Origin: Anaerolineales bacterium
GTDB taxonomy: Bacteria > Chloroflexota > Anaerolineae > Anaerolineales > E44-bin32
DNA length: 63,458 nt
Direction of reading: 5' to 3'
Assembly: GCA_046259355.1 (NCBI GenBank)
Contig: JBJYWH010000298.1
Location: 10,895-74,352 of the forward strand
Shown here: piece by piece, positions 1 to 63,458 of the stretch
Layout: every line of letters starts with the position of its first letter
Position numbering within the stretch: position 1 is the stretch's first letter
Translations under genes and position numbers: made by a program
The notes under the pieces: model-generated
Databases searched by the model: none
What the model was told of the DNA's origin: nothing
What the model saw: the letters and a program-made list of their open reading frames with translations, nothing else

Positions 1-99
1 GCGCTGCTCGCCATCAAGGATGATGACCCCCTGGTAAACCGACTGGCAGGCCGACAGAAAGAGCAGGAGCAAAAGTGGGGCCCATCTGAATGGCTTCAA
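1..99 (-). CDS. lipoprotein, N-terminal 33 codons only (runs off window edge)
   Basis: Own reading of the reverse strand gives TTG AAG CCA TTC AGA TGG ... = (M)KPFRWAPLLLLLFLSACQSVYQGVIILDGEQR. This is a textbook lipoprotein signal peptide with lipobox LSAC. GAGGAGGA lies 6 nt upstream, and the TTG start overlaps the TGA stop of the MFS gene (TTGA). It is too short for the ORF track. Confidence 0.4.
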   Translation of the reverse strand, partial: MKPFRWAPLLLLLFLSACQSVYQGVIILDGEQR

Positions 100-1376
100 A
101 CCTCGTCCTCCTCGCCCGCTCGATTCCCGGTTGGGCGCGATGATGTTCCGGAGACATACAGCAGGAGAAGGACGGCCAGAAAGAACACGATGGCCAGCGC
201 ATCGACCCACTGCAGGTAGCGCTGCGTCGTCACGTCAAGCACCAATGCCAGCCCGGTGCTGAGGAACGTCGCCAACCAGCCGCTGATCGAGACGCCGATC
301 GCGGTATTGCGGCTGATCGTATCCGGTGTGGAGATATCCGCCCAGATGGCAAAATTTACGACGGTGTACAGACTGACCGCGATGGCATACATCATTGGCA
401 TGGCCAGATTCGTGCTCAAGGCACTGCGCGAGAAGAAACTCCCGATTGAGAGCAAGTGCGTCAGGGCGAAAACGCCAAAAATCCACAGAAAGAGCTGCTT
501 GTCATCCCCGTTCGCATACAGCACCCCACCGACCAGGGCGGCGGTGATGTGCACGATCGCCAGGATGAACCGGGGTTCCAGATCCGGGGACTGCCAGGTC
601 GCCACCATCAGGCTGGGGGTATCAAGCAGCCGCAGGAAACCCAGGCTGTCGATAAAGTAAATGGCAAACATCAAGCCCATCAAGCCCAGCAGACGGGCCG
701 GCACACGCCGGCGGTCTTCCTGCAGGCCTCGCACGTAGCGGCCGTTGGCAAACCGGGCGAGCTCGTGCTGCCGTCCCAGGCGATCGATCCAGGCAGGAGG
801 CCGGAAGACCAGCCAGCCCATCACCAAACTCGCGGCCGCCATCGGACCGATGAAGATCCGCCCTAACGCACCGATCGTCCATGAGCCGACCAGCAGATTG
901 CCGACTGCATATGCCACGGCCGTAATCGCGGCCGCAGCGCCCCCCCGCCAGCGCACCGGAACCAGGTCCACGGTCATTCCAAAGGTGCTTGGCACGCCCA
1001 CCCCCATTCCGATCGAGGCGGCGATGATCCAGACTGTGAAAGCCTGCACGCTGCGTATCTGGAGCGCGGCGACCGTGAGCAAGGTTTGAAGCACAAGCAC
1101 GCCGAAGGTCAGCCGCATCTTTGTGGAAAATTGGCGCCCCCACCCACGGCGATCCATCCAAAAACCAAGGGCGACGGCCATGCCGGCCGTCAGCAGGGCG
1201 AACAGGGCCATTGCACCCGCCACCCGGGAAGGATCCAGCCTCAGCACGCGCTGTCCAAGATCGACCAGGCCGAGCTGCACGAATGTCAGGTTGTATGCGT
1301 AGCCACCGGCCATCAGACCAATGAACAGCACCGTTCCCAGAGTCGCCAATCGTGTCGCTGATTTCACGCCTTCCAT
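96..1376 (-). CDS. MFS-type transporter (polytopic membrane protein)
   Basis: 426-aa ORF with about 12 hydrophobic segments and a charged central loop (RLGRQHELARFANGRYVRGLQEDRRR). The family call rests on general architecture only. Confidence 0.6.
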   Translation of the reverse strand: MEGVKSATRLATLGTVLFIGLMAGGYAYNLTFVQLGLVDLGQRVLRLDPSRVAGAMALFALLTAGMAVALGFWMDRRGWGRQFSTKMRLTFGVLVLQTLLTVAALQIRSVQAFTVWIIAASIGMGVGVPSTFGMTVDLVPVRWRGGAAAAITAVAYAVGNLLVGSWTIGALGRIFIGPMAAASLVMGWLVFRPPAWIDRLGRQHELARFANGRYVRGLQEDRRRVPARLLGLMGLMFAIYFIDSLGFLRLLDTPSLMVATWQSPDLEPRFILAIVHITAALVGGVLYANGDDKQLFLWIFGVFALTHLLSIGSFFSRSALSTNLAMPMMYAIAVSLYTVVNFAIWADISTPDTISRNTAIGVSISGWLATFLSTGLALVLDVTTQRYLQWVDALAIVFFLAVLLLLYVSGTSSRPTGNRAGEEDEV

Positions 1377-1558
1377 GATAACAAAGAGTGATCCTCGCGT
1401 TCCTCATCACACGGGCATTCATGTCGATTGTCACCCTCGTGATCGTATCGGATAGCGCAAGCTCAGCCATGCCAAGTGGGTCCGCTTGCGTTGTGGTCTT
1501 ACTTTGATTTGCCCGTTCAAGCGATCATCGTAGAATCGAGCGATGCGAGGAGGAGAAG

Positions 1559-2131
1559 ATGGAAATACTGCGGGAACGGATACTGGCAGAGGGCAGGAAT
1601 CTCGGCGACGGCATTCTCAAGGTGGATGGCTTTATCAATCATCAGGTTGACCCGGTGCTGATGGACAAGTGCGGACAGGAATTTGCCCGGCGGTTCCAGG
1701 ATGTGAAAGCGACCAAGGTGCTTACCGCCGAGATCTCCGGCATCGCGCCGGCCGTCACCACGGCCCTGCATCTCAATCTGCCCGTCGTGTATGCCCGAAA
1801 AAGCAAACCCATCACCATGCCGGACCAGATTTTTCTCACCCTGGCGCCATCGCACACCAAGGGCAGGACCGTGGAATTGATCGTCTCGCCCGAATACCTG
1901 GGAGCGCAGGAGCGCGTCCTGATCATTGATGATTTCCTGGCCTCCGGGCAGACGATCCTCGGCCTGGTGCGGCTGGCCCGGGCGGCCGGGGCGACCGTCG
2001 TCGGGATCGGTGCCCTGATCGAGAAGACCTTCGAGGGAGGCCGTGAAGCGCTCAGCTTCCTCGAGGTTCCGATCGAATCGCTGGCGCGAATCTCCGAGAT
2101 GCGCGGCGACAAGATCATCTTTGCGGATTAA
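1559..2131 (+). CDS. xpt: xanthine phosphoribosyltransferase
   Basis: 190 aa. The N-terminus MEILRERIL..GILKVDGFINHQVD and the PRPP-binding motif VLIIDDFLASGQT are typical of Xpt. GAGGAGGAG lies just upstream and TAGAAT is at 1531-1536. Confidence 0.9.
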   Translation: MEILRERILAEGRNLGDGILKVDGFINHQVDPVLMDKCGQEFARRFQDVKATKVLTAEISGIAPAVTTALHLNLPVVYARKSKPITMPDQIFLTLAPSHTKGRTVELIVSPEYLGAQERVLIIDDFLASGQTILGLVRLARAAGATVVGIGALIEKTFEGGREALSFLEVPIESLARISEMRGDKIIFAD

Positions 2132-2137
2132 GCCGCG

Positions 2138-3703
2138 ATGGATTCGATCGTCATCCTCGATTTCGGCTCGCAATATGCTCAGCTGATTGCCCGGCGCGTG
2201 CGTGAAGCCCGGGTTTACTGCGAACTCCTCCCTTTTGACGCCCCGGCCGAGCAGGCCCTGCAGTTGAATCCGCGCGGTTTCATCCTCTCCGGCGGGCCGG
2301 CCTCCGTCTACGAAAAGGACGCCCCCCGCATTCCGAGTTACGTGCTGGAGAGCGGACTGCCCGTCCTCGGGATCTGCTATGGAATGCAGGCGCTGACCGA
2401 GGCGCTGGGCGGTGTTGTCGCCCCGGCTGCGGCGCGCGAGTACGGCCAGGCTCAAATTCGTGTTCCGGTGGGCAACCCGTTGATCGCAGCCGGACAGCAC
2501 ATCGTCTGGATGTCCCATGGTGACCGGATCGATGAACCACCTCCCGGCTTCGAGATTCTGGCGCAATCCGACAACTCCCCGATCGCAGCCATGGGCCATC
2601 CTAAAGGGCGTCGCTACGGGCTGCAGTTTCATCCCGAGGTGCAGCACACGCCGGAGGGTGGTGCCATCCTGGAAGCGTTTGTCCATGAGATCTGCGGCGC
2701 AGCCCCGGAGTGGATTCCGGAATCCATCATCGATCAAGCCGTGGAGCGGATTCAAGCTCAGGTCGGTGATGAACGGGTCGTGGCGGGCGTCAGCGGCGGA
2801 GTCGATTCGACCGTGGCCGCCGCACTTGTGCACCGGGCTATCGGCGATCGGCTTGACTGCGTATTCGTCAACAACGGCCTGCTGCGGTCAGGTGAACCGC
2901 AGGCCGTGGTCGAAACCTTTCGGTCCCTTCTCGGCGCCAGGCTGCATCCGGTTGATGCATCGGAACGCTTCCTCGATGCGTTGAGCGGTGTCACCGATCC
3001 GGAGATGAAACGGCGCATTGTCGGAGAGCAATTTATTCGCACCTTTGAACAGGAAGCCCGGCGAATCGGACCGGCTCGATTCCTGCTCCAGGGCACGATC
3101 TATCCAGACGTGTACGAAACGACCTCACCCGACCGGAAGAAAGCAGAGCGGATCAAGACCCACCACAATGTAGGAGGGTTGCCCGAGGATCTGTCCTTTG
3201 AGCTGGTCGAACCACTGCGCTACCTGTTCAAGGACGAGGTACGCGCGGTCGGCCGCCAACTGGGACTCCCCTCAGAGGTGGTGGATCGTCAGCCTTTCCC
3301 GGGACCGGGGCTGGCGGTGCGCTGCCTGGGGGAGGTCACCTTCGAACGCCTGGCGCGCCTGCGTCAAGCGGATGAAATCGTGCGGCACGAATTGGAGGCC
3401 TTTGGAGCCCGGGCCCGCAGGAGGGATCCCTCCGGAGACGAGCGATCGATCCCGATCGCGCAGGCTTTTGCCGTCCTGCTTCCGGTCCGATCGGTGGGCG
3501 TGATGGGAGACCAGCGGACATATGCCGAGACCATCGCCATCCGGGCTGTGACGACCGATGACTTCATGACGGCCGATTGGGCTCGCATCCCGGACGAATG
3601 GCTCGCCCGGATCAGCAACCGCATCGTCAATGAGGTGCCGGGAGTGAACCGTGTGGTTTACGACATCACCAGCAAACCACCGGGCACGATCGAGTGGGAA
3701 TGA
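2138..3703 (+). CDS. guaA: GMP synthase (glutamine-hydrolysing)
   Basis: 521 aa. It has a class I GATase (GICYGMQ, HPE), the ATP-PPase P-loop SGGVDS and the conserved C-terminus ..[10 protein letters not shown]. It starts 6 nt after the xpt stop. Confidence 0.95.
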
Positions 3704-3719
3704 GAAATCAAAATAAGAA

Positions 3720-3753
3720 AAGCCCCCGCCGTATGCGCGGGGGCTTTCGATTT
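3720..3753. terminator. bidirectional intrinsic terminator
   Basis: The stem GCCCCCGC (3722-3729) pairs with GCGGGGGC (3737-3744) around a 7-nt loop. It is followed by TTTCGATTT on the + strand and preceded by AAAATAAGAAAA, which is a T-run on the - strand. It sits between guaA and a convergent small ORF. Confidence 0.7.
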
Positions 3754-3815
3754 CGTGGGACGGCAACAGATCCGGGCGCGTAACGCCTCTCGCTTCGATT
3801 GCCGAAGGGGCCGGA

Positions 3816-3935
3816 TCAGCGCGGGATGAGCAGCGCCTGCACGAGCAGCCAGGCTTCAACCGACAGCACGCCCACGAAGCCCGCGATCAGGATGATCCGG
3901 ATAGCCCTTTCAATCAGATTCGTGCCTTCGACCAT
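3816..3935 (-). CDS. 39-aa single-pass membrane micro-protein (hypothetical)
   Basis: Own translation: MVEGTNLIERAIRIILIAGFVGVLSVEAWLLVQALLIPR. GAAGGTGG lies 7 nt upstream of the ATG. 31 of 39 third positions are G/C, matching the genomic coding bias. It ends about 60 nt before the bidirectional terminator and is below the ORF-track cutoff. Confidence 0.35.
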   Translation of the reverse strand: MVEGTNLIERAIRIILIAGFVGVLSVEAWLLVQALLIPR

Positions 3936-4106
3936 GAGTGCCACCTTCTGCAACCACTCCTGCCAATCCGCTTCATCTCAATGGGAACAACACCGCTAAC
4001 CTACCGCCGTTCCGATCTGCTTCGATGATACATTGGTACCAGCCTGCCATGTGAAGTTTGTAAGGGAGGTGTAAAGTCGTCTCCGGTCAATCATTTCACG
4101 CCGTGC

Positions 4107-4112
4107 TACAAT
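4107..4112 (+). promoter_or_regulatory. -10 element (TGcTACAAT) 6 nt upstream of ATG 4119; leaderless-type start
   Basis: TACAAT is preceded by TGc (extended -10). There is no SD between it and the ATG. Confidence 0.45.
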
Positions 4113-4118
4113 GGCCGC

Positions 4119-5999
4119 ATGAGCTGGTCGCGGCTCAAGACCTCCCTAATCTTTTCCCTCAGTGTCATGCCCCTGATCGCATCCACCGTGGTGGTCCGTG
4201 CCCAGGAAAGCTGGCGCATGCAGCTCTCCGATCCTCTCATCGAGAGCTTCCCGATTGTGTCCCTTTTCGCACAGGTGCTTGACGAAAACGGTGCACGGGT
4301 GGAGGGGCTTGGCCCGGCTGACTTTCAGCTTTTCGAAGATGGAACGCCACTGCCCGGCTTCACGGTTAACGAGCTTTCGGTCGGGGCTCGATTGGTCTTC
4401 GCCATCAATACCGACGCCAGCCTGCGCATTCGGGATTCGCTCGGACGATCGCGTTTCGAGCTGGCCCGTCAAGCGCTGCTCGCCTGGTGGAGCCGTCCGG
4501 ATGCAACCCGCTTGAATTTCGATGATCTGACCTTGTTGGACAGCGAACGAGTGCTTGTAGCCCACAGCGATAGCACAGCCGAACTCGCCAGCACGCTCGA
4601 TCAGACCACACCCACCTTCAGTGAAGTGGACACCGGCTATGAACTGCTGTTCCGGGCGCTGGACTTCACCAGCGAACCGGCCTCGCACCCGGGCATGACA
4701 AGCAGTATGATTTTCATCACCTCCCTGCTGCGCCAACCGCGCGACATCCCGCTCACCAACATCATCACGCGCGCCCGCAGCACGGGAACCGTGATCTATC
4801 CAGTCCTGATCGGCCCGATCGAAGAAGCTGATCAACCCGAGGTCGAGATTCTGGAGCGGCTGGCGCAGGAGACCGGCGGGAGGTTGATCCGGTTCGATGA
4901 GACGCAAGGGCTCTCGGAACTGGCGGATTTGATCACCGCAAGCCGAAAACAGTATGAACTCGGCTACACCTCGCGCGCATCCGAGTCAGGTCCGCATGAA
5001 GTTCGGGTCGAACTTGCGAGCGGAGCCGGTGAGGGACTTGCCGCCAGCAGCACCTTCGTGCTCGAAATCCAGCCGGCGGAAGTAACTCTCCTGGGGGTGC
5101 CGTCATCGATCCGACGCTCGACGGACGATCCGGAGATCTCACCGGAATCGATCCCACCGACTATGCTTACGGTGCGGTACGCCATTCGATTCCCGGATGG
5201 CTACTCGCGTGCAATCCAGCTCAGCCAGCTGTATGTCGACGGCACCGTCGTCGCCCAGCGAGCAGAGCCGCCCTTTGAAAGTCTGGATTGGGACATCAGC
5301 GGGCTGCTCGAATCCAGCACGCACACTCTGCAGGTTACGGTTGTCGATTCGCTGGGCTTGAAGGGCAGCTCCCTCCCGGCCCGCATCGCGCTGGAAGTCC
5401 AGCTGCCTCCGGGCGGCCTGACAGCCATTCGGCCGGCGCTCGGCTCCCTGCTGGCGGCACTGGCGGTGCTGGTGGTCGGCATTGCGCTGGCATCCATCAT
5501 GCTGAGCGGACGGCGTCCGCGGCTGCGACCGCTGGAGGAGGCCCAGCCCAAACCGCAGCCGAGCGTCCTGCGGCGCGCCGCCCTGCAGCGGGAATTGCCC
5601 GAGGAACCAACCGAGGCCGTGCTCGTCCCGCTGACCGGAGAACTCGACGAGTCTGAAGTGATCCCGCTGATCGGAATGGATACGGTGCTCGGGCGGGATC
5701 CCTCGCTCGCGGCCATCCCGATCGAAGACGCGTCCGTGGATCGGCTGCACGCGCGCCTGATCCGCCAGGCAGATGGCGAGTACTTGATTCGCGACCAGGA
5801 CTCGACGGCCGGCACCTGGGTCAACTTCCGTGAGGTTCCAAAATCCGGCCTACGATTGAAACACGGCGACCTCGTACATCTCGGAGACGTTGCCTTCCGA
5901 TTCCAGTATGTCGATCCGCCTGCACCGCGCCCCGTCCGGGTTGTTCCGGAGCGCGAATCATCCCGGACACCTTCCGGTGAGGGGAAGGAAGAACCATGA
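4119..5999 (+). CDS. membrane-spanning vWA-like / FHA domain protein
   Basis: 626 aa. It has an N-terminal signal/anchor, an extracytoplasmic vWA-like region (VFAINTD..., MIFITS...), a TM helix (LGSLLAALAVLVVGIALASIML) and a C-terminal FHA domain (VLGRD..VDRLHARL..DSTAGTWVN..GDLVHLGDVAFRF). Confidence 0.75.
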   Translation: MSWSRLKTSLIFSLSVMPLIASTVVVRAQESWRMQLSDPLIESFPIVSLFAQVLDENGARVEGLGPADFQLFEDGTPLPGFTVNELSVGARLVFAINTDASLRIRDSLGRSRFELARQALLAWWSRPDATRLNFDDLTLLDSERVLVAHSDSTAELASTLDQTTPTFSEVDTGYELLFRALDFTSEPASHPGMTSSMIFITSLLRQPRDIPLTNIITRARSTGTVIYPVLIGPIEEADQPEVEILERLAQETGGRLIRFDETQGLSELADLITASRKQYELGYTSRASESGPHEVRVELASGAGEGLAASSTFVLEIQPAEVTLLGVPSSIRRSTDDPEISPESIPPTMLTVRYAIRFPDGYSRAIQLSQLYVDGTVVAQRAEPPFESLDWDISGLLESSTHTLQVTVVDSLGLKGSSLPARIALEVQLPPGGLTAIRPALGSLLAALAVLVVGIALASIMLSGRRPRLRPLEEAQPKPQPSVLRRAALQRELPEEPTEAVLVPLTGELDESEVIPLIGMDTVLGRDPSLAAIPIEDASVDRLHARLIRQADGEYLIRDQDSTAGTWVNFREVPKSGLRLKHGDLVHLGDVAFRFQYVDPPAPRPVRVVPERESSRTPSGEGKEEP

Positions 6000-6931
6000 T
6001 CCATTCCGATCAACCCCACCTCATCGCAGCCGCCCGCAGCCATGCGGGCCTGCAGCGCCAGAACAATGAGGACCGCTACGCCGTGCGCAGCTACCGCCTC
6101 GAAAAGACCGCCGCGCCGGTTCTCCTGGCGATCGTATCGGACGGCATCGGAGGGCATCAGGCCGGGGAAGTGGCTGCCCAGATAACCGTCGAGACGATGC
6201 TGAAAGAATTGAAAGCGTTTGAAGGAGATGATCCCACCCAGCAGATCAAGCGCGCAGTGCTGCTCGCCAACCAGGCCGTTTCGGAGGCCGCTGCAGAATC
6301 CGTCGATCGAAGCGGAATGGGCGCAACCCTTGCGCTGGCCATGATCATCGGTGCCCGGCTCTATACTGCGACCGTGGGGGACAGCCGAATCTACCTGCTG
6401 CGCGGAGGCCGTTTACGACAGATCAGCATCGATCACACCTGGATCCAGGAAGCGATCGAGTATGAGATCATCTCCCCCGAAGAGGCCCTTGATCACCCCC
6501 AGTCCCACATCCTGCGCCGTCATATTGGCGGCGAACAGCCGCCGGATCCCGATTTTCGCATGCAGCTCGAGGATGGCACGAACGAAACCCGGGCGATCGC
6601 CAACCAGGGAGTGGTGCTCGGGGCCGGAGATCAGGTGTTGCTGTGTACGGATGGACTGACCGACATGGTCGAGGATCAGGAAATCTACAACGCTCTCCAC
6701 ACCCGCCCGCCCGAACTGGCGGTCGAGACGCTTCTCGACCTGGCACTGCAGCGCGGTGGGCTGGACAACATCACGCTGGTCATTCTGGGGATGCCGGAAT
6801 CGATCGCCGACTACCTTACCCCGCCGCGTCCGGGACGGGTGCGCCGCCTGATACCTGCCTTGTTAATTCTCGTCCTGCTGACACTGATTGGTATGGCCGT
6901 GATCTGGTGGACCGGGCTCTGGCCGTGGTAA
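5996..6931 (+). CDS. PP2C-family Ser/Thr protein phosphatase with C-terminal TM anchor
   Basis: 311 aa. PP2C motifs are present: NEDRYAV, VSDGIGGHQAGEVAA, VGDSRIYLL, LLCTDGLTD and GGLDNITLVIL. The C-terminal anchor is LIPALLILVLLTLIGMAVIWW. The ATGA start overlaps the stop of the FHA gene. Confidence 0.85.
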   Translation: MIHSDQPHLIAAARSHAGLQRQNNEDRYAVRSYRLEKTAAPVLLAIVSDGIGGHQAGEVAAQITVETMLKELKAFEGDDPTQQIKRAVLLANQAVSEAAAESVDRSGMGATLALAMIIGARLYTATVGDSRIYLLRGGRLRQISIDHTWIQEAIEYEIISPEEALDHPQSHILRRHIGGEQPPDPDFRMQLEDGTNETRAIANQGVVLGAGDQVLLCTDGLTDMVEDQEIYNALHTRPPELAVETLLDLALQRGGLDNITLVILGMPESIADYLTPPRPGRVRRLIPALLILVLLTLIGMAVIWWTGLWPW

Positions 6932-6938
6932 GCCTGAA

Positions 6939-7967
6939 CTAGCGCCGGACTGTCAGGCGGGTGACGAAGCGATCCACCCCACCGAGCCGGTATTTGTACT
7001 CCTCATCCCCGCGCAAGAAGTCGATCTCGTGCCGGCCCTGTTCAATCGCCCACTGGATCAGGTGACCCATCAACACCCAGCCGGGTGAAAGGCTGGCGTG
7101 ATTCGGGTTAAAGCCTGAATTGTAAATCCACAATTTCCCGTTGAAATCGAAATTGAAGTAGCCAAACGCCGGTTCGCCGGCTACGTCCAGCACCGCCAGC
7201 TGCAGCCACCCCTCCGCCGCCGCTGCCTCCGCCAGCAGGTGGAAGTGCCTGCGCATGCTTTCTGTAAGGAAATTTTCCTTCTGGGAATCCATCGCCATCA
7301 ATCGCAGGAATGCGTCTATCTCATCATGGAGATCGGCGCCGGAGTCAACGAGACGCCAATCGACACTGACCGGGTAGCTGTCTGCCCGGCGCAGCTTGCG
7401 CTTCAACTCGCGCCGCTGCTTGCTGTCCAGCGCCTCGAGGTACGTCTCCCAGGAAGTTCCCAGCGTTACATAGGGAGCGGGCTGAAGCTGAATATCCTCG
7501 GTCGACCAGCCGCGCGCCCGGGCCGCCTCTCGCACGACGGCCCGCGTTGGTGTCCCTTCCAGCAGATTGCTCAGCTCCAGGCGGTCCCAGCCCTCAACCG
7601 ACTCCAGTGCTTCCAGCAGTGCCGGGATGAACCCTGCAAGTTCCCCCTCGGCCGCGATGAAATCCAGCACGTCCGCGATCTCGACGCTGCCCAGCAGCAT
7701 GAGCGCCTTCTCTCCATCCGCCTGGCGGGCAAGGAAGAGCGGCGCGATCGCTGAGACTTCACCATCATCTTCCTGGCCGAGCGCCAGGAACAGCTCCGCC
7801 GTGGGCCATTCTCCACCGCCGCGCGTGCTCCACCAGGTCCGCTGGAATGCATGCAGCAGGAACGGGACCCGAGTCACGCTGTTCTCGAGCAGCCGATCCC
7901 AATCGCCGGCAAGGGCATGGAACGTCTGCTCGTCATGGATGAACTTGATCTGCATGGGCGAATCCAT
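6939..7967 (-). CDS. GNAT-fold acetyltransferase, CelD/BioF2-like (Acetyltransf_6-like)
   Basis: The ORF-track frame is 6939..8045. I prefer ATG 7967 (MDSPMQIKF...) or 7955 because TAGAAT (rc of 7982-7987) lies 14 nt upstream of 7967. The C-terminal half (FGYFNFDFNGKLWIYNSGFNP..GWVLMGHLIQWAIEQG..IDFLRGDEEYKYRLG) is typical of this family. Confidence 0.65.
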   Translation of the reverse strand: MDSPMQIKFIHDEQTFHALAGDWDRLLENSVTRVPFLLHAFQRTWWSTRGGGEWPTAELFLALGQEDDGEVSAIAPLFLARQADGEKALMLLGSVEIADVLDFIAAEGELAGFIPALLEALESVEGWDRLELSNLLEGTPTRAVVREAARARGWSTEDIQLQPAPYVTLGTSWETYLEALDSKQRRELKRKLRRADSYPVSVDWRLVDSGADLHDEIDAFLRLMAMDSQKENFLTESMRRHFHLLAEAAAAEGWLQLAVLDVAGEPAFGYFNFDFNGKLWIYNSGFNPNHASLSPGWVLMGHLIQWAIEQGRHEIDFLRGDEEYKYRLGGVDRFVTRLTVRR

Positions 7968-8040
7968 TCGACGTGTTTTGAATTCTACCAGCCGCGGCAA
8001 GCAACTTGCATCATGGATTGCGAGCCGGAATCCGTTTCTG

Positions 8041-8046
8041 TACAAT
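8041..8046 (+). promoter_or_regulatory. -10 element TACAAT 7 nt upstream of ATG 8054; leaderless-type start
   Basis: There is no SD between TACAAT and the ATG. It is divergent from the GNAT promoter. Confidence 0.4.
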
Positions 8047-8053
8047 ACACGCT

Positions 8054-10177
8054 ATGTCCCAGATGTTCGAAGCTGATGTCGCATTGCTCCACATCGTTGG
8101 CGGCGGAGCCCGTATGACCTCCCCTCCGGGCACGCTCGCCCAGACAGCCCCACGGCGGTCAGCGCGCGGGCGCGATCAGGATTATCTATTTCTCAACATC
8201 AATCTGGAGGGCGCACGCCCGGCCTCACCCAGCCATCTCGATCATCTGGCCAGCCTCGCCTCGGCCGCATACTACACCACACCGGGATCGGTAACCGCCG
8301 CAATGCGGGAGGCGATCGCCGCACTCAACGACCAGGTCATCGACGCCAACCAGACCAGCGAACAGTCCACGGCCTTCCAGGGCTACGTGCTCTGCGCGGT
8401 GCTGCGCGGCATGGACCTCTATATCGGGCAGGTAGGTCTGGGCCAGGCCGTTCTCGTCCGCCCGGGCTCGGTGACCCGTATGACATCCGAGGAAGCCGCA
8501 CAGCGACCGCTTGGCATCAGCCTGTCACCGCACATCCGCTACTACCACCTGGAAGTGAAACCGTCCGATCTGATCATTCTCACAACCTCCTCGTCCGAAA
8601 TCTGGTCCGATGCAACCCTTTCCGGATTGAGCACGCTCGAACTCGACCAGGCCGTGGACCGCCTGGTAGCGGCCAGCGACCAGGATCTGACCGGCATCCT
8701 GGCTCGAATTGTCCCCCAGGGCTCAGCGGGAATTCAGCCGGTATTCTCGGGAAGTGGAAGCGCACCAGAACCCGTTCCCGAAACCTCCGGCCGGGTGCGC
8801 GGCAGCACCATCGGCATGCGGCAGCCCAGGACCTCAAGCGGCCTGAAACCGTACCTCGATCCACTGCGCCGCGGCCTGACCGGATTGTACGTGCGCGGCC
8901 TGACGCTCCTCTCCAACCTGATCAGCCGCATGGCGCCGGGCTTGAGCGAACCGCTGGAGCCCGATGCGCTCTCGCGTCGAATCCTGATCGCCACATCGGT
9001 CGTTGTTCCGCTCATCATCGTGGCCATTGCAGCCCTCATCTACTACGGGCGCGGCCGCGGCGAGCAGTTCCAAAGCTACCTCGACCAGGCGATCCAATCG
9101 GCAGCTCTGGCCCAGACCCGGCCCGCAGCGCAGGAAGCGCGGGGCGACTGGGAACAGGCCATGCGCATGCTGGATCTGGCAGCCAACTACGGCCAGAGTT
9201 CTTCGGCCGAAGAACTTCGCACACAGGTGCAGGGCGCGCTCGATGAACTGAACCTGGTCAAGCGGCTTGATTTCCAACCCGTCGTTCGGGGAGGCTTTGG
9301 AAGCGATGCCGAGCTTACGGCGCTGGCCGCTTCCGCTACCGACCTCTTCGTGCTGGATTCCGCCAATCGGATTATCCGCCATGCCTGGGGAGCTCCCGAA
9401 CGCGGCTTTGAGATTGACTCGACCTTCGACTGCCTGGGACCTTCGAATCCATTCCCGGAGCTGGGCCCGCCGATCGACATCGTGCTCCAGCCCGCTCCCG
9501 GCGCGCTGGGAGCGGAGGGCATCGTAGCCATCGACGCCGATGGCACATTGCTGTACTGCGCGCCCGACCGCCAACCGGCCCTGGCGCAGCTCACCACTCC
9601 CGATCTCGGCTGGGGGCGGATCCAGGCCATCGATGTGTACAGCGAGTCGCTTTACGTGCTCGACCCGGTCCTGAACGCGGTCTGGATCTACGAAGCCACC
9701 GGTGGGCTGTTCAGCGGCAACCCCGAGCTCTATTTCGTGGAGGAGGTCCGGGACCTGAAAGGTGCCATCGACCTCGCACTGGCGCAGGACGAGCTCGTCA
9801 TCCTGTATGCCGACGGGCGACTCGACCGCTGCCGGCGCACGGTCGGACCCCGGCAGGAGGATGGCAGCCGGCGGATTCGCGTGGAGTGCGACGACAAGCC
9901 CTATTTCGAGGATGAACGCCCCGGATTCGAGGCAACGGCTCAGATCTCCGGTGCTGTCCCGGTGGAGATGGCCTATTCTGCACCTCCCGAACCAGCGCTC
10001 TATTTTCTCGATCTGCTCAGCAACAGCGTGTTCCATTACAGCATGCGGCTGGTCTATCAGGCTCAGCTGCTCCCGAAGGAACCGTTTGACGGTGAAATCA
10101 GCTCGATGACCCTCGGACCGCCCAATGACCTGTACCTGGCCGTGGGATCTCAGGTATTCCACGCGAGGCCAGAATGA
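8054..10177 (+). CDS. membrane protein with a degenerate PP2C-like N-terminal domain and a large extracytoplasmic C-terminal domain (hypothetical)
   Basis: The ORF-track frame begins at 8006; ATG 8054 (MSQMFEAD) is preferred from the -10 spacing. The N-terminal segments YVLCAVLRGMDLYIGQVGLGQAVLVRPG and DLIILTTSS resemble PP2C strands but lack the DGxGG metal ligands. A TM helix (ILIATSVVVPLIIVAIAALIYY) is followed by about 370 aa outside the membrane. Confidence 0.55.
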   Translation: MSQMFEADVALLHIVGGGARMTSPPGTLAQTAPRRSARGRDQDYLFLNINLEGARPASPSHLDHLASLASAAYYTTPGSVTAAMREAIAALNDQVIDANQTSEQSTAFQGYVLCAVLRGMDLYIGQVGLGQAVLVRPGSVTRMTSEEAAQRPLGISLSPHIRYYHLEVKPSDLIILTTSSSEIWSDATLSGLSTLELDQAVDRLVAASDQDLTGILARIVPQGSAGIQPVFSGSGSAPEPVPETSGRVRGSTIGMRQPRTSSGLKPYLDPLRRGLTGLYVRGLTLLSNLISRMAPGLSEPLEPDALSRRILIATSVVVPLIIVAIAALIYYGRGRGEQFQSYLDQAIQSAALAQTRPAAQEARGDWEQAMRMLDLAANYGQSSSAEELRTQVQGALDELNLVKRLDFQPVVRGGFGSDAELTALAASATDLFVLDSANRIIRHAWGAPERGFEIDSTFDCLGPSNPFPELGPPIDIVLQPAPGALGAEGIVAIDADGTLLYCAPDRQPALAQLTTPDLGWGRIQAIDVYSESLYVLDPVLNAVWIYEATGGLFSGNPELYFVEEVRDLKGAIDLALAQDELVILYADGRLDRCRRTVGPRQEDGSRRIRVECDDKPYFEDERPGFEATAQISGAVPVEMAYSAPPEPALYFLDLLSNSVFHYSMRLVYQAQLLPKEPFDGEISSMTLGPPNDLYLAVGSQVFHARPE

Positions 10178-10188
10178 AAAGCAAAGCT

Positions 10189-10217
10189 TTGACATCGAAC
10201 CGGGGCGCGGCTAGAAT
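10189..10217 (+). promoter_or_regulatory. sigma-70-type promoter TTGACA-17-TAGAAT
   Basis: TTGACA is at 10189-10194, the spacer is exactly 17 nt, and TAGAAT is at 10212-10217. GGGAGG lies 7 nt before the TTG start of coaE. Confidence 0.55.
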
Positions 10218-10250
10218 CAAATTTCGAACCCCTCGCAGGGAGGAACCCTC

Positions 10251-11384
10251 TTGAGCCGCTGGCCAGGCAAGTACGTCATCGGACTGACGGGCAATATCGC
10301 CACCGGGAAGAGCGTCGTACGCAAGATGCTTGAACACCTGGGTGCGTACGGCATCGATGCCGACGCGCTTGCCCATCGCGCCATGGCAAAAGGCGCGCCT
10401 GGCTATCCGCTGGTGCTGAAAACGTTCGGCGAATGGATCCTGGATCAGGAAGGCCAGATCGATCGCACCAAGCTGGCGAAAATTGCCTTCACCGATCCGA
10501 ACGCGCTCGCCAAATTGGAAGCGATCGTCCATCCGCTCGTCGCCCATGCCGTCGATCTGCTCATCCGGCGTGCCAAACAGAGCATTGTCATCATCGAAGC
10601 GATCAAGCTGCTCGAATCGGACCTGGCGGCCGGATGCGACACGATCTGGGTGGTTGACGCACCGGCGGAACTGCAGATCGCTCGCCTGATGCACAAACGC
10701 CGCATGTCGGAAGCGGCAGCCCGCCAGCGGATCGCCGCCCAATCACCCCAGGCCTTGAAGCTGCGGGCAGCCAAGATTGTGATCCGCAACAACGGCTCGT
10801 TCGACAGCACCTGGGAACAGGTGCAGGAAGCCTGGAACAAGCTGCCCAAACCGGAGGAGCCGCTCCTGCCCGAGCCGCCGGTTGTCCGTCCAGGCGAGTT
10901 GATCGTGCGACGCGGTCGACCGCAGGACGCGGATGATATCGCCCGCTTTATCACGCAGGTCACGCACGGCAAGAAACGTATGACCCGCCAGGATGTCATG
11001 GCGGCTTTTGGTGAAAAGGCCTACCTGCTGATCATTCGGTCCAACGAAATCGCCGGACTGGCGGGTTGGCAGGTCGAAAACCTCGTCACCCGGATCGACG
11101 AGATGTACTTCGAGTCCGGGCTTCCGCTCGATGAGGCCATTCCCGCCCTGATGGAAGAGGTCGAGACCGCTTCAACCGAACTGCAGAGCGAAGCCTCCCT
11201 GCTCTTCCTGCCACCCTACCTCGCACAGCACGTCGGAGCCTGGCGCTCCGTCGGCTACCGGCCGCAGACCGTGCAGGCTCTTGGTGTGCGCGCCTGGCAG
11301 GAAGCGGCTCTCGAATCGATGCCGCGCGGCGCATCGCTCTGGTTCAAGCAGCTGCGCGCCGACCGCGTGCTCCGGCCACTGTAG
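10251..11384 (+). CDS. coaE: dephospho-CoA kinase fused to a ~170-aa GNAT-like C-terminal domain
   Basis: 377 aa with a TTG start. The CoaE N-terminus is IGLTGNIATGKS (P-loop), followed by ..GIDADALAH.. and AIVHPLV. Ordinary CoaE is about 200 aa. The extra C-terminal half (ELIVRRGRPQDADDIARFI...AGLAGWQVENLV...) looks acetyltransferase-fold-like but lacks a clear Q/RxxGxG/A motif. Confidence 0.8.
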   Translation: MSRWPGKYVIGLTGNIATGKSVVRKMLEHLGAYGIDADALAHRAMAKGAPGYPLVLKTFGEWILDQEGQIDRTKLAKIAFTDPNALAKLEAIVHPLVAHAVDLLIRRAKQSIVIIEAIKLLESDLAAGCDTIWVVDAPAELQIARLMHKRRMSEAAARQRIAAQSPQALKLRAAKIVIRNNGSFDSTWEQVQEAWNKLPKPEEPLLPEPPVVRPGELIVRRGRPQDADDIARFITQVTHGKKRMTRQDVMAAFGEKAYLLIIRSNEIAGLAGWQVENLVTRIDEMYFESGLPLDEAIPALMEEVETASTELQSEASLLFLPPYLAQHVGAWRSVGYRPQTVQALGVRAWQEAALESMPRGASLWFKQLRADRVLRPL

Positions 11385-11615
11385 TTCCACCTCACACACT
11401 TCGTACGCGAACACTACCATTCCCAGAACCCATCAGGTTGCAATTCTCGCCCGGGCGGCGATGCCTTGCGGACGATGAAAGTTCCCTTGGCCTTGCTCGG
11501 GTGAGGCCCGAATCCTGTCATTCCGATCCCGCCGGGTGAGGAATGCCCCGCTGGGCGTGATCTGCGGGCTGTCCGCCATGCGCGAAGCCCCTCAGTACAT
11601 CGTCGTGGTGCTCGC

Positions 11616-11663
11616 TCTTCGCATGCGCCTCGGGATGACATCTTGTGGCTTCCCGAGGCGGCT
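11616..11663 (+). repeat. imperfect ~45-nt repeat, copy A (TCGCAtGCGCC..GGATGACA..TGTGgCTTCCCgAgG)
   Basis: Hand alignment with 12693-12739 gives about 31 of 44 identical positions in the same orientation. It lies 3' of the HPS-like gene. Confidence 0.35.
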
Positions 11664-11711
11664 CTTAACGAAGACCGCTTGCGATCGAAGCGTTCGAAAG
11701 AGCGAAGCCGG

Positions 11712-12383
11712 TCAGCCTTCCGCCGACCCCCACAGCTCGCGCAGCCGCTCCTGGAACGTGCGCGCGGTGGCAGCCGGATCCGGGGTTTCGCGAATCGCGC
11801 GGCCGATGATGAAGACTGCAATCGGCAGGCCGGCAAAGAAATCCAGCGTCGCCAAATCCAGCCCGCCTGCGACCGAAAGTTTAAAACCCATCCCCGCCAG
11901 CGCCTCGAGCGTCTCCCGGTCTGACCGATCCCAGGTGCGGGATGTATTTCCCTCATCCCAGCCGCGATGGTAGACCATGCGCTCCACGCCCATCTCGCGC
12001 CATGTCCTGGCCCGCGCCAGGATGTTCTGGATGCCAGTCAATTCAACCAGGATCTCGTGCCCCGGCCGTGCAGCCGCCTCTTCCATCGCCAGCCGCAGCG
12101 TGTCGGTTGGGGCCGCACCGAGCACCGTCATCCAGTTCGCACCCGCATCGAATGCGATTTTTGCCTCCAACCCACCCACGTCCGGTGTTTTCATATCGGC
12201 CATGAGAATGTGGTCAGGACAAATTTCGCGCACCGCCCGCACAGCGTGCATTCCCTCCGCCTTGCAGAGCGGGGTCCCGATTTCAATTGCCTCAACGACG
12301 GGCGCCACGACTCGGGCCATTTCGACGGCGTCCCGGGTCTGGATGTAATCCATAGCGACTTGAATGATAGGTTTGCTGGTCAT
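11712..12383 (-). CDS. OMP-decarboxylase-fold enzyme, 3-hexulose-6-phosphate synthase / 3-keto-L-gulonate-6-P decarboxylase family
   Basis: The ORF-track frame extends to 12560; ATG 12383 (MTSKPIIQVAMDY...) is preferred, with GGAG 8 nt upstream. Family motifs are present: IIQVAMD, IEIGTPL, MADMKTPDVGG and SVAGGL. Confidence 0.75.
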   Translation of the reverse strand: MTSKPIIQVAMDYIQTRDAVEMARVVAPVVEAIEIGTPLCKAEGMHAVRAVREICPDHILMADMKTPDVGGLEAKIAFDAGANWMTVLGAAPTDTLRLAMEEAAARPGHEILVELTGIQNILARARTWREMGVERMVYHRGWDEGNTSRTWDRSDRETLEALAGMGFKLSVAGGLDLATLDFFAGLPIAVFIIGRAIRETPDPAATARTFQERLRELWGSAEG

Positions 12384-12500
12384 GTTATGCTCCATGATGT
12401 TCATCCGGCTTCCGTTATGCAAGGGAATCATCGAAAAAGCGAGAGCCGGGGTGATGGCGGATGAGATTGCATTCGGCGATCGGCACAGGTGCCTGCACGA

Positions 12501-12523
12501 GAAAACCCCCGACACGAGGGGGG
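12501..12523 (-). terminator. possible intrinsic terminator upstream of the HPS-like gene
   Basis: On the minus strand a 5-6 bp C/G stem (plus 12506-12510 pairing with 12518-12522) is followed by TTTTCT. The stem is short, so confidence is low. Confidence 0.3.
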
Positions 12524-12692
12524 CGCGCCGGGGGCTTTCTTCGGCGATGTCTGCAGCCATTCGCCATGGTTTATTTTGTCATCTCACATCAGTCTTTTCA
12601 AGGCACATATGTGAAGAAATGGGGTTCCGGATGGGCGCATTGCAGCGCCCACGCATGGGAAAGGTTGCGCCGGGATTGCCCGAGGCAGCCCC

Positions 12693-12739
12693 GGTCGCAA
12701 GCGCCCCGGATGACACGCTGTGCCTTCCCAAAGGCTTCT
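12693..12739 (+). repeat. imperfect ~45-nt repeat, copy B
   Basis: It aligns with 11616-11663 (TCGCAaGCGCC..GGATGACA..TGTGcCTTCCCaAaG). A further GGGATGACA lies at 12747-12755. Confidence 0.35.
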
Positions 12740-12762
12740 GTGCTGCGGGATGACAAACGGGG

Positions 12763-13248
12763 CTACACCAGAATCTTGTACATCACGTGCGCGTCGACAT
12801 ATCCATGTTCGGGATGCTTGAACGCTCCAGGCAGCGTACCCACGATGTGAAACCCGTGCTTCTGCCACAGCCGCACGGCAGCGGTATTGGTCGCAACCAC
12901 CAGGTTGTACTGCATGGCGCGAAACCCCATTCCCCGTGCCGTTTCCTGTGAGTGCTCGCACAGGGCGGAGGCGATGCCCTGCCCGCGAGCCCGCTCGGCC
13001 ACGACGTAGCCGCAGTTGCAGACATGGGCACCCTGCCCCGGCTGGTTGGGCTTGATGTAGTAGGTGCCGAGAATCTCGCCATCGACCCTGGCAATGAATG
13101 TCGCTCGCGGGAGTTCGACCCAATAGCGTTGCGCCTCGACCTCGGTGATCCCCGTTTCGAAAGCGTAGGTCGTTCCCTCACGGAACGTCGGCTCCAGTAT
13201 CGACCAAACTCCCGGCCAATCGCTCGCCTGCATTTGCACGATTTCCAT
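12763..13248 (-). CDS. GNAT family N-acetyltransferase
   Basis: 161 aa. The acetyl-CoA motif is VVAERARGQGIASAL (R-x-x-G-x-G/A). GAGGAGG SD lies upstream. Confidence 0.8.
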   Translation of the reverse strand: MEIVQMQASDWPGVWSILEPTFREGTTYAFETGITEVEAQRYWVELPRATFIARVDGEILGTYYIKPNQPGQGAHVCNCGYVVAERARGQGIASALCEHSQETARGMGFRAMQYNLVVATNTAAVRLWQKHGFHIVGTLPGAFKHPEHGYVDAHVMYKILV

Positions 13249-13301
13249 TCTGTCGGCCTCCTCAGCAACGGCACCCCATCAGGGAAAACCGATGAGCAAA
13301 T

Positions 13302-13330
13302 AAAAAAAGCCGGGCTGTTCAGCCCCGGCC
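13302..13330 (-). terminator. intrinsic terminator after the 13363..14364 gene
   Basis: GCCGGGCTG pairs with CAGCCCCGGC (one bulge), followed on the minus strand by TTTTTTT (plus A-run 13302-13308). Confidence 0.6.
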
Positions 13331-13362
13331 GGGTTGCTTTGACGATCGAGTCGAAATTCGCC

Positions 13363-14364
13363 TCACCACCAGATGCGGAAGGAGTCTCGCGTCGTGGTCA
13401 GCACGGTGCCGGATGAGACGAAATACTCCAGATCGACTTCGGTGCCCGGAGTCTGACTCTCGAAGCTGAGCTCCAGCGTGCTCACGCCGTGCTCATCGGT
13501 CGGGGGGAGCAGCAGCGTGCGGGTCTCCCCCTGGAAGTGCGCCACGAGCGTGACAGCCGCCGATTCGACCGGCAGCAGATTTTGATCCCGCACGACGACG
13601 AACACGCGCTGGACACCTTCCGAGCCCAGCACCGGATAGGCGACCGCTGCCTGTGGGTGCAGGTCGATTACCTCATACAGCATGGCGTTGCTGGGCGTCT
13701 TCGGCCGCAGCAGATCACGGTCGTAGCCCATCAAGTCGAAGTGAAGGCGTCCCAGAGGGGCGACCTGAACCTGCTCACCGGGCGGGTTCTCCGGGTACCA
13801 GTCCAGGCGGAAGCCCTGGAAGTACTGGACCAGGCGGTCGTTCTCGATGGTGAACTCGGAAACCGGGTAGCCGAACAGCTGTGGGCCCCCGTGTGCGCGG
13901 TAGAAATCGAGGAACATATAGCATACGCTGTGGCCGCTGAGGGCGTAGTACTCGCAGTCAGCGCTGGACCCGCTCGCCAGCGGATCGGCCAGATTCAGGG
14001 CGCGATCACCGACAAAGACCACGCCGAGCTCCTTCAGCGCCACCTCCATGCTTTCGGAATTCGGATCGGCGAAGAGTTCGAGCCGGCTGTTCTGGGTGTA
14101 CTGCACCACCAGGCCGGTCCAGTAATCAACAAAGGCATCCGTGATGGGAAAGCCGAGGATCGAGAGCCCGCCGTGCGCGTCAAAGTAATCGGTGAACTGT
14201 GGATCGAGCGTATGACCGGTTTCGGAGTAATAACGGCCAATGCCGCCCTGGGCGACGACGGGAACGGTCAGCCCAAGCAGGAGAAACGTGGCGAGCACGT
14301 AGGGCAGGACGCGGCGAATCCTGATGGAGGAACCCCTTTCACGGCTATACGAAAAGCCGCCCAC
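13363..14364 (-). CDS. secreted or anchored repeat protein (hypothetical)
   Basis: 333 aa with a GTG start and an N-terminal anchor VLPYVLATFLLLGLTVPVVAQG. An internal repeat is visible: GGLSILGFPITDAF..VVQYTQNSRLE versus GGPQLFGYPVSEFT..LVQYFQGFRLD (LGFP-like motif). Confidence 0.6.
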   Translation of the reverse strand: MGGFSYSRERGSSIRIRRVLPYVLATFLLLGLTVPVVAQGGIGRYYSETGHTLDPQFTDYFDAHGGLSILGFPITDAFVDYWTGLVVQYTQNSRLELFADPNSESMEVALKELGVVFVGDRALNLADPLASGSSADCEYYALSGHSVCYMFLDFYRAHGGPQLFGYPVSEFTIENDRLVQYFQGFRLDWYPENPPGEQVQVAPLGRLHFDLMGYDRDLLRPKTPSNAMLYEVIDLHPQAAVAYPVLGSEGVQRVFVVVRDQNLLPVESAAVTLVAHFQGETRTLLLPPTDEHGVSTLELSFESQTPGTEVDLEYFVSSGTVLTTTRDSFRIWW

Positions 14365-14409
14365 AGTCTAGATTCGTTTCAAAGGCTGCGCAACAGGACC
14401 AGAGTACTA

Positions 14410-15327
14410 TCAATCCCCCTCACCGGATCGCATGCGCAGGTATGAATCGTAGCGTTCCGGTGACACCCGCCCCTCCTCAACCGCTGCGATCACCGCACAG
14501 CCGGGTTCGTGGATGTGGGTGCAGTCGGAGAAGTCACACTCGGCGACCAGCTCCCGCAGCTCCGGAAAGTAGGCGTCCAGCTCCTCCGGCTCAATATCCC
14601 ACAGGGCCAGGGCTTTCAAGCCGGGCGTGTCGGCAACGTAGCCGCCGAAGTCGAGTTCGATTAATTTGGGAGCGACGGTGGTGTGCCTGCCCCTGCCAGT
14701 CGCCTGGCTGAACTCGCGCGTTCGAAGGCCCAGGCCCGGCTGCACCCGGTTCAAAAGGCTGGTCTTGCCCACACCGGACGGTCCGGCCAGAACCGAGATC
14801 TTCCCCTTAAGCTGCCTGCGGAGCCCACGGATGCCCTTTCCGCTCACCGCCGAGGTGAAGTGCACGGGATAGCCCAGGCGCTCGTACAGCCCGAACTCCT
14901 CTTTCGCACTGCGGGGTACGACCAGGTCGACCTTGTTGGCGATGATCACGGCGGGAATGGATTCACGCTCCGCGACGACCAGGAAACGGTCGAGCATGCG
15001 GAAGTTCGGATCGGGGTCGGCGCAGGCGAAGACGAAAAGCGCCTGATCCGGGTTGGCGACCAGCACCTGCTCGAGATCCGGGCGACCCGGTGCCTGGCGC
15101 GAGAGAACACGTTCGCGTTCGTGGATTTCCTCGATGATTCCGCTCCCGTCCTCCAGAAGCTGCACGCTCACCCGGTCACCGATTGCTGCCGCATCGCCCT
15201 CTCGCCGGCCCTGGGTCAGCCTGCCGCGCAGCCGACAGGTGAAAATCCCGTCGGACGTTTCCACATCAAATAAACCCGACTGGGCTTTGATGATCAGGCC
15301 GTCAAGGATCTGGCTCTCGGTCATCAT
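14410..15327 (-). CDS. rsgA: ribosome small-subunit-dependent GTPase A
   Basis: 305 aa. It has an OB-fold N-terminus, a circularly permuted GTPase (NKVDL ... GPSGVGKTSLLN) and the zinc knuckle CDFSDCTHIHEPGCAV. The start overlaps the PBP stop by 1 nt (TGATG). Confidence 0.9.
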   Translation of the reverse strand: MMTESQILDGLIIKAQSGLFDVETSDGIFTCRLRGRLTQGRREGDAAAIGDRVSVQLLEDGSGIIEEIHERERVLSRQAPGRPDLEQVLVANPDQALFVFACADPDPNFRMLDRFLVVAERESIPAVIIANKVDLVVPRSAKEEFGLYERLGYPVHFTSAVSGKGIRGLRRQLKGKISVLAGPSGVGKTSLLNRVQPGLGLRTREFSQATGRGRHTTVAPKLIELDFGGYVADTPGLKALALWDIEPEELDAYFPELRELVAECDFSDCTHIHEPGCAVIAAVEEGRVSPERYDSYLRMRSGEGD

Positions 15328-17600
15328 CAGGGTGTGGGTGTGGTATCACCCTCCTCGGGTTCGGGGGTGCGTTCGACCCACAGCCTCGATTCCCAGGGGA
15401 AGGGTTGAATCGGCCGGCCTTTGAAGTAGGTCTCCATCAGGCGGCGGAAGATCGGCGCGGCCCAGTCCGAACCTTCGCCGATATTTTCCACGATGACCGC
15501 GATGGCGATATCCGGCTGGTCCTCGCGGTTCTCGTAGGAATATCCTGCGAACCAGGCATGCGATTCGGCAATCCCGGTCGTGGTTGCGGTCCCGGTTTTG
15601 CCGGCGATGTTCAGGTTCAAGCCCAGCATGCGGCGGTAGGCTGTGCCGCGCGTGTCCTCGATCACCATCACCATCGCCTCTTGAATGGCTTTCAACGTCT
15701 CCGGGCTGATCGGCAGTGTGCCCTGCTCGATCGGCGCGAACTGCTTCAAGACCTCGCCCTCGGCGTTCTGCACCCGCTCCACCATCTGAGGCTGATAGAG
15801 CGTACCGCCGTTGCCGATTGCGGCCACGTAGCGCGCCACCTGCAGCGGGGTGACCTCGAGGAAGTTCTGGCCGATAGCCAGCTGGACCGGGTCGTTGTAG
15901 TCCCATTCCTGGCCCAGGCGTTCCATCTTCGTCTCGGGGCTGGGCACCGTTCCGGCTTCGTCCCCGATCTCGATCCCGGTCGACTGGCCCAGGCCAAAGC
16001 CCTTCGCCATGTCGGGTATAGCCGTCGGCAGGCCGTTCTGGTAGAGCGTGTACCCGATGTGGTAGAACCACGGGTTGCAGGAGCGCATCAGCCCTTCCTG
16101 CAGCGTCAGCTCGCCGGAGGGCGGCAGCTCGCGATCGTAGCGCCAGTCCTTCAGCTCCAGCCCCGGGACTTCCGTCCAGAGCAACTGGCAATCGTAGATC
16201 GTGTCCGGCTGGAACAGGCCGCTCTCGAGCGCGGCGGCCATGGTGATGATCTTGAAAATCGAGCCGGCGGGATACAGGCCCTGTACGGCTCGGTTGACGA
16301 ACGGTTGATTCGACTCGTTCAGCATCTGCAGCGTGGCATTGTCCAGGTTCGGATTCTGCGGGTTGAACAGATTCGGGTCAAAACCGGGTGAGGAAGCCAT
16401 CGCCAGCACGGCACCCGTGTCGCGTTCAACCACGACCACGGCTCCCGAAAAGCCCTGCAGTGAGCGCTGGGCCACTTCCTGTAGATCGCGGTCGAGCGTT
16501 GTGTACACGGCGTAAGGCGGCTCGGGATCCCGCCGCTCGAGAGTTTGCAGGAGATTGCTATCCGCATCGAGCAGGGAAAGCGTGCCGCCCGGCTGGCCGC
16601 GCAACTCACTCTCGTACACCTTCTCGATCCCAATGCGGCCGACATACTCATCGCCGCGGTAGCCTTCCTTCAGCTTCTGCTCGAGTTCCTCGGCCTGGAT
16701 CTGGCCGACGTAGCCCACGGCATGCGGCGCGACCCCGCCCGCGAACGGCGTCAGCCCGCTGCCATAGTAGTAGCGGGCAGCGTAGGTGTAGGCCAGCGTT
16801 CCCCCGACCGAATCGAGCAGCCCCCCCACGGTCTGGTAATCCTCGATCGGCACCTCGCCCAGCGGGGTGAACCAGTCGGTGTCGCGTATGTTATCGTAGC
16901 GCTCGAGAATCGGATCGGTGGACGCCAGGTTGAACAGCCGGCGCAGCGTGGAGAGCATGGTCTCCTCAGCCGCCTCGTCTCCGATGCGGTTGGGCACCAG
17001 CCACAATCCGGCGACGTTGTCCTGCCCGGCCGGCGGCTCGACGGCCAGCGCCTGGTCATTGCGATCATAAATGTTGGCGCGCGTCGGGTTGACAATGGTG
17101 AGCGAAAGCCGGTTGCCGCCTTCCAACTCGGGCAGGATCGTGGCATGGGTCCACGCAACCCGCCAGCCCTCACCGGAAGCACGCTCCAGGTCCATGCGGG
17201 GCTCGCGCGTGAAAGCTCCCAGCACTGTGCTCTGCAGCGTGACCCGAAAACGGACTTCCGCCCGCTCCGGGCTGGCAACCAACGCCGAGACCAGTTCGTA
17301 ATCGACCTGGTTCGATGCCAGCGCATCCTCGACATCGCCGTACGTCTGGGTGAAATCTTCGAGTGAATTGGCAGCCTGGGCACTCGGGGTGAGCATCGAG
17401 TACATGCGCTCGTAATCCCCCACCACCCAGGCATCGAGAAACGCCCGTGCGGCGCTGTTGGGGTCGGGAGCTGGCTCGGTCGTTTGAACCGGCTCGGGAA
17501 GGGTCGGCGTGCCCCCGGCTTCCGGGCTTCCACCGCCGGCGAGCGAACAGGCACTCAGGACGAACAGTATCAGGGCCAGAACCAGTGCGCGTCGTTTCAC
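15327..17600 (-). CDS. class B penicillin-binding protein (transpeptidase) with NTF2-like (MecA_N-like) N-terminal domain
   Basis: SxxK (GSIFK), SxN (RSCN) and KTGT motifs are present. The N-terminal region AARAFLDAWVVGDYERMYSML... looks NTF2-like. I prefer GTG 17600 (VKRRALVLALILFVLSAC, lipobox-like), which gives a GTGA overlap with the maf stop. The ORF-track frame extends to 17636. Confidence 0.85.
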   Translation of the reverse strand: MKRRALVLALILFVLSACSLAGGGSPEAGGTPTLPEPVQTTEPAPDPNSAARAFLDAWVVGDYERMYSMLTPSAQAANSLEDFTQTYGDVEDALASNQVDYELVSALVASPERAEVRFRVTLQSTVLGAFTREPRMDLERASGEGWRVAWTHATILPELEGGNRLSLTIVNPTRANIYDRNDQALAVEPPAGQDNVAGLWLVPNRIGDEAAEETMLSTLRRLFNLASTDPILERYDNIRDTDWFTPLGEVPIEDYQTVGGLLDSVGGTLAYTYAARYYYGSGLTPFAGGVAPHAVGYVGQIQAEELEQKLKEGYRGDEYVGRIGIEKVYESELRGQPGGTLSLLDADSNLLQTLERRDPEPPYAVYTTLDRDLQEVAQRSLQGFSGAVVVVERDTGAVLAMASSPGFDPNLFNPQNPNLDNATLQMLNESNQPFVNRAVQGLYPAGSIFKIITMAAALESGLFQPDTIYDCQLLWTEVPGLELKDWRYDRELPPSGELTLQEGLMRSCNPWFYHIGYTLYQNGLPTAIPDMAKGFGLGQSTGIEIGDEAGTVPSPETKMERLGQEWDYNDPVQLAIGQNFLEVTPLQVARYVAAIGNGGTLYQPQMVERVQNAEGEVLKQFAPIEQGTLPISPETLKAIQEAMVMVIEDTRGTAYRRMLGLNLNIAGKTGTATTTGIAESHAWFAGYSYENREDQPDIAIAVIVENIGEGSDWAAPIFRRLMETYFKGRPIQPFPWESRLWVERTPEPEEGDTTPTP

Positions 17601-18250
17601 AGATCTCCCTCGAGGATCGCCTCGTAGACACCACAATCATACCCTGTATATTGCTGGCAGGCTGCCGGGACATCAGCCGGCGGTTCATACCCCATGCTGC
17701 GCATGGCGCGCACCAGGTGGCAGAGCGGCAATCCCATCACGTTGGCGTAGCAGCCGTTCAGCGCGTCCACATCCACTGGATTGAAATCCGCGTCCTGGAT
17801 GCCGTACCCGCCGGCCTTGTCAAACGGTGAACCCCCAGCGATGTAGTCCGCCTGCTCCTGCGGGCTGTATTCGCGCATCGGCACATCCGTGCGGCACGCT
17901 TCGACCTGCTGGCGATCGGCCCCCGTGAGAACAATGGCCGTTATGACCTGGTGCACGCCCCCTCGCAGCATCTGCAGCATCTCAGCCGCCTGCCCGTCGT
18001 CCTGCGGCTTGTCGAGAATACGTTTCCCGGCCGCCACAACCGTGTCTGCCGCCAACGTGACGCCGTTCTCCCGGCACACCCGGGCAGACGCACTTGCTTT
18101 TTCCCTCGCCAGGCGCACGGCCCTGGCGAGCGGCTCCTCGCCTTCCGGGCGGGTCTCCTCCACCCGGGTCTCGCAGGTGTCGAATGTCCACCCGGTCAGC
18201 CGGAGAAGTTCCGCCCGGCGCGGTGATCCCGAAGCCAGCGTGATCTGCAT
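17597..18250 (-). CDS. maf: Maf-like nucleoside triphosphate pyrophosphatase with a Cys-containing C-terminal extension
   Basis: The start is taken at MQITLASGSPRRAELL (ATG 18250). Maf motifs are present: SGSPRR and DKAGGYGIQ. An extra ~45 aa tail follows (..CYANVMGLPLCHLVRAM..ACQQYTGYDCGVYE..). Confidence 0.85.
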   Translation of the reverse strand: MQITLASGSPRRAELLRLTGWTFDTCETRVEETRPEGEEPLARAVRLAREKASASARVCRENGVTLAADTVVAAGKRILDKPQDDGQAAEMLQMLRGGVHQVITAIVLTGADRQQVEACRTDVPMREYSPQEQADYIAGGSPFDKAGGYGIQDADFNPVDVDALNGCYANVMGLPLCHLVRAMRSMGYEPPADVPAACQQYTGYDCGVYEAILEGDL

Positions 18251-18285
18251 TTCGATTCTGCCAGCTTGTCTCACACCCAATCGGC

Positions 18286-18780
18286 CTAATGCTCCCCGTG
18301 CCGGTGTACGTGGCCGTGGTCGAGTTCTTCCGACGTTGCCGGCCGCAGACCAACGACCTTTACATCGAACAGCAGATCCTTGCCGGCCAGGGGGTGGTTG
18401 AGGTCGACCTCGACTTCCTCGCCCTCCATACCGATTACTCGCGCCAGCAGCGTATCACCATCCGGTTCACGCATTTCGAAGACCATGCCCATCTCGGGAG
18501 ACATCGTATCGGGAAAATCCTCCCGCTTGAGCGTGATAAACGCTTCAGGATCGACATCTCCATAGGCGTGAGCCGCCTCGACGGAAACCTGGCGCGTTTC
18601 TCCCACCCTCATCCCGTACAGTTCATTTTCCAACCCGGGGATGATGTGCCCCTGGCCTTGAATGAATTCAATCGGTTCCCCCTTTTCAGGGTCGGTTGAA
18701 TCGATCATTTCACCTTCAACCGTAAGCTGGTACTCCAGCTGCACGACCATGGCGTCCTTCACAACTGCATCTTCACTCAC
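18286..18780 (-). CDS. slyD: FKBP-type peptidyl-prolyl isomerase, SlyD-like, with His-rich tail
   Basis: GTG 18780 has GGGAGGA 5 nt upstream; the ORF-track frame runs to 19017. The sequence has an FKBP core, an IF-domain insert (..FIQGQGHIIPGLENEL..NHPLAGKDLLFDVKVV) and the tail DHGHVHRHGEH. Confidence 0.8.
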   Translation of the reverse strand: MSEDAVVKDAMVVQLEYQLTVEGEMIDSTDPEKGEPIEFIQGQGHIIPGLENELYGMRVGETRQVSVEAAHAYGDVDPEAFITLKREDFPDTMSPEMGMVFEMREPDGDTLLARVIGMEGEEVEVDLNHPLAGKDLLFDVKVVGLRPATSEELDHGHVHRHGEH

Positions 18781-18901
18781 GAATATCCTCCCGCCTGCCG
18801 TACTCGTCCGGTGCGGACAGGTCCGGCGGATTCTAACATAGAGACCCTGTGCGGGCCGAAAAATCGATGGGGAAGCCTGGACCGGGAAGGCCGGCGCCGG
18901 A

Positions 18902-18910
18902 TGGTACAAT
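18902..18910 (+). promoter_or_regulatory. extended -10 (TGgTACAAT) 8 nt upstream of ATG 18919; leaderless-type start
   Basis: There is no SD between the element and the ATG. Confidence 0.45.
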
Positions 18911-18918
18911 CGGCGGAT

Positions 18919-20349
18919 ATGGATCTTTTTGAGCACGCCATGCAGGATCGCATCCGGAGCGAAGCCCCGCTTGCAGCTCGCATGCGCCCGCGCACGCTGG
19001 ATGAGTTCGTCGGTCAAGAGGAAATCGTCGGGGCAGGCCGCCTGCTGCGGCGGGCGATCGAGGCCGATCGGCTCTTCTCATCCATCCTGCTGTGGGGCCC
19101 ACCCGGAACGGGGAAAACCACGCTGGCGATGGTCATCGCCAACACCACCCGCTCCCACTTCGAAACGATCTCAGCCGTTCTGGCAGGGAAAGCGGAGCTG
19201 CGCGAGGTGATCAAGGCCGCGCTCGAGCGCCGAAAAATGTACGGCACCAGGACGATCCTCTTCGTGGATGAGGTGCACCGCTGGAACAAGGCGCAGCAGG
19301 ATGCCCTGCTTCCGCACGTCGAAGCCGGCACGATCACGCTGATCGGCGCCACGACCGAGAACCCCTACTTCGAAGTGATCGGCGCACTGGTCTCACGCTC
19401 ACGAATCTTTCAGCTCCGCCCGCTCGAGGATCAGGCCGTGCGAACGATCCTGGATCGCGCCCTGACCGATTCGGAGCGCGGCTACGGGAAGCGCCAGATC
19501 GTGCTCGACCCGGAGGCTGAAGACCACCTGGTGCGCGTCGCCGGCGGTGATGCCCGCAACGCCCTCAACGCGCTCGAATTGGCAGTAGAAACGACACCAC
19601 CCGGCCCGAAAAGAAGCATCCATATCACGCTTGCCGTGGCGCAGGAATCGATCCAGCGCCGGGCCGTGCTGTACGACAAGGACGGCGACGCCCATTACGA
19701 CACCATCTCAGCCTTCATCAAGTCCGTGCGCGGCTCGGATCCGGATGCTGCGCTCTACTGGCTGGCCAAGATGCTCTATGCCGGCGAGGACCCGCGCTTC
19801 ATCCTGCGGCGCCTGCTGATCCTGGCTTCGGAAGATATCGGGCTGGCCGATCCGCAGGGCCTGGTGGTCGCGGCGGCAGCCCTGCAGTCTTTTGAATTCG
19901 TAGGCCTTCCCGAAGGCGTGTATCCGATCGTGGAGGCCACGCTTTACCTATCCACGGCACCGAAGTCCAACAGCGCCGGCGCCTACTTCAAGGCCTACAG
20001 GCTGCTGGAGGAGCGCGGTGTGGTCGAAGTCCCGCGCCACCTGCAGGATACCAATCGCGATGCAAAAGGGCTCGGACACGGTGAAGGCTATCTCTACCCG
20101 CACGACCACCCCGACCACCACGTCGGGCAGGGCTACCTGCCGCAGGACCTGCTCGGGACGTATTTCTACCGCCCAAGCGACCAGGGATACGAAACCCAGG
20201 TCGAAGCCCGGCTCGAGCGCTGGCGCGCCGCTCAACGCAAGGCGCTCGACATCGAAGAGACCTTCGAAACGCCCGACCTCTCGGAGGACGAGATCGAATC
20301 GATCAAGCGCGGCCTGACCGCACGACGGCGGTCGGAGCGGGAAGAGTAG
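18919..20349 (+). CDS. rarA: replication-associated recombination protein A (AAA+ ATPase)
   Basis: The start is taken at MDLFEHAMQD; the ORF-track frame begins at 18811. Walker A is LLWGPPGTGKTTLA and Walker B is ILFVDEVHRWNKAQQD. The MgsA C-terminal domain is present (HYD.ISAFIKS.RGSDPDAALYWLA). Confidence 0.9.
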   Translation: MDLFEHAMQDRIRSEAPLAARMRPRTLDEFVGQEEIVGAGRLLRRAIEADRLFSSILLWGPPGTGKTTLAMVIANTTRSHFETISAVLAGKAELREVIKAALERRKMYGTRTILFVDEVHRWNKAQQDALLPHVEAGTITLIGATTENPYFEVIGALVSRSRIFQLRPLEDQAVRTILDRALTDSERGYGKRQIVLDPEAEDHLVRVAGGDARNALNALELAVETTPPGPKRSIHITLAVAQESIQRRAVLYDKDGDAHYDTISAFIKSVRGSDPDAALYWLAKMLYAGEDPRFILRRLLILASEDIGLADPQGLVVAAAALQSFEFVGLPEGVYPIVEATLYLSTAPKSNSAGAYFKAYRLLEERGVVEVPRHLQDTNRDAKGLGHGEGYLYPHDHPDHHVGQGYLPQDLLGTYFYRPSDQGYETQVEARLERWRAAQRKALDIEETFETPDLSEDEIESIKRGLTARRRSEREE

Positions 20350-20351
20350 CG

Positions 20352-20975
20352 ATGGCCATCTTCTATCTCATCCGGCACGGACAGAATGACTACGTCGCCA
20401 GGGGAAAACTCGCCGGGCGCCTGCCCGGGGTACACCTGGACGAGGTCGGCCAGAAACAGGCGCGTGCGCTGGCCGATCAACTGAAGGACGTGCGCTTCCA
20501 GGCCATCTACGCCAGCCCGCTCGAGCGCGCCATGGAGACCGCCGCACCGCTGGCGGCCATGCAAGGTAAGAAAATCCAGCCGCTGGACGGCCTGCTCGAA
20601 ATCGATTATGGAAAATGGCAGGGCGCATCGCTGAAATCGCTCCATCACCGCAAGATGTGGGATGTGATTCAGCGCCAGCCCTCCCTGGCGCATTTCCCAG
20701 AGGGGGAGTCATTTTCACAGGCCCAGGCACGCGTGGTCGCCGCCCTGGAGCTGCTTCGAGAACGGCACCGCTCGAAGAAGGCCTGTGTGGCCTGCGTTTT
20801 CCACTCCGACCCGATCAAGCTCGCCATCGCCCATTACCTCGGACTGCCGCAGGATCTTTTCCACCGTCTGACGATTGAGCCGGCTTCGGTCAGCGTGCTC
20901 GCCATCGGCGAGAATTTCACACGTCTCATCACGCTGAATGACAGCCGCGCCACGCGCGCCGGTGCCGCGGGGTGA
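20352..20975 (+). CDS. histidine phosphatase (phosphoglycerate-mutase-like) family protein
   Basis: 207 aa with the RHG motif (FYLIRHGQNDY) and a downstream catalytic His region (CVFHSDPIK). It starts 2 nt after the rarA stop. Confidence 0.8.
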   Translation: MAIFYLIRHGQNDYVARGKLAGRLPGVHLDEVGQKQARALADQLKDVRFQAIYASPLERAMETAAPLAAMQGKKIQPLDGLLEIDYGKWQGASLKSLHHRKMWDVIQRQPSLAHFPEGESFSQAQARVVAALELLRERHRSKKACVACVFHSDPIKLAIAHYLGLPQDLFHRLTIEPASVSVLAIGENFTRLITLNDSRATRAGAAG

Positions 20976-21029
20976 TATACTTCCGTCCGTAGCACGGGTT
21001 GTTTTTGCCACGCACAGCGGTGGGGTTTC

Positions 21030-21557
21030 ATGGCTTCGATCACCTACGAACTTCGTCCCGTCGAACACATCACGACCGGCGCCATCGGGCAGCCCGGCAA
21101 GCGCGTCTTCTACCTTCAGGGCAGCGCCGGCGACCAGCTGGTGACCCTGATCGTCGAGAAGCAGCAGGTGCAGTCGCTGGCAGTCGGGCTGGAGCAGTTC
21201 CTGGTCGACCTGCAGGAGCGCCTGCCAGACCTGCCGGAAGCTTCGGTTGATTTCGAAGAGGATGAAATGACGCTGCGCGAGCCGATCGACCCGGCTTTTC
21301 GAGTCGGTCACATGGGCCTCGGGTACGACGAGGAAGACGACCTGCTCGTGCTGGTGGCGCGTGAAATCCAGCCGCCGGATGCGGATCCGGAGCTGGCTGC
21401 GGTGGCCCGCTTCTGGTGCACCCGCTCACAACTGCGGAAAATGTGCGCATGGGGCTTGATCGTATCCGAACGCGGGCGTCCGATCTGCGGCAACTGTGGC
21501 GAACCGATCGATCCTGAAGGCCATTTCTGCCCCAAGCGCAACGGCCACAAACACTGA
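21030..21557 (+). CDS. DUF3090-like conserved protein with C-terminal Cys cluster
   Basis: 175 aa. The N-terminus is ITTGAIGQPGKRVFYLQ and the C-terminus is CGNCGEPIDPEGHFCPKRNGH. It matches my recollection of the DUF3090 / TIGR03847 family. Confidence 0.7.
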   Translation: MASITYELRPVEHITTGAIGQPGKRVFYLQGSAGDQLVTLIVEKQQVQSLAVGLEQFLVDLQERLPDLPEASVDFEEDEMTLREPIDPAFRVGHMGLGYDEEDDLLVLVAREIQPPDADPELAAVARFWCTRSQLRKMCAWGLIVSERGRPICGNCGEPIDPEGHFCPKRNGHKH

Positions 21558-21603
21558 ATGACGAGATCCGGGCACCTGCGCCCGTCCCCTTTCCGCTCAC
21601 GGC

Positions 21604-22335
21604 ATGATGGACGAACGCCCTTCCGACGTTGAAATTCTGGAGACGCTGAACTGCGGTTCGATTGAACCCATCGGTCAGGTCGTCTGGGGATCGAACTACA
21701 CCTTCCTGGTCAGGGTCGTCCACGGAACCGATGCGCGGCAGGCAATCTACAAGCCAGCCCGTGGTGAGCGACCGCTGTGGGATTTTCCGCACGGCAGCCT
21801 CGTGGAACGCGAAGTCGCGGCATACCTGGTGAGTGAGGCGCTCGGCTGGCGATTTGTCCCTCCCACGGTCCTGCGGACGGATGCACCAGCCGGCCCGGGA
21901 TCGCTGCAGCTCTACATCGAATCTGAACCCGAACTTCACTATTTCACCTTCAGCGACGAACAGAAAGAGCGTCTGCGCCCGGTGGTGCTCTTTGATCTGC
22001 TGATCAATAATGCCGATCGAAAAGCCGGTCACCTGCTGATCGATGCGGAAGACCGCCTGTGGCTGATCGACCACGGCGTGTGCTTCCACGATGAACCCAA
22101 GCTGCGCACGGTCATCTGGGATTTCGTGGGCGAGCCCATCCCCACCGAACTGCTGGACGACGTGCGCTCGCTGCTCCGGCAGCTGGAGGCGGGTAAGAGC
22201 CTGCACGAACGGCTGCTGGACTTGCTTTCGCCGAGCGAAATCACGGCGCTGCGTATACGCGCCAATGACCTGCTGGCCGAACCCGCATTTCCGGAACCCG
22301 GGCCGGGGCGGCCCTACCCCTGGCCGTTGGTATAA
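21604..22335 (+). CDS. SCO1664-like protein with PI3/PI4-kinase-like catalytic motifs
   Basis: 243 aa. NNADRKAGHLL resembles a catalytic loop and LIDHGVCFH resembles a DFG-equivalent. Confidence 0.7.
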   Translation: MMDERPSDVEILETLNCGSIEPIGQVVWGSNYTFLVRVVHGTDARQAIYKPARGERPLWDFPHGSLVEREVAAYLVSEALGWRFVPPTVLRTDAPAGPGSLQLYIESEPELHYFTFSDEQKERLRPVVLFDLLINNADRKAGHLLIDAEDRLWLIDHGVCFHDEPKLRTVIWDFVGEPIPTELLDDVRSLLRQLEAGKSLHERLLDLLSPSEITALRIRANDLLAEPAFPEPGPGRPYPWPLV

Positions 22336-22367
22336 TCGCAAGACCCGTTTAACCCATAAGGATCCCC

Positions 22368-23423
22368 ATGCCCGAGATCAAGCTGGCTTTCCTTGGATTT
22401 GGCAACGTCGGACAGGCTCTCGCCCGGCTGCTGCTGCAGAAACGTGCCTCGCTTCAGCAGGAATACGAGCTTACGTTCCGTACAGTGGGCATCTTCACAC
22501 GCTCGCACGGCGCGGCGATCGACCCGGCGGGCATCGATCTGGAATCCGCCCTGGAGAACATGAGCACGGAAATACCGCTCGATTCCATGAACGCCCATCC
22601 CTCGATTCCCGATGCGCTCGCCTTTATCAAGGACTGCGCTGCCGACGTGCTTTTCGAGAATTCACCCGTAAATTATGCGGACGGCGAACCTGCTCTCACA
22701 CACCTGAGAACCGCCCTCGAATGCGGCATGCACGCCATCACGGCCAATAAAGGTCCGGTCGTTCACGGTTATCAGGAACTCCAGCGCCTGGCTGCTTCCA
22801 TGGGCCGACGCTTCCTGTTCGAATCGACGGTTATGGACGGCGCGCCGATCTTCTCGCTGTGGCGCGAGGCGCTGCCGGGAGCGGAGCTCACCTCGCTGCG
22901 CGGGGTGCTGAACTCAACCACCAACCTGATCCTCACCCGCATGGAAGCGGGCGAGTCTTTCGACGAGGCGGTTGCGTATGCGCAGCGCATCGGGATCGCC
23001 GAGACCGATCCCTCCGGGGACATCGACGGCTGGGATGCCGCCGTCAAAGTGGCGGCGCTGGTGACGGTCCTGATGGGCGAGCGCTTGCTGCCAGCCCAGG
23101 TCGACCGCCAGGGCATCCGTACCATCACGCTCGAAGACGTGAAGAATGCCCACGGGGAGGGGAAACGCTGGAAGCTGGTTTGTGAGGCCGAGCGCACGGC
23201 AAGCGGTCTCCGCGCCCGTGTTCAGCCCCGCTACCTCAACCACGAAGATCCGCTCTTCACCGTCATGGGCACTTCCTCCGCGGTGACGTTCCACAGCGAT
23301 GTGCTCGGCGCGCTGACGGTGACGGAAGAAGATCCCGGACCCCACACTACAGCCTACGGGCTGCTGGCGGATCTGTTGAACGCGGCAGCACCCGGTCGCC
23401 AGGACCCACGTCCATCGAACTGA
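22368..23423 (+). CDS. hom: homoserine dehydrogenase (no ACT domain)
   Basis: 351 aa. It has a Rossmann N-terminus (LGFGNVGQALARLL), ANKGP and IGIAETDPSGDIDGWDAAVK. TGgTATAAT lies at 22328-22336. Confidence 0.85.
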   Translation: MPEIKLAFLGFGNVGQALARLLLQKRASLQQEYELTFRTVGIFTRSHGAAIDPAGIDLESALENMSTEIPLDSMNAHPSIPDALAFIKDCAADVLFENSPVNYADGEPALTHLRTALECGMHAITANKGPVVHGYQELQRLAASMGRRFLFESTVMDGAPIFSLWREALPGAELTSLRGVLNSTTNLILTRMEAGESFDEAVAYAQRIGIAETDPSGDIDGWDAAVKVAALVTVLMGERLLPAQVDRQGIRTITLEDVKNAHGEGKRWKLVCEAERTASGLRARVQPRYLNHEDPLFTVMGTSSAVTFHSDVLGALTVTEEDPGPHTTAYGLLADLLNAAAPGRQDPRPSN

Positions 23424-23469
23424 CTGCTTTTTCACCGTCGATCAACGGTATCCACTGGGAGGCTCGAGC

Positions 23470-25329
23470 ATGGAGCACAACCCGTTTGCTGCACTGCTGC
23501 TGATCACCGGACTGGCTCTGGTCGTCCCGATCCTCGCCACCCGGGTACGCCGCATCGCGCTGCCGATCGTCGTGGGCGAGATCTTGGCCGGCGTCATTAT
23601 CGGCCGCAGCGGGTTCAACCTGATCGAACCTTCTCCCATCCTCGATTTCCTCTCTGAATTCGGGTTCGCCTACCTGATGTTCCTCTCGGGTTTGGAAGTC
23701 AATTTCCAGCTGCTGATTCCCGACTCGCCCCGTCAGGCCCTGGACCCGCGCAAGCCACTTGCGCAGGCTGTCCTGATCTTCCTCGGTACGCTCGGGCTGG
23801 CTTTGGGATTTTCCGCCGGGCTTCACCACTTCGGGCTGGTTGAGAGCCCGCTCCTGATGGCTTTGATCCTGAGCACAACGTCGCTCGGTGTGGTCGTGCC
23901 GGTCCTGAAGGAGCGCCAGCTGATCGGCAGCGACTTTGGCCAGGTCATGCTGGTCTCGGCATCCGTCGCCGACTTTGCCACCCTGCTGCTGCTCACCCTG
24001 GTGATCGCCATCCGCAGTAAGGGTCTGACGCTTGACCTGCTGCTGATCCCGCTTCTGCTGGTGCTTTTCATCCTGGCCGTCCGTCTGGTGCAGCGCTATG
24101 GCCGGGGTCGATTCCTGCTGCGGCTCCTGCGCGAGGTGTCAAGCGCCACAGCCCAGATACGCATACGGGGCGCCTTTGCGCTGATGGTGGCCTGGGTCGT
24201 CCTGGCGGAAGCGCTGGGCGTTGAGGTGATCCTGGGCGCATTTCTGGCCGGTGCCATCGCCGGTCTCGTAGCCGATATTGATGATGACGCCGCTCAGGAA
24301 AAATTAGATGCCATCGGCTACGGTTTCTTCATCCCAATCTTCTTCATCATGGTCGGGGTCGAGTTCAACCTGGCGGCGCTGTTCGAATCGCCGCGCGCCA
24401 TCCTGCTTGTACCGCTGCTGGCGGGAGCCGCCTACCTGGTGAAGCTCGTCCCGGCCCTGCTCCTGCGGCTCAATTATTCGTGGCGCGAGTCCCTTGCCGG
24501 CGGGATGCTGCTCGCTTCCCGTCTTTCCCTCATCATCGCCGCCGCCTCCATCGCGCTCAGCCTGGACCTGATCAACGACGCCATCAACGCCGCCGTGATC
24601 CTGCTGGCCGTGATCTCGGTCACGCTATCGCCGCTGGCCTTCAACCGTCTTCATCCGCAGCAGGATGAGTCCCGCCGGACGGGTGTGATCATCGCCGGGC
24701 AGGATCAGCTGGTCGAGTATCTGGCCGAACGGTTGGCTCCGCGCGGCGAGACGATTTACATTCTCTGTCCCGATCCGAGCCGCAGGGCTGCCTTCGAACG
24801 CCTGCCGGTTGAGATCATTTCCGACTGCACCGATCCGGCATCGGCGTTGGAATCTGCCGCTGCGGCCACTGCCCGTGCACTCGTAGACCTGACGAGCAAC
24901 AACGAGGAGACCCTCGAAATCTGCCGCCTGGCACGGGAAGCGTTCCACATCCCGCTCGTGATCTCGCGCGTCAGCGAAGTCGACCTGATCCCCCGCTTGC
25001 AGTCAGCCGGCATCAAAGTCGTCCAGCCGGCGCTGGCAACGGCGATGGCCCTGGAGGGAGCGCTGCGCTATCCAGGGTTGTTCGACGTGCTCACCAGCCA
25101 GGAAGGCGATGACCTCGACGTCATGGAGGTCCGCCTCGACAACCAGCAGTTGGCCGGGCTGCAGCTGCGGCAGCTGCGCCTTCCGGGAGACGCGCTGATT
25201 CTCAGCCTGGCACGGACCGGCGGTGTGATCGTGCCGCACGGTGAAACCCGCCTCGAGCTGGGCGACGTGCTCGGACTGATCGGCAGCCCGGGGTCCCTGG
25301 ATGAAGCCCGCTCCATGTTGAGCGGTTGA
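23470..25329 (+). CDS. CPA2-family cation:proton antiporter (Kef-type) with C-terminal RCK domains
   Basis: 619 aa. About 12 TM segments are followed by a TrkA-N-like region and an RCK_C region (DVMEVRLDNQQLAGLQLRQLRLPGDALILSLARTGGVIVPHGETRLELGDVLGLIG). Confidence 0.8.
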   Translation: MEHNPFAALLLITGLALVVPILATRVRRIALPIVVGEILAGVIIGRSGFNLIEPSPILDFLSEFGFAYLMFLSGLEVNFQLLIPDSPRQALDPRKPLAQAVLIFLGTLGLALGFSAGLHHFGLVESPLLMALILSTTSLGVVVPVLKERQLIGSDFGQVMLVSASVADFATLLLLTLVIAIRSKGLTLDLLLIPLLLVLFILAVRLVQRYGRGRFLLRLLREVSSATAQIRIRGAFALMVAWVVLAEALGVEVILGAFLAGAIAGLVADIDDDAAQEKLDAIGYGFFIPIFFIMVGVEFNLAALFESPRAILLVPLLAGAAYLVKLVPALLLRLNYSWRESLAGGMLLASRLSLIIAAASIALSLDLINDAINAAVILLAVISVTLSPLAFNRLHPQQDESRRTGVIIAGQDQLVEYLAERLAPRGETIYILCPDPSRRAAFERLPVEIISDCTDPASALESAAAATARALVDLTSNNEETLEICRLAREAFHIPLVISRVSEVDLIPRLQSAGIKVVQPALATAMALEGALRYPGLFDVLTSQEGDDLDVMEVRLDNQQLAGLQLRQLRLPGDALILSLARTGGVIVPHGETRLELGDVLGLIGSPGSLDEARSMLSG

Positions 25330-25494
25330 GGGACAGGCCTCTGAACATGGTATCACCGCAATCGTGCAGGCATCCATCACAAATCCCCTCCAACGCCACG
25401 AGCCGCATTCTCGTAGGGGCAAGTTCCATTGTGCGCCTGGCTCCTATCGCAGACGCATGCCGCCAGCGGATTCCGCACTCCTGGATGTTGGTCC

Positions 25495-25523
25495 TTGACA
25501 GCCTCCCGGCCTCGTTGTAGACT
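25495..25523 (+). promoter_or_regulatory. sigma-70-type promoter TTGACA-17-TAGACT
   Basis: TTGACA is at 25495-25500, the spacer is exactly 17 nt, and TAGACT is at 25518-25523. Confidence 0.5.
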
Positions 25524-25556
25524 GGCCAAGTATTCTCAAGAAAGGAGAGGCGCAAT

Positions 25557-25649
25557 ATGGCGAACGTATTTTGCTCATTTCTGCCGGCTGCACGCACCGC
25601 CCTCGTCGGTGCCGTAAAGCTCACGCGTAGTGCGCCTGCTCCCAGGTAG
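25557..25649 (+). CDS. 30-codon small ORF (MANVFCSFLPAARTALVGAVKLTRSAPAPR); may instead be a non-coding RNA
   Basis: AAAGGAGAGG lies 6 nt upstream of the ATG, with the promoter above and a terminator 21 nt downstream. Third-position G+C is only 18/30, so the coding signal is weak. Confidence 0.3.
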   Translation: MANVFCSFLPAARTALVGAVKLTRSAPAPR

Positions 25650-25670
25650 CGTCACCTCCAGCATTTGTGA

Positions 25671-25705
25671 CCGCGGGCGCACTCCAGCGCCCGCGGTTTT
25701 TCTTT
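25671..25705 (+). terminator. intrinsic terminator
   Basis: CCGCGGGCG (25671-25679) pairs with CGCCCGCGG (25688-25696) around an 8-nt loop, followed by TTTTTCTTT. Confidence 0.7.
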
Positions 25706-25765
25706 CATCATGGCTCGGCCGCGGATTCGCGCGACCGAGCCATGTTCGTTCAGAAGGAGTGTGAC

Positions 25766-25894
25766 ATGTTCGAAGCCAGATTCCATTCAGGTAGCGCATC
25801 ACAACGCCCTGTGCATCAAGCTGCCAGTGCCTCCGCATTGCAGCTTGAGCACACCCTCGCCGCGGCGGAGATCGCCCGGTGGAGTACAGCGTAG
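25766..25894 (+). CDS. 42-codon small ORF (MFEARFHSGSASQRPVHQAASASALQLEHTLAAAEIARWSTA), hypothetical
   Basis: AAGGAG lies 7 nt upstream. It is preceded by a perfect 10-bp hairpin (25709-25718 / 25735-25744). Its TAG stop abuts an in-frame ATG of the next ORF (TAGATG). Third-position G+C is 25/42. Confidence 0.25.
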   Translation: MFEARFHSGSASQRPVHQAASASALQLEHTLAAAEIARWSTA

Positions 25895-25960
25895 ATGCCA
25901 GCCCCCGCATGGCTTCTGCCCGGGAAGATGGCATCCGACGCGATTGACAGAAACGAGGTC

Positions 25961-26992
25961 ATGATGGATACCATACGAATACGGGAACCGATGGAGAACC
26001 TGCTCGAACGCGGCTTTGAGGTGCGGGCTGGAACCCCGCGCGACCTGCGCTACGTCGTACCCATGCTCAACCGCGCCTCGCTGGCGATGTTCGGTGCGCC
26101 GGAGTTCCGGCTCGCACGCTATCACGCAAGATGGCGTTCGCCCGATCTGGATCTGCTCGCGGATACACGCCTGATCCTGAATGCGGACGGTCATCCGGTC
26201 GCCGTGGGCGAGATCTGGCGCTTGACGGATCCCCCGGTGCACCCCACCTTCTGGTGGCGTGTTGATCCGGAATGGGAAGGCCAGGGCATCGCCAAGGCGC
26301 TGCTGGAATGGGCCTGCCTGCGGGCACGCCAATCGACGAAGGATCTGCCCGCCGGCCAGCGCGTTGCGCTGCGGGCTGTCGCTCCATGCGAGTACGAACC
26401 GGCAAACAAGCTGCTGGTTGAAGCGGATATGCAGCCGATTCGCTCGACCTGGGAGATGGCCATCGAACTGGACCAGCAACCCGAAGCACCGCAGTGGCCG
26501 GCGGGCATTCGAGTCCGGACGTTCGAATTCCCCGCCGAAATGGAGGCCGTCTACCGGGCCGAACAACAGATCTTCCAGGATCACTGGGGCTTTCTGCCGG
26601 ACCCGGATGAGCGTGGGTTCGCACGCTGGCGGCACCACGTATTTGAACAGCGCCCGTTCGATCCCTCGCTCTGGCTCCTGGCCTTCGAAGGCCAGCGGAT
26701 GGTCGGAATCTGCCTCTGCCGGCCGTACGCGGAAAAGGATCCCCGCATGGGTTGGGTTGCGTCCCTCGGCGTGGTGAAGGAATGGCGCCGCCGCGGTCTC
26801 GGGCGGGCACTCCTCCAGCATGCGTTCCGCGAGTTCTACCGGCGCGGTTTACGGTGGGTGGGCCTCGGCGTGGACAGCAACAACCTGACCGGGGCGACTC
26901 ATCTCTACCGGCAGGCCGGTATGCAGGTGATTCGCGAGTTCAAGATCTACGAACGGGAACTGCGTCCGGGCGAAGAGCTGCAGGCCGAGTAA
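25961..26992 (+). CDS. two-domain GNAT acetyltransferase (MshD-like architecture)
   Basis: The ORF-track frame begins at 25895. ATG 25961 (MMDTIRIREP) follows GAGG, and either start is possible. The second GNAT motif is VVKEWRRRGLGRALLQHAF..GVDSNNLTGATHLYRQAGM, and the first half is also GNAT-like (WEGQGIAKALLEWA). Confidence 0.75.
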   Translation: MMDTIRIREPMENLLERGFEVRAGTPRDLRYVVPMLNRASLAMFGAPEFRLARYHARWRSPDLDLLADTRLILNADGHPVAVGEIWRLTDPPVHPTFWWRVDPEWEGQGIAKALLEWACLRARQSTKDLPAGQRVALRAVAPCEYEPANKLLVEADMQPIRSTWEMAIELDQQPEAPQWPAGIRVRTFEFPAEMEAVYRAEQQIFQDHWGFLPDPDERGFARWRHHVFEQRPFDPSLWLLAFEGQRMVGICLCRPYAEKDPRMGWVASLGVVKEWRRRGLGRALLQHAFREFYRRGLRWVGLGVDSNNLTGATHLYRQAGMQVIREFKIYERELRPGEELQAE

Positions 26993-27072
26993 TTCGGCCT
27001 GCAGCATCGGGCGGTCCGATGAGCCGGCTCCATGGACGTCCCAAAACCGGCGAAAGATCCAAAGGAGAATCG

Positions 27073-27702
27073 ATGATGGCCAAAGAACGACCGAACATCG
27101 AAGCGGTGATCTGGGACCTGGGTGGCGTGATCCTTCGCACAGAAGACCAGGGGCCGCGCCAACGCTGGGAAGCCCGGCTTGGCCTCGCCCCCGGCGAACT
27201 CCACCGGCTGGTGTTCGATGGCGAACTCGGCAAAGCCGCCGCACTGGGGCTGGCGGATACCAGCGATATCTGGGCTTCGATCGGCGAGATGTTCTCCCTG
27301 CCGGCCGATCAACTGCAGGAGATGGAGCAGGATTTCTGGTCCTGCGATCGGATCGATGAGGACCTGGTGCGGTATATTCGCGATCTGCGCCTGGAGTTCC
27401 GCACCGCCCTGCTTTCGAATGCATGGCCATCCGTGCGCGATACGCTCGAGAATCGCTGGGAGATCGCCGACATCTTCGATGCCATCACCCTCTCCTGCGA
27501 AGTCGGGCTGGCCAAGCCGGACCCGCGCATCTACCAGATCTCGCTGGAGGCTCTCGGCCTGCCGGCGGAGCGGGCCCTCTTTATCGACGACTTCGAGCGC
27601 AACATCGAAGGCGCACGGCGGGTCGGAATGGCTGCCATTCGGTTTCAAACAGCGGAGCAAACCCGCCGTGAGATCGACGATCTTCTGCAGCGGACCGAAT
27701 AG
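27073..27702 (+). CDS. HAD-superfamily hydrolase (subfamily IA)
   Basis: The start is MMAKERPNIEAVIWDLGGVIL with AAAGGAGA upstream; the ORF-track frame starts at 26752. Motif I is DLGGV, and later motifs are LLSNA and FIDDF. Confidence 0.8.
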   Translation: MMAKERPNIEAVIWDLGGVILRTEDQGPRQRWEARLGLAPGELHRLVFDGELGKAAALGLADTSDIWASIGEMFSLPADQLQEMEQDFWSCDRIDEDLVRYIRDLRLEFRTALLSNAWPSVRDTLENRWEIADIFDAITLSCEVGLAKPDPRIYQISLEALGLPAERALFIDDFERNIEGARRVGMAAIRFQTAEQTRREIDDLLQRTE

Positions 27703-27964
27703 CCGTCCTGCCAGGGAAATTGCCGTTCGGGCAGCCGGCACCACTTCTTTCAGGAGAACCTGCAGATGCCAAACGCCGTGGAGTGCACTCTGAAGTCCGC
27801 TTTTCCCGTATCAACCGCATGAAACCACGATCCGGGGCACGCCTCCAGAACGTCGGTTTGCCTTTCCCCTCCCTTGAGCAGGCAACAGCCGAAAAATATT
27901 CGGGCGTAATAATCGGAAACCCTCTGAAGCCGGGTCGATCGATTCCAGATTGCTGTCTCTTCCT

Positions 27965-29239
27965 ATGAAACTGAACCCAAATCCCACCAATATTTATCTC
28001 TTCATCGAAATCGTCGCTTCAGCCATATTCCCGATGATATTTGTGGCCTCCTCGCTTTATCAAGTCACGACGGCGGGATTATCACCGCTGCAGCTCGTCC
28101 TGATCGGTACCACGCTGGAATGTTCGGCTTTTGTCTTTGAAATTCCTACGGGGGTTATCGCCGATACGTATTCGCGCAAGCTCTCCATCATCATCGGATT
28201 TTTTCTCATGGGCGTTGGATTCTTCGTTGAGGGTTCATTCCCCGCCTTTTTCCCCATCCTGGTCGCACAGGTGATTTGGGGGCTTGGCTACACCTTTACG
28301 AGCGGAGCCACGCAAGCCTGGATCAGTGACGAAATTGGTGAGGAAGAGGCCAATAAGCTCTTTCTGCGCGCAACGAGGGTTGGCCTCTACGCCTCCCTTC
28401 TGGGCATGGCCTTGGCCGCCGTCATCGGTGGAGGAAACGTTTCGCTGCCCATTCGTTGGGGCGGGTTGGGGCTCATCCTTTTAAGCATCATGCTCATCTT
28501 TTTAATGACGGAAACCGGTTTCCAGCCCACACCCCGCGAAGACCGTAACACCTGGGAGCATATGTTCCACACCTTTCGCGAGGGCATTGTCGCCGTACGT
28601 TCACGTCCACGGCTATTTTCGATTTTTGGAATCGGTCTATTTTATGGTCTTTACAGCGAAGGGTTCGACCGTCTCTGGGTCAAACACATCGTTGACACAT
28701 TCGAACTTCCCGCCCTGTTCATCGGTTCTCAGGTCGCATTCTTCAGCGCGCTGAGGGCCGTTGGGACCATCGCCACGATCATCGTCATGCGTTCCATCGA
28801 GAGAAGCCTTGACACCACCAAACCCCGGGCCATAGGACGCGCAATGTTTCTTGTGACCGGAGCGATCTCGGCAAGTCTATTTGGCTTTGCATTATCTCCT
28901 GTCCTGGGATTGGCCCTCATCGCATATCTTCTACTCAACGTCCTGCGCACCATCGCAATCCCGATGTACACCTCCTGGGTAAACCAAAAATTGGATCCTG
29001 AAACGCGTGCGACCGTCCTATCCATGTCGAGCCAGGTTGACGCGATGGGCCAAATCTTGGGCGGGCCCGGAGTAGGGTTGATAGCAAAAATGGTATCTGT
29101 GGTTGCCGCGCTTCTCACTTCAGGCCTCCTTCTGGCTCCTGCGCTTCTCCTCATTAAGCGTGCGAATGCTCAATTTGGAGCGCCGCAGGATTCTGTGCCG
29201 CGTGAATATGAAATCGACTTCCCGCCCCGTGTTTCATGA
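27965..29239 (+). CDS. MFS transporter, in a low-GC island
   Basis: 424 aa from MKLNPNPTNIY with about 12 TM segments. It has the MFS loop motif GVIADTYSRKLS. G+C is markedly lower than in the flanks. Confidence 0.75.
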   Translation: MKLNPNPTNIYLFIEIVASAIFPMIFVASSLYQVTTAGLSPLQLVLIGTTLECSAFVFEIPTGVIADTYSRKLSIIIGFFLMGVGFFVEGSFPAFFPILVAQVIWGLGYTFTSGATQAWISDEIGEEEANKLFLRATRVGLYASLLGMALAAVIGGGNVSLPIRWGGLGLILLSIMLIFLMTETGFQPTPREDRNTWEHMFHTFREGIVAVRSRPRLFSIFGIGLFYGLYSEGFDRLWVKHIVDTFELPALFIGSQVAFFSALRAVGTIATIIVMRSIERSLDTTKPRAIGRAMFLVTGAISASLFGFALSPVLGLALIAYLLLNVLRTIAIPMYTSWVNQKLDPETRATVLSMSSQVDAMGQILGGPGVGLIAKMVSVVAALLTSGLLLAPALLLIKRANAQFGAPQDSVPREYEIDFPPRVS

Positions 29240-29909
29240 TTCGGAGGCCGGGCTCGATGTGCAGAATGGCATCCTGATTTGGTACAGAAGAGATGGAATG
29301 GAAGGCGGTTACCAGGCGGTAGGGTTTACGCCGGCGCCTGGATTCAAGCACGATCGCAAGGGACAAGAAGGTTTTTTCGTGGAGAGCGGCGAAGCGATTT
29401 TTAAAGGGGAGAGCCCCCTGCCATCCTCACAGCGGCCGGCATTGCCGCGTTCGCCGGATGATCTCGCGTTTTTGCGCTGCGGCGAAAGGGCGTTCCTCCA
29501 GTCGGTCGGCGCTATCTTCATGATCGCCTCAACCTGCGAGGGATCCTCAGATGAGCCGGAGGTTGCCACAGCCAGCGAGATATGCAGCCATTTGGTGGCC
29601 TGGGGCTCCTATAAATTCACTTTAAGACACCCCCTTGCCGCGAGTCAATCACCGCTACACTTAAAAAGTTTGGTGGGGGCCCCTTTTCTGCGGCGCTGAA
29701 TACGCTATAATCGCCACGCGATCCCGCCAGAGGAAGAATGGATCCAGCACGGACTGATGATTTGAGATGCTATCCGTACAGCTTGCCAGCCTGCCGGCAG
29801 CGACGGAACGGCTGACATCTGGCTTGCCTGGAAGTCTCGCTTGTTCTCAAAGTCAAACACTTCCAGCATCCTATCGATCCGGTGCATATCACAGATGGAG
29901 TGAGCAGCG

Positions 29910-30824
29910 ATGACCCGTCGAGTGAAGCTGATCTTCAATCCGCATGCAGATCGTGGACGTGCCTGGAACATGGCCTCCGCCCTCACACCGATCATCGAGC
30001 AGCGTGGCGGCGCATCCTGGTCTGCAACCGAATATCCCGAGCACGCCACCGAATTGGCCGAACAGGCTGCCCGGGAGGGCTACGATGTGGTCGCGGCTGT
30101 CGGGGGAGACGGAACCGTTCACGAGGTGGTGAACGGCTTGATGCGCACACCAGCAGACAAGCGGCCGGCGCTCGCGGCCGTCCCGATTGGTTCCGGGAAT
30201 GATTTCTGCAACAACATCGGCATCAATCCCCTCAGCGAACAGGCCATGGATCGCGTCTTCGAGGGCCAGCCACGCCGGATCGACCTCGGCCTGATCACCG
30301 ACCAGGATGGGCGCAGCGAGTACTGGGACAACACGCTCGGCATCGGATTTGACGCCACGGTTACCCTCTACTCCTACGCCATCACCCGCCTGCAGGGCTT
30401 CTCCATGTACCTGTGGGCTGTCATCAAGACCATCATTCGCAACCATGACGCGCCGCAGATGAAAATCGTCACCGACAGCGAGCAGTTCGACGCCCGCGTG
30501 CTCATGTTCGTCGCCTGCAACGGGCCGCGAGAAGGCGGCGGATTTCATGTCGCCCCCGACGCCGTTCCCGATGATGGGCTGTTCCATTATGCGATGATCG
30601 AGCACGTTTCACGGGCGAAGATGTTCCGCCTGATCCCAGAGGTGATGAACGGAACGCATGGTCGTTTCAAGGATGTCCGGATGGGTTCCTTCCGCGAGCT
30701 TGAACTGACCTCCGAGCGTCCGGTTACGGTGCACGTCGACGGCGAGATCTTCGCCGGATTTACCTCCGAGGTAACCGGCCTGAAGATCAAGATCCTGCCG
30801 CAAGCTCTGAACGTCATCATCTAA
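29910..30824 (+). CDS. diacylglycerol-kinase-family lipid kinase (YegS/BmrU-like)
   Basis: 304 aa. It has the signature AAVGGDGTVHEVVNGL and IPIGSGNDF. GGAG SD lies upstream. Confidence 0.85.
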   Translation: MTRRVKLIFNPHADRGRAWNMASALTPIIEQRGGASWSATEYPEHATELAEQAAREGYDVVAAVGGDGTVHEVVNGLMRTPADKRPALAAVPIGSGNDFCNNIGINPLSEQAMDRVFEGQPRRIDLGLITDQDGRSEYWDNTLGIGFDATVTLYSYAITRLQGFSMYLWAVIKTIIRNHDAPQMKIVTDSEQFDARVLMFVACNGPREGGGFHVAPDAVPDDGLFHYAMIEHVSRAKMFRLIPEVMNGTHGRFKDVRMGSFRELELTSERPVTVHVDGEIFAGFTSEVTGLKIKILPQALNVII

Positions 30825-30858
30825 GGCGCACCGTACAGCTTGTTGAGCCGAAAGAGCG

Positions 30859-32535
30859 ATGCCCACACTGCTGCGCTTCCTCGAAGACCGTGACGCGGGC
30901 TACCTGCGAATCGTCGCTGAGCTGGCCGGGCTCGAGCTTCCCGAGATTGCGCGCGAAAAGCTTGCCGGATGGTTGGCCGAAGCTCTGACCGGGGAGGATC
31001 AGCTCCAGGAGCAGCTGGATTCGCTTTCACCGGATGCGCAGGCGGCGCTGGATCACCTGCTTCAGCACGGCGGACAGGTGCCTTTCGCGGACTTTTCACG
31101 CCAGTTCGGGCCAATGCGCGAGTTCGGTCCCGCCCGTCGCGATCGTGAGCTGATCTGGCGCGATCCAATCTCACCCCTGGAGGAACTGTGGTACCGGGCC
31201 TATATCGGACGTGCCTTCCTCGACACCGCCGCGGGACCCCAGGAATTTGCATTCATCCCGGATGAAATATTCACTGCGCTGGGCGCGCCTGACGTCAGGC
31301 CGGAACCCGCCGCAGGCCGCCCCGCGACGCAACCCACGCGCCTTCAAGCCGCAACCAGCGCCCTGGTCGACGATGCGACAACCCTGCTGGCACTTCTGCG
31401 GCGGCATTCGGGCGAAAAATCGATCCAACCCGATTCGTTCTCGTCCCTGGAACTTCACCACCTGCGGTTCCGCACGGCCATTTCGCTCTTGGTCACGCTT
31501 CTGGGCGAACTGAAAATTTTCGATTCGAACGCCCGATCCCTGCAGCCCGATGCTGCTCGCGAGTTCCTGCAGTCAGACCGGCCCGCCGCGCTGCGTCAGC
31601 TGCTGCTGGCCTGGTTGGATTCGCCGAACTGGAACGACCTGGCCGCCGTCCCTGGCCTTCATTCCTCAAAGGGAGGCTGGCCCAACGATCCGCTTCTCAC
31701 CCGGGCAGCCGTACTCCAATTTCTGGCCGACGTTCCGCCCGGTGTCTGGTGGGATTTCGCCTCCTTCCTCGAGGATATTCGGCGTGAGCACCCCGGTTTC
31801 CAACGACCTGCCGGTGATTTTGGCTCCTGGTACTTCCAGGATGACGAGGGACAGATCCTGCACGGGATCGAAGCCTGGGATCAGGTTGAGGGGGCCATGC
31901 TTCGGGCGCTTCTCGAACGGACGCTGCATTGGCTGGGGGCTATCGACCTCGGCTTTGACCATCCCGATGCCCCCGCCGTAGCATTCCGCCTGACGCCGGC
32001 CAGCCCGCTGCTCTTCGGAAAACCAGCAGCAATTGAAATCCAGGCCCCGGCGGGTGGAGTTGAGATTTCGAGCCGCGGCAGGCTTCGCTTCGCACGCAGC
32101 GCACCGCGTGCGCTGCGCTACCAGATCGCCCGCTTCGCCGATTGGAACGCATCCGAAGAAGGCTCCTACAGCTACTCCCTGAGCCCGAAAGCCTTGCAGC
32201 GCGCCAGGGATCAGGGGCTCCAGGTGAACCAGATCCGCTCGCTTCTGGAGGAAACGGGCGCCGAGATCCCGCCCAGCCTGATGGATGCCCTCGATCGGTT
32301 TGCTGCGCAGGGGATTGAAGCGCAGATTGAACGCCTGTGCCTCCTGCGAACCGAATCGCCGGCGGTCATGGATGAGCTGAGAGAGAACCGGTCCACACGG
32401 CGTTTCATCAAGGAAGTGCTGGGACCTCGGATTGCGCGGGTCGAGGAAGGGCAGGTCCCACGCCTGCTGGAGGCGGCCCTGCAGGCCGGTATCTTTCTGG
32501 ATAGTTATTCGATCGGTAATGCCGAGGAGGAATAA
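30859..32535 (+). CDS. helicase-associated-domain protein (XPB N-terminal / Helicase_C_3-like C-terminus), otherwise hypothetical
   Basis: 558 aa. The last ~110 aa (SYSLSPKALQRARDQGLQVNQIRSLLEE..IPPSLMDALDRFAAQG...ESPAVMDELRENRSTRRFIKEVLGPRIARVEEGQVPRLLEAALQAGIF) parallel, from memory, the N-terminal domain of bacterial XPB. Confidence 0.5.
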   Translation: MPTLLRFLEDRDAGYLRIVAELAGLELPEIAREKLAGWLAEALTGEDQLQEQLDSLSPDAQAALDHLLQHGGQVPFADFSRQFGPMREFGPARRDRELIWRDPISPLEELWYRAYIGRAFLDTAAGPQEFAFIPDEIFTALGAPDVRPEPAAGRPATQPTRLQAATSALVDDATTLLALLRRHSGEKSIQPDSFSSLELHHLRFRTAISLLVTLLGELKIFDSNARSLQPDAAREFLQSDRPAALRQLLLAWLDSPNWNDLAAVPGLHSSKGGWPNDPLLTRAAVLQFLADVPPGVWWDFASFLEDIRREHPGFQRPAGDFGSWYFQDDEGQILHGIEAWDQVEGAMLRALLERTLHWLGAIDLGFDHPDAPAVAFRLTPASPLLFGKPAAIEIQAPAGGVEISSRGRLRFARSAPRALRYQIARFADWNASEEGSYSYSLSPKALQRARDQGLQVNQIRSLLEETGAEIPPSLMDALDRFAAQGIEAQIERLCLLRTESPAVMDELRENRSTRRFIKEVLGPRIARVEEGQVPRLLEAALQAGIFLDSYSIGNAEEE

Positions 32536-32549
32536 TCCTAGGGGTCAGG

Positions 32550-32924
32550 TCAGCGGTGCGCGGCTATCGCCCGCTCTATCGCCCCTTCGAGTTCTTCGAT
32601 CGTCACAGGTTTAAAGACGAAGGCATCCGCTCCGAGCTGCATGGCCTCATCGACCTGTACGTCGGTGGTTTCGGAAGACAGCATGACGACCGGGATGTGC
32701 TTCAGATCGGGCCGCATGCGCAGAAATTCGAGCAAATCGATTCCGCTGACTTCCGGCATATTGATATCGAGCACCATCAGATCCGGACGTTCTCCGGTCA
32801 GAAGTCGGCGGGCTGCACTGCGGGCGTCGCGATGGGTCTCGACGGTGCAGTCGAGCAGTTCCAGCATCAAACGCACGGCGTGACTCATCTCGTCGTCGTC
32901 GTCAACAATCCATACTGCCGGCAT
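32550..32924 (-). CDS. single-domain response regulator (CheY-like receiver)
   Basis: 124 aa. Receiver residues are present: IVDDDDE, DLMVLDINMPEVSG and KP near the end. GGGAGG SD overlaps the uvrC stop. Confidence 0.85.
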   Translation of the reverse strand: MPAVWIVDDDDEMSHAVRLMLELLDCTVETHRDARSAARRLLTGERPDLMVLDINMPEVSGIDLLEFLRMRPDLKHIPVVMLSSETTDVQVDEAMQLGADAFVFKPVTIEELEGAIERAIAAHR

Positions 32925-32934
32925 GCCTGCCTCC

Positions 32935-34800
32935 CTACACCTGTAGTGCTTCTTTGACCCGCGTCGCCAGTTCGCGGCTGATGCCCGGAATTTGTTCCAG
33001 TTCCTCGATTTCGGCGCTGCGTACGTGGTCGAGATCCCCGAACTTCTTCAGAAGTGCCTTCTTACGGGCTGGTCCGATTCCTTCGATCCCATCCAGCGAG
33101 GAAGACAGGCTCGATCGCCGCCGCTGGCGGTGATGCTGCTGAAGGGCAAAGCGGTGGGCTTCATCGCGAATGCGCTGCACGAGGTACAACCCCTGCGAGC
33201 GCCGGGGCAGAATGACCGGATCCGGCCGGTTCACCAGATACAGCTCTTCATTCTCCTTCGCCAGCCCGACCACCGGGACCCGCCCATTGAGACCGTACTT
33301 CTCGAGCACGTCTCGAGCCCGGTTCAGTTGACCCTTGCCGCCATCGACGATCAGCAGATCGGGCAGGATGCCAAATCCCTGATCGAGCTTCCCCCCGGGC
33401 TTTTGGGCTTCTTCATTCGCTATTCCCCAGCGGCGGAAACGCCGGTCAAGCACCTCCTCCATGCTGGCGAAATCGTCCTGCCCCTGGACATCACGAACGG
33501 TGAACGTCCGGTAGAGGCGCTTGCTCGCTGCGCCCTGCTCGAAGACCACCATCGAACCGGCTGCGGCTGTGCCTTGCAGATTCGAGATATCGTAGCACTC
33601 GATTCGATTGGGAGGCTCTGCCAGATAGAGCGCGTCCTTGAGTTCGGAAAGCGCCTCGACATGCTTGCTGCGGTCGGCTTCCCACTTCGCCCGCAGGGAT
33701 GAAAGCGTTTCGGCCGCATTCTCGGCCGCCATCTGCACCAGTGCCCGCTTGGGCCCGCGTTGGGGCACTTTCAACTTCACGCTTGGCCCGCCGCGTTTTC
33801 GCGCCAGCCACGACTCGATGATGCGGGCTTCTTCAATATCCGTCGGGAGCAGCACCCGGTCAGGAATATGTGCCGCCTCAGTGTAGAACTGCTTTACAAA
33901 TGCCTCTACCAGCTCGGCATCGTCCGCTTCCTGGGCGCCATCGAGCACGAAGTATTCCCGGCCGATCAATTTGCCGCTGCGAATGAAAAAAACCTGCACG
34001 CAGGCATCATGCTCATCGCGCGCAAATGCGATGACATCCGAATCCTTTCGGTCCTGCGAGACGATCTTCTGCCCTTCCACGACCCGCTCGATCGCCTGCA
34101 GTTGATCGCGTAGGGCCGCCGCCCGCTCGTACTCGAGAGCCTGCGAGGCGCGCGCCATCTCGCCCTCCAGCCGCTCCACGATCGCATCGGTATGCCCCTG
34201 CAGGAAACGGCACAGGTCATCGATCATCGCCCGGTAACCAGCCTGGTCGACCCTGCCAATGCAAGGTGCAACGCAAAGCTTGATATCGTAATAGAGGCAA
34301 GCCCTCCGGTCCTGGCCCGTGATGACACGGTCGCAGGTCAGATAGGGAAAGATCTTGCGCAGCACATCGAGCGTCTGGTGGACAGCCCAGGCACTCGTGT
34401 AGGGACCGAAATAACGGCTGCCATCATCCTTCAGCCGCCGAGTTACCGTGACCTTTGGAAAGGAGTCAGCCCAGTGCACCCGGATATAGGGATAGCGCTT
34501 GTCATCCTTAAGGCGTACGTTGTACTTGGGCCGGTGGCGCTTGATCAAGTTCATCTCGAGGATCAGCGCCTCGAGCTCGGATCCCACAACGATCCATTCG
34601 ATGTCCGCGACCTGTGCCACCATCTCGGCCGTCTTCCGGCTGTGATTTGCGGAATCGTGGAAATAGGAACGCACCCGGCTGCGAAGGTTGACAGCCTTGC
34701 CGACGTACAGCACGTGCCCATCCCGGTCCTTCATCAGATAACACCCGGGCCTGGTGGGCAATCCCTCCAGAATCGGTTGGATTGACATCTTGGCAGTCAT
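32935..34800 (-). CDS. uvrC: excinuclease ABC subunit C
   Basis: 621 aa. It has GIY-YIG (GCYLMKDRDGHVLYVGKAVNLRSRV), a UVR domain, an endonuclease V-like region and a C-terminal (HhH)2 (IEGIGPARKKALLKKFG). Confidence 0.95.
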   Translation of the reverse strand: MTAKMSIQPILEGLPTRPGCYLMKDRDGHVLYVGKAVNLRSRVRSYFHDSANHSRKTAEMVAQVADIEWIVVGSELEALILEMNLIKRHRPKYNVRLKDDKRYPYIRVHWADSFPKVTVTRRLKDDGSRYFGPYTSAWAVHQTLDVLRKIFPYLTCDRVITGQDRRACLYYDIKLCVAPCIGRVDQAGYRAMIDDLCRFLQGHTDAIVERLEGEMARASQALEYERAAALRDQLQAIERVVEGQKIVSQDRKDSDVIAFARDEHDACVQVFFIRSGKLIGREYFVLDGAQEADDAELVEAFVKQFYTEAAHIPDRVLLPTDIEEARIIESWLARKRGGPSVKLKVPQRGPKRALVQMAAENAAETLSSLRAKWEADRSKHVEALSELKDALYLAEPPNRIECYDISNLQGTAAAGSMVVFEQGAASKRLYRTFTVRDVQGQDDFASMEEVLDRRFRRWGIANEEAQKPGGKLDQGFGILPDLLIVDGGKGQLNRARDVLEKYGLNGRVPVVGLAKENEELYLVNRPDPVILPRRSQGLYLVQRIRDEAHRFALQQHHRQRRRSSLSSSLDGIEGIGPARKKALLKKFGDLDHVRSAEIEELEQIPGISRELATRVKEALQV

Positions 34801-34809
34801 GCTGGTTCG

Positions 34810-34815
34810 ATTCTA
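34810..34815 (-). promoter_or_regulatory. extended -10 (TGcTAGAAT on minus strand) 9 nt upstream of uvrC ATG 34800; leaderless-type start
   Basis: The plus-strand sequence ATTCTA at 34810-34815 is the reverse complement. No SD intervenes. Confidence 0.4.
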
Positions 34816-34907
34816 GCATATCCATGCCCGGCTCAGCTTACGGCCGCCCTTCAAATGGGGCCGGCGACGGCCGCCTGGCCGAGTACACTTTCCGGCCCGG
34901 ATGCCGT

Positions 34908-34913
34908 TATAAT
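34908..34913 (+). promoter_or_regulatory. -10 element TATAAT 9 nt upstream of ATG 34923; leaderless-type start
   Basis: No SD intervenes. It is divergent from the uvrC promoter. Confidence 0.4.
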
Positions 34914-34922
34914 CACGAGACC

Positions 34923-36194
34923 ATGTCGAGATCGCTTTCGATCCTGCTCCTTTTCTGCCTGCTCATCCTGACGGCCTGCGCACCGGCGGCATCGACAGGA
35001 ACTCCACGCCCATCCACGACGCCAACCGGCATGCCGGAGGAGCCCACGGCGACTCCCTCGCCGGAAGCTCCTTCCAGCCTGACACTCTGGGTGCCGCCCT
35101 TCTTCGCTCCGGATGTGGACACGCAAGCCGGACTGCTCCTGGCGGAACGCGTGCATGCCTTCGAACAAGCCCATGTCGGGCTGACGATCGATGTGCGGGT
35201 GAAAGCCGAACGGGGAACCGGCGGATTGCTCGACAGCCTGGTATCGGCCAGCGCCGCCGCACCGGCTTCGCTCCCGGATCTGGTCCTGCTGGATCCCGAT
35301 TCCGTACGCAGCGCAGCCGCGCAGGAAATCCTCGCCCCGCTCGACGATCTGATAACGGCACCGGCTGATTCGGACGGGTACGAATACGCCATCCCGGTCT
35401 CTTTCGATAATGGATCGCGAGTCGCATCCCCGGTGGGGGCCACGACAGACGTACTCGCCTACCGCACCGATCTCTACCCGGAACCACCCCGCAGCTGGGA
35501 TTCGCTGCTGGAGGTCACGCGCACATTCCTCTTCCCGGCCGGTGATCCACGGGCACGCTTTACGCTTGCTGAGTACCTGGCTTCGGGCACACCGCTTAAG
35601 GACAGCAATGGAAATCTCCTTCTGGATGCTGCCGCTTTGAGCGACATCCTCGATTTCTACGCCCAGGCAGCCGAGAAGGGTGTGATTCCCTCCGCGGCAC
35701 TGCAGTACACCCGCTCGGATGAGACCTGGGATGAATTCGCCGGCAACCGCTCTGCGAGCGCGGTCGCACCCCTGACACGCTTCCTGGCTGAATACGACCC
35801 GGCCCGCATGGCAGCCATCCCACAGCCTACGGCGGATGGGGCCGGCATCGCACTTGCCACCACCTGGTCGTGGACAGTCGTCGACAGAGGACCCACACGA
35901 TTGAAGCTCGCGGCGGAACTGGTGGATTGGCTCTCGACACCCTCCTTCCTTGGCCAGTGGACGTATGCCCTGCGCGTGCTCCCCACGCGAAGTGCCGTGC
36001 TTGCCAATTGGCCAAGCGGCAGCGAAGCCGCTCTGGTGAGCAGCCTGGTGACGGTCGCGTACCCGCTTCCCGATGAAGATATCCGCACGCGGCTCGGCCT
36101 GCTGATCGACAATGCCGTCAAAGCGGTGCTGGAGGAAGGCGTCGCCCCGACCAGCGCTGCCCAGGCAGCCATCGAAGCCCTGCAATCGCCCTGA
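34923..36194 (+). CDS. extracellular solute-binding lipoprotein (ABC family 1-like), no permease or ATPase adjacent
   Basis: The start is MSRSLSILLLFCLLILTACAP (lipobox LTAC); the ORF-track frame begins at 34782. A Pro/Thr-rich linker is followed by a ~380-aa periplasmic-binding-protein-like body. Confidence 0.7.
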   Translation: MSRSLSILLLFCLLILTACAPAASTGTPRPSTTPTGMPEEPTATPSPEAPSSLTLWVPPFFAPDVDTQAGLLLAERVHAFEQAHVGLTIDVRVKAERGTGGLLDSLVSASAAAPASLPDLVLLDPDSVRSAAAQEILAPLDDLITAPADSDGYEYAIPVSFDNGSRVASPVGATTDVLAYRTDLYPEPPRSWDSLLEVTRTFLFPAGDPRARFTLAEYLASGTPLKDSNGNLLLDAAALSDILDFYAQAAEKGVIPSAALQYTRSDETWDEFAGNRSASAVAPLTRFLAEYDPARMAAIPQPTADGAGIALATTWSWTVVDRGPTRLKLAAELVDWLSTPSFLGQWTYALRVLPTRSAVLANWPSGSEAALVSSLVTVAYPLPDEDIRTRLGLLIDNAVKAVLEEGVAPTSAAQAAIEALQSP

Positions 36195-36213
36195 GCATTC
36201 GACCGGCACGTAT

Positions 36214-37536
36214 ATGGCTGCGATGCCCACCCTGCGATTTGAAGATCACGAGCGCCATCTTCACGCGATTCGAGCGGCCGCCATGCAAGCCGCTGACCCC
36301 GACCGGGCTGTGCGCGAGCATTTTCATGCCAACGGCTCGTGCTGGACCCTTGATGGCCAGGATCTGATCCTTCCAACCAACGGACGGGTCTTCCTGCTGG
36401 CGGTTGGTAAAGCGGCCAGCAGCATGACCTCCGCAGCGCTCGACCGGCTCGGAGATCAGCTTTCAGCCGGCATCATGATCGTTCGCCCTCCGGTTGATCA
36501 GGTTCCAGCGAGGGCAGACTGCCGGGTCCTTGCCGGCGGCCATCCGCTGCCGGACGAAAACAGCCTGCACGCCGGCCGGTCGGTGCTCGAGATGCTGGCC
36601 GGTGCGCACCCGGAAGACACCCTGCTCTGCCTGCTTTCCGGGGGGGCGTCCGCAATGCTGGAGCTACCGGTCGATGGAATCGAACTCGACGACTTGATCG
36701 AAGTCACCCGGCTGCTGCTGCGCAGCGGTGCCCCGATCCAGGACATCAACTGTGTGCGCAAAGCCATCTCGCAGTTGAAGGGCGGCCGGCTGCTGTCGCT
36801 CGCTGCGCCGGCCCGGGTGGTCACTCTGATCATGTCCGACGTGATCGGTGATGACCTGGCCGATATCGGTTCGGGTCCCACGGTTCCGCAGTCCGTGAGC
36901 GGATCCGCGGCGCGCGCGATCCTCACACGAAACGGCATCTGGGAAAAAACCCCGGCCTCGGTTCGCGGCGCACTCTCCCGTGAACAGCCGGACGTCCGGC
37001 CACACCCACGACCCTTGAATGTACTTATCGGCAGCAACCGGATGGTCGTTGCCGCCGCGCGGCAGGCCGCCTGTGACCTGGGCTTTGAAACCGAGATCGA
37101 GGCGCAGCCCCTGCAGGGCGAGGCCCGGATTGCAGGCGCGGCGCTGGCTTCGCGATGGATCGAACAGAAACAATCGGCGCTCCAGCCGTGGGCGTCCATT
37201 TATGGCGGCGAGACCACGGTCACGGTTTCCGGTGACGGCCTTGGAGGGCGCAACCAGGAGCTGGCGCTTTCCGCCGCGCTGGCGATCGAAGGCCAGGGCC
37301 ATCTGGCCGTGCTGAGCATCGCCACCGATGGAATCGATGGGCCTACCGATGCGGCCGGGGCCATCGTCACCCCGGCCACGGCTGGGATCATTCGTTCACG
37401 GGGCGTGGATCCACAATGCGCGCTGGAAGCGCACGATTCCTACCACGCCCTCGAGGCGGCCAGCGCGCTCATCCGGACCGGTCCAAGCGGCACCAACCTG
37501 AACGATCTGCTGGTTGTGCTCGGTTATCCCGCCTGA
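36214..37536 (+). CDS. glycerate 2-kinase / hydroxypyruvate reductase-like protein (DUF4147 + MOFRL)
   Basis: The start is MAAMPTLRFED; the ORF-track frame begins at 36112. Motifs are LLAVGKAASSM and ..LLSGGASAML.. The C-terminal MOFRL-like region reads GGETTVTV.G.GLGGRNQE..ATDGIDGPTDAAGA. Confidence 0.8.
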   Translation: MAAMPTLRFEDHERHLHAIRAAAMQAADPDRAVREHFHANGSCWTLDGQDLILPTNGRVFLLAVGKAASSMTSAALDRLGDQLSAGIMIVRPPVDQVPARADCRVLAGGHPLPDENSLHAGRSVLEMLAGAHPEDTLLCLLSGGASAMLELPVDGIELDDLIEVTRLLLRSGAPIQDINCVRKAISQLKGGRLLSLAAPARVVTLIMSDVIGDDLADIGSGPTVPQSVSGSAARAILTRNGIWEKTPASVRGALSREQPDVRPHPRPLNVLIGSNRMVVAAARQAACDLGFETEIEAQPLQGEARIAGAALASRWIEQKQSALQPWASIYGGETTVTVSGDGLGGRNQELALSAALAIEGQGHLAVLSIATDGIDGPTDAAGAIVTPATAGIIRSRGVDPQCALEAHDSYHALEAASALIRTGPSGTNLNDLLVVLGYPA

Positions 37537-37613
37537 TGGCAGGTTCGTTGTTTGACCGGCCCGCAGCGCGCTGATACAATCCCGCCGCTCACCCATCCCC
37601 ACCTGGAGGTCGT

Positions 37614-39086
37614 ATGCCGGTTCATTTCGGTACTGATGGTTGGCGAGGCGTCATCTCGGACACCTTTACGTTTCACAATCTGCGCCTGGTAACCCAGGCA
37701 GTGGCTGATGCGGTCGCATCGGAAGAGTGGCTCAATGGCAGCCAGCTCGATGCCGCCCCGGATCCGCACCGCATGGTTGTCGGATTCGACACCCGCTTCC
37801 TCTCCGATCGCTATGCCGTCGAGGCGGCGCGCGTGCTGGCGGCGAACGGCTACAAGGTCTACCTGGCAACCTCGGATGCCCCAACGCCGGCCATTTCCTA
37901 TGCGGTACGGCACCTGGGCGCCATTGCCGGCTTGATGATCACAGCCTCCCACAACGCCCCGCGCTACAACGGCATCAAGCTCAAGGCGGCCTACGGGGGC
38001 TCGGCCGCCGCCGAACAATGCCGGCGGGTCGAAGTGTACCTGAATGACAACGAAGCACGTGGGCGCGGTCCCAATTTGATGGATTTCGAGCAAGCGCGTG
38101 AGTCCGGCCTGATTGAACGGTTCAACCCCACGCCGGCATATTACGATCATCTGCGCCGGCTGATCAAGCTGGAGGCGATCGCCGAGAACCCGCTCCACAT
38201 CGTCGTCGATTCGATGTACGGCTCGGGCCGCGGCCAGATCAAGGGCATCCTGCAGGGATCCGGCTGCGAGGTGTTCGAGATCCGGGGCGAGATGAACCCG
38301 GGCTTCGGCGGCATTCATCCCGAGCCCATCATGCGCTACCTGGGCGCGCTCGCAGGCGCCATCGCCGCCGGACACGGTCAGCTCGGCCTGGCGACCGACG
38401 GGGACGCGGACCGAATCGGCGCGATGGATGGGCGGGGGAAGTTCGTCGATCCCCACCGCATCATGGCGCTGGCGTTGAAATACCTGGTGGAAGTCCGGGG
38501 CTGGAAGGGAAAGGTGGTCAAGACGGTCTCGACCACACAGATGATCAACCGCCTGGCGGCCTCGTATAACCTGGAGTTGATCGAGACGCCGGTTGGGTTC
38601 AACCATATTGCGGACCTGATGATGACCGGGGAAGTGCTGATCGGAGGCGAGGAATCAGGCGGCATCGCGTTCCAGGGCCACATCCCCGAAGGCGACGGGG
38701 TGCTGATGGGATTGCTGCTGGCCGAGATCGTCGCCTCTTCCGGCGCTGCACTTGAAGACCTGGTCGAAGATCTGCTGAAAACCGTTGGACCCGCCCACTA
38801 CACCCGCGTCGATCTGCGTCTGGCGCGACCGATTTCTAAAGCCAAAATGGTCGAGCACCTCTCGCAGTCTGCGCCCGCCAGCATCGGGGGAGCGACCGTC
38901 CAATCGGTTCAGACGATGGATGGGGTGAAGTACCTGCTGAGCGATGATTCTTGGCTGCTGATCCGGCCTTCCGGGACCGAGCCGGTGCTTCGGGTTTATG
39001 CAGAAGCCCGCGAGCCAGAAATGGTCGATGCACTGCTCGGCTTCGGCCAGCAGGTGGCCGAAGGCTCGCCGGAGAGCATCAGCTAG
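37614..39086 (+). CDS. alpha-D-phosphohexomutase (phosphoglucomutase/phosphomannomutase family)
   Basis: 490 aa. It has FGTDGWRG, the active-site serine loop TASHNAPRYNGIK, the Mg site GLATDGDADR and the sugar loop GGEESGG. TACAAT is at 37576-37581 and GGAGG SD lies upstream. Confidence 0.85.
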   Translation: MPVHFGTDGWRGVISDTFTFHNLRLVTQAVADAVASEEWLNGSQLDAAPDPHRMVVGFDTRFLSDRYAVEAARVLAANGYKVYLATSDAPTPAISYAVRHLGAIAGLMITASHNAPRYNGIKLKAAYGGSAAAEQCRRVEVYLNDNEARGRGPNLMDFEQARESGLIERFNPTPAYYDHLRRLIKLEAIAENPLHIVVDSMYGSGRGQIKGILQGSGCEVFEIRGEMNPGFGGIHPEPIMRYLGALAGAIAAGHGQLGLATDGDADRIGAMDGRGKFVDPHRIMALALKYLVEVRGWKGKVVKTVSTTQMINRLAASYNLELIETPVGFNHIADLMMTGEVLIGGEESGGIAFQGHIPEGDGVLMGLLLAEIVASSGAALEDLVEDLLKTVGPAHYTRVDLRLARPISKAKMVEHLSQSAPASIGGATVQSVQTMDGVKYLLSDDSWLLIRPSGTEPVLRVYAEAREPEMVDALLGFGQQVAEGSPESIS

Positions 39087-39124
39087 ATTCTGGATTTTCC
39101 CGTTACCCAACGCCTGGAAATACC

Positions 39125-40237
39125 CTACCCGGGTTCGATCGGCAGGGCGATGCGGAACGTGCTGCCCTGTCCGACTTTGCTTTCGACCGTCAGCTCGCCG
39201 CCATGGAGCGCGACGATGCCGCGGCAGATCGCCAGGCCGGAGCCGATGCCCTGCTGCTCCCGCTTGGCGCGATCGATCTGGTGAAACAGATCGAAAAGGC
39301 GATTGAGCTCTTCTTCCGCAATGCCGATGCCTTGATCCTGAATGTGGAGCAAGAGTTTGCCGTCTTCCTCGCTGGCGACAAAACGGACCCATTGGCTGTC
39401 CGCTTCAGAAAACTTGATCGCGTTCTCCAGCAGACGGCCGATCGCATCGGACAGATAGGTTTCATCAATCACGATCGGGGGCAGGTCGTCCGGCACATCG
39501 ATTCGCAGTTCAAGCTTCTTCCGCTCGGCCTCCGGGGTGAATCGCCGGGCCAGGATGCGCAGCCAGGCGCTGGTTTCTTCGACTTGAGCCCGGCGGAAAT
39601 TATAGGCGTTGCGAGCCTCTCCCGACTCCAGTTCCACCAGGATAAGGAAATCTTCCACCAGTCGGTTGAGCCGCTCTGCACCGCGCTTGATGCCGAACAT
39701 GAACTCGTCGAAGTCCTCCGAGGAAAGGCTGCTGCCCTCCTGCGAAAGCAGGTCCGAGTAATTCAGGATGTACGTCAGCGGTGTGCGGAACTCATGCGAG
39801 AGGGTGAGCAAGATCTTGTGCTTGAAATCTTCGATCTCCTCGCTCTGCTGCGAACGTACCGCTTTGAAGCGTGAAAGCTTGCCGTGAATCGCAGCCAGCA
39901 GATCTTCGTCATCGAAAGGCTTGGTGATGTAGTCATCCGCACCCGCCGACCGGCCGCGGCGAATATCGCTCTTTTCCCCGCGTGCGGTCAGAAAGATGAA
40001 GGGCACCGATGTCAGGCGGCCGATCTCGCGCACGGCAGCGTGGAAAGTGTAGCCATCCATCTCGGGCATCATGATGTCTGAGACGATCAGGTCCGGTCGT
40101 TCATCCTCCAGCGCGGCGAGTGCCTCACGACCATTGGAGGCGGTCATCACCCGGTAGCCGCTGATTTCAAGCAGCTCGCGAATGCCTTCCAGGAGCGCCA
40201 GATCGTCTTCCACGACCATAATGAGGGCTTCTGCCAT
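39125..40237 (-). CDS. hybrid response-regulator / histidine kinase (REC-HisKA-HATPase_c)
   Basis: The start is MAEALIMVVEDD (ATG 40237, GGAG 9 nt upstream). Motifs: receiver DLIVSDIMMPEMDG, H-box LSHEFRTPLT, N-box RLLENAIKF, and G-boxes DQGIGI and GSGLAICRGIV. Confidence 0.85.
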   Translation of the reverse strand: MAEALIMVVEDDLALLEGIRELLEISGYRVMTASNGREALAALEDERPDLIVSDIMMPEMDGYTFHAAVREIGRLTSVPFIFLTARGEKSDIRRGRSAGADDYITKPFDDEDLLAAIHGKLSRFKAVRSQQSEEIEDFKHKILLTLSHEFRTPLTYILNYSDLLSQEGSSLSSEDFDEFMFGIKRGAERLNRLVEDFLILVELESGEARNAYNFRRAQVEETSAWLRILARRFTPEAERKKLELRIDVPDDLPPIVIDETYLSDAIGRLLENAIKFSEADSQWVRFVASEEDGKLLLHIQDQGIGIAEEELNRLFDLFHQIDRAKREQQGIGSGLAICRGIVALHGGELTVESKVGQGSTFRIALPIEPG

Positions 40238-40423
40238 CACATCAACTCCGCTGTGCTGAACGGAACCGAAACATCTCGAATTCGAGACATTTCATCCATG
40301 GATCCGCTTGTCGGGCATGTTTTGCAGGGTGCCGGTGATTCGATACCGGCCATGGGCCTGTTAACAAGATACGACGGAGGGAGAAAAAAGCAAGCAAACC
40401 CCCTGGCTTCTTTGGAACCCTGC

Positions 40424-41746
40424 TTAGCTTTCGCGTGAGGTTGAGAGAAGCTTGTAACCCCGGCCGCGGCGGGTGATCAGGTAGCGTGGTTCGGTTGGAT
40501 CCGGCTCGATCTTGCTTCGCAGCCGGCTGATCAGTTTTTCCACCCGGGCGTCATCGACGCTCCCCAGGTAATCCTCGCCCCAGACAGCCGTTACGATCTG
40601 GTACTTGTCCGTCAGCTTATCCCGCCGGGCATAGAGCAGATCGAGCAATCGATATTCGAGGTCGGTCAGGACCGGCACCCGAATTCCATCGACCCACACA
40701 TCGCCCGAATCGCTGTCCAGGAACACTCCTTGTGTATCCACATCCGCGCCACGGCCTTTGCGGGCCACGAAGTCGGTGAAGATCGGGGAGAACGGCTGGC
40801 CATCCCGCAGCAGCCCGAGCGTTTCCAAGCGGTGGACCTGGCGGGGCGGCAACCCGGCATTCGGCTCCAGCACGATGCTGATCAAAGCCTCACGATCGCT
40901 TTCTTCCAGCTGGCTCCACAGTTTGAGGCATTCCGCGCGCGGCTGCGGCTCCACCCGCGCCAGGTACTCCGGATCGATTTTTCGATCGCGGGCGGCGTTC
41001 GCCAACAGCTGGGCCACGGCGATCAGCATGCCAGGATGCCCGCCAGCAAGTTCATGGATCTTCTGCCGGGCTGCGGCCGAGATGCCATGCAGATCGAGCC
41101 GGTCGAGCAGCAGCTCCATCTCCTCATCCGAGAGCAGCGGCATGGTGTAGGTAAATCGGGAGAACAGCTCCGCGAACTCATCTTCGACAGCCTCGCCCCG
41201 CAGCTCAGGCAGGCTCCGTTCGGTCGCAACCGCGTAAACCAGGCGATCATGAAAACGATCCCGCAGTGCCCGCAGATTGAGCAGCGCCCGTTCATCGAGC
41301 GCGGCGTAGATTTCGCCGAACTCATCGAACAGCAGGCACAGGTTTTGTTCCACCTGCTCACAAAGATCGGACAGCGCCAGGTTGAAGGAGAGCGAGGCAG
41401 CAAAGGATGAGTCGGCTTCTGTGATCGTCTGGTGGTGTTCCCGTAAAATCGGCGATAGGGTGCTCTGGATCTTCCGATCTAGATTCTCCAGGATCGAACG
41501 CAGCACGACTTCATAAAACGCCTGGTCGGATATCGCCACCGCCCGGTTGCAGTCGATGTAGACCAGGTAGCCCGTACGGCCGGAGAGCTTCTCGTACTGG
41601 CGCTGCGAATCCTCTTCTACCAGCGAACGCATCAGCATCGACTTGCCGGTGTTGCTCAGCCCAACGATGGATACGCTGTGGCCGGCAGCCATGTCGGCCA
41701 GCACGCGTTCGCGCATCGCCTTGAATGGGAGTTCGGGTTGCGGCAT
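40424..41746 (-). CDS. P-loop NTPase (AAA/STAND-like) with C-terminal OmpR/PhoB-type winged-helix DNA-binding domain
   Basis: 440 aa. Walker A is GLSNTGKS and Walker B-like is CLLFDEFGEIY. The C-terminal trans_reg_C-like region reads LTDLEYRLLDLLYARRDKLTDKYQIVTAVWG...VEKLISRLRSKIE..PRYLITRRGRGYKL. Confidence 0.7.
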   Translation of the reverse strand: MPQPELPFKAMRERVLADMAAGHSVSIVGLSNTGKSMLMRSLVEEDSQRQYEKLSGRTGYLVYIDCNRAVAISDQAFYEVVLRSILENLDRKIQSTLSPILREHHQTITEADSSFAASLSFNLALSDLCEQVEQNLCLLFDEFGEIYAALDERALLNLRALRDRFHDRLVYAVATERSLPELRGEAVEDEFAELFSRFTYTMPLLSDEEMELLLDRLDLHGISAAARQKIHELAGGHPGMLIAVAQLLANAARDRKIDPEYLARVEPQPRAECLKLWSQLEESDREALISIVLEPNAGLPPRQVHRLETLGLLRDGQPFSPIFTDFVARKGRGADVDTQGVFLDSDSGDVWVDGIRVPVLTDLEYRLLDLLYARRDKLTDKYQIVTAVWGEDYLGSVDDARVEKLISRLRSKIEPDPTEPRYLITRRGRGYKLLSTSRES

Positions 41747-41831
41747 GCTTGCTCCAGATACGAAGGCAGGGCCAACAGTAGGCTGACCCTGCCCGGGCGT
41801 ATTTGAAATCGGCGCGCGTTATGGGCGGCCG

Positions 41832-42392
41832 CTACGAGGTCGTGCGCGTGCGCAGGCTGCGTGCAATGAAGATCACTGCCAGCAGTGCACCGCCCATGAG
41901 AGCCAGGGCTGGCACGCCGAAATCCTCTGCAAAACCGGTCGCCGGCAGGGCGGTTGCCGTTGCAGTGGCGGTTGCACCGCCGCCTCCCTGCCCCGCCGCC
42001 AGCGTTTGCTGGGCCGCGGCGGTCGCCGTCTCCGGCGCCAGGGTTGGCAAGGTCAAGAACGGCGTCGCAGTGCTCGTCGGCAGAACCACGACCTGCGTCG
42101 GTGTCACGGTTGCGGTGGGTTCTTCCGTCTGCGTGGCGGTCGGCGTGCGGGTGGGTGTCAGCTGCACCACGGCCGCCGTCTGCGTCTGCGCCTGCTGGGT
42201 GTTCTGCAAGTTGACCTCAATTACGTCGGTCGCACGCGCTTCTCGCTGGCGGGGCGCCACAACAAGCGCATACACCGCGAGGCAGATCATGCTCAACACC
42301 AGCAATGCCCCGAGGCCACCCGCAGCGATGACAAATGTGCGGTTGGATGACTCTTCCGGCAGCGGTGCTCCTACATCAAAGTCTTCTGCCAT
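41832..42392 (-). CDS. LPXTG-type (LPATG) sortase-substrate protein with N-terminal TM helix and Thr/Pro/Ala-rich stalk
   Basis: 186 aa. The C-terminus is LPATG, followed by a hydrophobic stretch (VPALALMGGALLAVIFIA) and a basic tail RSLRTRTTS. GAGGAG SD lies upstream. Confidence 0.6.
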   Translation of the reverse strand: MAEDFDVGAPLPEESSNRTFVIAAGGLGALLVLSMICLAVYALVVAPRQREARATDVIEVNLQNTQQAQTQTAAVVQLTPTRTPTATQTEEPTATVTPTQVVVLPTSTATPFLTLPTLAPETATAAAQQTLAAGQGGGGATATATATALPATGFAEDFGVPALALMGGALLAVIFIARSLRTRTTS

Positions 42393-42466
42393 CGTCTCTA
42401 CTCCTCAGCGTCCAGGCCGCTATCGCCGCTACCTGACCGGTCTGCGTGCCCGCCTGCTCGCCATTT

Positions 42467-43534
42467 TTACTGTAAGATCTCCAAGTTCGCCAGTGGAACG
42501 GTCGTCGTACCTACCCCTTCAATTTCAACGGCGGCGCTTCTGGCACGCACACCGCTCGGATAACTTGCGGCTGCGGTCAGCAGTTCCCGTACGACTCCGA
42601 CCTCGCCCTGGTAGGGTGGTTTCAAGATTCGTACCCGCCGGCCGGGTTTCAATGCAACGACTTCTTCCGGCAGCGCAACCTGCCGGCTGGCCGGCAGCGG
42701 AATGACGACTTCGGGACGTGATCCGGGCTGCGGCCAGGGACTGCCGGCATCAACCGCCACCTCCCGGCCAACGTTGTTCAGCAGCAGGTGGTAGGCCAGG
42801 CTGTTCAAGGGTCGTTCGCCGAATCCCTCAATCAGCAGCAGCGGGTATGGCAGCTTGCGCGCGACCGGGATGAGCTCGGCCGCCATCCCACCCAGAATGA
42901 CCCCCCGCACCGAGAGTTCCGTCGCCTGGTGCAGGGGCGCGGAATGATCGCAGAGCCCCGCCACCAGGACAGCCCCGCGCAGATTGACATCGAGGTGGTC
43001 GGTCTGCAGGCGGGAAGCCGGGCTGTCGCCCACCATGCGCATCACACCGTAATCCTGCAGCCCGTTGCCCCAGACAGCCTGGACCAGCGCGCCGGTCGTC
43101 TCGACCGTCACCACCTGGCTGCCATCGCTGCCGATCACGACACCGGGAAAACCGGCCCGCAGCTGCAGCAGTTCGCCGCGCGCCTCCAGCAGCACCCGGC
43201 CCTGGCGGATATCCGCGATATGGCCCTCGGCCGGTGCCCGCACGCTGCGCCGCGTCAATCCCACCGGGCCGGCAATCAGCTGGCCCGCTTCGACCCGGTC
43301 ACCCTTCTGCGGCACGATATGCCGGGCAGCCGCTTTCGGGGTCATCCCCAGGCCGCGGGCGATATCGAGATAGTAGTGCTTGGGCTCGATCTCGGCTTCC
43401 GCCACCACATCGGATGCCTGGACCTTTTCGTTCACGCGCACCATGATCGCACCGGGCACAGGCAGGATGCGCTGGCGGCGAATAGCCGTCATCGGCAGCA
43501 CATGGGTGATGGAGGGTAAAAAGATTTCAGACAT
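42467..43534 (-). CDS. hypothetical protein (barrel-like N-half, KOW-like motif near C-terminus)
   Basis: 355 aa with no family recognised. It has GDRVEAGQLIAGPV (lipoyl/hybrid-barrel-like) and GRRVRILKPPYQGEVGVV (KOW-like). Confidence 0.55.
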   Translation of the reverse strand: MSEIFLPSITHVLPMTAIRRQRILPVPGAIMVRVNEKVQASDVVAEAEIEPKHYYLDIARGLGMTPKAAARHIVPQKGDRVEAGQLIAGPVGLTRRSVRAPAEGHIADIRQGRVLLEARGELLQLRAGFPGVVIGSDGSQVVTVETTGALVQAVWGNGLQDYGVMRMVGDSPASRLQTDHLDVNLRGAVLVAGLCDHSAPLHQATELSVRGVILGGMAAELIPVARKLPYPLLLIEGFGERPLNSLAYHLLLNNVGREVAVDAGSPWPQPGSRPEVVIPLPASRQVALPEEVVALKPGRRVRILKPPYQGEVGVVRELLTAAASYPSGVRARSAAVEIEGVGTTTVPLANLEILQ

Positions 43535-43574
43535 GGCTCATCGGCCTACTGGGATGCAAGAAAGGTGCCAGGGA

Positions 43575-45335
43575 TCACGTTCGGGCTCCAATATCGTGCA
43601 GCCACTTCAAATTCAGCTCCTGCTGGCGCTCGGTATCCTCGAGAAGTTCAAGCGGGCGCCCGCGCGCATCGATGATCAACCCGACCACACCTCCGGCCAC
43701 TCGCAGGGCACCAGCCTTGCCGGGGCCGCCAAAGCCGACATCGAAGCCGCGTTCGGGACGCAGCGTGAGCTTGCCGTGGTCACCGGGGCGCAGGGGGACC
43801 ACAACCAGCTGGCCCATGCGCACCTCGCCGGCAATATCCTCCGTCCCCTGGTCATATTCAAGCCGCAGGCTGAGCACCTTGCGCCCGGTGCGCGCCGTGC
43901 CCACGGGCGAAACGACCGTCCCCAGGCTGACGTAGCTGCCCGATTCGAGCACATGCACGGTGAGCATCGGCACCGAGCCGGCCGCAGCGCCGAGCGAGGG
44001 CGAAAGGCCATGCGGGTCGAGCACCAGCGTGGAGATGCCGGTTGGCTGGAGCGCGTCCAGCAGCGCCAGTGCAGCATACCCCGGCTTCGGCGCCCGGCCG
44101 AAGACAGCCCCGCTGGCGATCACGGGCTCGATCGGCGGCAGCAGCCATGAGGCGTTTAAATTCTTGCCGCTCGGCCACTGCAAACGGGCCTGGTGCAGGG
44201 CTACCCGCAGGATCTCCCGCGCCAGCGCAAGCTCGATTTCCAAATCAAGGTCTTCGGTGGGAATCGTGCTGGGCGCCACCGATTTGTTGTACATGTAATC
44301 GAGCAGTTCACCCGGCGGGATCTCCCGCGGCAGCCAGCGCAGGATGTCCGGCAAGCGGACGTGACGCAGCAGCTTCGGCAGCGGCTCTCCCATCCCCAGG
44401 CCGGTTTCAACCCGCATGCGCAGGTCGCCCTCAAAGGAAGCGGCCACCATCGTGTGGCTGGCGCCGACGTCCACGCCGAGCACACCTTTTTCGGGGTCAT
44501 AAATCCGGCTGAGATAGCGGATGACCCGGCCGAAGGCATCAGCGGTGAGCATCAGCCGGCCGCCCGACCACTGTTCGAGCTCCTCATAGCCGCGAATCTG
44601 GCGGGCACGTGCCTCGGAAATCGCTTCACCCAGCGCCAGGCGGGCGTGAGCCAGGTCCTCCACCTCGAGACTGGGGCGGACGTTCGGCGCCTGCGCCAGG
44701 TCGTAGCGGTCATCGAAGCGGTCGGCGACCGTTGCCGCCAGGCCGCGGTTGGCCGCGTAGACAATGCGCGGACGTTGTGACGGTGGAAACTGGCTCACGG
44801 CAATAGACGCCAGATCGATCAACTGCAGGACCGAATCCTGCGCCCCGCCATCCGTGCCGCCGGCGATCAGGATCAGGTCCGGCCGGGCGGAAAGGATGGC
44901 ATCGATTTTCTCTTCCTCCCGGCGGCTGTCCAGCAGGTGAATCGTCTCAACAGCTTCCAGGTAGGTCGAGTCAGCCAGGCGCAGCGCGCTCTGCGTGGAC
45001 ACACCCGGCATCAGGCCCAAGATGACCGTGCGGACCTTGGGGCCGGCCGAGCCGGTGGCGACGAACATGTCCACGCCAGCACCCTGACCGGTCACCGGCA
45101 TGATCAGCAGATCCGAATCATCCACCAGCTGGCGGCCGGTGATGGTCTGCACGCGTTCGATCGCCATCCGCACGCCCTCGCTCACATCAAACAGCGGCGG
45201 TCCGGCCGTGGACGGAGCCCGCCCGGTTGCAATCAACCGGTAGCGCCCATCGACGACATCGAACAGGCTGGCGCGGGTGTTGACCGTACCCACGTCAATC
45301 GCTAGCAGCGTATCGGCATCGAGATAGGTGCTCAT
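43575..45335 (-). CDS. actin-fold (ASKHA) ATPase, GlmL/MutL-like
   Basis: The start is MSTYLDADTLLAIDVGTVNTRASLFD (ATG 45335); the ORF-track frame extends to 45401. A second nucleotide-binding-like segment is VLGVDVGASHTMV. Overall it resembles the glutamate mutase accessory protein family, from memory. Confidence 0.65.
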   Translation of the reverse strand: MSTYLDADTLLAIDVGTVNTRASLFDVVDGRYRLIATGRAPSTAGPPLFDVSEGVRMAIERVQTITGRQLVDDSDLLIMPVTGQGAGVDMFVATGSAGPKVRTVILGLMPGVSTQSALRLADSTYLEAVETIHLLDSRREEEKIDAILSARPDLILIAGGTDGGAQDSVLQLIDLASIAVSQFPPSQRPRIVYAANRGLAATVADRFDDRYDLAQAPNVRPSLEVEDLAHARLALGEAISEARARQIRGYEELEQWSGGRLMLTADAFGRVIRYLSRIYDPEKGVLGVDVGASHTMVAASFEGDLRMRVETGLGMGEPLPKLLRHVRLPDILRWLPREIPPGELLDYMYNKSVAPSTIPTEDLDLEIELALAREILRVALHQARLQWPSGKNLNASWLLPPIEPVIASGAVFGRAPKPGYAALALLDALQPTGISTLVLDPHGLSPSLGAAAGSVPMLTVHVLESGSYVSLGTVVSPVGTARTGRKVLSLRLEYDQGTEDIAGEVRMGQLVVVPLRPGDHGKLTLRPERGFDVGFGGPGKAGALRVAGGVVGLIIDARGRPLELLEDTERQQELNLKWLHDIGART

Positions 45336-45342
45336 TGTCTGC

Positions 45343-46068
45343 TCAGGATCCACCGATGAGCGAGTTGATGACTTGCCGCAGGAATTCGAACCGCTGGCCA
45401 AGCACGAGAATCGCGGCAGTCAGCGCGCCGGCATACATCACACCAAACGTGATCGCAATAAAAACCTGGCCGACGTATGCCAGGATGGCGGTCAGCCGTG
45501 AGCGGCGGGTTCCCCCTGTAACATCGCGCTGCGCGGCAAACCGGAAATAGATCAGAGTGCTGATCGTCGCCAGCAGCACGATCAGCGAACTGATCGCACG
45601 CTCGAGCCAGATCGAAGCCGGCTCACCGGCGACGGGGAACAGGCTTTCAGGGGCGAGCGAATCCGCGGCCGCCATACTCTGCGGTATGAGCGTCCCGGTG
45701 ATTCCGCCGCCCACCACCACCGCTGCCCCGACCCCGACCAGCATCGCCACCGGGAGGCTGCCGAAGCGGGCCAGCCGGGGCGAAAGTTTGAACGCGAAAA
45801 GAATGGTCAGGATCCACGGGACGATGAAGGTGCCCAAGGCCTCCCAGCCCAGAATGCTGGTCCCGTCCCCGCCCAGGATCGGATCGACCAGCGCCGGCAG
45901 GATGACATTACGCACCGCAATCGCGCCGGCGTAACCCGAAGCGACGCCGATGAAGAGGTACGTGGCAATGCGAAACAGCACATTGTCCTTGATGACATAA
46001 CTCAAAACCATCAAGGTCAAGAGCGCGCCGAACACCATGCCGATCAGGTCAAGCGAAAACTCAGCCAC
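45343..46068 (-). CDS. polytopic membrane protein (~7 TM), hypothetical
   Basis: 241 aa with a GTG start 6 nt after the upstream TGA; GAGG overlaps that stop. Confidence 0.6.
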   Translation of the reverse strand: MAEFSLDLIGMVFGALLTLMVLSYVIKDNVLFRIATYLFIGVASGYAGAIAVRNVILPALVDPILGGDGTSILGWEALGTFIVPWILTILFAFKLSPRLARFGSLPVAMLVGVGAAVVVGGGITGTLIPQSMAAADSLAPESLFPVAGEPASIWLERAISSLIVLLATISTLIYFRFAAQRDVTGGTRRSRLTAILAYVGQVFIAITFGVMYAGALTAAILVLGQRFEFLRQVINSLIGGS

Positions 46069-46074
46069 GGTACC

Positions 46075-48348
46075 TCATTCCGTCCGCCGCCTGCGCAGGC
46101 TCACCAGCCAGGCGCCGGCGCCGTAAAGCGCGCCCGCCAGCAGAATTAATTCAACGAACAGCATGCCGCTGCCGAACGTATTCCAGATATCGCCGGTCGT
46201 GCTCTGCTGGCCATTCAGATCTTCATAGGCCAGTGCAGCCGGCAGGCCGGTGAGAATACCGTTCACCAGCGGTTCACTCGATTCGTAATAAGGCCGCACG
46301 AGCGGTTCGGCGCCGGCGCTCAGCACCATGATCAGCGGTCGATCGCCGATCCAGGGGTGGGTCTGCTCGGCCCAGTTGCGAGCCGTTTCCGTCCCGGAAG
46401 TGATCACGACCACCATTCCAAAGTCGGACAGCCGGGTGATTCCGGCCAGGAGCGGATGGCTCCAGATCGCTGATCTTGCCTGCGGTCCCAGTCCAAGTGT
46501 GCTGGCCTCCCCGGTTTCGGGGACGAGAAAACCGGTCAGCACAGCGTCGCGTGGCGAGATGGCGAACAGCTGCACCGCGGTTGGGCCGCCGGCCAGGTAG
46601 CCGAGATGGACGTACGCCTGTCCGTTCACCGCGGCATACGGCGCGCCCAGTTCGCTCAAGAGCCGTTCCGCCAGCGGCGGTCCGGTGGGGCGCGTGGAAA
46701 GCGTGACCAGCGGAATAGCCCGTGCGAATGCGTGCCGGATCAGCGCGCCGGCGACATTATCCAGCTCGCCGCTGTAGCTGGGCGTGTAATCGAAGATGAT
46801 CAGCGCCGGCCGATCAGCCGGTACGCTGTTGACCAAGCTTTGCAGCGGGACAAGCTCGCGAGGAATATCGACCGGATGGGAAAAGCCCTGCAGCCCCAGC
46901 CGGCTGAAAGAAGGCGGCAGCAGCACCGCCAGCAGGATCAAGAAGCTGATGATCCAGCGTGCGATCGGGAGCGGCCGGCCGGGACGGCGTGCGATCATCG
47001 ATTCGCGCTGCTCCTCCTCGATCAACCGGTGCAGCAGCTCACCCTGGGCGTACTGCCGTTCGCTGACCTCGAGCCGTGCCGCCGCCGCGGAGGAGGTGCG
47101 CGGGATCGCCACGACCGGCTCCGCCATCAGCACACCGCGCAGCCCGGCCAGCGGTCCGACCGATTCAACCGCCTGCACATCTTCCGGGACGATCTCGATC
47201 TCAGGCCGGAAGGTGTCAACCGGCCGCATCGCCTCCAGCCAGGAAGGCAGCGTTGCCGGCGCCAGATCGGCTTCCTCGGCCTCCTCTTCGGGTTCGGCGG
47301 GTTCACCCTCTTCGGGCATCTCCTCCATCGGCTGGAGCCGCAGGTTGTCCAGCCAGGCGGGGAGTTCGATCGAATCGAGCGCCCTTTCATCAATTTCGAT
47401 GATGGGGCGCTCTCCGCTCTCGTCACTCACCAGGGCCGGTACATGCGGCTCTCCATCCTCGCCACCCGCCTGCTCCTGGTCTACCGGCCTGCCTTCCCCC
47501 TCGCCCCAGTCGATGCCGAAGCCGCTCGCCGCCACGCGACGTTGACCTTCTTCAGCTTCCTCTTCTGCGCGCGCGCCAAGCACATGCGGCGATCCGGGTA
47601 CGCCGGGTACGTCTGAGAGCTTGCCCAGGTCAATCGAAGGGGGTGTGGGATAAATGTCGCGCCCCTGCCCAGGCTTGAGATCGGGCAGCTCGCGCTCTTC
47701 GGCCGGCGGCTCCTCCTCCGACTCTTCATCCTCGCCGGGAAGCAGCCCTTCAAGGCCGGAATCGAAGGGTTCTGATTCTGCGGCGGAAAATTCGGCCGGC
47801 TCTTCTTCCTGCGCGCTGCGCAGTTTATCGAGCCAGTCCTCGCCCGCATCACCAGCAGCTGGTGCTTCTTCCTCCGGCTGGAATCCCTTCCGGGCGCGCA
47901 CGCGCGCCAGCCACTCCGGAACGTCGCCTGCGTCCTCTTCTTCGACGGCTTGCGGTTTTTCTTCATCGCCAGCGGCGATGAACTCGTCCATCCACTCCGG
48001 GATCGCCTCCTCAGGCCCGCCCAGGTTGTAGCGGTCCTCGGCGTCCCGCATGCCGCCCAGCCAATCGGGCGAACCGGTGGCGCTCTCGGAGTAACCCGGC
48101 TCCGCCGGTTCCTCCGGTTCGGGTTCTTCCTCCGGCTCGCTGACGCCAGCCCGAATGCGGGCCAGCCAATCGTCGACCTCGCCGGTATCGCCCTGGTCCT
48201 CCGCTGAAAAGTCCTCCCGGCGCGGTTCCTCCGCCTCGGGGTGGGCATCGCCAGCAAGCAGGGGCTTGAGCCGCGCGCCGCAGGAGACGCAGGTTTCAGC
48301 CTCCGCCGGGTTGAGCGTACTGCACATCGGGCAGCGCTGCTCTGCCAT
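46075..48348 (-). CDS. zinc-ribbon protein with acidic xWLxxxR repeat region and TM-anchored C-terminal domain, hypothetical
   Basis: 757 aa. It has the ribbon CPMCSTLNPAEAETCVSCGARL, seven copies of [PDE]xW[LM]xx[LMIF][RI], a TM helix (IARWIISFLILLAVLL), a ~270-aa domain and a final TM helix plus RRRRTE. Confidence 0.7.
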   Translation of the reverse strand: MAEQRCPMCSTLNPAEAETCVSCGARLKPLLAGDAHPEAEEPRREDFSAEDQGDTGEVDDWLARIRAGVSEPEEEPEPEEPAEPGYSESATGSPDWLGGMRDAEDRYNLGGPEEAIPEWMDEFIAAGDEEKPQAVEEEDAGDVPEWLARVRARKGFQPEEEAPAAGDAGEDWLDKLRSAQEEEPAEFSAAESEPFDSGLEGLLPGEDEESEEEPPAEERELPDLKPGQGRDIYPTPPSIDLGKLSDVPGVPGSPHVLGARAEEEAEEGQRRVAASGFGIDWGEGEGRPVDQEQAGGEDGEPHVPALVSDESGERPIIEIDERALDSIELPAWLDNLRLQPMEEMPEEGEPAEPEEEAEEADLAPATLPSWLEAMRPVDTFRPEIEIVPEDVQAVESVGPLAGLRGVLMAEPVVAIPRTSSAAAARLEVSERQYAQGELLHRLIEEEQRESMIARRPGRPLPIARWIISFLILLAVLLPPSFSRLGLQGFSHPVDIPRELVPLQSLVNSVPADRPALIIFDYTPSYSGELDNVAGALIRHAFARAIPLVTLSTRPTGPPLAERLLSELGAPYAAVNGQAYVHLGYLAGGPTAVQLFAISPRDAVLTGFLVPETGEASTLGLGPQARSAIWSHPLLAGITRLSDFGMVVVITSGTETARNWAEQTHPWIGDRPLIMVLSAGAEPLVRPYYESSEPLVNGILTGLPAALAYEDLNGQQSTTGDIWNTFGSGMLFVELILLAGALYGAGAWLVSLRRRRTE

Positions 48349-48352
48349 CTAC

Positions 48353-49015
48353 TTAATCACCGTATGGCCGGTCGATCGCCAGCAGCACACGCAGGCCGGT
48401 GACGATCGATCCCAATGCGACACCCAGCAGAACGCCGCGCGCTCCGCCAGCCGCCGCGACCTGAGCCAGCCAGTTTCGCAATCCACTGAACAGCGCAAAA
48501 CCGGAGCTGGCATTTGGAACGATACCGGGTCCGGAGCCGATCAGAACCAGCACAGCCGTGAGGATGAACGCCAGGCTGATGAGATCACGCCGGCGCTGCA
48601 GGGTGCGGAATCCGGCCAGCGTCAGCGTGATCGCCAGCAGCGCACCCAGGCTGGCTTCCACCGGCAGCTGGATCGCATTGAACAGCAGCAGCACGATCCG
48701 GCTGTCCGGGCCGAAGACCAATCCGAGGATCAGCGTGATGAAGAAGGTCAGAATCAGCAGGGCGCTGTAGCCCCAGCCGCGCTCCTGGTCGCTTACTTTC
48801 CGCCAGTGAACCGTGAACAGGTTGATCAAGCCCAGCAGCAGGCCGACCGCTGCGAGCAGCACCGCCCAGCGCATGATCAGCAGCCGCAGGCCGAAAATCG
48901 TGCCCAGCAGTCCGGACGACGCCACGGCGTCGATCTCGACGAAGTAACCCAGCAACACGATCAGCCCGGTGCCAACGGCGGTGGCAGCCCAGAGCATATA
49001 GGAGCCGAGCTTCAT
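48353..49015 (-). CDS. polytopic membrane protein (~6 TM), hypothetical
   Basis: 220 aa. The ATGA start overlaps the stop of the upstream gene. Confidence 0.6.
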   Translation of the reverse strand: MKLGSYMLWAATAVGTGLIVLLGYFVEIDAVASSGLLGTIFGLRLLIMRWAVLLAAVGLLLGLINLFTVHWRKVSDQERGWGYSALLILTFFITLILGLVFGPDSRIVLLLFNAIQLPVEASLGALLAITLTLAGFRTLQRRRDLISLAFILTAVLVLIGSGPGIVPNASSGFALFSGLRNWLAQVAAAGGARGVLLGVALGSIVTGLRVLLAIDRPYGD

Positions 49016-49773
49016 ACGCCGATTCCCAGCAGGCGCAGCAGCCCGCCAAGCAAGATGCCGCCGATCAGGATGAAGCGCACGGCATCCTGCACCCGCAGGC
49101 TGGCTCGATGGGAGGGATCCTTCTGCAGGTAGGCCCCGCCAGCGAAGACCTCTTCCCCGATGAGCGGATAGCTTGCGGTCGCGTACAGCAGCGCCTGGGA
49201 TTGTGCGTCATCGGTGCCGGCCAGCACGAAGATGCCCGCTCGCTCCCCGAAGTCAGCCGCCAGCGCGCCCTCCGACCCGAAAGAACCGGCCAGGACATGG
49301 GCGGAGACATCTTCGCTGGCAATCAGGATCGGGAGGCTTGCCACGTAGGAGTAGGGTGTCGGACCCAGCATGCGAGCCCGATTGGGGCCGAAGCGGTCGA
49401 GTGCGCCTGCCGCCCGGTAGACGCTGCGCAGCGAATCCTGCGCCAGAATGGCCATGGCTCCATCGCCGGTGCTGACAACCATCGGTTTGTCGCTGAGCGT
49501 GGTCATGCGGGCGATGTAGCCGAGAATCGCCAGGCCGGCCAGCGCCGGCGCGCTGTCGGTGCCGATCAGCGAACCGGTGCCGAGCGAAAGGTGGACGCGC
49601 TCCCCGGCCTCGACGGCGCGCTCGATCGCCCGGTCGAGGGCCTCGTAGCCCGGAATCGACCGGAACAACCCACCGCGCCGTTCCCCGATTCCCAGGAAAA
49701 TGAACAGCAGGACGAGAAACAGCCCCAGGACCAGCAAGCCGAGAAGATCAATGCTGCCCATGACGTTCCTCAC
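49012..49773 (-). CDS. membrane protein with one TM helix at each end, hypothetical
   Basis: 253 aa. The N-terminal helix is LLGLLVLGLFLVLLFIFLGI and the C-terminal helix is FILIGGILLGGLLRLLGIG. An alternative start is at 49761. Confidence 0.6.
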   Translation of the reverse strand: MRNVMGSIDLLGLLVLGLFLVLLFIFLGIGERRGGLFRSIPGYEALDRAIERAVEAGERVHLSLGTGSLIGTDSAPALAGLAILGYIARMTTLSDKPMVVSTGDGAMAILAQDSLRSVYRAAGALDRFGPNRARMLGPTPYSYVASLPILIASEDVSAHVLAGSFGSEGALAADFGERAGIFVLAGTDDAQSQALLYATASYPLIGEEVFAGGAYLQKDPSHRASLRVQDAVRFILIGGILLGGLLRLLGIGV

Positions 49774-49993
49774 CCCGCAGTTCTGCCGTCAATTCATCCA
49801 TCTTCACCGGATCCTCGAGCGCTTTCACGACCGACTCCCAGGTCTCGCCTCCGCCAACGAGCGGCTGCAGGAGCAGCATGCCCTGGGCGCCAAGCGGCGC
49901 CAGAGGCGCGAATCCCTCCAGCAAAGTGGCCGCAATCGATCCAAGGCCCATGCGGCGGAACCTCTGGACGATCTCTTCCCGTGTCTGGCCCAT
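49748..49993 (-). CDS. 81-aa protein, hypothetical (first gene of operon)
   Basis: The start is MGQTREEIVQRF, preceded by GGGAGG. TATACT (rc of 50011-50016) lies 17 nt upstream. The ORF-track frame extends to 50143. Confidence 0.45.
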   Translation of the reverse strand: MGQTREEIVQRFRRMGLGSIAATLLEGFAPLAPLGAQGMLLLQPLVGGGETWESVVKALEDPVKMDELTAELRGEERHGQH

Positions 49994-50125
49994 ACCTCCC
50001 ACCGTCGCGCAGTATAGCATAACCCGCATGCGCCGTGAAACAGGTGGCAACCGGTATTCTCCTGTCAGCCCGCTCCACCCGCTGGATTGTAGACCCCGGC
50101 TCGAAGGCCGGTCAAGCATGCAGCG

Positions 50126-50153
50126 TTGCAGACCCGTGGCCATCGGCTATAAT
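50126..50153 (+). promoter_or_regulatory. promoter TTGCAG-16-TATAAT for the NurA/HerA operon
   Basis: TTGCAG is at 50126-50131 and TATAAT at 50148-50153, 29 nt before ATG 50183. Confidence 0.45.
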
Positions 50154-50155
50154 CC

Positions 50156-50169
50156 GGAACAGTTGTTCC
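50156..50169. promoter_or_regulatory. candidate LexA (Cheo-type) operator GGAACAGTTGTTCC
   Basis: GAAC-N4-GTTC is at 50157-50168 inside a 14-nt near-palindrome. It begins 3 nt after the -10 box, so it covers the expected transcription start. Confidence 0.4.
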
Positions 50170-50182
50170 AAAGGCGGTACCG

Positions 50183-51361
50183 ATGAGTCTTGACCTGCCC
50201 GAACTGCTTCCTCAGGTGCAACAACTGAGCCAATCTGTTCAAACGCAGCAATCCCGGCGCGCGGAACAGCTGCAGGCAGCCCTTGCTGCCTACCGCAGCC
50301 TGCTCGAGCTGCCCCCGGATGAACTCCATCACCGGCTGACACAGGCTGGAAGCCGCTGGACCGGCGCCCGGCCGTCCCATGACGCGCTGGATGAGAGCTT
50401 CCCGCCGCCTCCCTCGACCCCGGGCCTGTACGTGATCGGTGCCGACGGATCCCAGATCTATCCCGACCGGCACGCGGCGGCGTTCTTCTTTCTGGTCAAT
50501 CTGGCCGGAATTTGCCTGCAGCACGGTTCGGAATCCGCCCCGCGGACGCAGACCAGCACCCGTCTTTACTTCGAACCGGAGCAGCTCCGGTATGAGAGCG
50601 ACCTGCCGGTGGAAAGCGCATGGGTCAACCTGCAGCGCGACCTGGGCGAGATGAGCATGCTGGCCGATCTGGCGGAAGGAGCTCTTGAGGGTCACGGCCT
50701 GGCGCTTCTGGACAACAGCCTGCTGCTGTGGATGCTGCTGCAGGCGCGCGGGGCCGGTGAGCGGGAGCTGGACCGGATCCTGAAGGCGTATCTGGACGCC
50801 ATGCGCAGGCTGCAGGCTTCGGGCGCCGCGCTGGCTGGCATCGTCGACCGGCCGCGCAGCAGCAACGTGCTGGCTCTTGCTGGCCTGGCAAGCCCGAGCG
50901 ATGAAGGAATGGAGACCGAAGAAACCCAACGGCCCCCGTTTCCAGGCCTCACCGACCTTGATCTCTACCTGCAGCTGCTTCCGGAAGGATCCCGCAGCCC
51001 GTGTTTCGAACTGGTATCTCCGCTCAATCGGGACTTCAGCACAGCCGGGCAGGCGGTCCACTTCTTCTACCTGCATATTGCGAATGAGCAGCTGCTGCGG
51101 GTGGAGGTGCCGGACTGGGTCGCCAGCGACCGGGCGCTGCTGGACCGCGTGCACGCCGGACTGCTGCGTGAAGGCCAATCGACCGGCGGCTATCCGTATG
51201 TGCTGGTTCGAGCTCACGAACTGGCCGTGGTGACCCAGGCGGAACGATCGCTGGTCGAGGAATGGATCGGCCGCGAGCTCAGCGCCCGTGGCATACCCCC
51301 GGCCCGCTCGCGTAAGTCGCAGGCAAAGACACTGACCTCCGGCGTTGGGCGCCGGCGATGA
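50183..51361 (+). CDS. nurA: NurA-like nuclease
   Basis: 392 aa. VIGADGSQIYPDRH resembles the NurA catalytic Asp motif, with a second LLDNSLLL segment. It lies in an operon with a HerA-like ATPase. Confidence 0.65.
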   Translation: MSLDLPELLPQVQQLSQSVQTQQSRRAEQLQAALAAYRSLLELPPDELHHRLTQAGSRWTGARPSHDALDESFPPPPSTPGLYVIGADGSQIYPDRHAAAFFFLVNLAGICLQHGSESAPRTQTSTRLYFEPEQLRYESDLPVESAWVNLQRDLGEMSMLADLAEGALEGHGLALLDNSLLLWMLLQARGAGERELDRILKAYLDAMRRLQASGAALAGIVDRPRSSNVLALAGLASPSDEGMETEETQRPPFPGLTDLDLYLQLLPEGSRSPCFELVSPLNRDFSTAGQAVHFFYLHIANEQLLRVEVPDWVASDRALLDRVHAGLLREGQSTGGYPYVLVRAHELAVVTQAERSLVEEWIGRELSARGIPPARSRKSQAKTLTSGVGRRR

Positions 51362-51969
51362 TTGGAGACATCCCCATGCCTGAAACGACCGGTCCGATCG
51401 GACGCATAACCCGCTGCAGCACGCAGTTGTTTTCCGGGGCCGTGCATCCTTCCGCGCTGTCCCGGCCCGCGTTCGGCGCATTCTGCCAGGCCGAGGACAC
51501 GGCCGGCGAGATCAAGGTCATCGGTGTGATTTACGATCTGCGCATCGAGGATGATCCGCTTGCGCGCCAGATGGCCGCCCTGGAGGACCTGCCAGCCGAA
51601 CAACTGGCGGACGCGCAGAAAAACCGTCAGGCACCGGTCGAATTCAGCGCGCTGACGGTGGGTTATGAGCAAGGGGATCGGATCATCTATGCTCTCCCGC
51701 CCCGGCCGCCGCTCACGCTCTCGCCGGTTTTTCTGCTCTCGGGGCAGGACCTGCTTCGATTCACCGGAGAGGCCAGCTTTGCCCGCCTGATCCTGGCGAG
51801 CCCCAATCTTCCGTCCGAACAGCTGCTGGCCGCGGCCCTGCGCTCCGCGATCGCTGCCCGGCCGGAAGGCGATCGCGATCGCTACCAACTGCTCGCCGGG
51901 CGGACCGTTGCCCGGCTGCTGGCCGGCGATCTGCCGCGCCTGGAAAATGTCCTGGGGGCGCTGCGATAG
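51358..51969 (+). CDS. hypothetical protein, HAS-barrel-like N-terminus
   Basis: 203 aa. The ATGA start overlaps the nurA stop. The N-terminal GPIGRITRCSTQLFSGAV...EIKVIGVIYDLRIED resembles the barrel that precedes HerA ATPase domains. There is no P-loop. Confidence 0.5.
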   Translation: MIGDIPMPETTGPIGRITRCSTQLFSGAVHPSALSRPAFGAFCQAEDTAGEIKVIGVIYDLRIEDDPLARQMAALEDLPAEQLADAQKNRQAPVEFSALTVGYEQGDRIIYALPPRPPLTLSPVFLLSGQDLLRFTGEASFARLILASPNLPSEQLLAAALRSAIAARPEGDRDRYQLLAGRTVARLLAGDLPRLENVLGALR

Positions 51970-52018
51970 GTGCTCTTGAGCGTGAAGATGGCCGGTTTGA
52001 ATCCACTTTCAACGGAGT

Positions 52019-53677
52019 ATGGACCGCATGAGCGAAACGCCCCGTCTCGATGAAGTCTTTGGACCCGCGCGGTCCGAGCGCCCGCTGGGCCAGGTGATGG
52101 AGGGATCGCTCTCCACCGGCCTGAAGGTCCGCCTCGACCCCGGTTTCACGCTCGAACGCATGGCGGTTGGGCGATACGTCGTCATTCTCGGCCGCCAGAC
52201 CGGGATCACCTTCTTTGGCTTGATTACCGATATCGCCCTCGAAGCGAGCGATCCCGGCCTGATCCACCGTCCGCCGCAGGCCGACGACCGCCTGTCGCTC
52301 GACGTCTACCTGGGCGAGGTCGCTTACGGCACGCTGCACGTCAGCCCGATGCTGATGCTGGAGGCCGACCAGGACCAGCCCCGCCCGATCAAGACCATTC
52401 CGACACATTTCTCGCACGTCTACGAAGCCTCGGCCCAGGACGTCGCGCGCGTCTTCGGAGAGGAAGACGAAACGCACTTCTTCGTCGGCACGCCGCTCGA
52501 CATGGAAGCCGTGCAGGTCAACCTCGACCTGGGGCGCTTCGTCGAGCGCTCGTCGGGTGTTTTCGGCAAGACCGGCACCGGAAAATCCTTCATCACGCGC
52601 ACGATCCTGGCCGGCATCGTCCAATCGGGATTGGCCTCGACCCTCATCTTCGACATGCACAACGACTACGGCTGGAGCGTGAAGGACGAGAGCGGCCGGG
52701 CGTACAAGGGCCTGCGCCAGCTCTTCCAGGATGGGCGGGTGAGCGTGATCACGCTGGATGAGAATACCTCGCGCGCCCGCGGCAGCAAGATCGATGGACG
52801 GCTCACGATCGGCTACGAGGATCTCGAACCGGAGGATGTCGAGATGCTGGCCTCGCTGCTCGGCCTGACCGACGTCCAAACCCAGGCGCTTTACTTCCTG
52901 CACCGTCGGCTGGGGGTGGACTGGATCAGCCGGTTGATGAGCGAGAGCGGCGAGGAGGACGAGCTGCAGGAGATGATCGACAGCGGCCGCATCGTGGCCG
53001 GGACGCTGGGCGCCATCCGGCGAAAATTCGAGTCGTTCTTCCCGCGCATGGGATTCCTCGTCCCGGGGAGCGCCAACCAGTCCGTGGATGATGTCTTTCA
53101 ACGCCTGAGCATGGGCACGAGCGTCGTGCTCGAGTTCGGGAATTACGGCAACACGCTGGCGGCCTACGTGCTGGTGGCGAACTACCTTACCCGCCGCATC
53201 CATGCCCGCTACGTCCACCTAAAAAACCTGGCGGCAGGACAGAAAGCGGAAGAGCCGCGTCCGCTCGTGATCGTGATCGAGGAGGCGCACAAGTTCCTCG
53301 ATCCGCAGGTCGCCGGCCATACCATCTTCGGCACCATCGCCCGCGAGCTGCGCAAGTACAACGTGACGCTGCTGATCGTCGACCAACGACCGAGCGGGAT
53401 CGAAGACGAGGTGATGAGCCAGATCGGCACGCGCGTGACCTGCCTGCTCGATAACGACGCCGACATCCGGGCGGTCTTCTCCGGCGTGAGCGGGGCCGGC
53501 GCGCTGCGGGAGGTGCTCGCCCGGCTCGACACCCGCCAGCAGGCCTTGATCCTCGGGCACGCGGTGCCGATGCCGGTCGTGGTGCGCACGCGCGATTACG
53601 ACCAGGATTTCTACGCCTCGATCACCGGCGTGGCAGCCGGCAGCGCTTCGGCCGGCGAATCGCTCTTCGGCGAATGA
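52019..53677 (+). CDS. herA: HerA/FtsK-like hexameric ATPase (DUF87-type)
   Basis: 552 aa. It has a HAS-barrel-like N-terminus (GQVMEGSLSTGLKVRLD..GRYVVILG), Walker A GVFGKTGTGKSF, Walker B LVIVIEEAHKFL, and LLIVDQRPS. GGAG SD lies upstream. Confidence 0.8.
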   Translation: MDRMSETPRLDEVFGPARSERPLGQVMEGSLSTGLKVRLDPGFTLERMAVGRYVVILGRQTGITFFGLITDIALEASDPGLIHRPPQADDRLSLDVYLGEVAYGTLHVSPMLMLEADQDQPRPIKTIPTHFSHVYEASAQDVARVFGEEDETHFFVGTPLDMEAVQVNLDLGRFVERSSGVFGKTGTGKSFITRTILAGIVQSGLASTLIFDMHNDYGWSVKDESGRAYKGLRQLFQDGRVSVITLDENTSRARGSKIDGRLTIGYEDLEPEDVEMLASLLGLTDVQTQALYFLHRRLGVDWISRLMSESGEEDELQEMIDSGRIVAGTLGAIRRKFESFFPRMGFLVPGSANQSVDDVFQRLSMGTSVVLEFGNYGNTLAAYVLVANYLTRRIHARYVHLKNLAAGQKAEEPRPLVIVIEEAHKFLDPQVAGHTIFGTIARELRKYNVTLLIVDQRPSGIEDEVMSQIGTRVTCLLDNDADIRAVFSGVSGAGALREVLARLDTRQQALILGHAVPMPVVVRTRDYDQDFYASITGVAAGSASAGESLFGE

Positions 53678-53692
53678 TTTTCGGGACGGACA

Positions 53693-54250
53693 TCAGGCTT
53701 CGGGCTCAGCCAGCAGCTGCCGGATGGCGGCTTCCGTTTGCTCGTACGCGCCTTCTCCAATTTGCACGTAGCGCAGGTTCCCACCCCGGTCGATCAGGTA
53801 GACCGTCGGCCAGTAGTGATTTTCGTACGCCCGCCAGGTGCTTCCCTGGTTATCCTGGGCGACCGGGTACGTGATTTCCCAGCGCTGGACGGCATCTCTC
53901 AGGTTCTGGATGTCCTTCTCATAGGAGAACTCAGGGTAATGGTTGCCGATCACAACCAGGCCCTGATCGCGGTAGGCCTGGTACCATGCCTGCAGGTGGG
54001 GGATCACATGCTGGCAGTTCACGCATCCAAAGGTCCACATCTCGAGCAGCACAACCCGCCCGCGCAGATCGGCCAGCCGCAGTGGATGGTCGCTGTTCAG
54101 CCAGGTCTCGTTCTGGAGTTCAGGTGCCGGGCCAAGATCCGGAAGCGCAACCAGGGTCGGATCCACGGGAAAATCTGAACCACGCGATTCATCAGCCGTA
54201 CATGCGCTCGAGAGAATCAAACATACCAGCACGATGAAAATTCGCAGCAC
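53693..54250 (-). CDS. TlpA/redoxin-family thiol:disulfide oxidoreductase lipoprotein
   Basis: 185 aa. The lipobox is LSSAC and the thioredoxin-fold CxxC is WTFGCVNCQ. Confidence 0.8.
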   Translation of the reverse strand: MLRIFIVLVCLILSSACTADESRGSDFPVDPTLVALPDLGPAPELQNETWLNSDHPLRLADLRGRVVLLEMWTFGCVNCQHVIPHLQAWYQAYRDQGLVVIGNHYPEFSYEKDIQNLRDAVQRWEITYPVAQDNQGSTWRAYENHYWPTVYLIDRGGNLRYVQIGEGAYEQTEAAIRQLLAEPEA

Positions 54251-54264
54251 GGTTACCTCCGGAG

Positions 54265-55509
54265 TTACTCCGTGGATTGTGGAAGGACAAACTGAAGGGT
54301 GGTCCCGCGGCCCGGGCTGCTCTCCAACCAGATCCGCCCACCATGCGCCTCGACCAGCCCGCGGGCGATCGCCAGACCCAATCCTGCCCCCCCTTCACCG
54401 GCGCCACGCGCCCGGCTGGCGTCCCCGCGAAAGAAGGGCTCGAAAACATGCCCCTGATCATCCGGGCTCACGCCTTCCCCGGTATCGCTGATCGCGACGA
54501 TGACGATCTCCCCCATTCTCTGCGCGTTCACACGGATCTCGCCGCCCCCGGGGGTGTGCCGGAGAGCGTTCTCGAGCAGGTTGTGCAGCACACGGCCGAC
54601 CTCACGCGGGGCGATACGCACCGGGTCCACGTCATCCTCGACATGACCATCGAGCCGGACGCCTTTCACATCGGCCCGGGCACGGAAGCTGCCGATGGAA
54701 TCCGAGATCAAATCGGAGAGCGAAGCGGCCTGGAACTCGAGCGTTAGCTCGCCAGAATCCAACCGTGAAAGTTCAAAGAGCTCATCGATCAAATCGCTCA
54801 TGGCGTTGATCTCGACCTGGCACTGACGCAGGTAGCGTGCGCGCGTGCTTTCGTCCACGACCACGCCTTCACTGAGCGCATCGATCATCGCCCGCAAGGA
54901 GGTCAGGGGCGTGCGCAGGTCATGGGAAACCCAGGCCACGAAATCGCGGCGGGCGTTTTCAATCCGGCGCGCTTCCCGGTCGGCGCGCTCGAGGCGGGCG
55001 GCCATCTCGTTGAAGGCACGCGCCAGGCTGGCGACCTCATCCCGGCCGCTCTCCTGGATGCGGGTCGAAAAGTCTCCCTGGCTGATGCGTCCGGTGGCTT
55101 GAGCGATGTTTACCAGCGCGCGCGACAGGGTTCGCGCCAGGAGAGCGCCAAAGGCGATCGAAATTCCGCTCGCGAAGAGCAGCAGCAGCCCGGCCAGCGC
55201 CAGGTCGTGCTTGTTGATGAACATCAGCCGGGCCGTCACCCAGACGTTCAGCAGCATAATCGCCGCCGCCAGCACATAGCCAAGCGTGATCGTCCGGCTC
55301 AGGCTTCCCACTTTGCGCCAGAGTCCGGCACGATGCGTGAGATAGGCGATGCCCCCCGAGAGCAGGGCTGTGAGACCCGAGGAGAGCGCCAGCAGCCGCA
55401 GGTCGCTCCACGGCGGTCGCATCACGAGCAGCACCAGCAGGACAAAGGCCAGCAGGGGTGTCAGCACACCCAGGAGAATCGCCAGGAGCGGATACCTCTC
55501 GCGCTTCAT
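54265..55509 (-). CDS. sensor histidine kinase (2 TM, HAMP, HisKA, HATPase_c)
   Basis: The start is MKRERYPLLAIL (ATGA overlap with the regulator stop). The H-box is VSHDLRTPLTS, the N-box is NLLENALRH, and the G-boxes are DTGEGV and GLGLAIARGLV. Confidence 0.85.
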   Translation of the reverse strand: MKRERYPLLAILLGVLTPLLAFVLLVLLVMRPPWSDLRLLALSSGLTALLSGGIAYLTHRAGLWRKVGSLSRTITLGYVLAAAIMLLNVWVTARLMFINKHDLALAGLLLLFASGISIAFGALLARTLSRALVNIAQATGRISQGDFSTRIQESGRDEVASLARAFNEMAARLERADREARRIENARRDFVAWVSHDLRTPLTSLRAMIDALSEGVVVDESTRARYLRQCQVEINAMSDLIDELFELSRLDSGELTLEFQAASLSDLISDSIGSFRARADVKGVRLDGHVEDDVDPVRIAPREVGRVLHNLLENALRHTPGGGEIRVNAQRMGEIVIVAISDTGEGVSPDDQGHVFEPFFRGDASRARGAGEGGAGLGLAIARGLVEAHGGRIWLESSPGRGTTLQFVLPQSTE

Positions 55510-56198
55510 TCTGACTCCTGGAATTTGTAGCCAACGCCCCACACGGTGATCAGGTGGACCGGGTTGGAAGGATCGGATTCAATCTTCTCCCGCAGCCGGC
55601 GAATATGCACGGTCACGGTCGACGGGTCGCCCAAAAACTCAAAACCCCACACCTGGTCGAGCAGCTGGTCGCGCGAGAAAACCTGCCTTGGATGACGCAT
55701 CAGGTGGTAGAGCAGATCGAACTCCTTGGCCGTCAGGTCGACGACCTGATCATGGATCTGCAGCGTGTGGGTTCCGGGATCAAGCATCAACTCGCCACTG
55801 GAAAGCGGCTCGGTGTCAATTTGATTTTCTCCGGAGGAGCGCCGCAGCACGGCGCCTACCCGCAGGACCAGCTCGCGCGGGCTGAATGGTTTTACGACAT
55901 AGTCATCCACGCCGCGTTCGAGTCCCAGGATGCGGTCATTCTGGGCCCCCTTGGCGGTCAGCATGATGATCGGCACCTTCTTCAAACGACGCAGTTCATC
56001 CGCGACGTCCAGGCCATCCGATCCGGGAAGCATCCAATCCAGGACCACCAGCGCCGGGAGCGCGTCCTGGAATGCCTGCAGCGCCTCCCGGCCATCGCCT
56101 GCTTCGGCAACCCGGTAGCCTTCCCGTTCGAGATAGCGCCGCAGCACTTCCCGGACGGTGTCCTCGTCGTCGACTACGAGCACGAGCGGTTTCACCAT
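55506..56198 (-). CDS. OmpR-family response regulator
   Basis: The start is MVKPLVLVVDDE (AGGA SD); the ORF-track TTG is at 56210. The receiver motif is LVVLDWMLPGSDG and the wHTH is ..TVHIRRLREKIE..ITVWGVGYKF. Confidence 0.9.
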   Translation of the reverse strand: MVKPLVLVVDDEDTVREVLRRYLEREGYRVAEAGDGREALQAFQDALPALVVLDWMLPGSDGLDVADELRRLKKVPIIMLTAKGAQNDRILGLERGVDDYVVKPFSPRELVLRVGAVLRRSSGENQIDTEPLSSGELMLDPGTHTLQIHDQVVDLTAKEFDLLYHLMRHPRQVFSRDQLLDQVWGFEFLGDPSTVTVHIRRLREKIESDPSNPVHLITVWGVGYKFQESE

Positions 56199-56356
56199 CG
56201 ATCCTTTCAACGCCCTTTGTGGATTTCACGCCCGCTGCAGTGGAGGAGGCCTGGAATCCGCCGTGACGTTTTTCGGAACCATTATGCCTCCCAAATCTTA
56301 CCCCGACCTTAATGAAGGTGCCGCAAATCAGCATGGATTCTATAGAACATATGTGC

Positions 56357-56362
56357 TATACT
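56357..56362 (+). promoter_or_regulatory. extended -10 (TGcTATACT) 6 nt upstream of ATG 56369; leaderless-type start
   Basis: No SD intervenes. Confidence 0.45.
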
Positions 56363-56368
56363 GGGGGC

Positions 56369-57577
56369 ATGGATGCGGTCGACAAGCTGGCGTATACAGC
56401 CCAGGCTGCGATCTTCGAGCAGGATGGCAGCGAATCAGCGGGGGCAGGCTGCGCCGGCTACCTTCCTGCAGGAAGTACAGCATCCGGCGTGGCCTTTCGC
56501 GGTCACACGATTCCGGTTTACCAGGCAGCGTTTCCTGGCGGACGGCGCTTCCCCCTCTTGAAGGCGATGCTGACCACGGCCTGCGAGCGCGGCTGCAATT
56601 ACTGCTCGTTTCGAGCCGGGCGTGATATGCGCCGGGTGACGCTCAAGCCGGAGGAAATGGCGCAGGTCTTCTTCGATGCCCAGCGTGCCGGGATTGTCTC
56701 GGGCCTGTTTCTCTCCACCGGGATGTTCGCCGGCGGGCCCAATACCCAGAACAAGCTGCTGGACTGCGCCGAGATCCTGCGCCGGCGGCTCGGGTTTCGC
56801 GGCTACCTGCACCTGAAGCTGATGCCGGGAGTCGAACGCGGGCAGGTCATGCGGGCGATGGAGCTCGCCGACCGGGTTTCGATCAACCTGGAAGCCCCCA
56901 ATCCGGAGCGCCTGGCCTTCCTGGCCCCCGGGAAGCAGTTTTCCAGCGAACTGTTTGAGCCGCTGCGCTGGGCGGAGGCGATCCGCCGCGAGCACTCCCC
57001 CGAGCACGCGTTCAAGGGCACCTGGGCTTCGACCACGACCCAATTCGTGGTCGGTGCGGCCGGCGAGAGCGATCTCGAACTGCTGAGCACCGTCGAGCGG
57101 CTTTTCAAGCAGTTCAAGCTGCGCCGCACCTATTTCGAGGCCTTCAACCCGGTCGCGGATACCCCGCTCGAGAACCATCCGCCTGAAAACCCCACCCGCC
57201 AGCAGCGGCTGTATGAAGCCTCCTACCTGCTGCGGGATTACGGCTTCGACCTGGAAGAGCTGGCGTTCGAATCCAGCGGCCGGCTGCCGCTCGATCGCGA
57301 CCCCAAACTGTGCTACGCAGACCAGGTGCTGCGGACGAATCCGGTCGAGTTGAACCGGGCCGAGCCCGGACAATTGATGCGCGTCCCCGGGATTGGCCCG
57401 AAGGGCTGCGAGCGGATCGTGCGCGCCCGGCATGAGCGCCGGCTGGTCGACCTGAGCCAGCTGCGCCGGATGGGGATCCTGGCCGAGCGCGCCGCGCCCT
57501 ACATCCTGCTCGACGGCCGGATGCCCGCCCGCCAGCTGCCGCTCTTCCCTGTCGAGCAATCCATCCCGCAGGCATGA
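56369..57577 (+). CDS. radical SAM protein of the putative DNA modification/repair type, with C-terminal HhH
   Basis: The start is MDAVDKLAYTAQ; the ORF-track frame begins at 56312. The CxxxCxxC cluster is CERGCNYC and the C-terminal HhH is LMRVPGIGPKGCERIVRAR. It resembles the TIGR03916-type family, from memory. Confidence 0.75.
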   Translation: MDAVDKLAYTAQAAIFEQDGSESAGAGCAGYLPAGSTASGVAFRGHTIPVYQAAFPGGRRFPLLKAMLTTACERGCNYCSFRAGRDMRRVTLKPEEMAQVFFDAQRAGIVSGLFLSTGMFAGGPNTQNKLLDCAEILRRRLGFRGYLHLKLMPGVERGQVMRAMELADRVSINLEAPNPERLAFLAPGKQFSSELFEPLRWAEAIRREHSPEHAFKGTWASTTTQFVVGAAGESDLELLSTVERLFKQFKLRRTYFEAFNPVADTPLENHPPENPTRQQRLYEASYLLRDYGFDLEELAFESSGRLPLDRDPKLCYADQVLRTNPVELNRAEPGQLMRVPGIGPKGCERIVRARHERRLVDLSQLRRMGILAERAAPYILLDGRMPARQLPLFPVEQSIPQA

Positions 57578-57656
57578 AGCGGGAATCCACCGACCCGATC
57601 GGTGACCGGGAGCAGCGCTCCCGACCTCCTCAAAGTGTCTTTGACTCTGGCCCCGA

Positions 57657-57689
57657 ACAAAAAAGGGCTGCCTGTGTGACAGACAGCCC
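57657..57689 (-). terminator. intrinsic terminator after ferritin
   Basis: The hairpin is at 57665-57689 (GGGCTGcCTGT / ACAGaCAGCCC). On the minus strand it is followed by TTTTTTGTT (plus A-run 57659-57664). Confidence 0.6.
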
Positions 57690-57710
57690 ACGAAACACAA
57701 TGCTGCAGGA

Positions 57711-58220
57711 TCAGGCCGCTTCACCGCCGGCGTGCGGATCACCCAATCGCTGCACGTAGCTCTCCACGAACAGCAGCTGGTCGCCGGCGCGCTTCACCAC
57801 GCCCAGCATCTGGTCCATCGTCGAGACCTCTTCCAGCTGCTCATCGACGAACCAGCGCAGGAAGTTCTGCGCGATGTGATCGTTCTGCTTGATGGCAAGC
57901 TCCATCAGGCTGTTGATCTGCTTGGTTACTTCCAGCTCCCAGTCAAGGGCCATCTGCAGCGCTTCCTCGGCCGTCTTGATTCCCGAAGGCGTGGCTGCGA
58001 TCTGCGGGATACTCACCTCGCCGCCAGCCTCCAGAATGTAGTGCACGAATTTCATCGCGTGCATGCGCTCTTCATCGGACTGGCGGAAGAAAAAACTCGA
58101 CAGCTCGGGCAGGTCCTCGCTCTCGAAATACGCGGCGATCTTGATGTACTGATTCGACGCGCCCAGCTCGCTGCCGATCTGTTTGTTCATCGCTTCGTTG
58201 AGTTCTTTACTGATAAGCAT
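57711..58220 (-). CDS. ftn: non-heme ferritin
   Basis: The start is MLISKELNEAMNKQIG (GGAGA SD); the ORF-track frame extends to 58277. Ferroxidase-centre residues lie in ..ELGASNQY.. , EERMHAMKF and ..DWELEV... Confidence 0.85.
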   Translation of the reverse strand: MLISKELNEAMNKQIGSELGASNQYIKIAAYFESEDLPELSSFFFRQSDEERMHAMKFVHYILEAGGEVSIPQIAATPSGIKTAEEALQMALDWELEVTKQINSLMELAIKQNDHIAQNFLRWFVDEQLEEVSTMDQMLGVVKRAGDQLLFVESYVQRLGDPHAGGEAA

Positions 58221-58349
58221 TTTGGTCTCCATTTCTACGGATGCGGTTTCCATGCAGCGGAACACTCGAAAATCCACCGCTGAAACCTTATTATCACGTA
58301 CGTTTGTTAGATGTACATAAATGCCTCAGGTTACACGGCATCCATGCGC

Positions 58350-59564
58350 TCACAGGCCGAGGTAGTCAAGCGCATACTGGGCATCGAGGTAATTCGGGTT
58401 GATCTTGAGCGCGGCCTCGAAATCCCCAACCGCACCGCGTGTATCGCCCAACCGGTAGCGAGCCCAGCCACGCCAGAGCAGCGATTCCTCCGCCTCGGCG
58501 GTACGCTCGAGGGTGGCATCCGCCAGCTTCATCACGTCCTCCGTGCGGCCGGCATGGAAATAGGCGATATAGGGACCGAACTGATAGCGGGTGAAACGCC
58601 ACGGCAGGCCCAGGCTGAAAGCCGTATCAAACGCTCCCGCAGCCTCTGCGTATTGCTCGAAGTAGACCAGGTTTGTCCCCAGGTTGAACCATGCGAAGGC
58701 ATTTTCTGGATTCGAGTCGATCGCCAGGCGGGCTTGCTCGATGGCTTTCTGGCGGTTCCCATCAGGGTCGAGATCATCACCCAGGATGGCCGCCAGGTCC
58801 GGTGGCTGATCAAGCGGGTAGACGTACATGTAGACGTGGTTGAACGCCTGCCAGGCCTGCTCGAGTTCGTCGTAGCGGATTACTTGATCCGGCCCGAGAA
58901 ACGTATCCTGGCCGGTGAAACGTCGATCCGTGTCGTTGTAGCCGGTGAGCAGCATGTAGTGCCCGGCCCAGCCGTTGTCCGGTCCGTCGCTCTCGATCAG
59001 GTAGCCCTTCTCGACGATCACCGGCAGACCGGCGGCCAGGAAACGCTTCAAGGTGTCGATCGTGCCGCCGACCCGAAAATCGGCCGCCAGCCAGCCGGCA
59101 TGGTTGCGGACGAAATACACCAGTTCATCGATGTTGACATTTTTATCACCCCGGTCGGGCTTTACCCGGTCGGAGATATCGAACTGGTCCCCGCCCCAAC
59201 CGAAGGTGCGCAGCGCGAGCGCCAGCGTGGCCGGGCCGCAGTTGTTCCAATCCTGCTTTTCCCATGCGGGAGCTGGGAGCTGGACCTGCGCTGGAAGCGG
59301 TGTCGGAGAGGGGGTTCGTGCCCATGGAATCCCGGTCGGGGTGGGCTGGGGCAAAGGGGATGGCCTGGGCGTCGGAGGAATAAATTCCGCCTCGCCCATC
59401 ACCGGGAGCTGCGCTCCGGGGTGCAGCCAGCCGCGCACAATCCCCGCCGCCGCGTCCAGGCGCCATTCCAGCCTGAATTTTACGGCGGGAATATGGTAGA
59501 CACCGGCCAGCATGCCGCCTGCCAAAACCATTCCAAGGGTAAACCAGACCACTCTAGTCCGCAT
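58350..59564 (-). CDS. membrane-anchored C39-like cysteine peptidase domain protein with C-terminal TPR repeats
   Basis: The start is MRTRVVWFTLGMVLAGGML. The catalytic-type Cys is in QDWNNCGPATLA and the His in GHYMLLTGY. The C-terminus has TPR-like helices (..YAEAAGAFDTAFSLG.., ..GDTRGAVGDFEAALKINPNY). Confidence 0.65.
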   Translation of the reverse strand: MRTRVVWFTLGMVLAGGMLAGVYHIPAVKFRLEWRLDAAAGIVRGWLHPGAQLPVMGEAEFIPPTPRPSPLPQPTPTGIPWARTPSPTPLPAQVQLPAPAWEKQDWNNCGPATLALALRTFGWGGDQFDISDRVKPDRGDKNVNIDELVYFVRNHAGWLAADFRVGGTIDTLKRFLAAGLPVIVEKGYLIESDGPDNGWAGHYMLLTGYNDTDRRFTGQDTFLGPDQVIRYDELEQAWQAFNHVYMYVYPLDQPPDLAAILGDDLDPDGNRQKAIEQARLAIDSNPENAFAWFNLGTNLVYFEQYAEAAGAFDTAFSLGLPWRFTRYQFGPYIAYFHAGRTEDVMKLADATLERTAEAEESLLWRGWARYRLGDTRGAVGDFEAALKINPNYLDAQYALDYLGL

Positions 59565-59570
59565 TCTGGT

Positions 59571-59576
59571 ATTATA
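59571..59576 (-). promoter_or_regulatory. -10 element TATAAT (minus strand) 6 nt upstream of ATG 59564; leaderless-type start
   Basis: The plus-strand sequence ATTATA at 59571-59576 is the reverse complement. This supports the internal start of the C39-like gene. Confidence 0.4.
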
Positions 59577-59687
59577 TCCACTCCCCACCGCGATTCCGGC
59601 CAACTTGCAGGGAAGCCGGTGCGTAAGATTCTGTTCATCTTTATGCCTATAATGAAGACAAACCCGATCAATTAAAAGGACTCCAGC

Positions 59688-61301
59688 ATGAAACGACCTT
59701 CCACACTTTTCAGTGCGGTTTTAGGAGCGGTTACCAGCCTGCCCGTGATGGCGATCGCTTATCTCGGCCAGACCGTACTCAATCTACCGTTCCCCCCGTT
59801 CGATATATTCGACTGGATAGCACGCGTGCTGCCTGGTGGATTGGTGACCTTCGGCATCGACAGCATGGTCGCGGTCATTCGCGGCCTGCGCCTGGGTCAG
59901 ATTTCCGATCTGGCGAAGACCGGCGAGCGGATGATGGCGATCGCCATCTTCATCGTGCTCAGCGCGTTCTTCGGCGCCCTGCTGGGATGGTTCGTTCGTC
60001 GAAGACACCGCCGATCGCTTTCGTGGAGCCTGGCATCCGGCCTGGCTGCGGCCCTTCTCATACTGATCGTGCGCGCGGCGCTCGAAAAGCCCGGAGCCGG
60101 CCTGGCCGCCAGCGGCCTCTGGTTGGGGGCGCTGATGCTCACCTGGGCATACAGCATGAACTATCTCCTGCAGGTTGGTCCGGGTGCGATGCAGCAGGAG
60201 CCCGAATCGCCGCTCACCCGGCGCCAGTTCCTGTACCTGGTCGGGGGCGGCGTGGTGACGATCGGGCTGGGGTCGCTGGCCGTGAGCCAGCTTGGCAGGG
60301 GCGCTTCGACCTCCGGCGGCGGGACGGAGACTCCGGTCACGCTGCCCGATTTGAGCAAGACCTCCGGCCCGGCCGCCTCGCCACCGGTCGAGATTCTGCA
60401 GGGGCGGCCGGCACCAGCTCCAGGGACACGCCCGGAGCTGACCGCGACCGATGATTTCTATCACGTCGATATCAACGCTGTGCCCCCGCGCGTGGACGCC
60501 GAGAACTGGAGCCTGCAGCTCGAAGGCCTGGTGGATAACCCTATGGAGCTGACGATCGACGACATCCGCTCCCGTCCGTCCTTCAGCCAGGTGATCACGC
60601 TGTCCTGCATCTCGAACCCGATCGGCGGCGACCTGATCAGCACCGCCGTATGGACCGGCATCCGCCTGAAGGACCTGCTGGCGGAAGCCGGGATCCAGGG
60701 CGGGGCGCAGGAGATCGCCATCCAGGCCGTCGATGGCTTTTATGAGAGTGTGCCGCTGGAAGAAGCGATGGACGACCGCACGCTGCTGGTGTACGAGATG
60801 AACGGCGAGCCGCTGCCGGTTGCCCACGGGTTCCCGCTGCGGATCTATATCCCGGATCATTACGGCATGAAGCAGCCGAAATGGATCGAGCGCATGGAAG
60901 TGATCGACCATCAGGGCGCCGGCTACTGGGTTGACCGCGGCTGGAGTGCCACCGCCATCGTCAATACCACCTCGGTGGTGGATACGGCCGACACCCGGGC
61001 CGTTGATTCCACCGACACCAGCCTGCCGATCGGCGGCATCGCCTATGCCGGAGCGCGCGGCATCAGCAAGGTGGAGGTCCAGATCGACGATGGAGATTGG
61101 ATCGCAACCGAACTCATCCGGCCGCCCCTCAGCCCGTTGAGCTGGGTGCTGTGGCGCTATGATTGGCCCTCGATGCCCGGGGAGCACATCGTGCGCGTGC
61201 GGGCCTACGATGGCAATGGCCAGCTGCAGGCGGTGGAATCGCGCGGCGTCCGCCCCGACGGCGCCACCGGAATCGATCAGTTCAACTTCAGCGTGAGTTA
61301 A
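59688..61301 (+). CDS. molybdopterin-dependent oxidoreductase (sulfite-oxidase fold) fused to an N-terminal polytopic membrane domain
   Basis: 537 aa. About 5-6 TM helices are followed by the Moco-binding region ITLSCISNPIGGDLISTAVWTGIRLKDLL, ..GFPLRIYIPDHYGMKQPKWI.. and an Ig-like dimerisation domain. TATAAT is at 59648-59653. Confidence 0.8.
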   Translation: MKRPSTLFSAVLGAVTSLPVMAIAYLGQTVLNLPFPPFDIFDWIARVLPGGLVTFGIDSMVAVIRGLRLGQISDLAKTGERMMAIAIFIVLSAFFGALLGWFVRRRHRRSLSWSLASGLAAALLILIVRAALEKPGAGLAASGLWLGALMLTWAYSMNYLLQVGPGAMQQEPESPLTRRQFLYLVGGGVVTIGLGSLAVSQLGRGASTSGGGTETPVTLPDLSKTSGPAASPPVEILQGRPAPAPGTRPELTATDDFYHVDINAVPPRVDAENWSLQLEGLVDNPMELTIDDIRSRPSFSQVITLSCISNPIGGDLISTAVWTGIRLKDLLAEAGIQGGAQEIAIQAVDGFYESVPLEEAMDDRTLLVYEMNGEPLPVAHGFPLRIYIPDHYGMKQPKWIERMEVIDHQGAGYWVDRGWSATAIVNTTSVVDTADTRAVDSTDTSLPIGGIAYAGARGISKVEVQIDDGDWIATELIRPPLSPLSWVLWRYDWPSMPGEHIVRVRAYDGNGQLQAVESRGVRPDGATGIDQFNFSVS

Positions 61302-61324
61302 CCATCAGGCGAAAACGATCTCCT

Positions 61325-61360
61325 GGAGGGGCGGGGCCATCCCGCCCCTCCGTTGTTTAT
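61325..61360 (+). terminator. intrinsic terminator
   Basis: A perfect 11-bp stem, GGAGGGGCGGG (61325-61335) pairing with CCCGCCCCTCC (61341-61351), has a 5-nt loop and is followed by GTTGTTTAT. Confidence 0.65.
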
Positions 61361-61656
61361 CCCCGGATTCCCACAAAGACTGCGCTTCATCCCCGATCAT
61401 CGTTCCCATCTTATTCCCCGCGCCTCATAAATGATCGAACGATGACCCGCTGCTTGCCTTCATACGGATTGAAACCGAATGCCGGCCCCATGATGGGGGT
61501 GCGGCGGCGCCGTGCCCTCGCGCGATCCGGCAAACTTGCGCGACCAGGGCAGTCCATCCTTCCGGCGCGCGCTGAAAATCGAATAGAATAGGGCCGGATT
61601 CACACGCACACGACCGGCCGTGATGCTGACGGCTGGCCTTCTGAAGGAATGACCCG

Positions 61657-62595
61657 ATGAAGAAAACGCTTCTCGTGCTCGCATTGGCGCTGCTGCTTAC
61701 CGCCTGCGCCTCCACTCCGGCCGAGACACCCCTCGTGCGGGTGGGGATGCTGCCCGTTCTGGACGGGCTGCCGATTTACGTCGCCCAGGCGGATGGCTAC
61801 TTCGCCGAAGAAGGGGTACAGGTCGAGATCATCCCGGTCGGCTCGGCGCCCGAGCGCGACCAGCTGATGCAGTCCGGGCAGATCGACGCCATGATCAACG
61901 AGATCGTCTCCGACATGCTCTACAACAAGGACGGCGTGCAGGTCGTGGCAGTGCGCTTCGCGCGCACGGCGACCGCCGAATCGCCCGTCTTCCGCATCGT
62001 CGCCTCCGCCCAGAGCGGCATCACCGACGTGGACGGGCTGCGCGGCGTGCCGATCGGTCTCTCGGAAGGCACCGTGATCGAGTACACCACCGACCGCATG
62101 CTGGAGAAAGCCGGCTTCGCCCCGGACGAGATCGTGGCGCTGGCCGTGCCGAAGATCGCCGACCGCATGAACCTGCTCGCTTCCGGCCAGCTCGATGCCG
62201 CCAACCTGCCCGACCCGGCCGCCTCGCTGGCCATCTTAAACGGCGGGGTGGATGTGATCGACGATACCAGCTGCCCCGAGATCAGCAACAGCGTCATCAC
62301 GTTTTCGAAGGCCTACATCGACGCGAATCCCGAAGCCGTGCGCGCCTTCCTGCGGGCGGTCGAGCGCGCCGTCGCGGCGATCAACACAACCCCCAATGGC
62401 TGGGATGATTTGCTGAGCGAGCAGAACCTGGTCCCGGCGCCGCTGCTGGGCGTCTACCGGCTGCCGTCCTACCCGGCCGCCTCTGTCCCGGACGAAGCGC
62501 AGTTCAACGACGCGCTCCAGTGGGCGCTCGACAAAGGGCTGCTCACCGACACGGCGCCCTACGCCGACACCGTCGACGGCTCCTACGTGCCGTAG
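61657..62595 (+). CDS. ABC transporter substrate-binding lipoprotein, NMT1/THI5-like (NitT/TauT family)
   Basis: 312 aa with lipobox LLTAC. It has the typical pattern VRVGMLPVLDGLPIYVA.., ..GVPIGLSEGTV. Confidence 0.8.
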   Translation: MKKTLLVLALALLLTACASTPAETPLVRVGMLPVLDGLPIYVAQADGYFAEEGVQVEIIPVGSAPERDQLMQSGQIDAMINEIVSDMLYNKDGVQVVAVRFARTATAESPVFRIVASAQSGITDVDGLRGVPIGLSEGTVIEYTTDRMLEKAGFAPDEIVALAVPKIADRMNLLASGQLDAANLPDPAASLAILNGGVDVIDDTSCPEISNSVITFSKAYIDANPEAVRAFLRAVERAVAAINTTPNGWDDLLSEQNLVPAPLLGVYRLPSYPAASVPDEAQFNDALQWALDKGLLTDTAPYADTVDGSYVP

Positions 62596-62617
62596 GCGCG
62601 GTGGCACAGGCCCGGGC

Positions 62618-63415
62618 ATGGAACCCGAGAAACAGATCGCCATGATCGCCATGCAGGGGGTCGAGTTCAGCTACCCCGGCGGCGAACCCGTCTTTGAGGG
62701 CTTCACCTGGCACGTGGACGCGGGCGAACCATGGGCCGTGCTCGGTCCATCGGGATGCGGCAAGAGCACGCTGCTCTACCTGCTGGCCGGGCTGCGGCGT
62801 CCGGCGGCCGGCCGGATCCTGATCGACGGTCTGCCCCTCGAGCGCCCGCGCCCGCGCACCGGGCTGATCCTGCAGGATTACGGCCTGCTGCCCTGGGCGA
62901 CGGTCGCCGAGAACGCCGCGCTCGGCTTGCGGCTGCGGCGTTTCTATGGGCCGGATGGACTGCATGCGCCGAGCGATGAACGCGTGCCGGATATTGCCGC
63001 ACGCGTCGATCCATGGCTCGAACGAATGGGGCTGTCCGGCGTGCGGAACAGCTACCCCTCCCAGATCTCGGGCGGGCAGCGGCAGCGGACGGCTATCGCC
63101 CGCACCCTGGCCCTCGAACCGGACTTATTGCTGATGGATGAACCTTTCGCCTCGCTCGATGTGCCCACTCGCGAGAGCCTGCAGGACCTGGTGCTCGGTC
63201 TGCAGGCTGAACGTGCGCTGACGGTAGTGCTCGTCACGCATGCCGTCGAGGAAGCGGCCCTGATCGGCCGCCGGGTGCTGGTGCTGCGCCAGCCGCCCAT
63301 TCGAGAGGCATGGATTTACGACAACCCGGGTGGAGGACAGGCCGGATTTCGCAGCACGCCGGAGTATCTCGAGACGATCACCGCCCTGCGGCGGGCGCTG
63401 GAGAACCGGGAATGA
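62618..63415 (+). CDS. ABC transporter ATP-binding protein (NitT/TauT family)
   Basis: 265 aa. Walker A is GPSGCGKST, the signature is ISGGQRQR and Walker B is LLLMDEPF. Confidence 0.9.
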   Translation: MEPEKQIAMIAMQGVEFSYPGGEPVFEGFTWHVDAGEPWAVLGPSGCGKSTLLYLLAGLRRPAAGRILIDGLPLERPRPRTGLILQDYGLLPWATVAENAALGLRLRRFYGPDGLHAPSDERVPDIAARVDPWLERMGLSGVRNSYPSQISGGQRQRTAIARTLALEPDLLLMDEPFASLDVPTRESLQDLVLGLQAERALTVVLVTHAVEEAALIGRRVLVLRQPPIREAWIYDNPGGGQAGFRSTPEYLETITALRRALENRE

Positions 63416-63458
63416 AGCGCAGCCGGGTGCTGATCGCGGCGCTGGCCCTGGGCGCGCT
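63412..63458 (+). CDS. probable ABC permease, first 15 codons (runs off window)
   Basis: The ATGA start overlaps the ATPase stop. MKRSRVLIAALALGA is a hydrophobic start. The function is inferred only from operon position. Confidence 0.35.
   Translation, partial: MKRSRVLIAALALGA

Follow-up and report, generated by a model that had tools for sequence, protein, structure and literature searches.

A widely conserved two-module membrane system built around a MutL-family ASKHA ATPase in Anaerolineae and sediment archaea

Gene Organization and Conservation

Does the compact run of eight minus-strand genes (g1 to g8, positions 49993 down to 41832) in the window, a 63,458-nucleotide stretch of Anaerolineales DNA, encode one machine and, if so, of what kind? 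The original prediction had described an operon around a GlmL/MutL-like ATPase, and the eight co-directional genes and junctions that it reported (-26 or -14, -4, +4, +6, +7, +40 and +74 nt) agree exactly with those that we recomputed from the ORF coordinates. The junctions of -26 to +7 nt imply full or near translational coupling of the first six genes. The leading gene, g1 (49748-49993; 81 aa, ATG start), carries a GGGAGG ribosome-binding site 5 nt 5' of its ATG. Upstream of it on the same strand are two sigma-70-like promoter candidates, TTCACG-17-TATACT with an extended TG (50039-50011) and a better match (10/12), TTGACC-18-TACAAT (50115-50086). Because a consensus scan of the whole region returned 3 promoter-like sites where 1.6 +/- 1.2 were expected, these candidates are weak evidence alone.

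The arrangement is more than a chance association, as the core genes g2 to g7 were colinear in 60 of the 65 related loci with enough flanking sequence. With ATPase identity as low as 33-36%, far past close relatives, their order still held in Anaerolineales, Thermoflexia, Ardenticatenaceae and Caldilineaceae, while the NurA/HerA flank was gone by ~58% identity. The system is present throughout Anaerolineae and also, with its genes rearranged, in sediment archaea. Its two modules, one cytoplasmic and one in the membrane, occur in three gene orders, including on genuine archaeal contigs (Bathyarchaeia-type). Archaeal locus L087 reads g2-g3-g4C-g5-rSAM-g1-ATPase-g7, the ATPase and g7 lead the membrane genes in L080, and five more loci (L108, L125, L126, L130 and L140) read ATPase-g7-(g1)-g2-g3-g4-g5. 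That the linkage survives rearrangement argues for a functional partnership. The modules may not be obligate partners, however, because an ATPase was missing from the vicinity in about half of those membrane-module loci that had 10-kb flanks; in L083-L085, the membrane module is an intact four-gene operon with no ATPase within 10 kb.

The Cytoplasmic Module

The cytoplasmic module consists of a small hairpin protein (g1), a MutL-family ASKHA (actin-fold) ATPase (g6) and a barrel-sandwich/KOW partner (g7). The ATPase (43575-45335; 586 aa from its ATG, a length shared by most orthologues) matched the Pfam MutL family (PF13941) over residues 11-464 (E 2.8e-54, 185 bits) and has an extra conserved C-terminal domain of ~120 aa with a DARGRP motif and W578. 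In an alignment of 77 orthologues, archaeal ones included, at least 95% conservation was found for D14, G16, T20, G159, G160, T161, G164, G291 and G409 and, in the C-terminal domain, for D556, R558, G559, R560, P561 and W578. The phosphate-1 residues (D14, G16, T20), the GGTDGG motif, phosphate-2 and the adenosine glycines all reach this threshold. The nucleotide-site signature is thus intact and predicts ATPase competence. Conservation is very strong (60-70% identity across the order), and a search of PDB sequences returned no relative. We rejected the assignment of g6 as GlmL itself, since its score of 68.6 bits compares with an equivalog cutoff of 475, mutase genes are absent from its surroundings and the C-terminal domain is an addition. 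The earlier description of a GlmL/MutL-type ATPase in a non-mutase context is therefore borne out.

The gene for g7 (42467-43534; 355 aa) follows the ATPase gene in nearly every locus that extends beyond the latter, making it an obligate, fixed partner. Its family is large and uniform (806 representatives at E<=1e-30, all ~350 aa). An AlphaFold2 model (pLDDT 86) resolved a barrel-sandwich domain (~12-126), an alpha/beta domain (~131-262) and a KOW/SH3-like barrel (~295-355), for which Foldseek returned matches at the domain level only. The N-terminal barrel-sandwich hybrid gave a borderline RnfC_N score (23.7 bits against a cutoff of 25.6) along with NqrA and lipoyl matches, and the C-terminal KOW domain matched Spt5/NusG in PDB profiles (E 1e-5). 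The third component, g1, combines an N-terminal W-rich amphipathic helix, a proline-punctuated hydrophobic hairpin and a 'LEDP' helix, with A9, P30 and P44 conserved in the alignment. Its homologues are encoded 5' of g2 in bacteria and directly 5' of the ATPase in archaeal loci L082 and L087, and the protein is a core component.

The Membrane Module

Four proteins make up the membrane module: a DUF6754 protein (g2), two multi-pass proteins (g3, ~210 aa; g5, ~215-240 aa) and the TM-ectodomain-TM core of g4. The g2 protein (49012-49773; 253 aa from a GTG, with an alternative ATG at 49761) matched PF20539 (E 1.5e-33) and places a Rossmann-like alpha/beta/alpha domain between two TM helices (AlphaFold2 model, pLDDT 87, pTM 0.81). 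A fold search of the PDB with this model gave no match at E<1e-3. Residues R38, E55, G65, G163, G186 and D230 are invariant across bacteria and archaea. We placed the domain in the cytoplasm because of its Lys/Arg-rich flanks and because the variant in L093 bears a signal peptide and an additional N-terminal outside domain ahead of TM1. Hence, two of the three proteins originally called polytopic are multi-pass (g3 and g5), but g2 is bitopic with a cytoplasmic domain.

A crude hydropathy scan identified ~6-7 hydrophobic segments each in g3 (48353-49015; 220 aa, ~6 TM) and g5 (45343-46068; 241 aa, 6-7 TM), with conserved polar residues in or near them. Conserved features of g3 include N65, H70, Y83 and S84 and a C-terminal motif, 'AGARGxLLGVALG...GLRVLxGxDRPY'; g5 has an N-terminal motif, 'LTLxVxSYLxGDNxLFR'. 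Neither protein belongs to a Pfam family (30 and 31 members searched, respectively) or has a relative among PDB sequence profiles. The two halves of g3 resemble each other weakly (hhalign probability 19%).

Only the C-terminal part of g4 (46075-48348; 757 aa) is a conserved core (46075-47028), comprising a TM helix (residues 459-477), a ~250-aa domain of alpha/beta pattern, a second TM helix (731-749) and a basic tail. The domain must be extracytoplasmic, because the zinc ribbon and disordered region N-terminal to it must be cytoplasmic. Archaeal and L093-type homologues are the core alone (272-283 aa). The core belongs to no Pfam family, and the sole PDB match, a weak one to the MacB NBD, was judged spurious. 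One orthologue (probably L075) has a doubled ectodomain, and one member of the g4 alignment carries an SH3_3 domain.

Lineage-Specific Additions and Neighboring Genes

The domain calls made at first for these proteins all hold (the MutL match, the terminal TM helices of g2, the g3 and g5 segments, the g4 ribbon, g7 and g8), yet the eight genes proved to be a conserved core with lineage-specific additions. One is the N-terminal zinc ribbon of g4 (48268-48333; C6-x2-C9 ... C20-x2-C23), which matched Pfam Zn_Ribbon_1 and DZR below threshold. Most Anaerolineales orthologues have the CxxC..CxxC pattern, but archaeal and L093-type proteins lack it. Another is the acidic disordered region of variable length that follows (47029-48267), with seven '(P/D)(D/E/A/S)W(L/M)xx(L/M)R' motifs and then a conserved 'GPLAGLRGVL'. 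Orthologues carry one to seven copies of this "LPxWLxxLR" motif, and a 1243-aa protein in L057 more than 20; no other ORF in the window has an array of this kind. The third addition is bacterial: g8 (41832-42392; 186 aa) begins with a TM anchor, continues with a Thr/Pro-rich linker and ends in LPATG, a hydrophobic stretch and a basic tail, a sortase-type signal kept in its orthologues. It was found in 58 loci, including 14 in which ATPase identity is below 50%, and archaeal loci lack it.

The unit also reaches further than g8. Downstream on the same strand are genes for a regulator, a STAND-type AAA_16 NTPase that ends in an OmpR/PhoB winged-helix domain (40424-41746, from Pfam), and a REC-HisKA-HATPase hybrid histidine kinase (39125-40240, from sequence). 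The STAND-winged-helix gene followed g8 in 45 loci, including 10 in which ATPase identity falls below 50%, and full-length kinase homologues (37-44% identity) lay directly after the cluster in L052, L056, L057, L059 and L061. Both are Anaerolineae additions co-conserved with the operon.

A Possible Uptake or Sensing Machine

Clues to function came mainly from archaea. Among the five contexts L083-L087, the membrane module has catabolic neighbors. In L085, these are genes for MR_MLE enzymes (three copies), GD_AH, an HpcH aldolase and an FAA hydrolase, and no other transporter gene was found in the 18.7-kb stretch examined. The neighbors are MR_MLE and a DHDPS-family aldolase in L086, and Amidohydro_3, Peptidase_M19 and a D-Ser-dehydratase-like protein in L084, the first two also in L082. 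Such a setting, catabolic genes with no other transporter, typically marks an uptake system. This context favors uptake or sensing, although it comes from about a dozen archaeal-type metagenome loci of uneven quality. The argument rests on these loci because the neighbors of the Anaerolineae operon are regulators, the LPXTG protein and a PGM/PMM gene, none of them catabolic.

Building on the parts, folds, topology and co-conservation established above, we tentatively favor, at somewhat less than even odds, a machine for solute uptake or ligand sensing gated or energized by the ASKHA ATPase. In the assembly, transport direction and type of substrate that we infer, the g4 ectodomain would bind an external ligand and g3 and g5 would form the transmembrane path. 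On the inner side of the membrane, the ATPase/g7 unit would dock on the g2 domain, with the LPxWL motifs of the g4 tail as a further, multivalent docking site in Anaerolineae. Closing of the actin fold, driven by ATP, could then gate uptake or phosphorylate, and so trap, the imported solute, and ligand occupancy might be reported to the linked STAND-winged-helix regulator and REC-kinase. The long acidic motif array would be unusual in a transporter subunit, which counts against uptake.

The same parts could instead form a transmembrane signaling device, with the g4 ectodomain sensing an external or cell-wall cue, the ATPase/g7 unit as a nucleotide-dependent switch and nothing transported. The output would go to the co-encoded STAND-winged-helix regulator, REC-histidine kinase or PP2C phosphatase. 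Signaling genes are indeed the only recurrent neighbors of the bacterial versions, the kinase even in distant lineages, and a separate clade (L091, L093 and L112) has a gene for a membrane SpoIIE PP2C inserted between g3 and g4, with one for a REC-REC regulator close by. Furthermore, the layout of g4 (zinc ribbon, disordered region, TM helix, ectodomain) is suggestive of anti-sigma or sensor proteins. We consider this explanation unlikely, however, as the archaeal versions lie among catabolic enzymes without signaling genes, a typical sensor would manage with fewer than these four membrane proteins (g3 and g5 being multi-pass with conserved polar residues), and the adjoining regulators may simply control expression of the operon.

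Similarly improbable is an envelope or cytoskeletal scaffold, with the ASKHA protein polymerizing, or cycling like MreB or FtsA, on a g2-g5 platform, recruited in Anaerolineae by the g4 W-motif tail and working with the LPXTG protein in wall or filament morphogenesis. The ATPase has an actin fold and is very strongly conserved, and its membrane partners, some bitopic and some small and polytopic, recall MreB-RodZ-MreC-MreD or PilM-PilN-PilO. The 'LPxWLxxLR' array is reminiscent of multivalent docking peptides such as the FtsZ C-terminal peptide (DIPxFLR) or WH2 arrays. The conserved g8, the PGM/PMM gene and the D-Ala-D-Ala carboxypeptidase genes found nearby in one clade would also fit a role at the wall. 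Yet the ATPase matches the MutL/hydantoinase branch rather than the MreB, FtsA, ParM or actin families, and no MutL-family member is known to polymerize. Nor is there a lost function for a scaffold to replace, because division is FtsZ-based and ordinary in a cultured representative of the related Caldilineae and a taxonomic survey singled out Ktedonobacteria alone as lacking mreBCD. With the core present in peptidoglycan-free archaea, where the g4 tail and g8 are missing, and the membrane module in catabolic islands, nothing points to the cytoskeletal, envelope-assembly or export role first suggested.

GlmL, EutA, DdrA and RACo-type ASKHA proteins have a proposed chaperone or reactivase role, and g6 belongs to a family named for a glutamate-mutase accessory protein. 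Hence, g6 could reactivate or chaperone a corrinoid enzyme while the membrane module imports or handles corrinoids. The original prediction reported no cobalamin genes. This is correct for the genes tested in the window, but archaeal versions often carry them: B12-linked genes were found in five of the seven annotated archaeal-type loci (L080 and L082-L087), as B12-binding radical-SAM genes inside or adjoining the cluster (L080, L085 and L087) or as adjoining pairs of a B12-binding corrinoid protein and a URO-D methyltransferase (L083 and L086). Corrinoid enzymes are plentiful in Bathyarchaeia-type genomes, so this adjacency may be due to chance. Moreover, no B12-binding gene was present in the operon, the tested window flanks or the recurrent neighbors of 33 distant, mostly Anaerolineae, loci, no cobalamin riboswitch was found in the window or six diverse bacterial loci, and g6 scored far under the GlmL and Or-4 equivalog cutoffs. 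A cobalamin-related function is, thus, quite unlikely. Finally, although the two modules can be encoded separately, conserved synteny among membrane and soluble proteins of unrelated function is very hard to reconcile with the full or near translational coupling of the first six genes (-26 to +7 nt) and with a linkage that outlasts the flanking synteny, in bacteria and archaea alike and in three gene orders.

Comparison With Known Systems

Searches of Pfam, NCBIfam, PADLOC, PHROGs, PDB sequences, PDB folds and the literature assigned a function to none of the proteins, and profile searches placed none of them in known, unrelated pathways. No component matched a known transporter family, either in Pfam (single proteins and alignment members) or in PDB sequence profiles, and no transporter powered by an ASKHA protein is known. 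The claim of an undescribed system has therefore stood: the operon is a widely conserved, two-module membrane system that matches no described one. A partial likeness concerns g7. The RnfC_N/NqrA_N barrel-sandwich family marks peripheral subunits that dock on the membrane subunits of the Rnf and Nqr complexes and, by analogy with its borderline N-domain match, g7 may be the subunit that docks the ATPase on its membrane partners.

Organization and conservation of the gene cluster

The ORF list of the window returned all eight co-directional minus-strand genes of the original prediction: g1 (49748-49993, 81 aa), g2 (49012-49773, 253 aa), g3 (48353-49015, 220 aa), g4 (46075-48348, 757 aa), g5 (45343-46068, 241 aa), g6 (43575-45335, 586 aa), g7 (42467-43534, 355 aa) and g8 (41832-42392, 186 aa). 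From these coordinates the junctions work out at -26 (or -14), -4, +4, +6, +7, +40 and +74 nt, identical to those first proposed. The 81-aa start of g1 is preceded by a GGGAGG ribosome-binding site and fits the length range of the orthologues (76-84 aa), and the 586-aa start of g6 gives the modal orthologue length. The proposed TATACT promoter is among two sigma-70-like sites upstream of g1, but the scan was only weakly above background (3 sites versus 1.6 ± 1.2 expected).

The nearest relatives of the window are Anaerolineales MAGs, with ATPase (g6) identities of up to 90%. Scanning one genome per GTDB species with the ATPase yielded 80 loci from Anaerolineales, Thermoflexia, Ardenticatenaceae, Caldilineaceae, Ca. 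Leptofilum and two archaeal MAGs, which we compared with the window proteins by tblastn. The genes g2-g3-g4-g5-g6-g7 were present and colinear in 60 of the 65 loci with enough flank, the remaining five being either the two rearranged archaeal loci or cases in which detection failed. Colinearity persisted at 33-36% ATPase identity, so that the gene order does extend beyond close relatives, a point that the original prediction had singled out for checking. Conservation of the block thus exceeds background synteny, given that the genes diverging from the operon on the plus strand, encoding a NurA nuclease (50183-51361), a 203-aa protein (51358-51969) and a HerA-like DUF87 ATPase (52019-53677), accompany it only at about 58% ATPase identity or more. 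For the same reason, the trio is probably an independent bacterial NurA/HerA module. The NurA and HerA genes had raised the idea of a defense system, which we rejected because PADLOC and PHROGs searches were negative and the adjacency is lost below about 58% identity.

Other neighbors also recurred. We detected g1 in 48 loci and g8 in 58, and a gene for a STAND(AAA_16)-wHTH regulator (window 40424-41746) lies downstream in 45 loci, distant ones included. A REC-HisKA-HATPase kinase gene (window 39125-40240) directly follows the cluster, at 37-44% identity, in five loci (L052, L056, L057, L059 and L061). Unsupervised clustering of the ORFs of 33 distant loci identified a PGM/PMM-family phosphohexomutase as the sole other recurrent neighbor. 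Its gene is found near the cluster in the window (37614-39086, plus strand), in seven distant Anaerolineae loci and in a remote clade (L093, L094, L099 and L112); examples outside the window are L001 19620-21080, L002 15130-16587 and L093 8042-9385. This proximity may be functional, through sugar-phosphate or amino-sugar metabolism, and not mere synteny.

Elsewhere in the window, the genes for a 626-aa protein with a C-terminal FHA domain (4119-5999, plus strand) and a 769-aa class B penicillin-binding protein with MecA_N, PBP dimerization and transpeptidase domains (15327-17636, minus strand) are ordinary chromosomal surroundings. The 63 kb yielded no tRNA and no match to an Rfam family. One Anaerolineae MAG (L069 2801-3097, minus strand) has a T-box leader upstream of the region with the cluster; it scores 93.9 bits, slightly over the gathering score of 93, is encoded on the opposite strand and probably has nothing to do with the cluster.

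The cytoplasmic ATPase and its partner

The ATPase g6 matched the MutL family of Pfam (PF13941) with an E-value of 2.8e-54 (185.1 bits, cutoff 27), residues 11-464 aligning with positions 2-447 of the 450 in the model. It fell below the cutoffs of the NCBIfam models for GlmL (NF040745, 68.6 versus 475 bits), the TIGR01319 subfamily (52.3 versus 204 bits) and Or-4 (NF040744, 43.4 versus 600 bits). Beyond the Pfam model, a tail of about 122 residues forms a conserved extra domain with a DARGRP motif and W578. At least 95% of 77 orthologues conserve D14, G16, T20, G159, G160, T161, G164, G291 and G409 and, in the C-terminal part, D556, R558, G559, R560, P561 and W578. This pattern is consistent with the nucleotide site being active and the extra domain essential. 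The homologue search found 1120 proteins; the best 120 of them are all at least 60% identical to g6, and some of these carry the label 'glutamate mutase L' in Anaerolineales MAGs. As the original prediction had it, neither the operon nor its flanks contain mutase S or E genes; the neighbors encode membrane proteins, g7, the LPXTG protein g8 and regulators. Sequence searches of the PDB, whether with single proteins or with profiles, identified no relative of g6, g2, g3 or g5.

The g7 gene follows the ATPase gene in nearly every locus that continues beyond the latter. Its product scored near the threshold for the RnfC_N barrel-sandwich (23.7 bits, cutoff 25.6), and a few orthologues carry a precomputed PF13375 match. 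A profile of 38 orthologues matched the KOW domains of Spt5, NusG and L24 in the PDB at E-values of 1e-5, and NqrA or lipoyl domains at about 0.01 (NqrA chains, 0.011-0.017). The AF2 model (pLDDT 86) predicts three domains: residues about 12-126 form a beta-rich barrel-sandwich, about 131-262 an alpha/beta domain, and about 295-355 a barrel of the KOW/SH3-like type. Searches of the PDB by Foldseek with this model returned domain-level matches only (T. maritima NusG and Spt5 KOWs, and RraA for the middle domain with a TM-score of 0.48), and no chain with the whole architecture. The absence of an invariant lysine makes lipoylation or biotinylation unlikely. The family comprises 806 representatives (50% clusters) at E-values of 1e-30 or less and 1722 at 1e-10 or less, all about 350 aa long and none fused to another protein.

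The membrane proteins and the LPXTG protein

The only family assignment among the membrane proteins was for g2, which matched DUF6754 (PF20539) with an E-value of 1.5e-33 (116.5 bits, cutoff 27); the same family was present in all 58 archaeal-type g2 relatives. A literature search returned no paper mentioning DUF6754, and the family carries no assigned function. The AF2 model of g2 (pLDDT 87, pTM 0.81) places a six-stranded Rossmann-like alpha/beta/alpha domain between two transmembrane helices, at residues 2-29 and 220-248. Its best PDB matches were generic Rossmann proteins (MurG, DprA, TcdA and SIS; TM-scores 0.35-0.39, E-values above 1e-3). Whole-chain fold identity was thus rejected for the models of both g2 and g7. 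Residues invariant across bacteria and archaea include R38, E55, G65 (in the beta1-loop 'SLGTGSL'), G163, G186 and D230. The Lys/Arg-rich flanks of the Rossmann-like domain point to its cytoplasmic location, as does a variant (L093 9590-10750) with an added signal peptide and an extra outside domain before the first helix. A nearly invariant 'WL' lies a few residues before the C-terminus, after the second helix, in archaeal-type g2 proteins (P0241-P0297; column 314 of the g2 alignment A8), and an invariant W578-L579 is found near the C-terminus of g6.

Pfam had no match for g3, g5 or g8, and no consistent family emerged when every member of the g3 (30), g5 (31) and g4-core alignments was searched. 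Polar residues are conserved in the multi-pass proteins g3 (N65, H70, Y83 and S84) and g5 (S23, Y24, D28 and R33). We considered g2 and the g4 core (each a domain between two transmembrane helices), or g3 and g5, as paralogues and rejected both pairings on hhalign probabilities of at most 1%; hhalign comparisons among g1-g8 identified no homology, and g3 has a weak internal repeat. The C-terminus of g8 reads LPATG-FAEDFGVPALALMGGALLAVIFIA-RSLRTRTTS, a candidate sortase signal in which a hydrophobic segment and a basic tail come after the motif, and its orthologues keep the LP(x)TG, a hydrophobic stretch and RRxR.

The g4 protein opens with a zinc ribbon (CxxC-x10-CxxC; sub-threshold in Pfam) and a roughly 430-aa acidic region. 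Because both precede the first transmembrane helix, the C-terminal core is predicted to face outward. A doubled ectodomain in one orthologue (probably L075 6149-9352; transmembrane segments at residues 468 and 1039) and a bacterial SH3_3 domain (E-value 8e-21) in one member of the core alignment are consistent with an extracellular, possibly wall-binding, location. A profile match of 75 residues to residues 140-215 of the MacB nucleotide-binding domain (E-value 4.6e-4) was rejected because the segment is extracytoplasmic and other parts of an ABC domain are missing; Pfam scans of the window proteins and g4-core members did not identify ABC_tran.

Within its acidic region the window g4 carries seven '(P/D)(D/E/A/S)W(L/M)xx(L/M)R' motifs, and its orthologues have one to seven. 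The 1243-aa protein of locus L057 carries a pair of zinc ribbons and over 20 'L(P/T)xW(L/F)' motifs. Conservation is best in the membrane-proximal 'ELPAWLDNLR' and 'TLPSWLEAMRP' copies and the 'GPLAGLRGVL' element that follows; a scan of the other ORFs of the window identified no second array. The tail looks like a multivalent scaffold of short linear motifs, for which g6 or g7 would be the obvious candidate partners. It is missing in archaeal systems, where g4 consists only of the C-terminal core, and in those of the L093 type, which suggests an accessory recruitment or regulatory device outside the core mechanism.

Archaeal and rearranged loci

Two of the 80 loci are archaeal. One (L080) is truly archaeal, since its Rpb2-type RpoB is unsplit and has domains 4 and 5 of Rpb2; the other (L082) is labeled Bathyarchaeia. 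In both, an ATPase-g7 pair lies a few genes away from g2, a membrane protein of roughly 216 aa, a protein of roughly 275 aa with a domain between two transmembrane helices, and g5. Using the archaeal g2 as the query, we retrieved 58 clusters, and the four membrane genes formed an intact operon in all the contexts examined. In L086 and L087 the ATPase and g7 genes were no more than 10 kb away; L083, L084 and L085 lacked them at that distance. The g1 gene accompanies the ATPase in archaea and g2 in bacteria. The order in L087 is MR_MLE, g2, g3, g4 core, g5, B12-binding radical SAM, g1, ATPase, g7, an unannotated protein of roughly 357 aa and radical SAM. The roughly 357-aa protein also follows g7 in L080 (L080 13105-14178; L087 11633-12706), the two copies being 30% identical.

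A metagenome scan seeded with DUF6754 contributed about 30 further loci, each 8 kb or longer, nearly all with the membrane module (g2, g3, g4 core and g5). It also revealed a third order, ATPase-g7-(g1)-g2-g3-g4-g5, in L108, L125, L126, L130 and L140 and, in part, in L104, L124 and L133; an archaeal-type FEN-1 is encoded on L108. In a bacterial-looking subclade, a gene for a membrane-anchored SpoIIE-type PP2C is inserted between g3 and g4 (L091 11583-12764, L093 11546-12727 and L112 5959-7143), and nearby genes encode a REC-REC regulator, PGM/PMM, DUF1611 and a D-Ala-D-Ala carboxypeptidase. That these families stay linked in three orders and two domains of life is strong evidence for a functional partnership, and the frequent separation of the ATPase and membrane genes indicates a two-module build. 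We conclude that the genes very probably encode a real, conserved two-module complex that is unrelated to glutamate mutase.

In archaeal-type loci the membrane module has genes for catabolic enzymes around it. In L085 these encode three copies of MR_MLE, GD_AH+SAF, HpcH aldolases and an FAA hydrolase. MR_MLE also occurs in L086 and L087, the former having a DHDPS aldolase, Ldh_2 and ADH as well. Amidohydro_3 is found in L082, L084, L141 and L148, M19 dipeptidase in L082 and L084, a D-Ser-dehydratase-like protein in L084 and L148, and PmbA/TldD in L104 and L125. Genes for B12-binding radical-SAM proteins lie inside or adjoin three clusters (L080 14175-15626; L085 11208-12740; L087 6399-7958 and 12710-12934), and pairs encoding a B12-binding corrinoid protein and URO-D flank the module in L083 and L086.

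Proposed function

No cofactor or catalytic signature was found in the core proteins except in the ATPase. The complex would have an outer layer formed by the outward-facing alpha/beta domain of the g4 core, a middle layer of the small multi-pass proteins g3 and g5 with their conserved polar residues, and an inner layer consisting of the inward-facing Rossmann-like domain of g2 and the peripheral ATPase with its barrel-sandwich/KOW partner. Catabolic neighbors, in several loci without another transporter nearby, are the usual footprint of an uptake system and make an uptake or sensing machine the best explanation. We thus tentatively favor a solute-uptake or ligand-sensing machine in which the cytoplasmic ASKHA/g7 unit may do the gating, energizing or trapping. 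More speculatively, the material could be peptides, D-amino acids or amino sugars salvaged from peptidoglycan, as suggested by the recurrent D-amino-acid and peptide enzymes, the PGM/PMM and D,D-carboxypeptidase neighbors and the membership of several peptidoglycan-recycling kinases (AnmK, NagK and MurK) in the ASKHA class.

Two other explanations are distinctly less probable. A pure signaling device would account for the STAND-wHTH, REC-kinase and PP2C genes that recur in bacteria, but these genes are missing in archaea. Equally doubtful is a cytoskeletal or envelope scaffold, as first envisioned in the original prediction. Such a role would suit the actin fold and the array of motifs, and also the LPXTG protein and the neighbors related to the wall; against it stand the archaeal distribution, the placement of the ATPase in the MutL branch instead of that of MreB/FtsA, and a cultured relative that divides in the ordinary, FtsZ-based way. 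FtsZ-less division machinery in Anaerolineae was also considered and rejected, the literature found offering no support and a cultured Caldilineae member dividing by FtsZ.

A corrinoid-related system is harder still to defend. Five of seven archaeal loci have B12-binding genes, but bacterial versions lack both these and cobalamin riboswitches. In the window, no B12-binding genes were identified among the tested ORFs, and tblastn searches with the archaeal B12 radical-SAM queries gave no match. We also rejected a corrinoid transporter marked by a cobalamin riboswitch, none having been found in the window or six bacterial loci. Mere synteny is scarcely credible.

The uptake or sensing machine that we favor would, in its boldest form, be the first transport or transmembrane mechanotransduction machine run by an actin-fold (ASKHA) ATPase rather than a P-loop, P-type or rotary one. 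Primary active transporters or sensors would then have a new class, common to Anaerolineae and Bathyarchaeia-type archaea, in which the ATPase would be recruited by a fixed barrel-sandwich/KOW coupling subunit and, in bacteria, also by a multivalent motif tail. Although we regard this form as unlikely, an actin-fold ATPase driving or gating a membrane process would be a new energy-coupling principle in membrane biology and would extend the large MutL/GlmL family beyond B12 mutases. Among the heterotrophs of sediments, soils and wastewater sludge, Anaerolineae rank with the most abundant, and in the subsurface Bathyarchaeia are a major group. Nearly all of the sampled Anaerolineae have this membrane system of seven proteins, which they share with archaea and of which no component has been characterized, a sizeable blind spot. 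The analysis defines families for annotation and experiment (DUF6754; g3, g5 and the g4 core; and g7, with over 800 representative clusters), and among bacterial short linear docking motifs the 'LPxWLxxLR' array is a clean new candidate.

Comparison with known systems

The original prediction was to fall if profile searches placed its members in known, unrelated pathways; searches of Pfam, NCBIfam, PADLOC, PHROGs and the PDB did not do so, and PHROGs and PADLOC-DB returned nothing for any of g1-g8. Nothing relevant emerged from the literature searched on PF13941, GlmL/TIGR01319, ASKHA and MutL-like or actin-like proteins of Chloroflexi. We rate the assembly, whose function is inferred, as new because its MutL/GlmL member fails equivalog and context tests, one protein is a DUF and the rest lack a family, and because the assembly is absent from the structures, curated models, defense catalogue and literature searched.

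With GlmL/MutL, the accessory protein of coenzyme-B12-dependent glutamate mutase, g6 shares the Pfam family, the ASKHA fold and the GGTDGG and DxG nucleotide-site signatures. However, g6 has 586 aa with an extra domain instead of a single module of roughly 450-460 aa, and is linked to g7 and four membrane proteins. DdrA/PduG, EutA and RACo, which are chaperones and reactivases of corrinoid enzymes, likewise have an actin-fold ATPase whose targets are partner proteins, not small-molecule substrates, and the archaeal clusters resemble these systems in adjoining B12-binding proteins. However, g6 has no sequence match to the solved chains of DdrA or RACo and no conserved Cys/Fe-S motifs, and the bacterial operons have no B12 enzymes.

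The barrel-sandwich that opens g7 is putatively, given its near-threshold score, of the RnfC_N/NqrA_N type otherwise seen in NqrA and RnfC, and the multi-pass partners of roughly 210-240 aa are of NqrD/E-like size; the rest of g7 (alpha/beta and KOW) is, however, unlike NqrA and RnfC, and an ASKHA ATPase takes the place of redox subunits. A redox pump of the Rnf/Nqr type was rejected because neither g3 and g5 nor any of their 30-31 orthologues matched an Rnf-Nqr family, g2, g6 and g7 have no invariant cysteines, and flavin-site or other conserved cofactor motifs are absent.

In the MreB-RodZ-MreC-MreD, PilM-PilN-PilO and FtsA systems, too, an actin-fold ATPase is encoded with bitopic and small polytopic membrane partners, and the 'LPxWLxxLR' motifs of g4 are loosely similar to the C-terminal 'DIPxFLR' docking peptide of FtsZ. 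Yet g6 has no Pfam match to MreB, FtsA, PilM or actin (only PF13941 at E-values of 0.1 or less), its partners are unrelated to MreC/D, RodZ or PilN/O, and the motif tail is confined to Anaerolineae. Finally, some uptake systems of several components tether a binding domain to the membrane, among them TRAP and TTT transporters and ABC importers whose binding proteins are fused or anchored. With these the complex shares an alpha/beta domain outside the cytoplasm, polytopic subunits of small size, cytoplasmic accessory subunits and a setting in catabolic gene islands, but it has no sequence kinship to the DctPQM, TctABC or ABC families and its ATPase has an actin fold rather than a P-loop.
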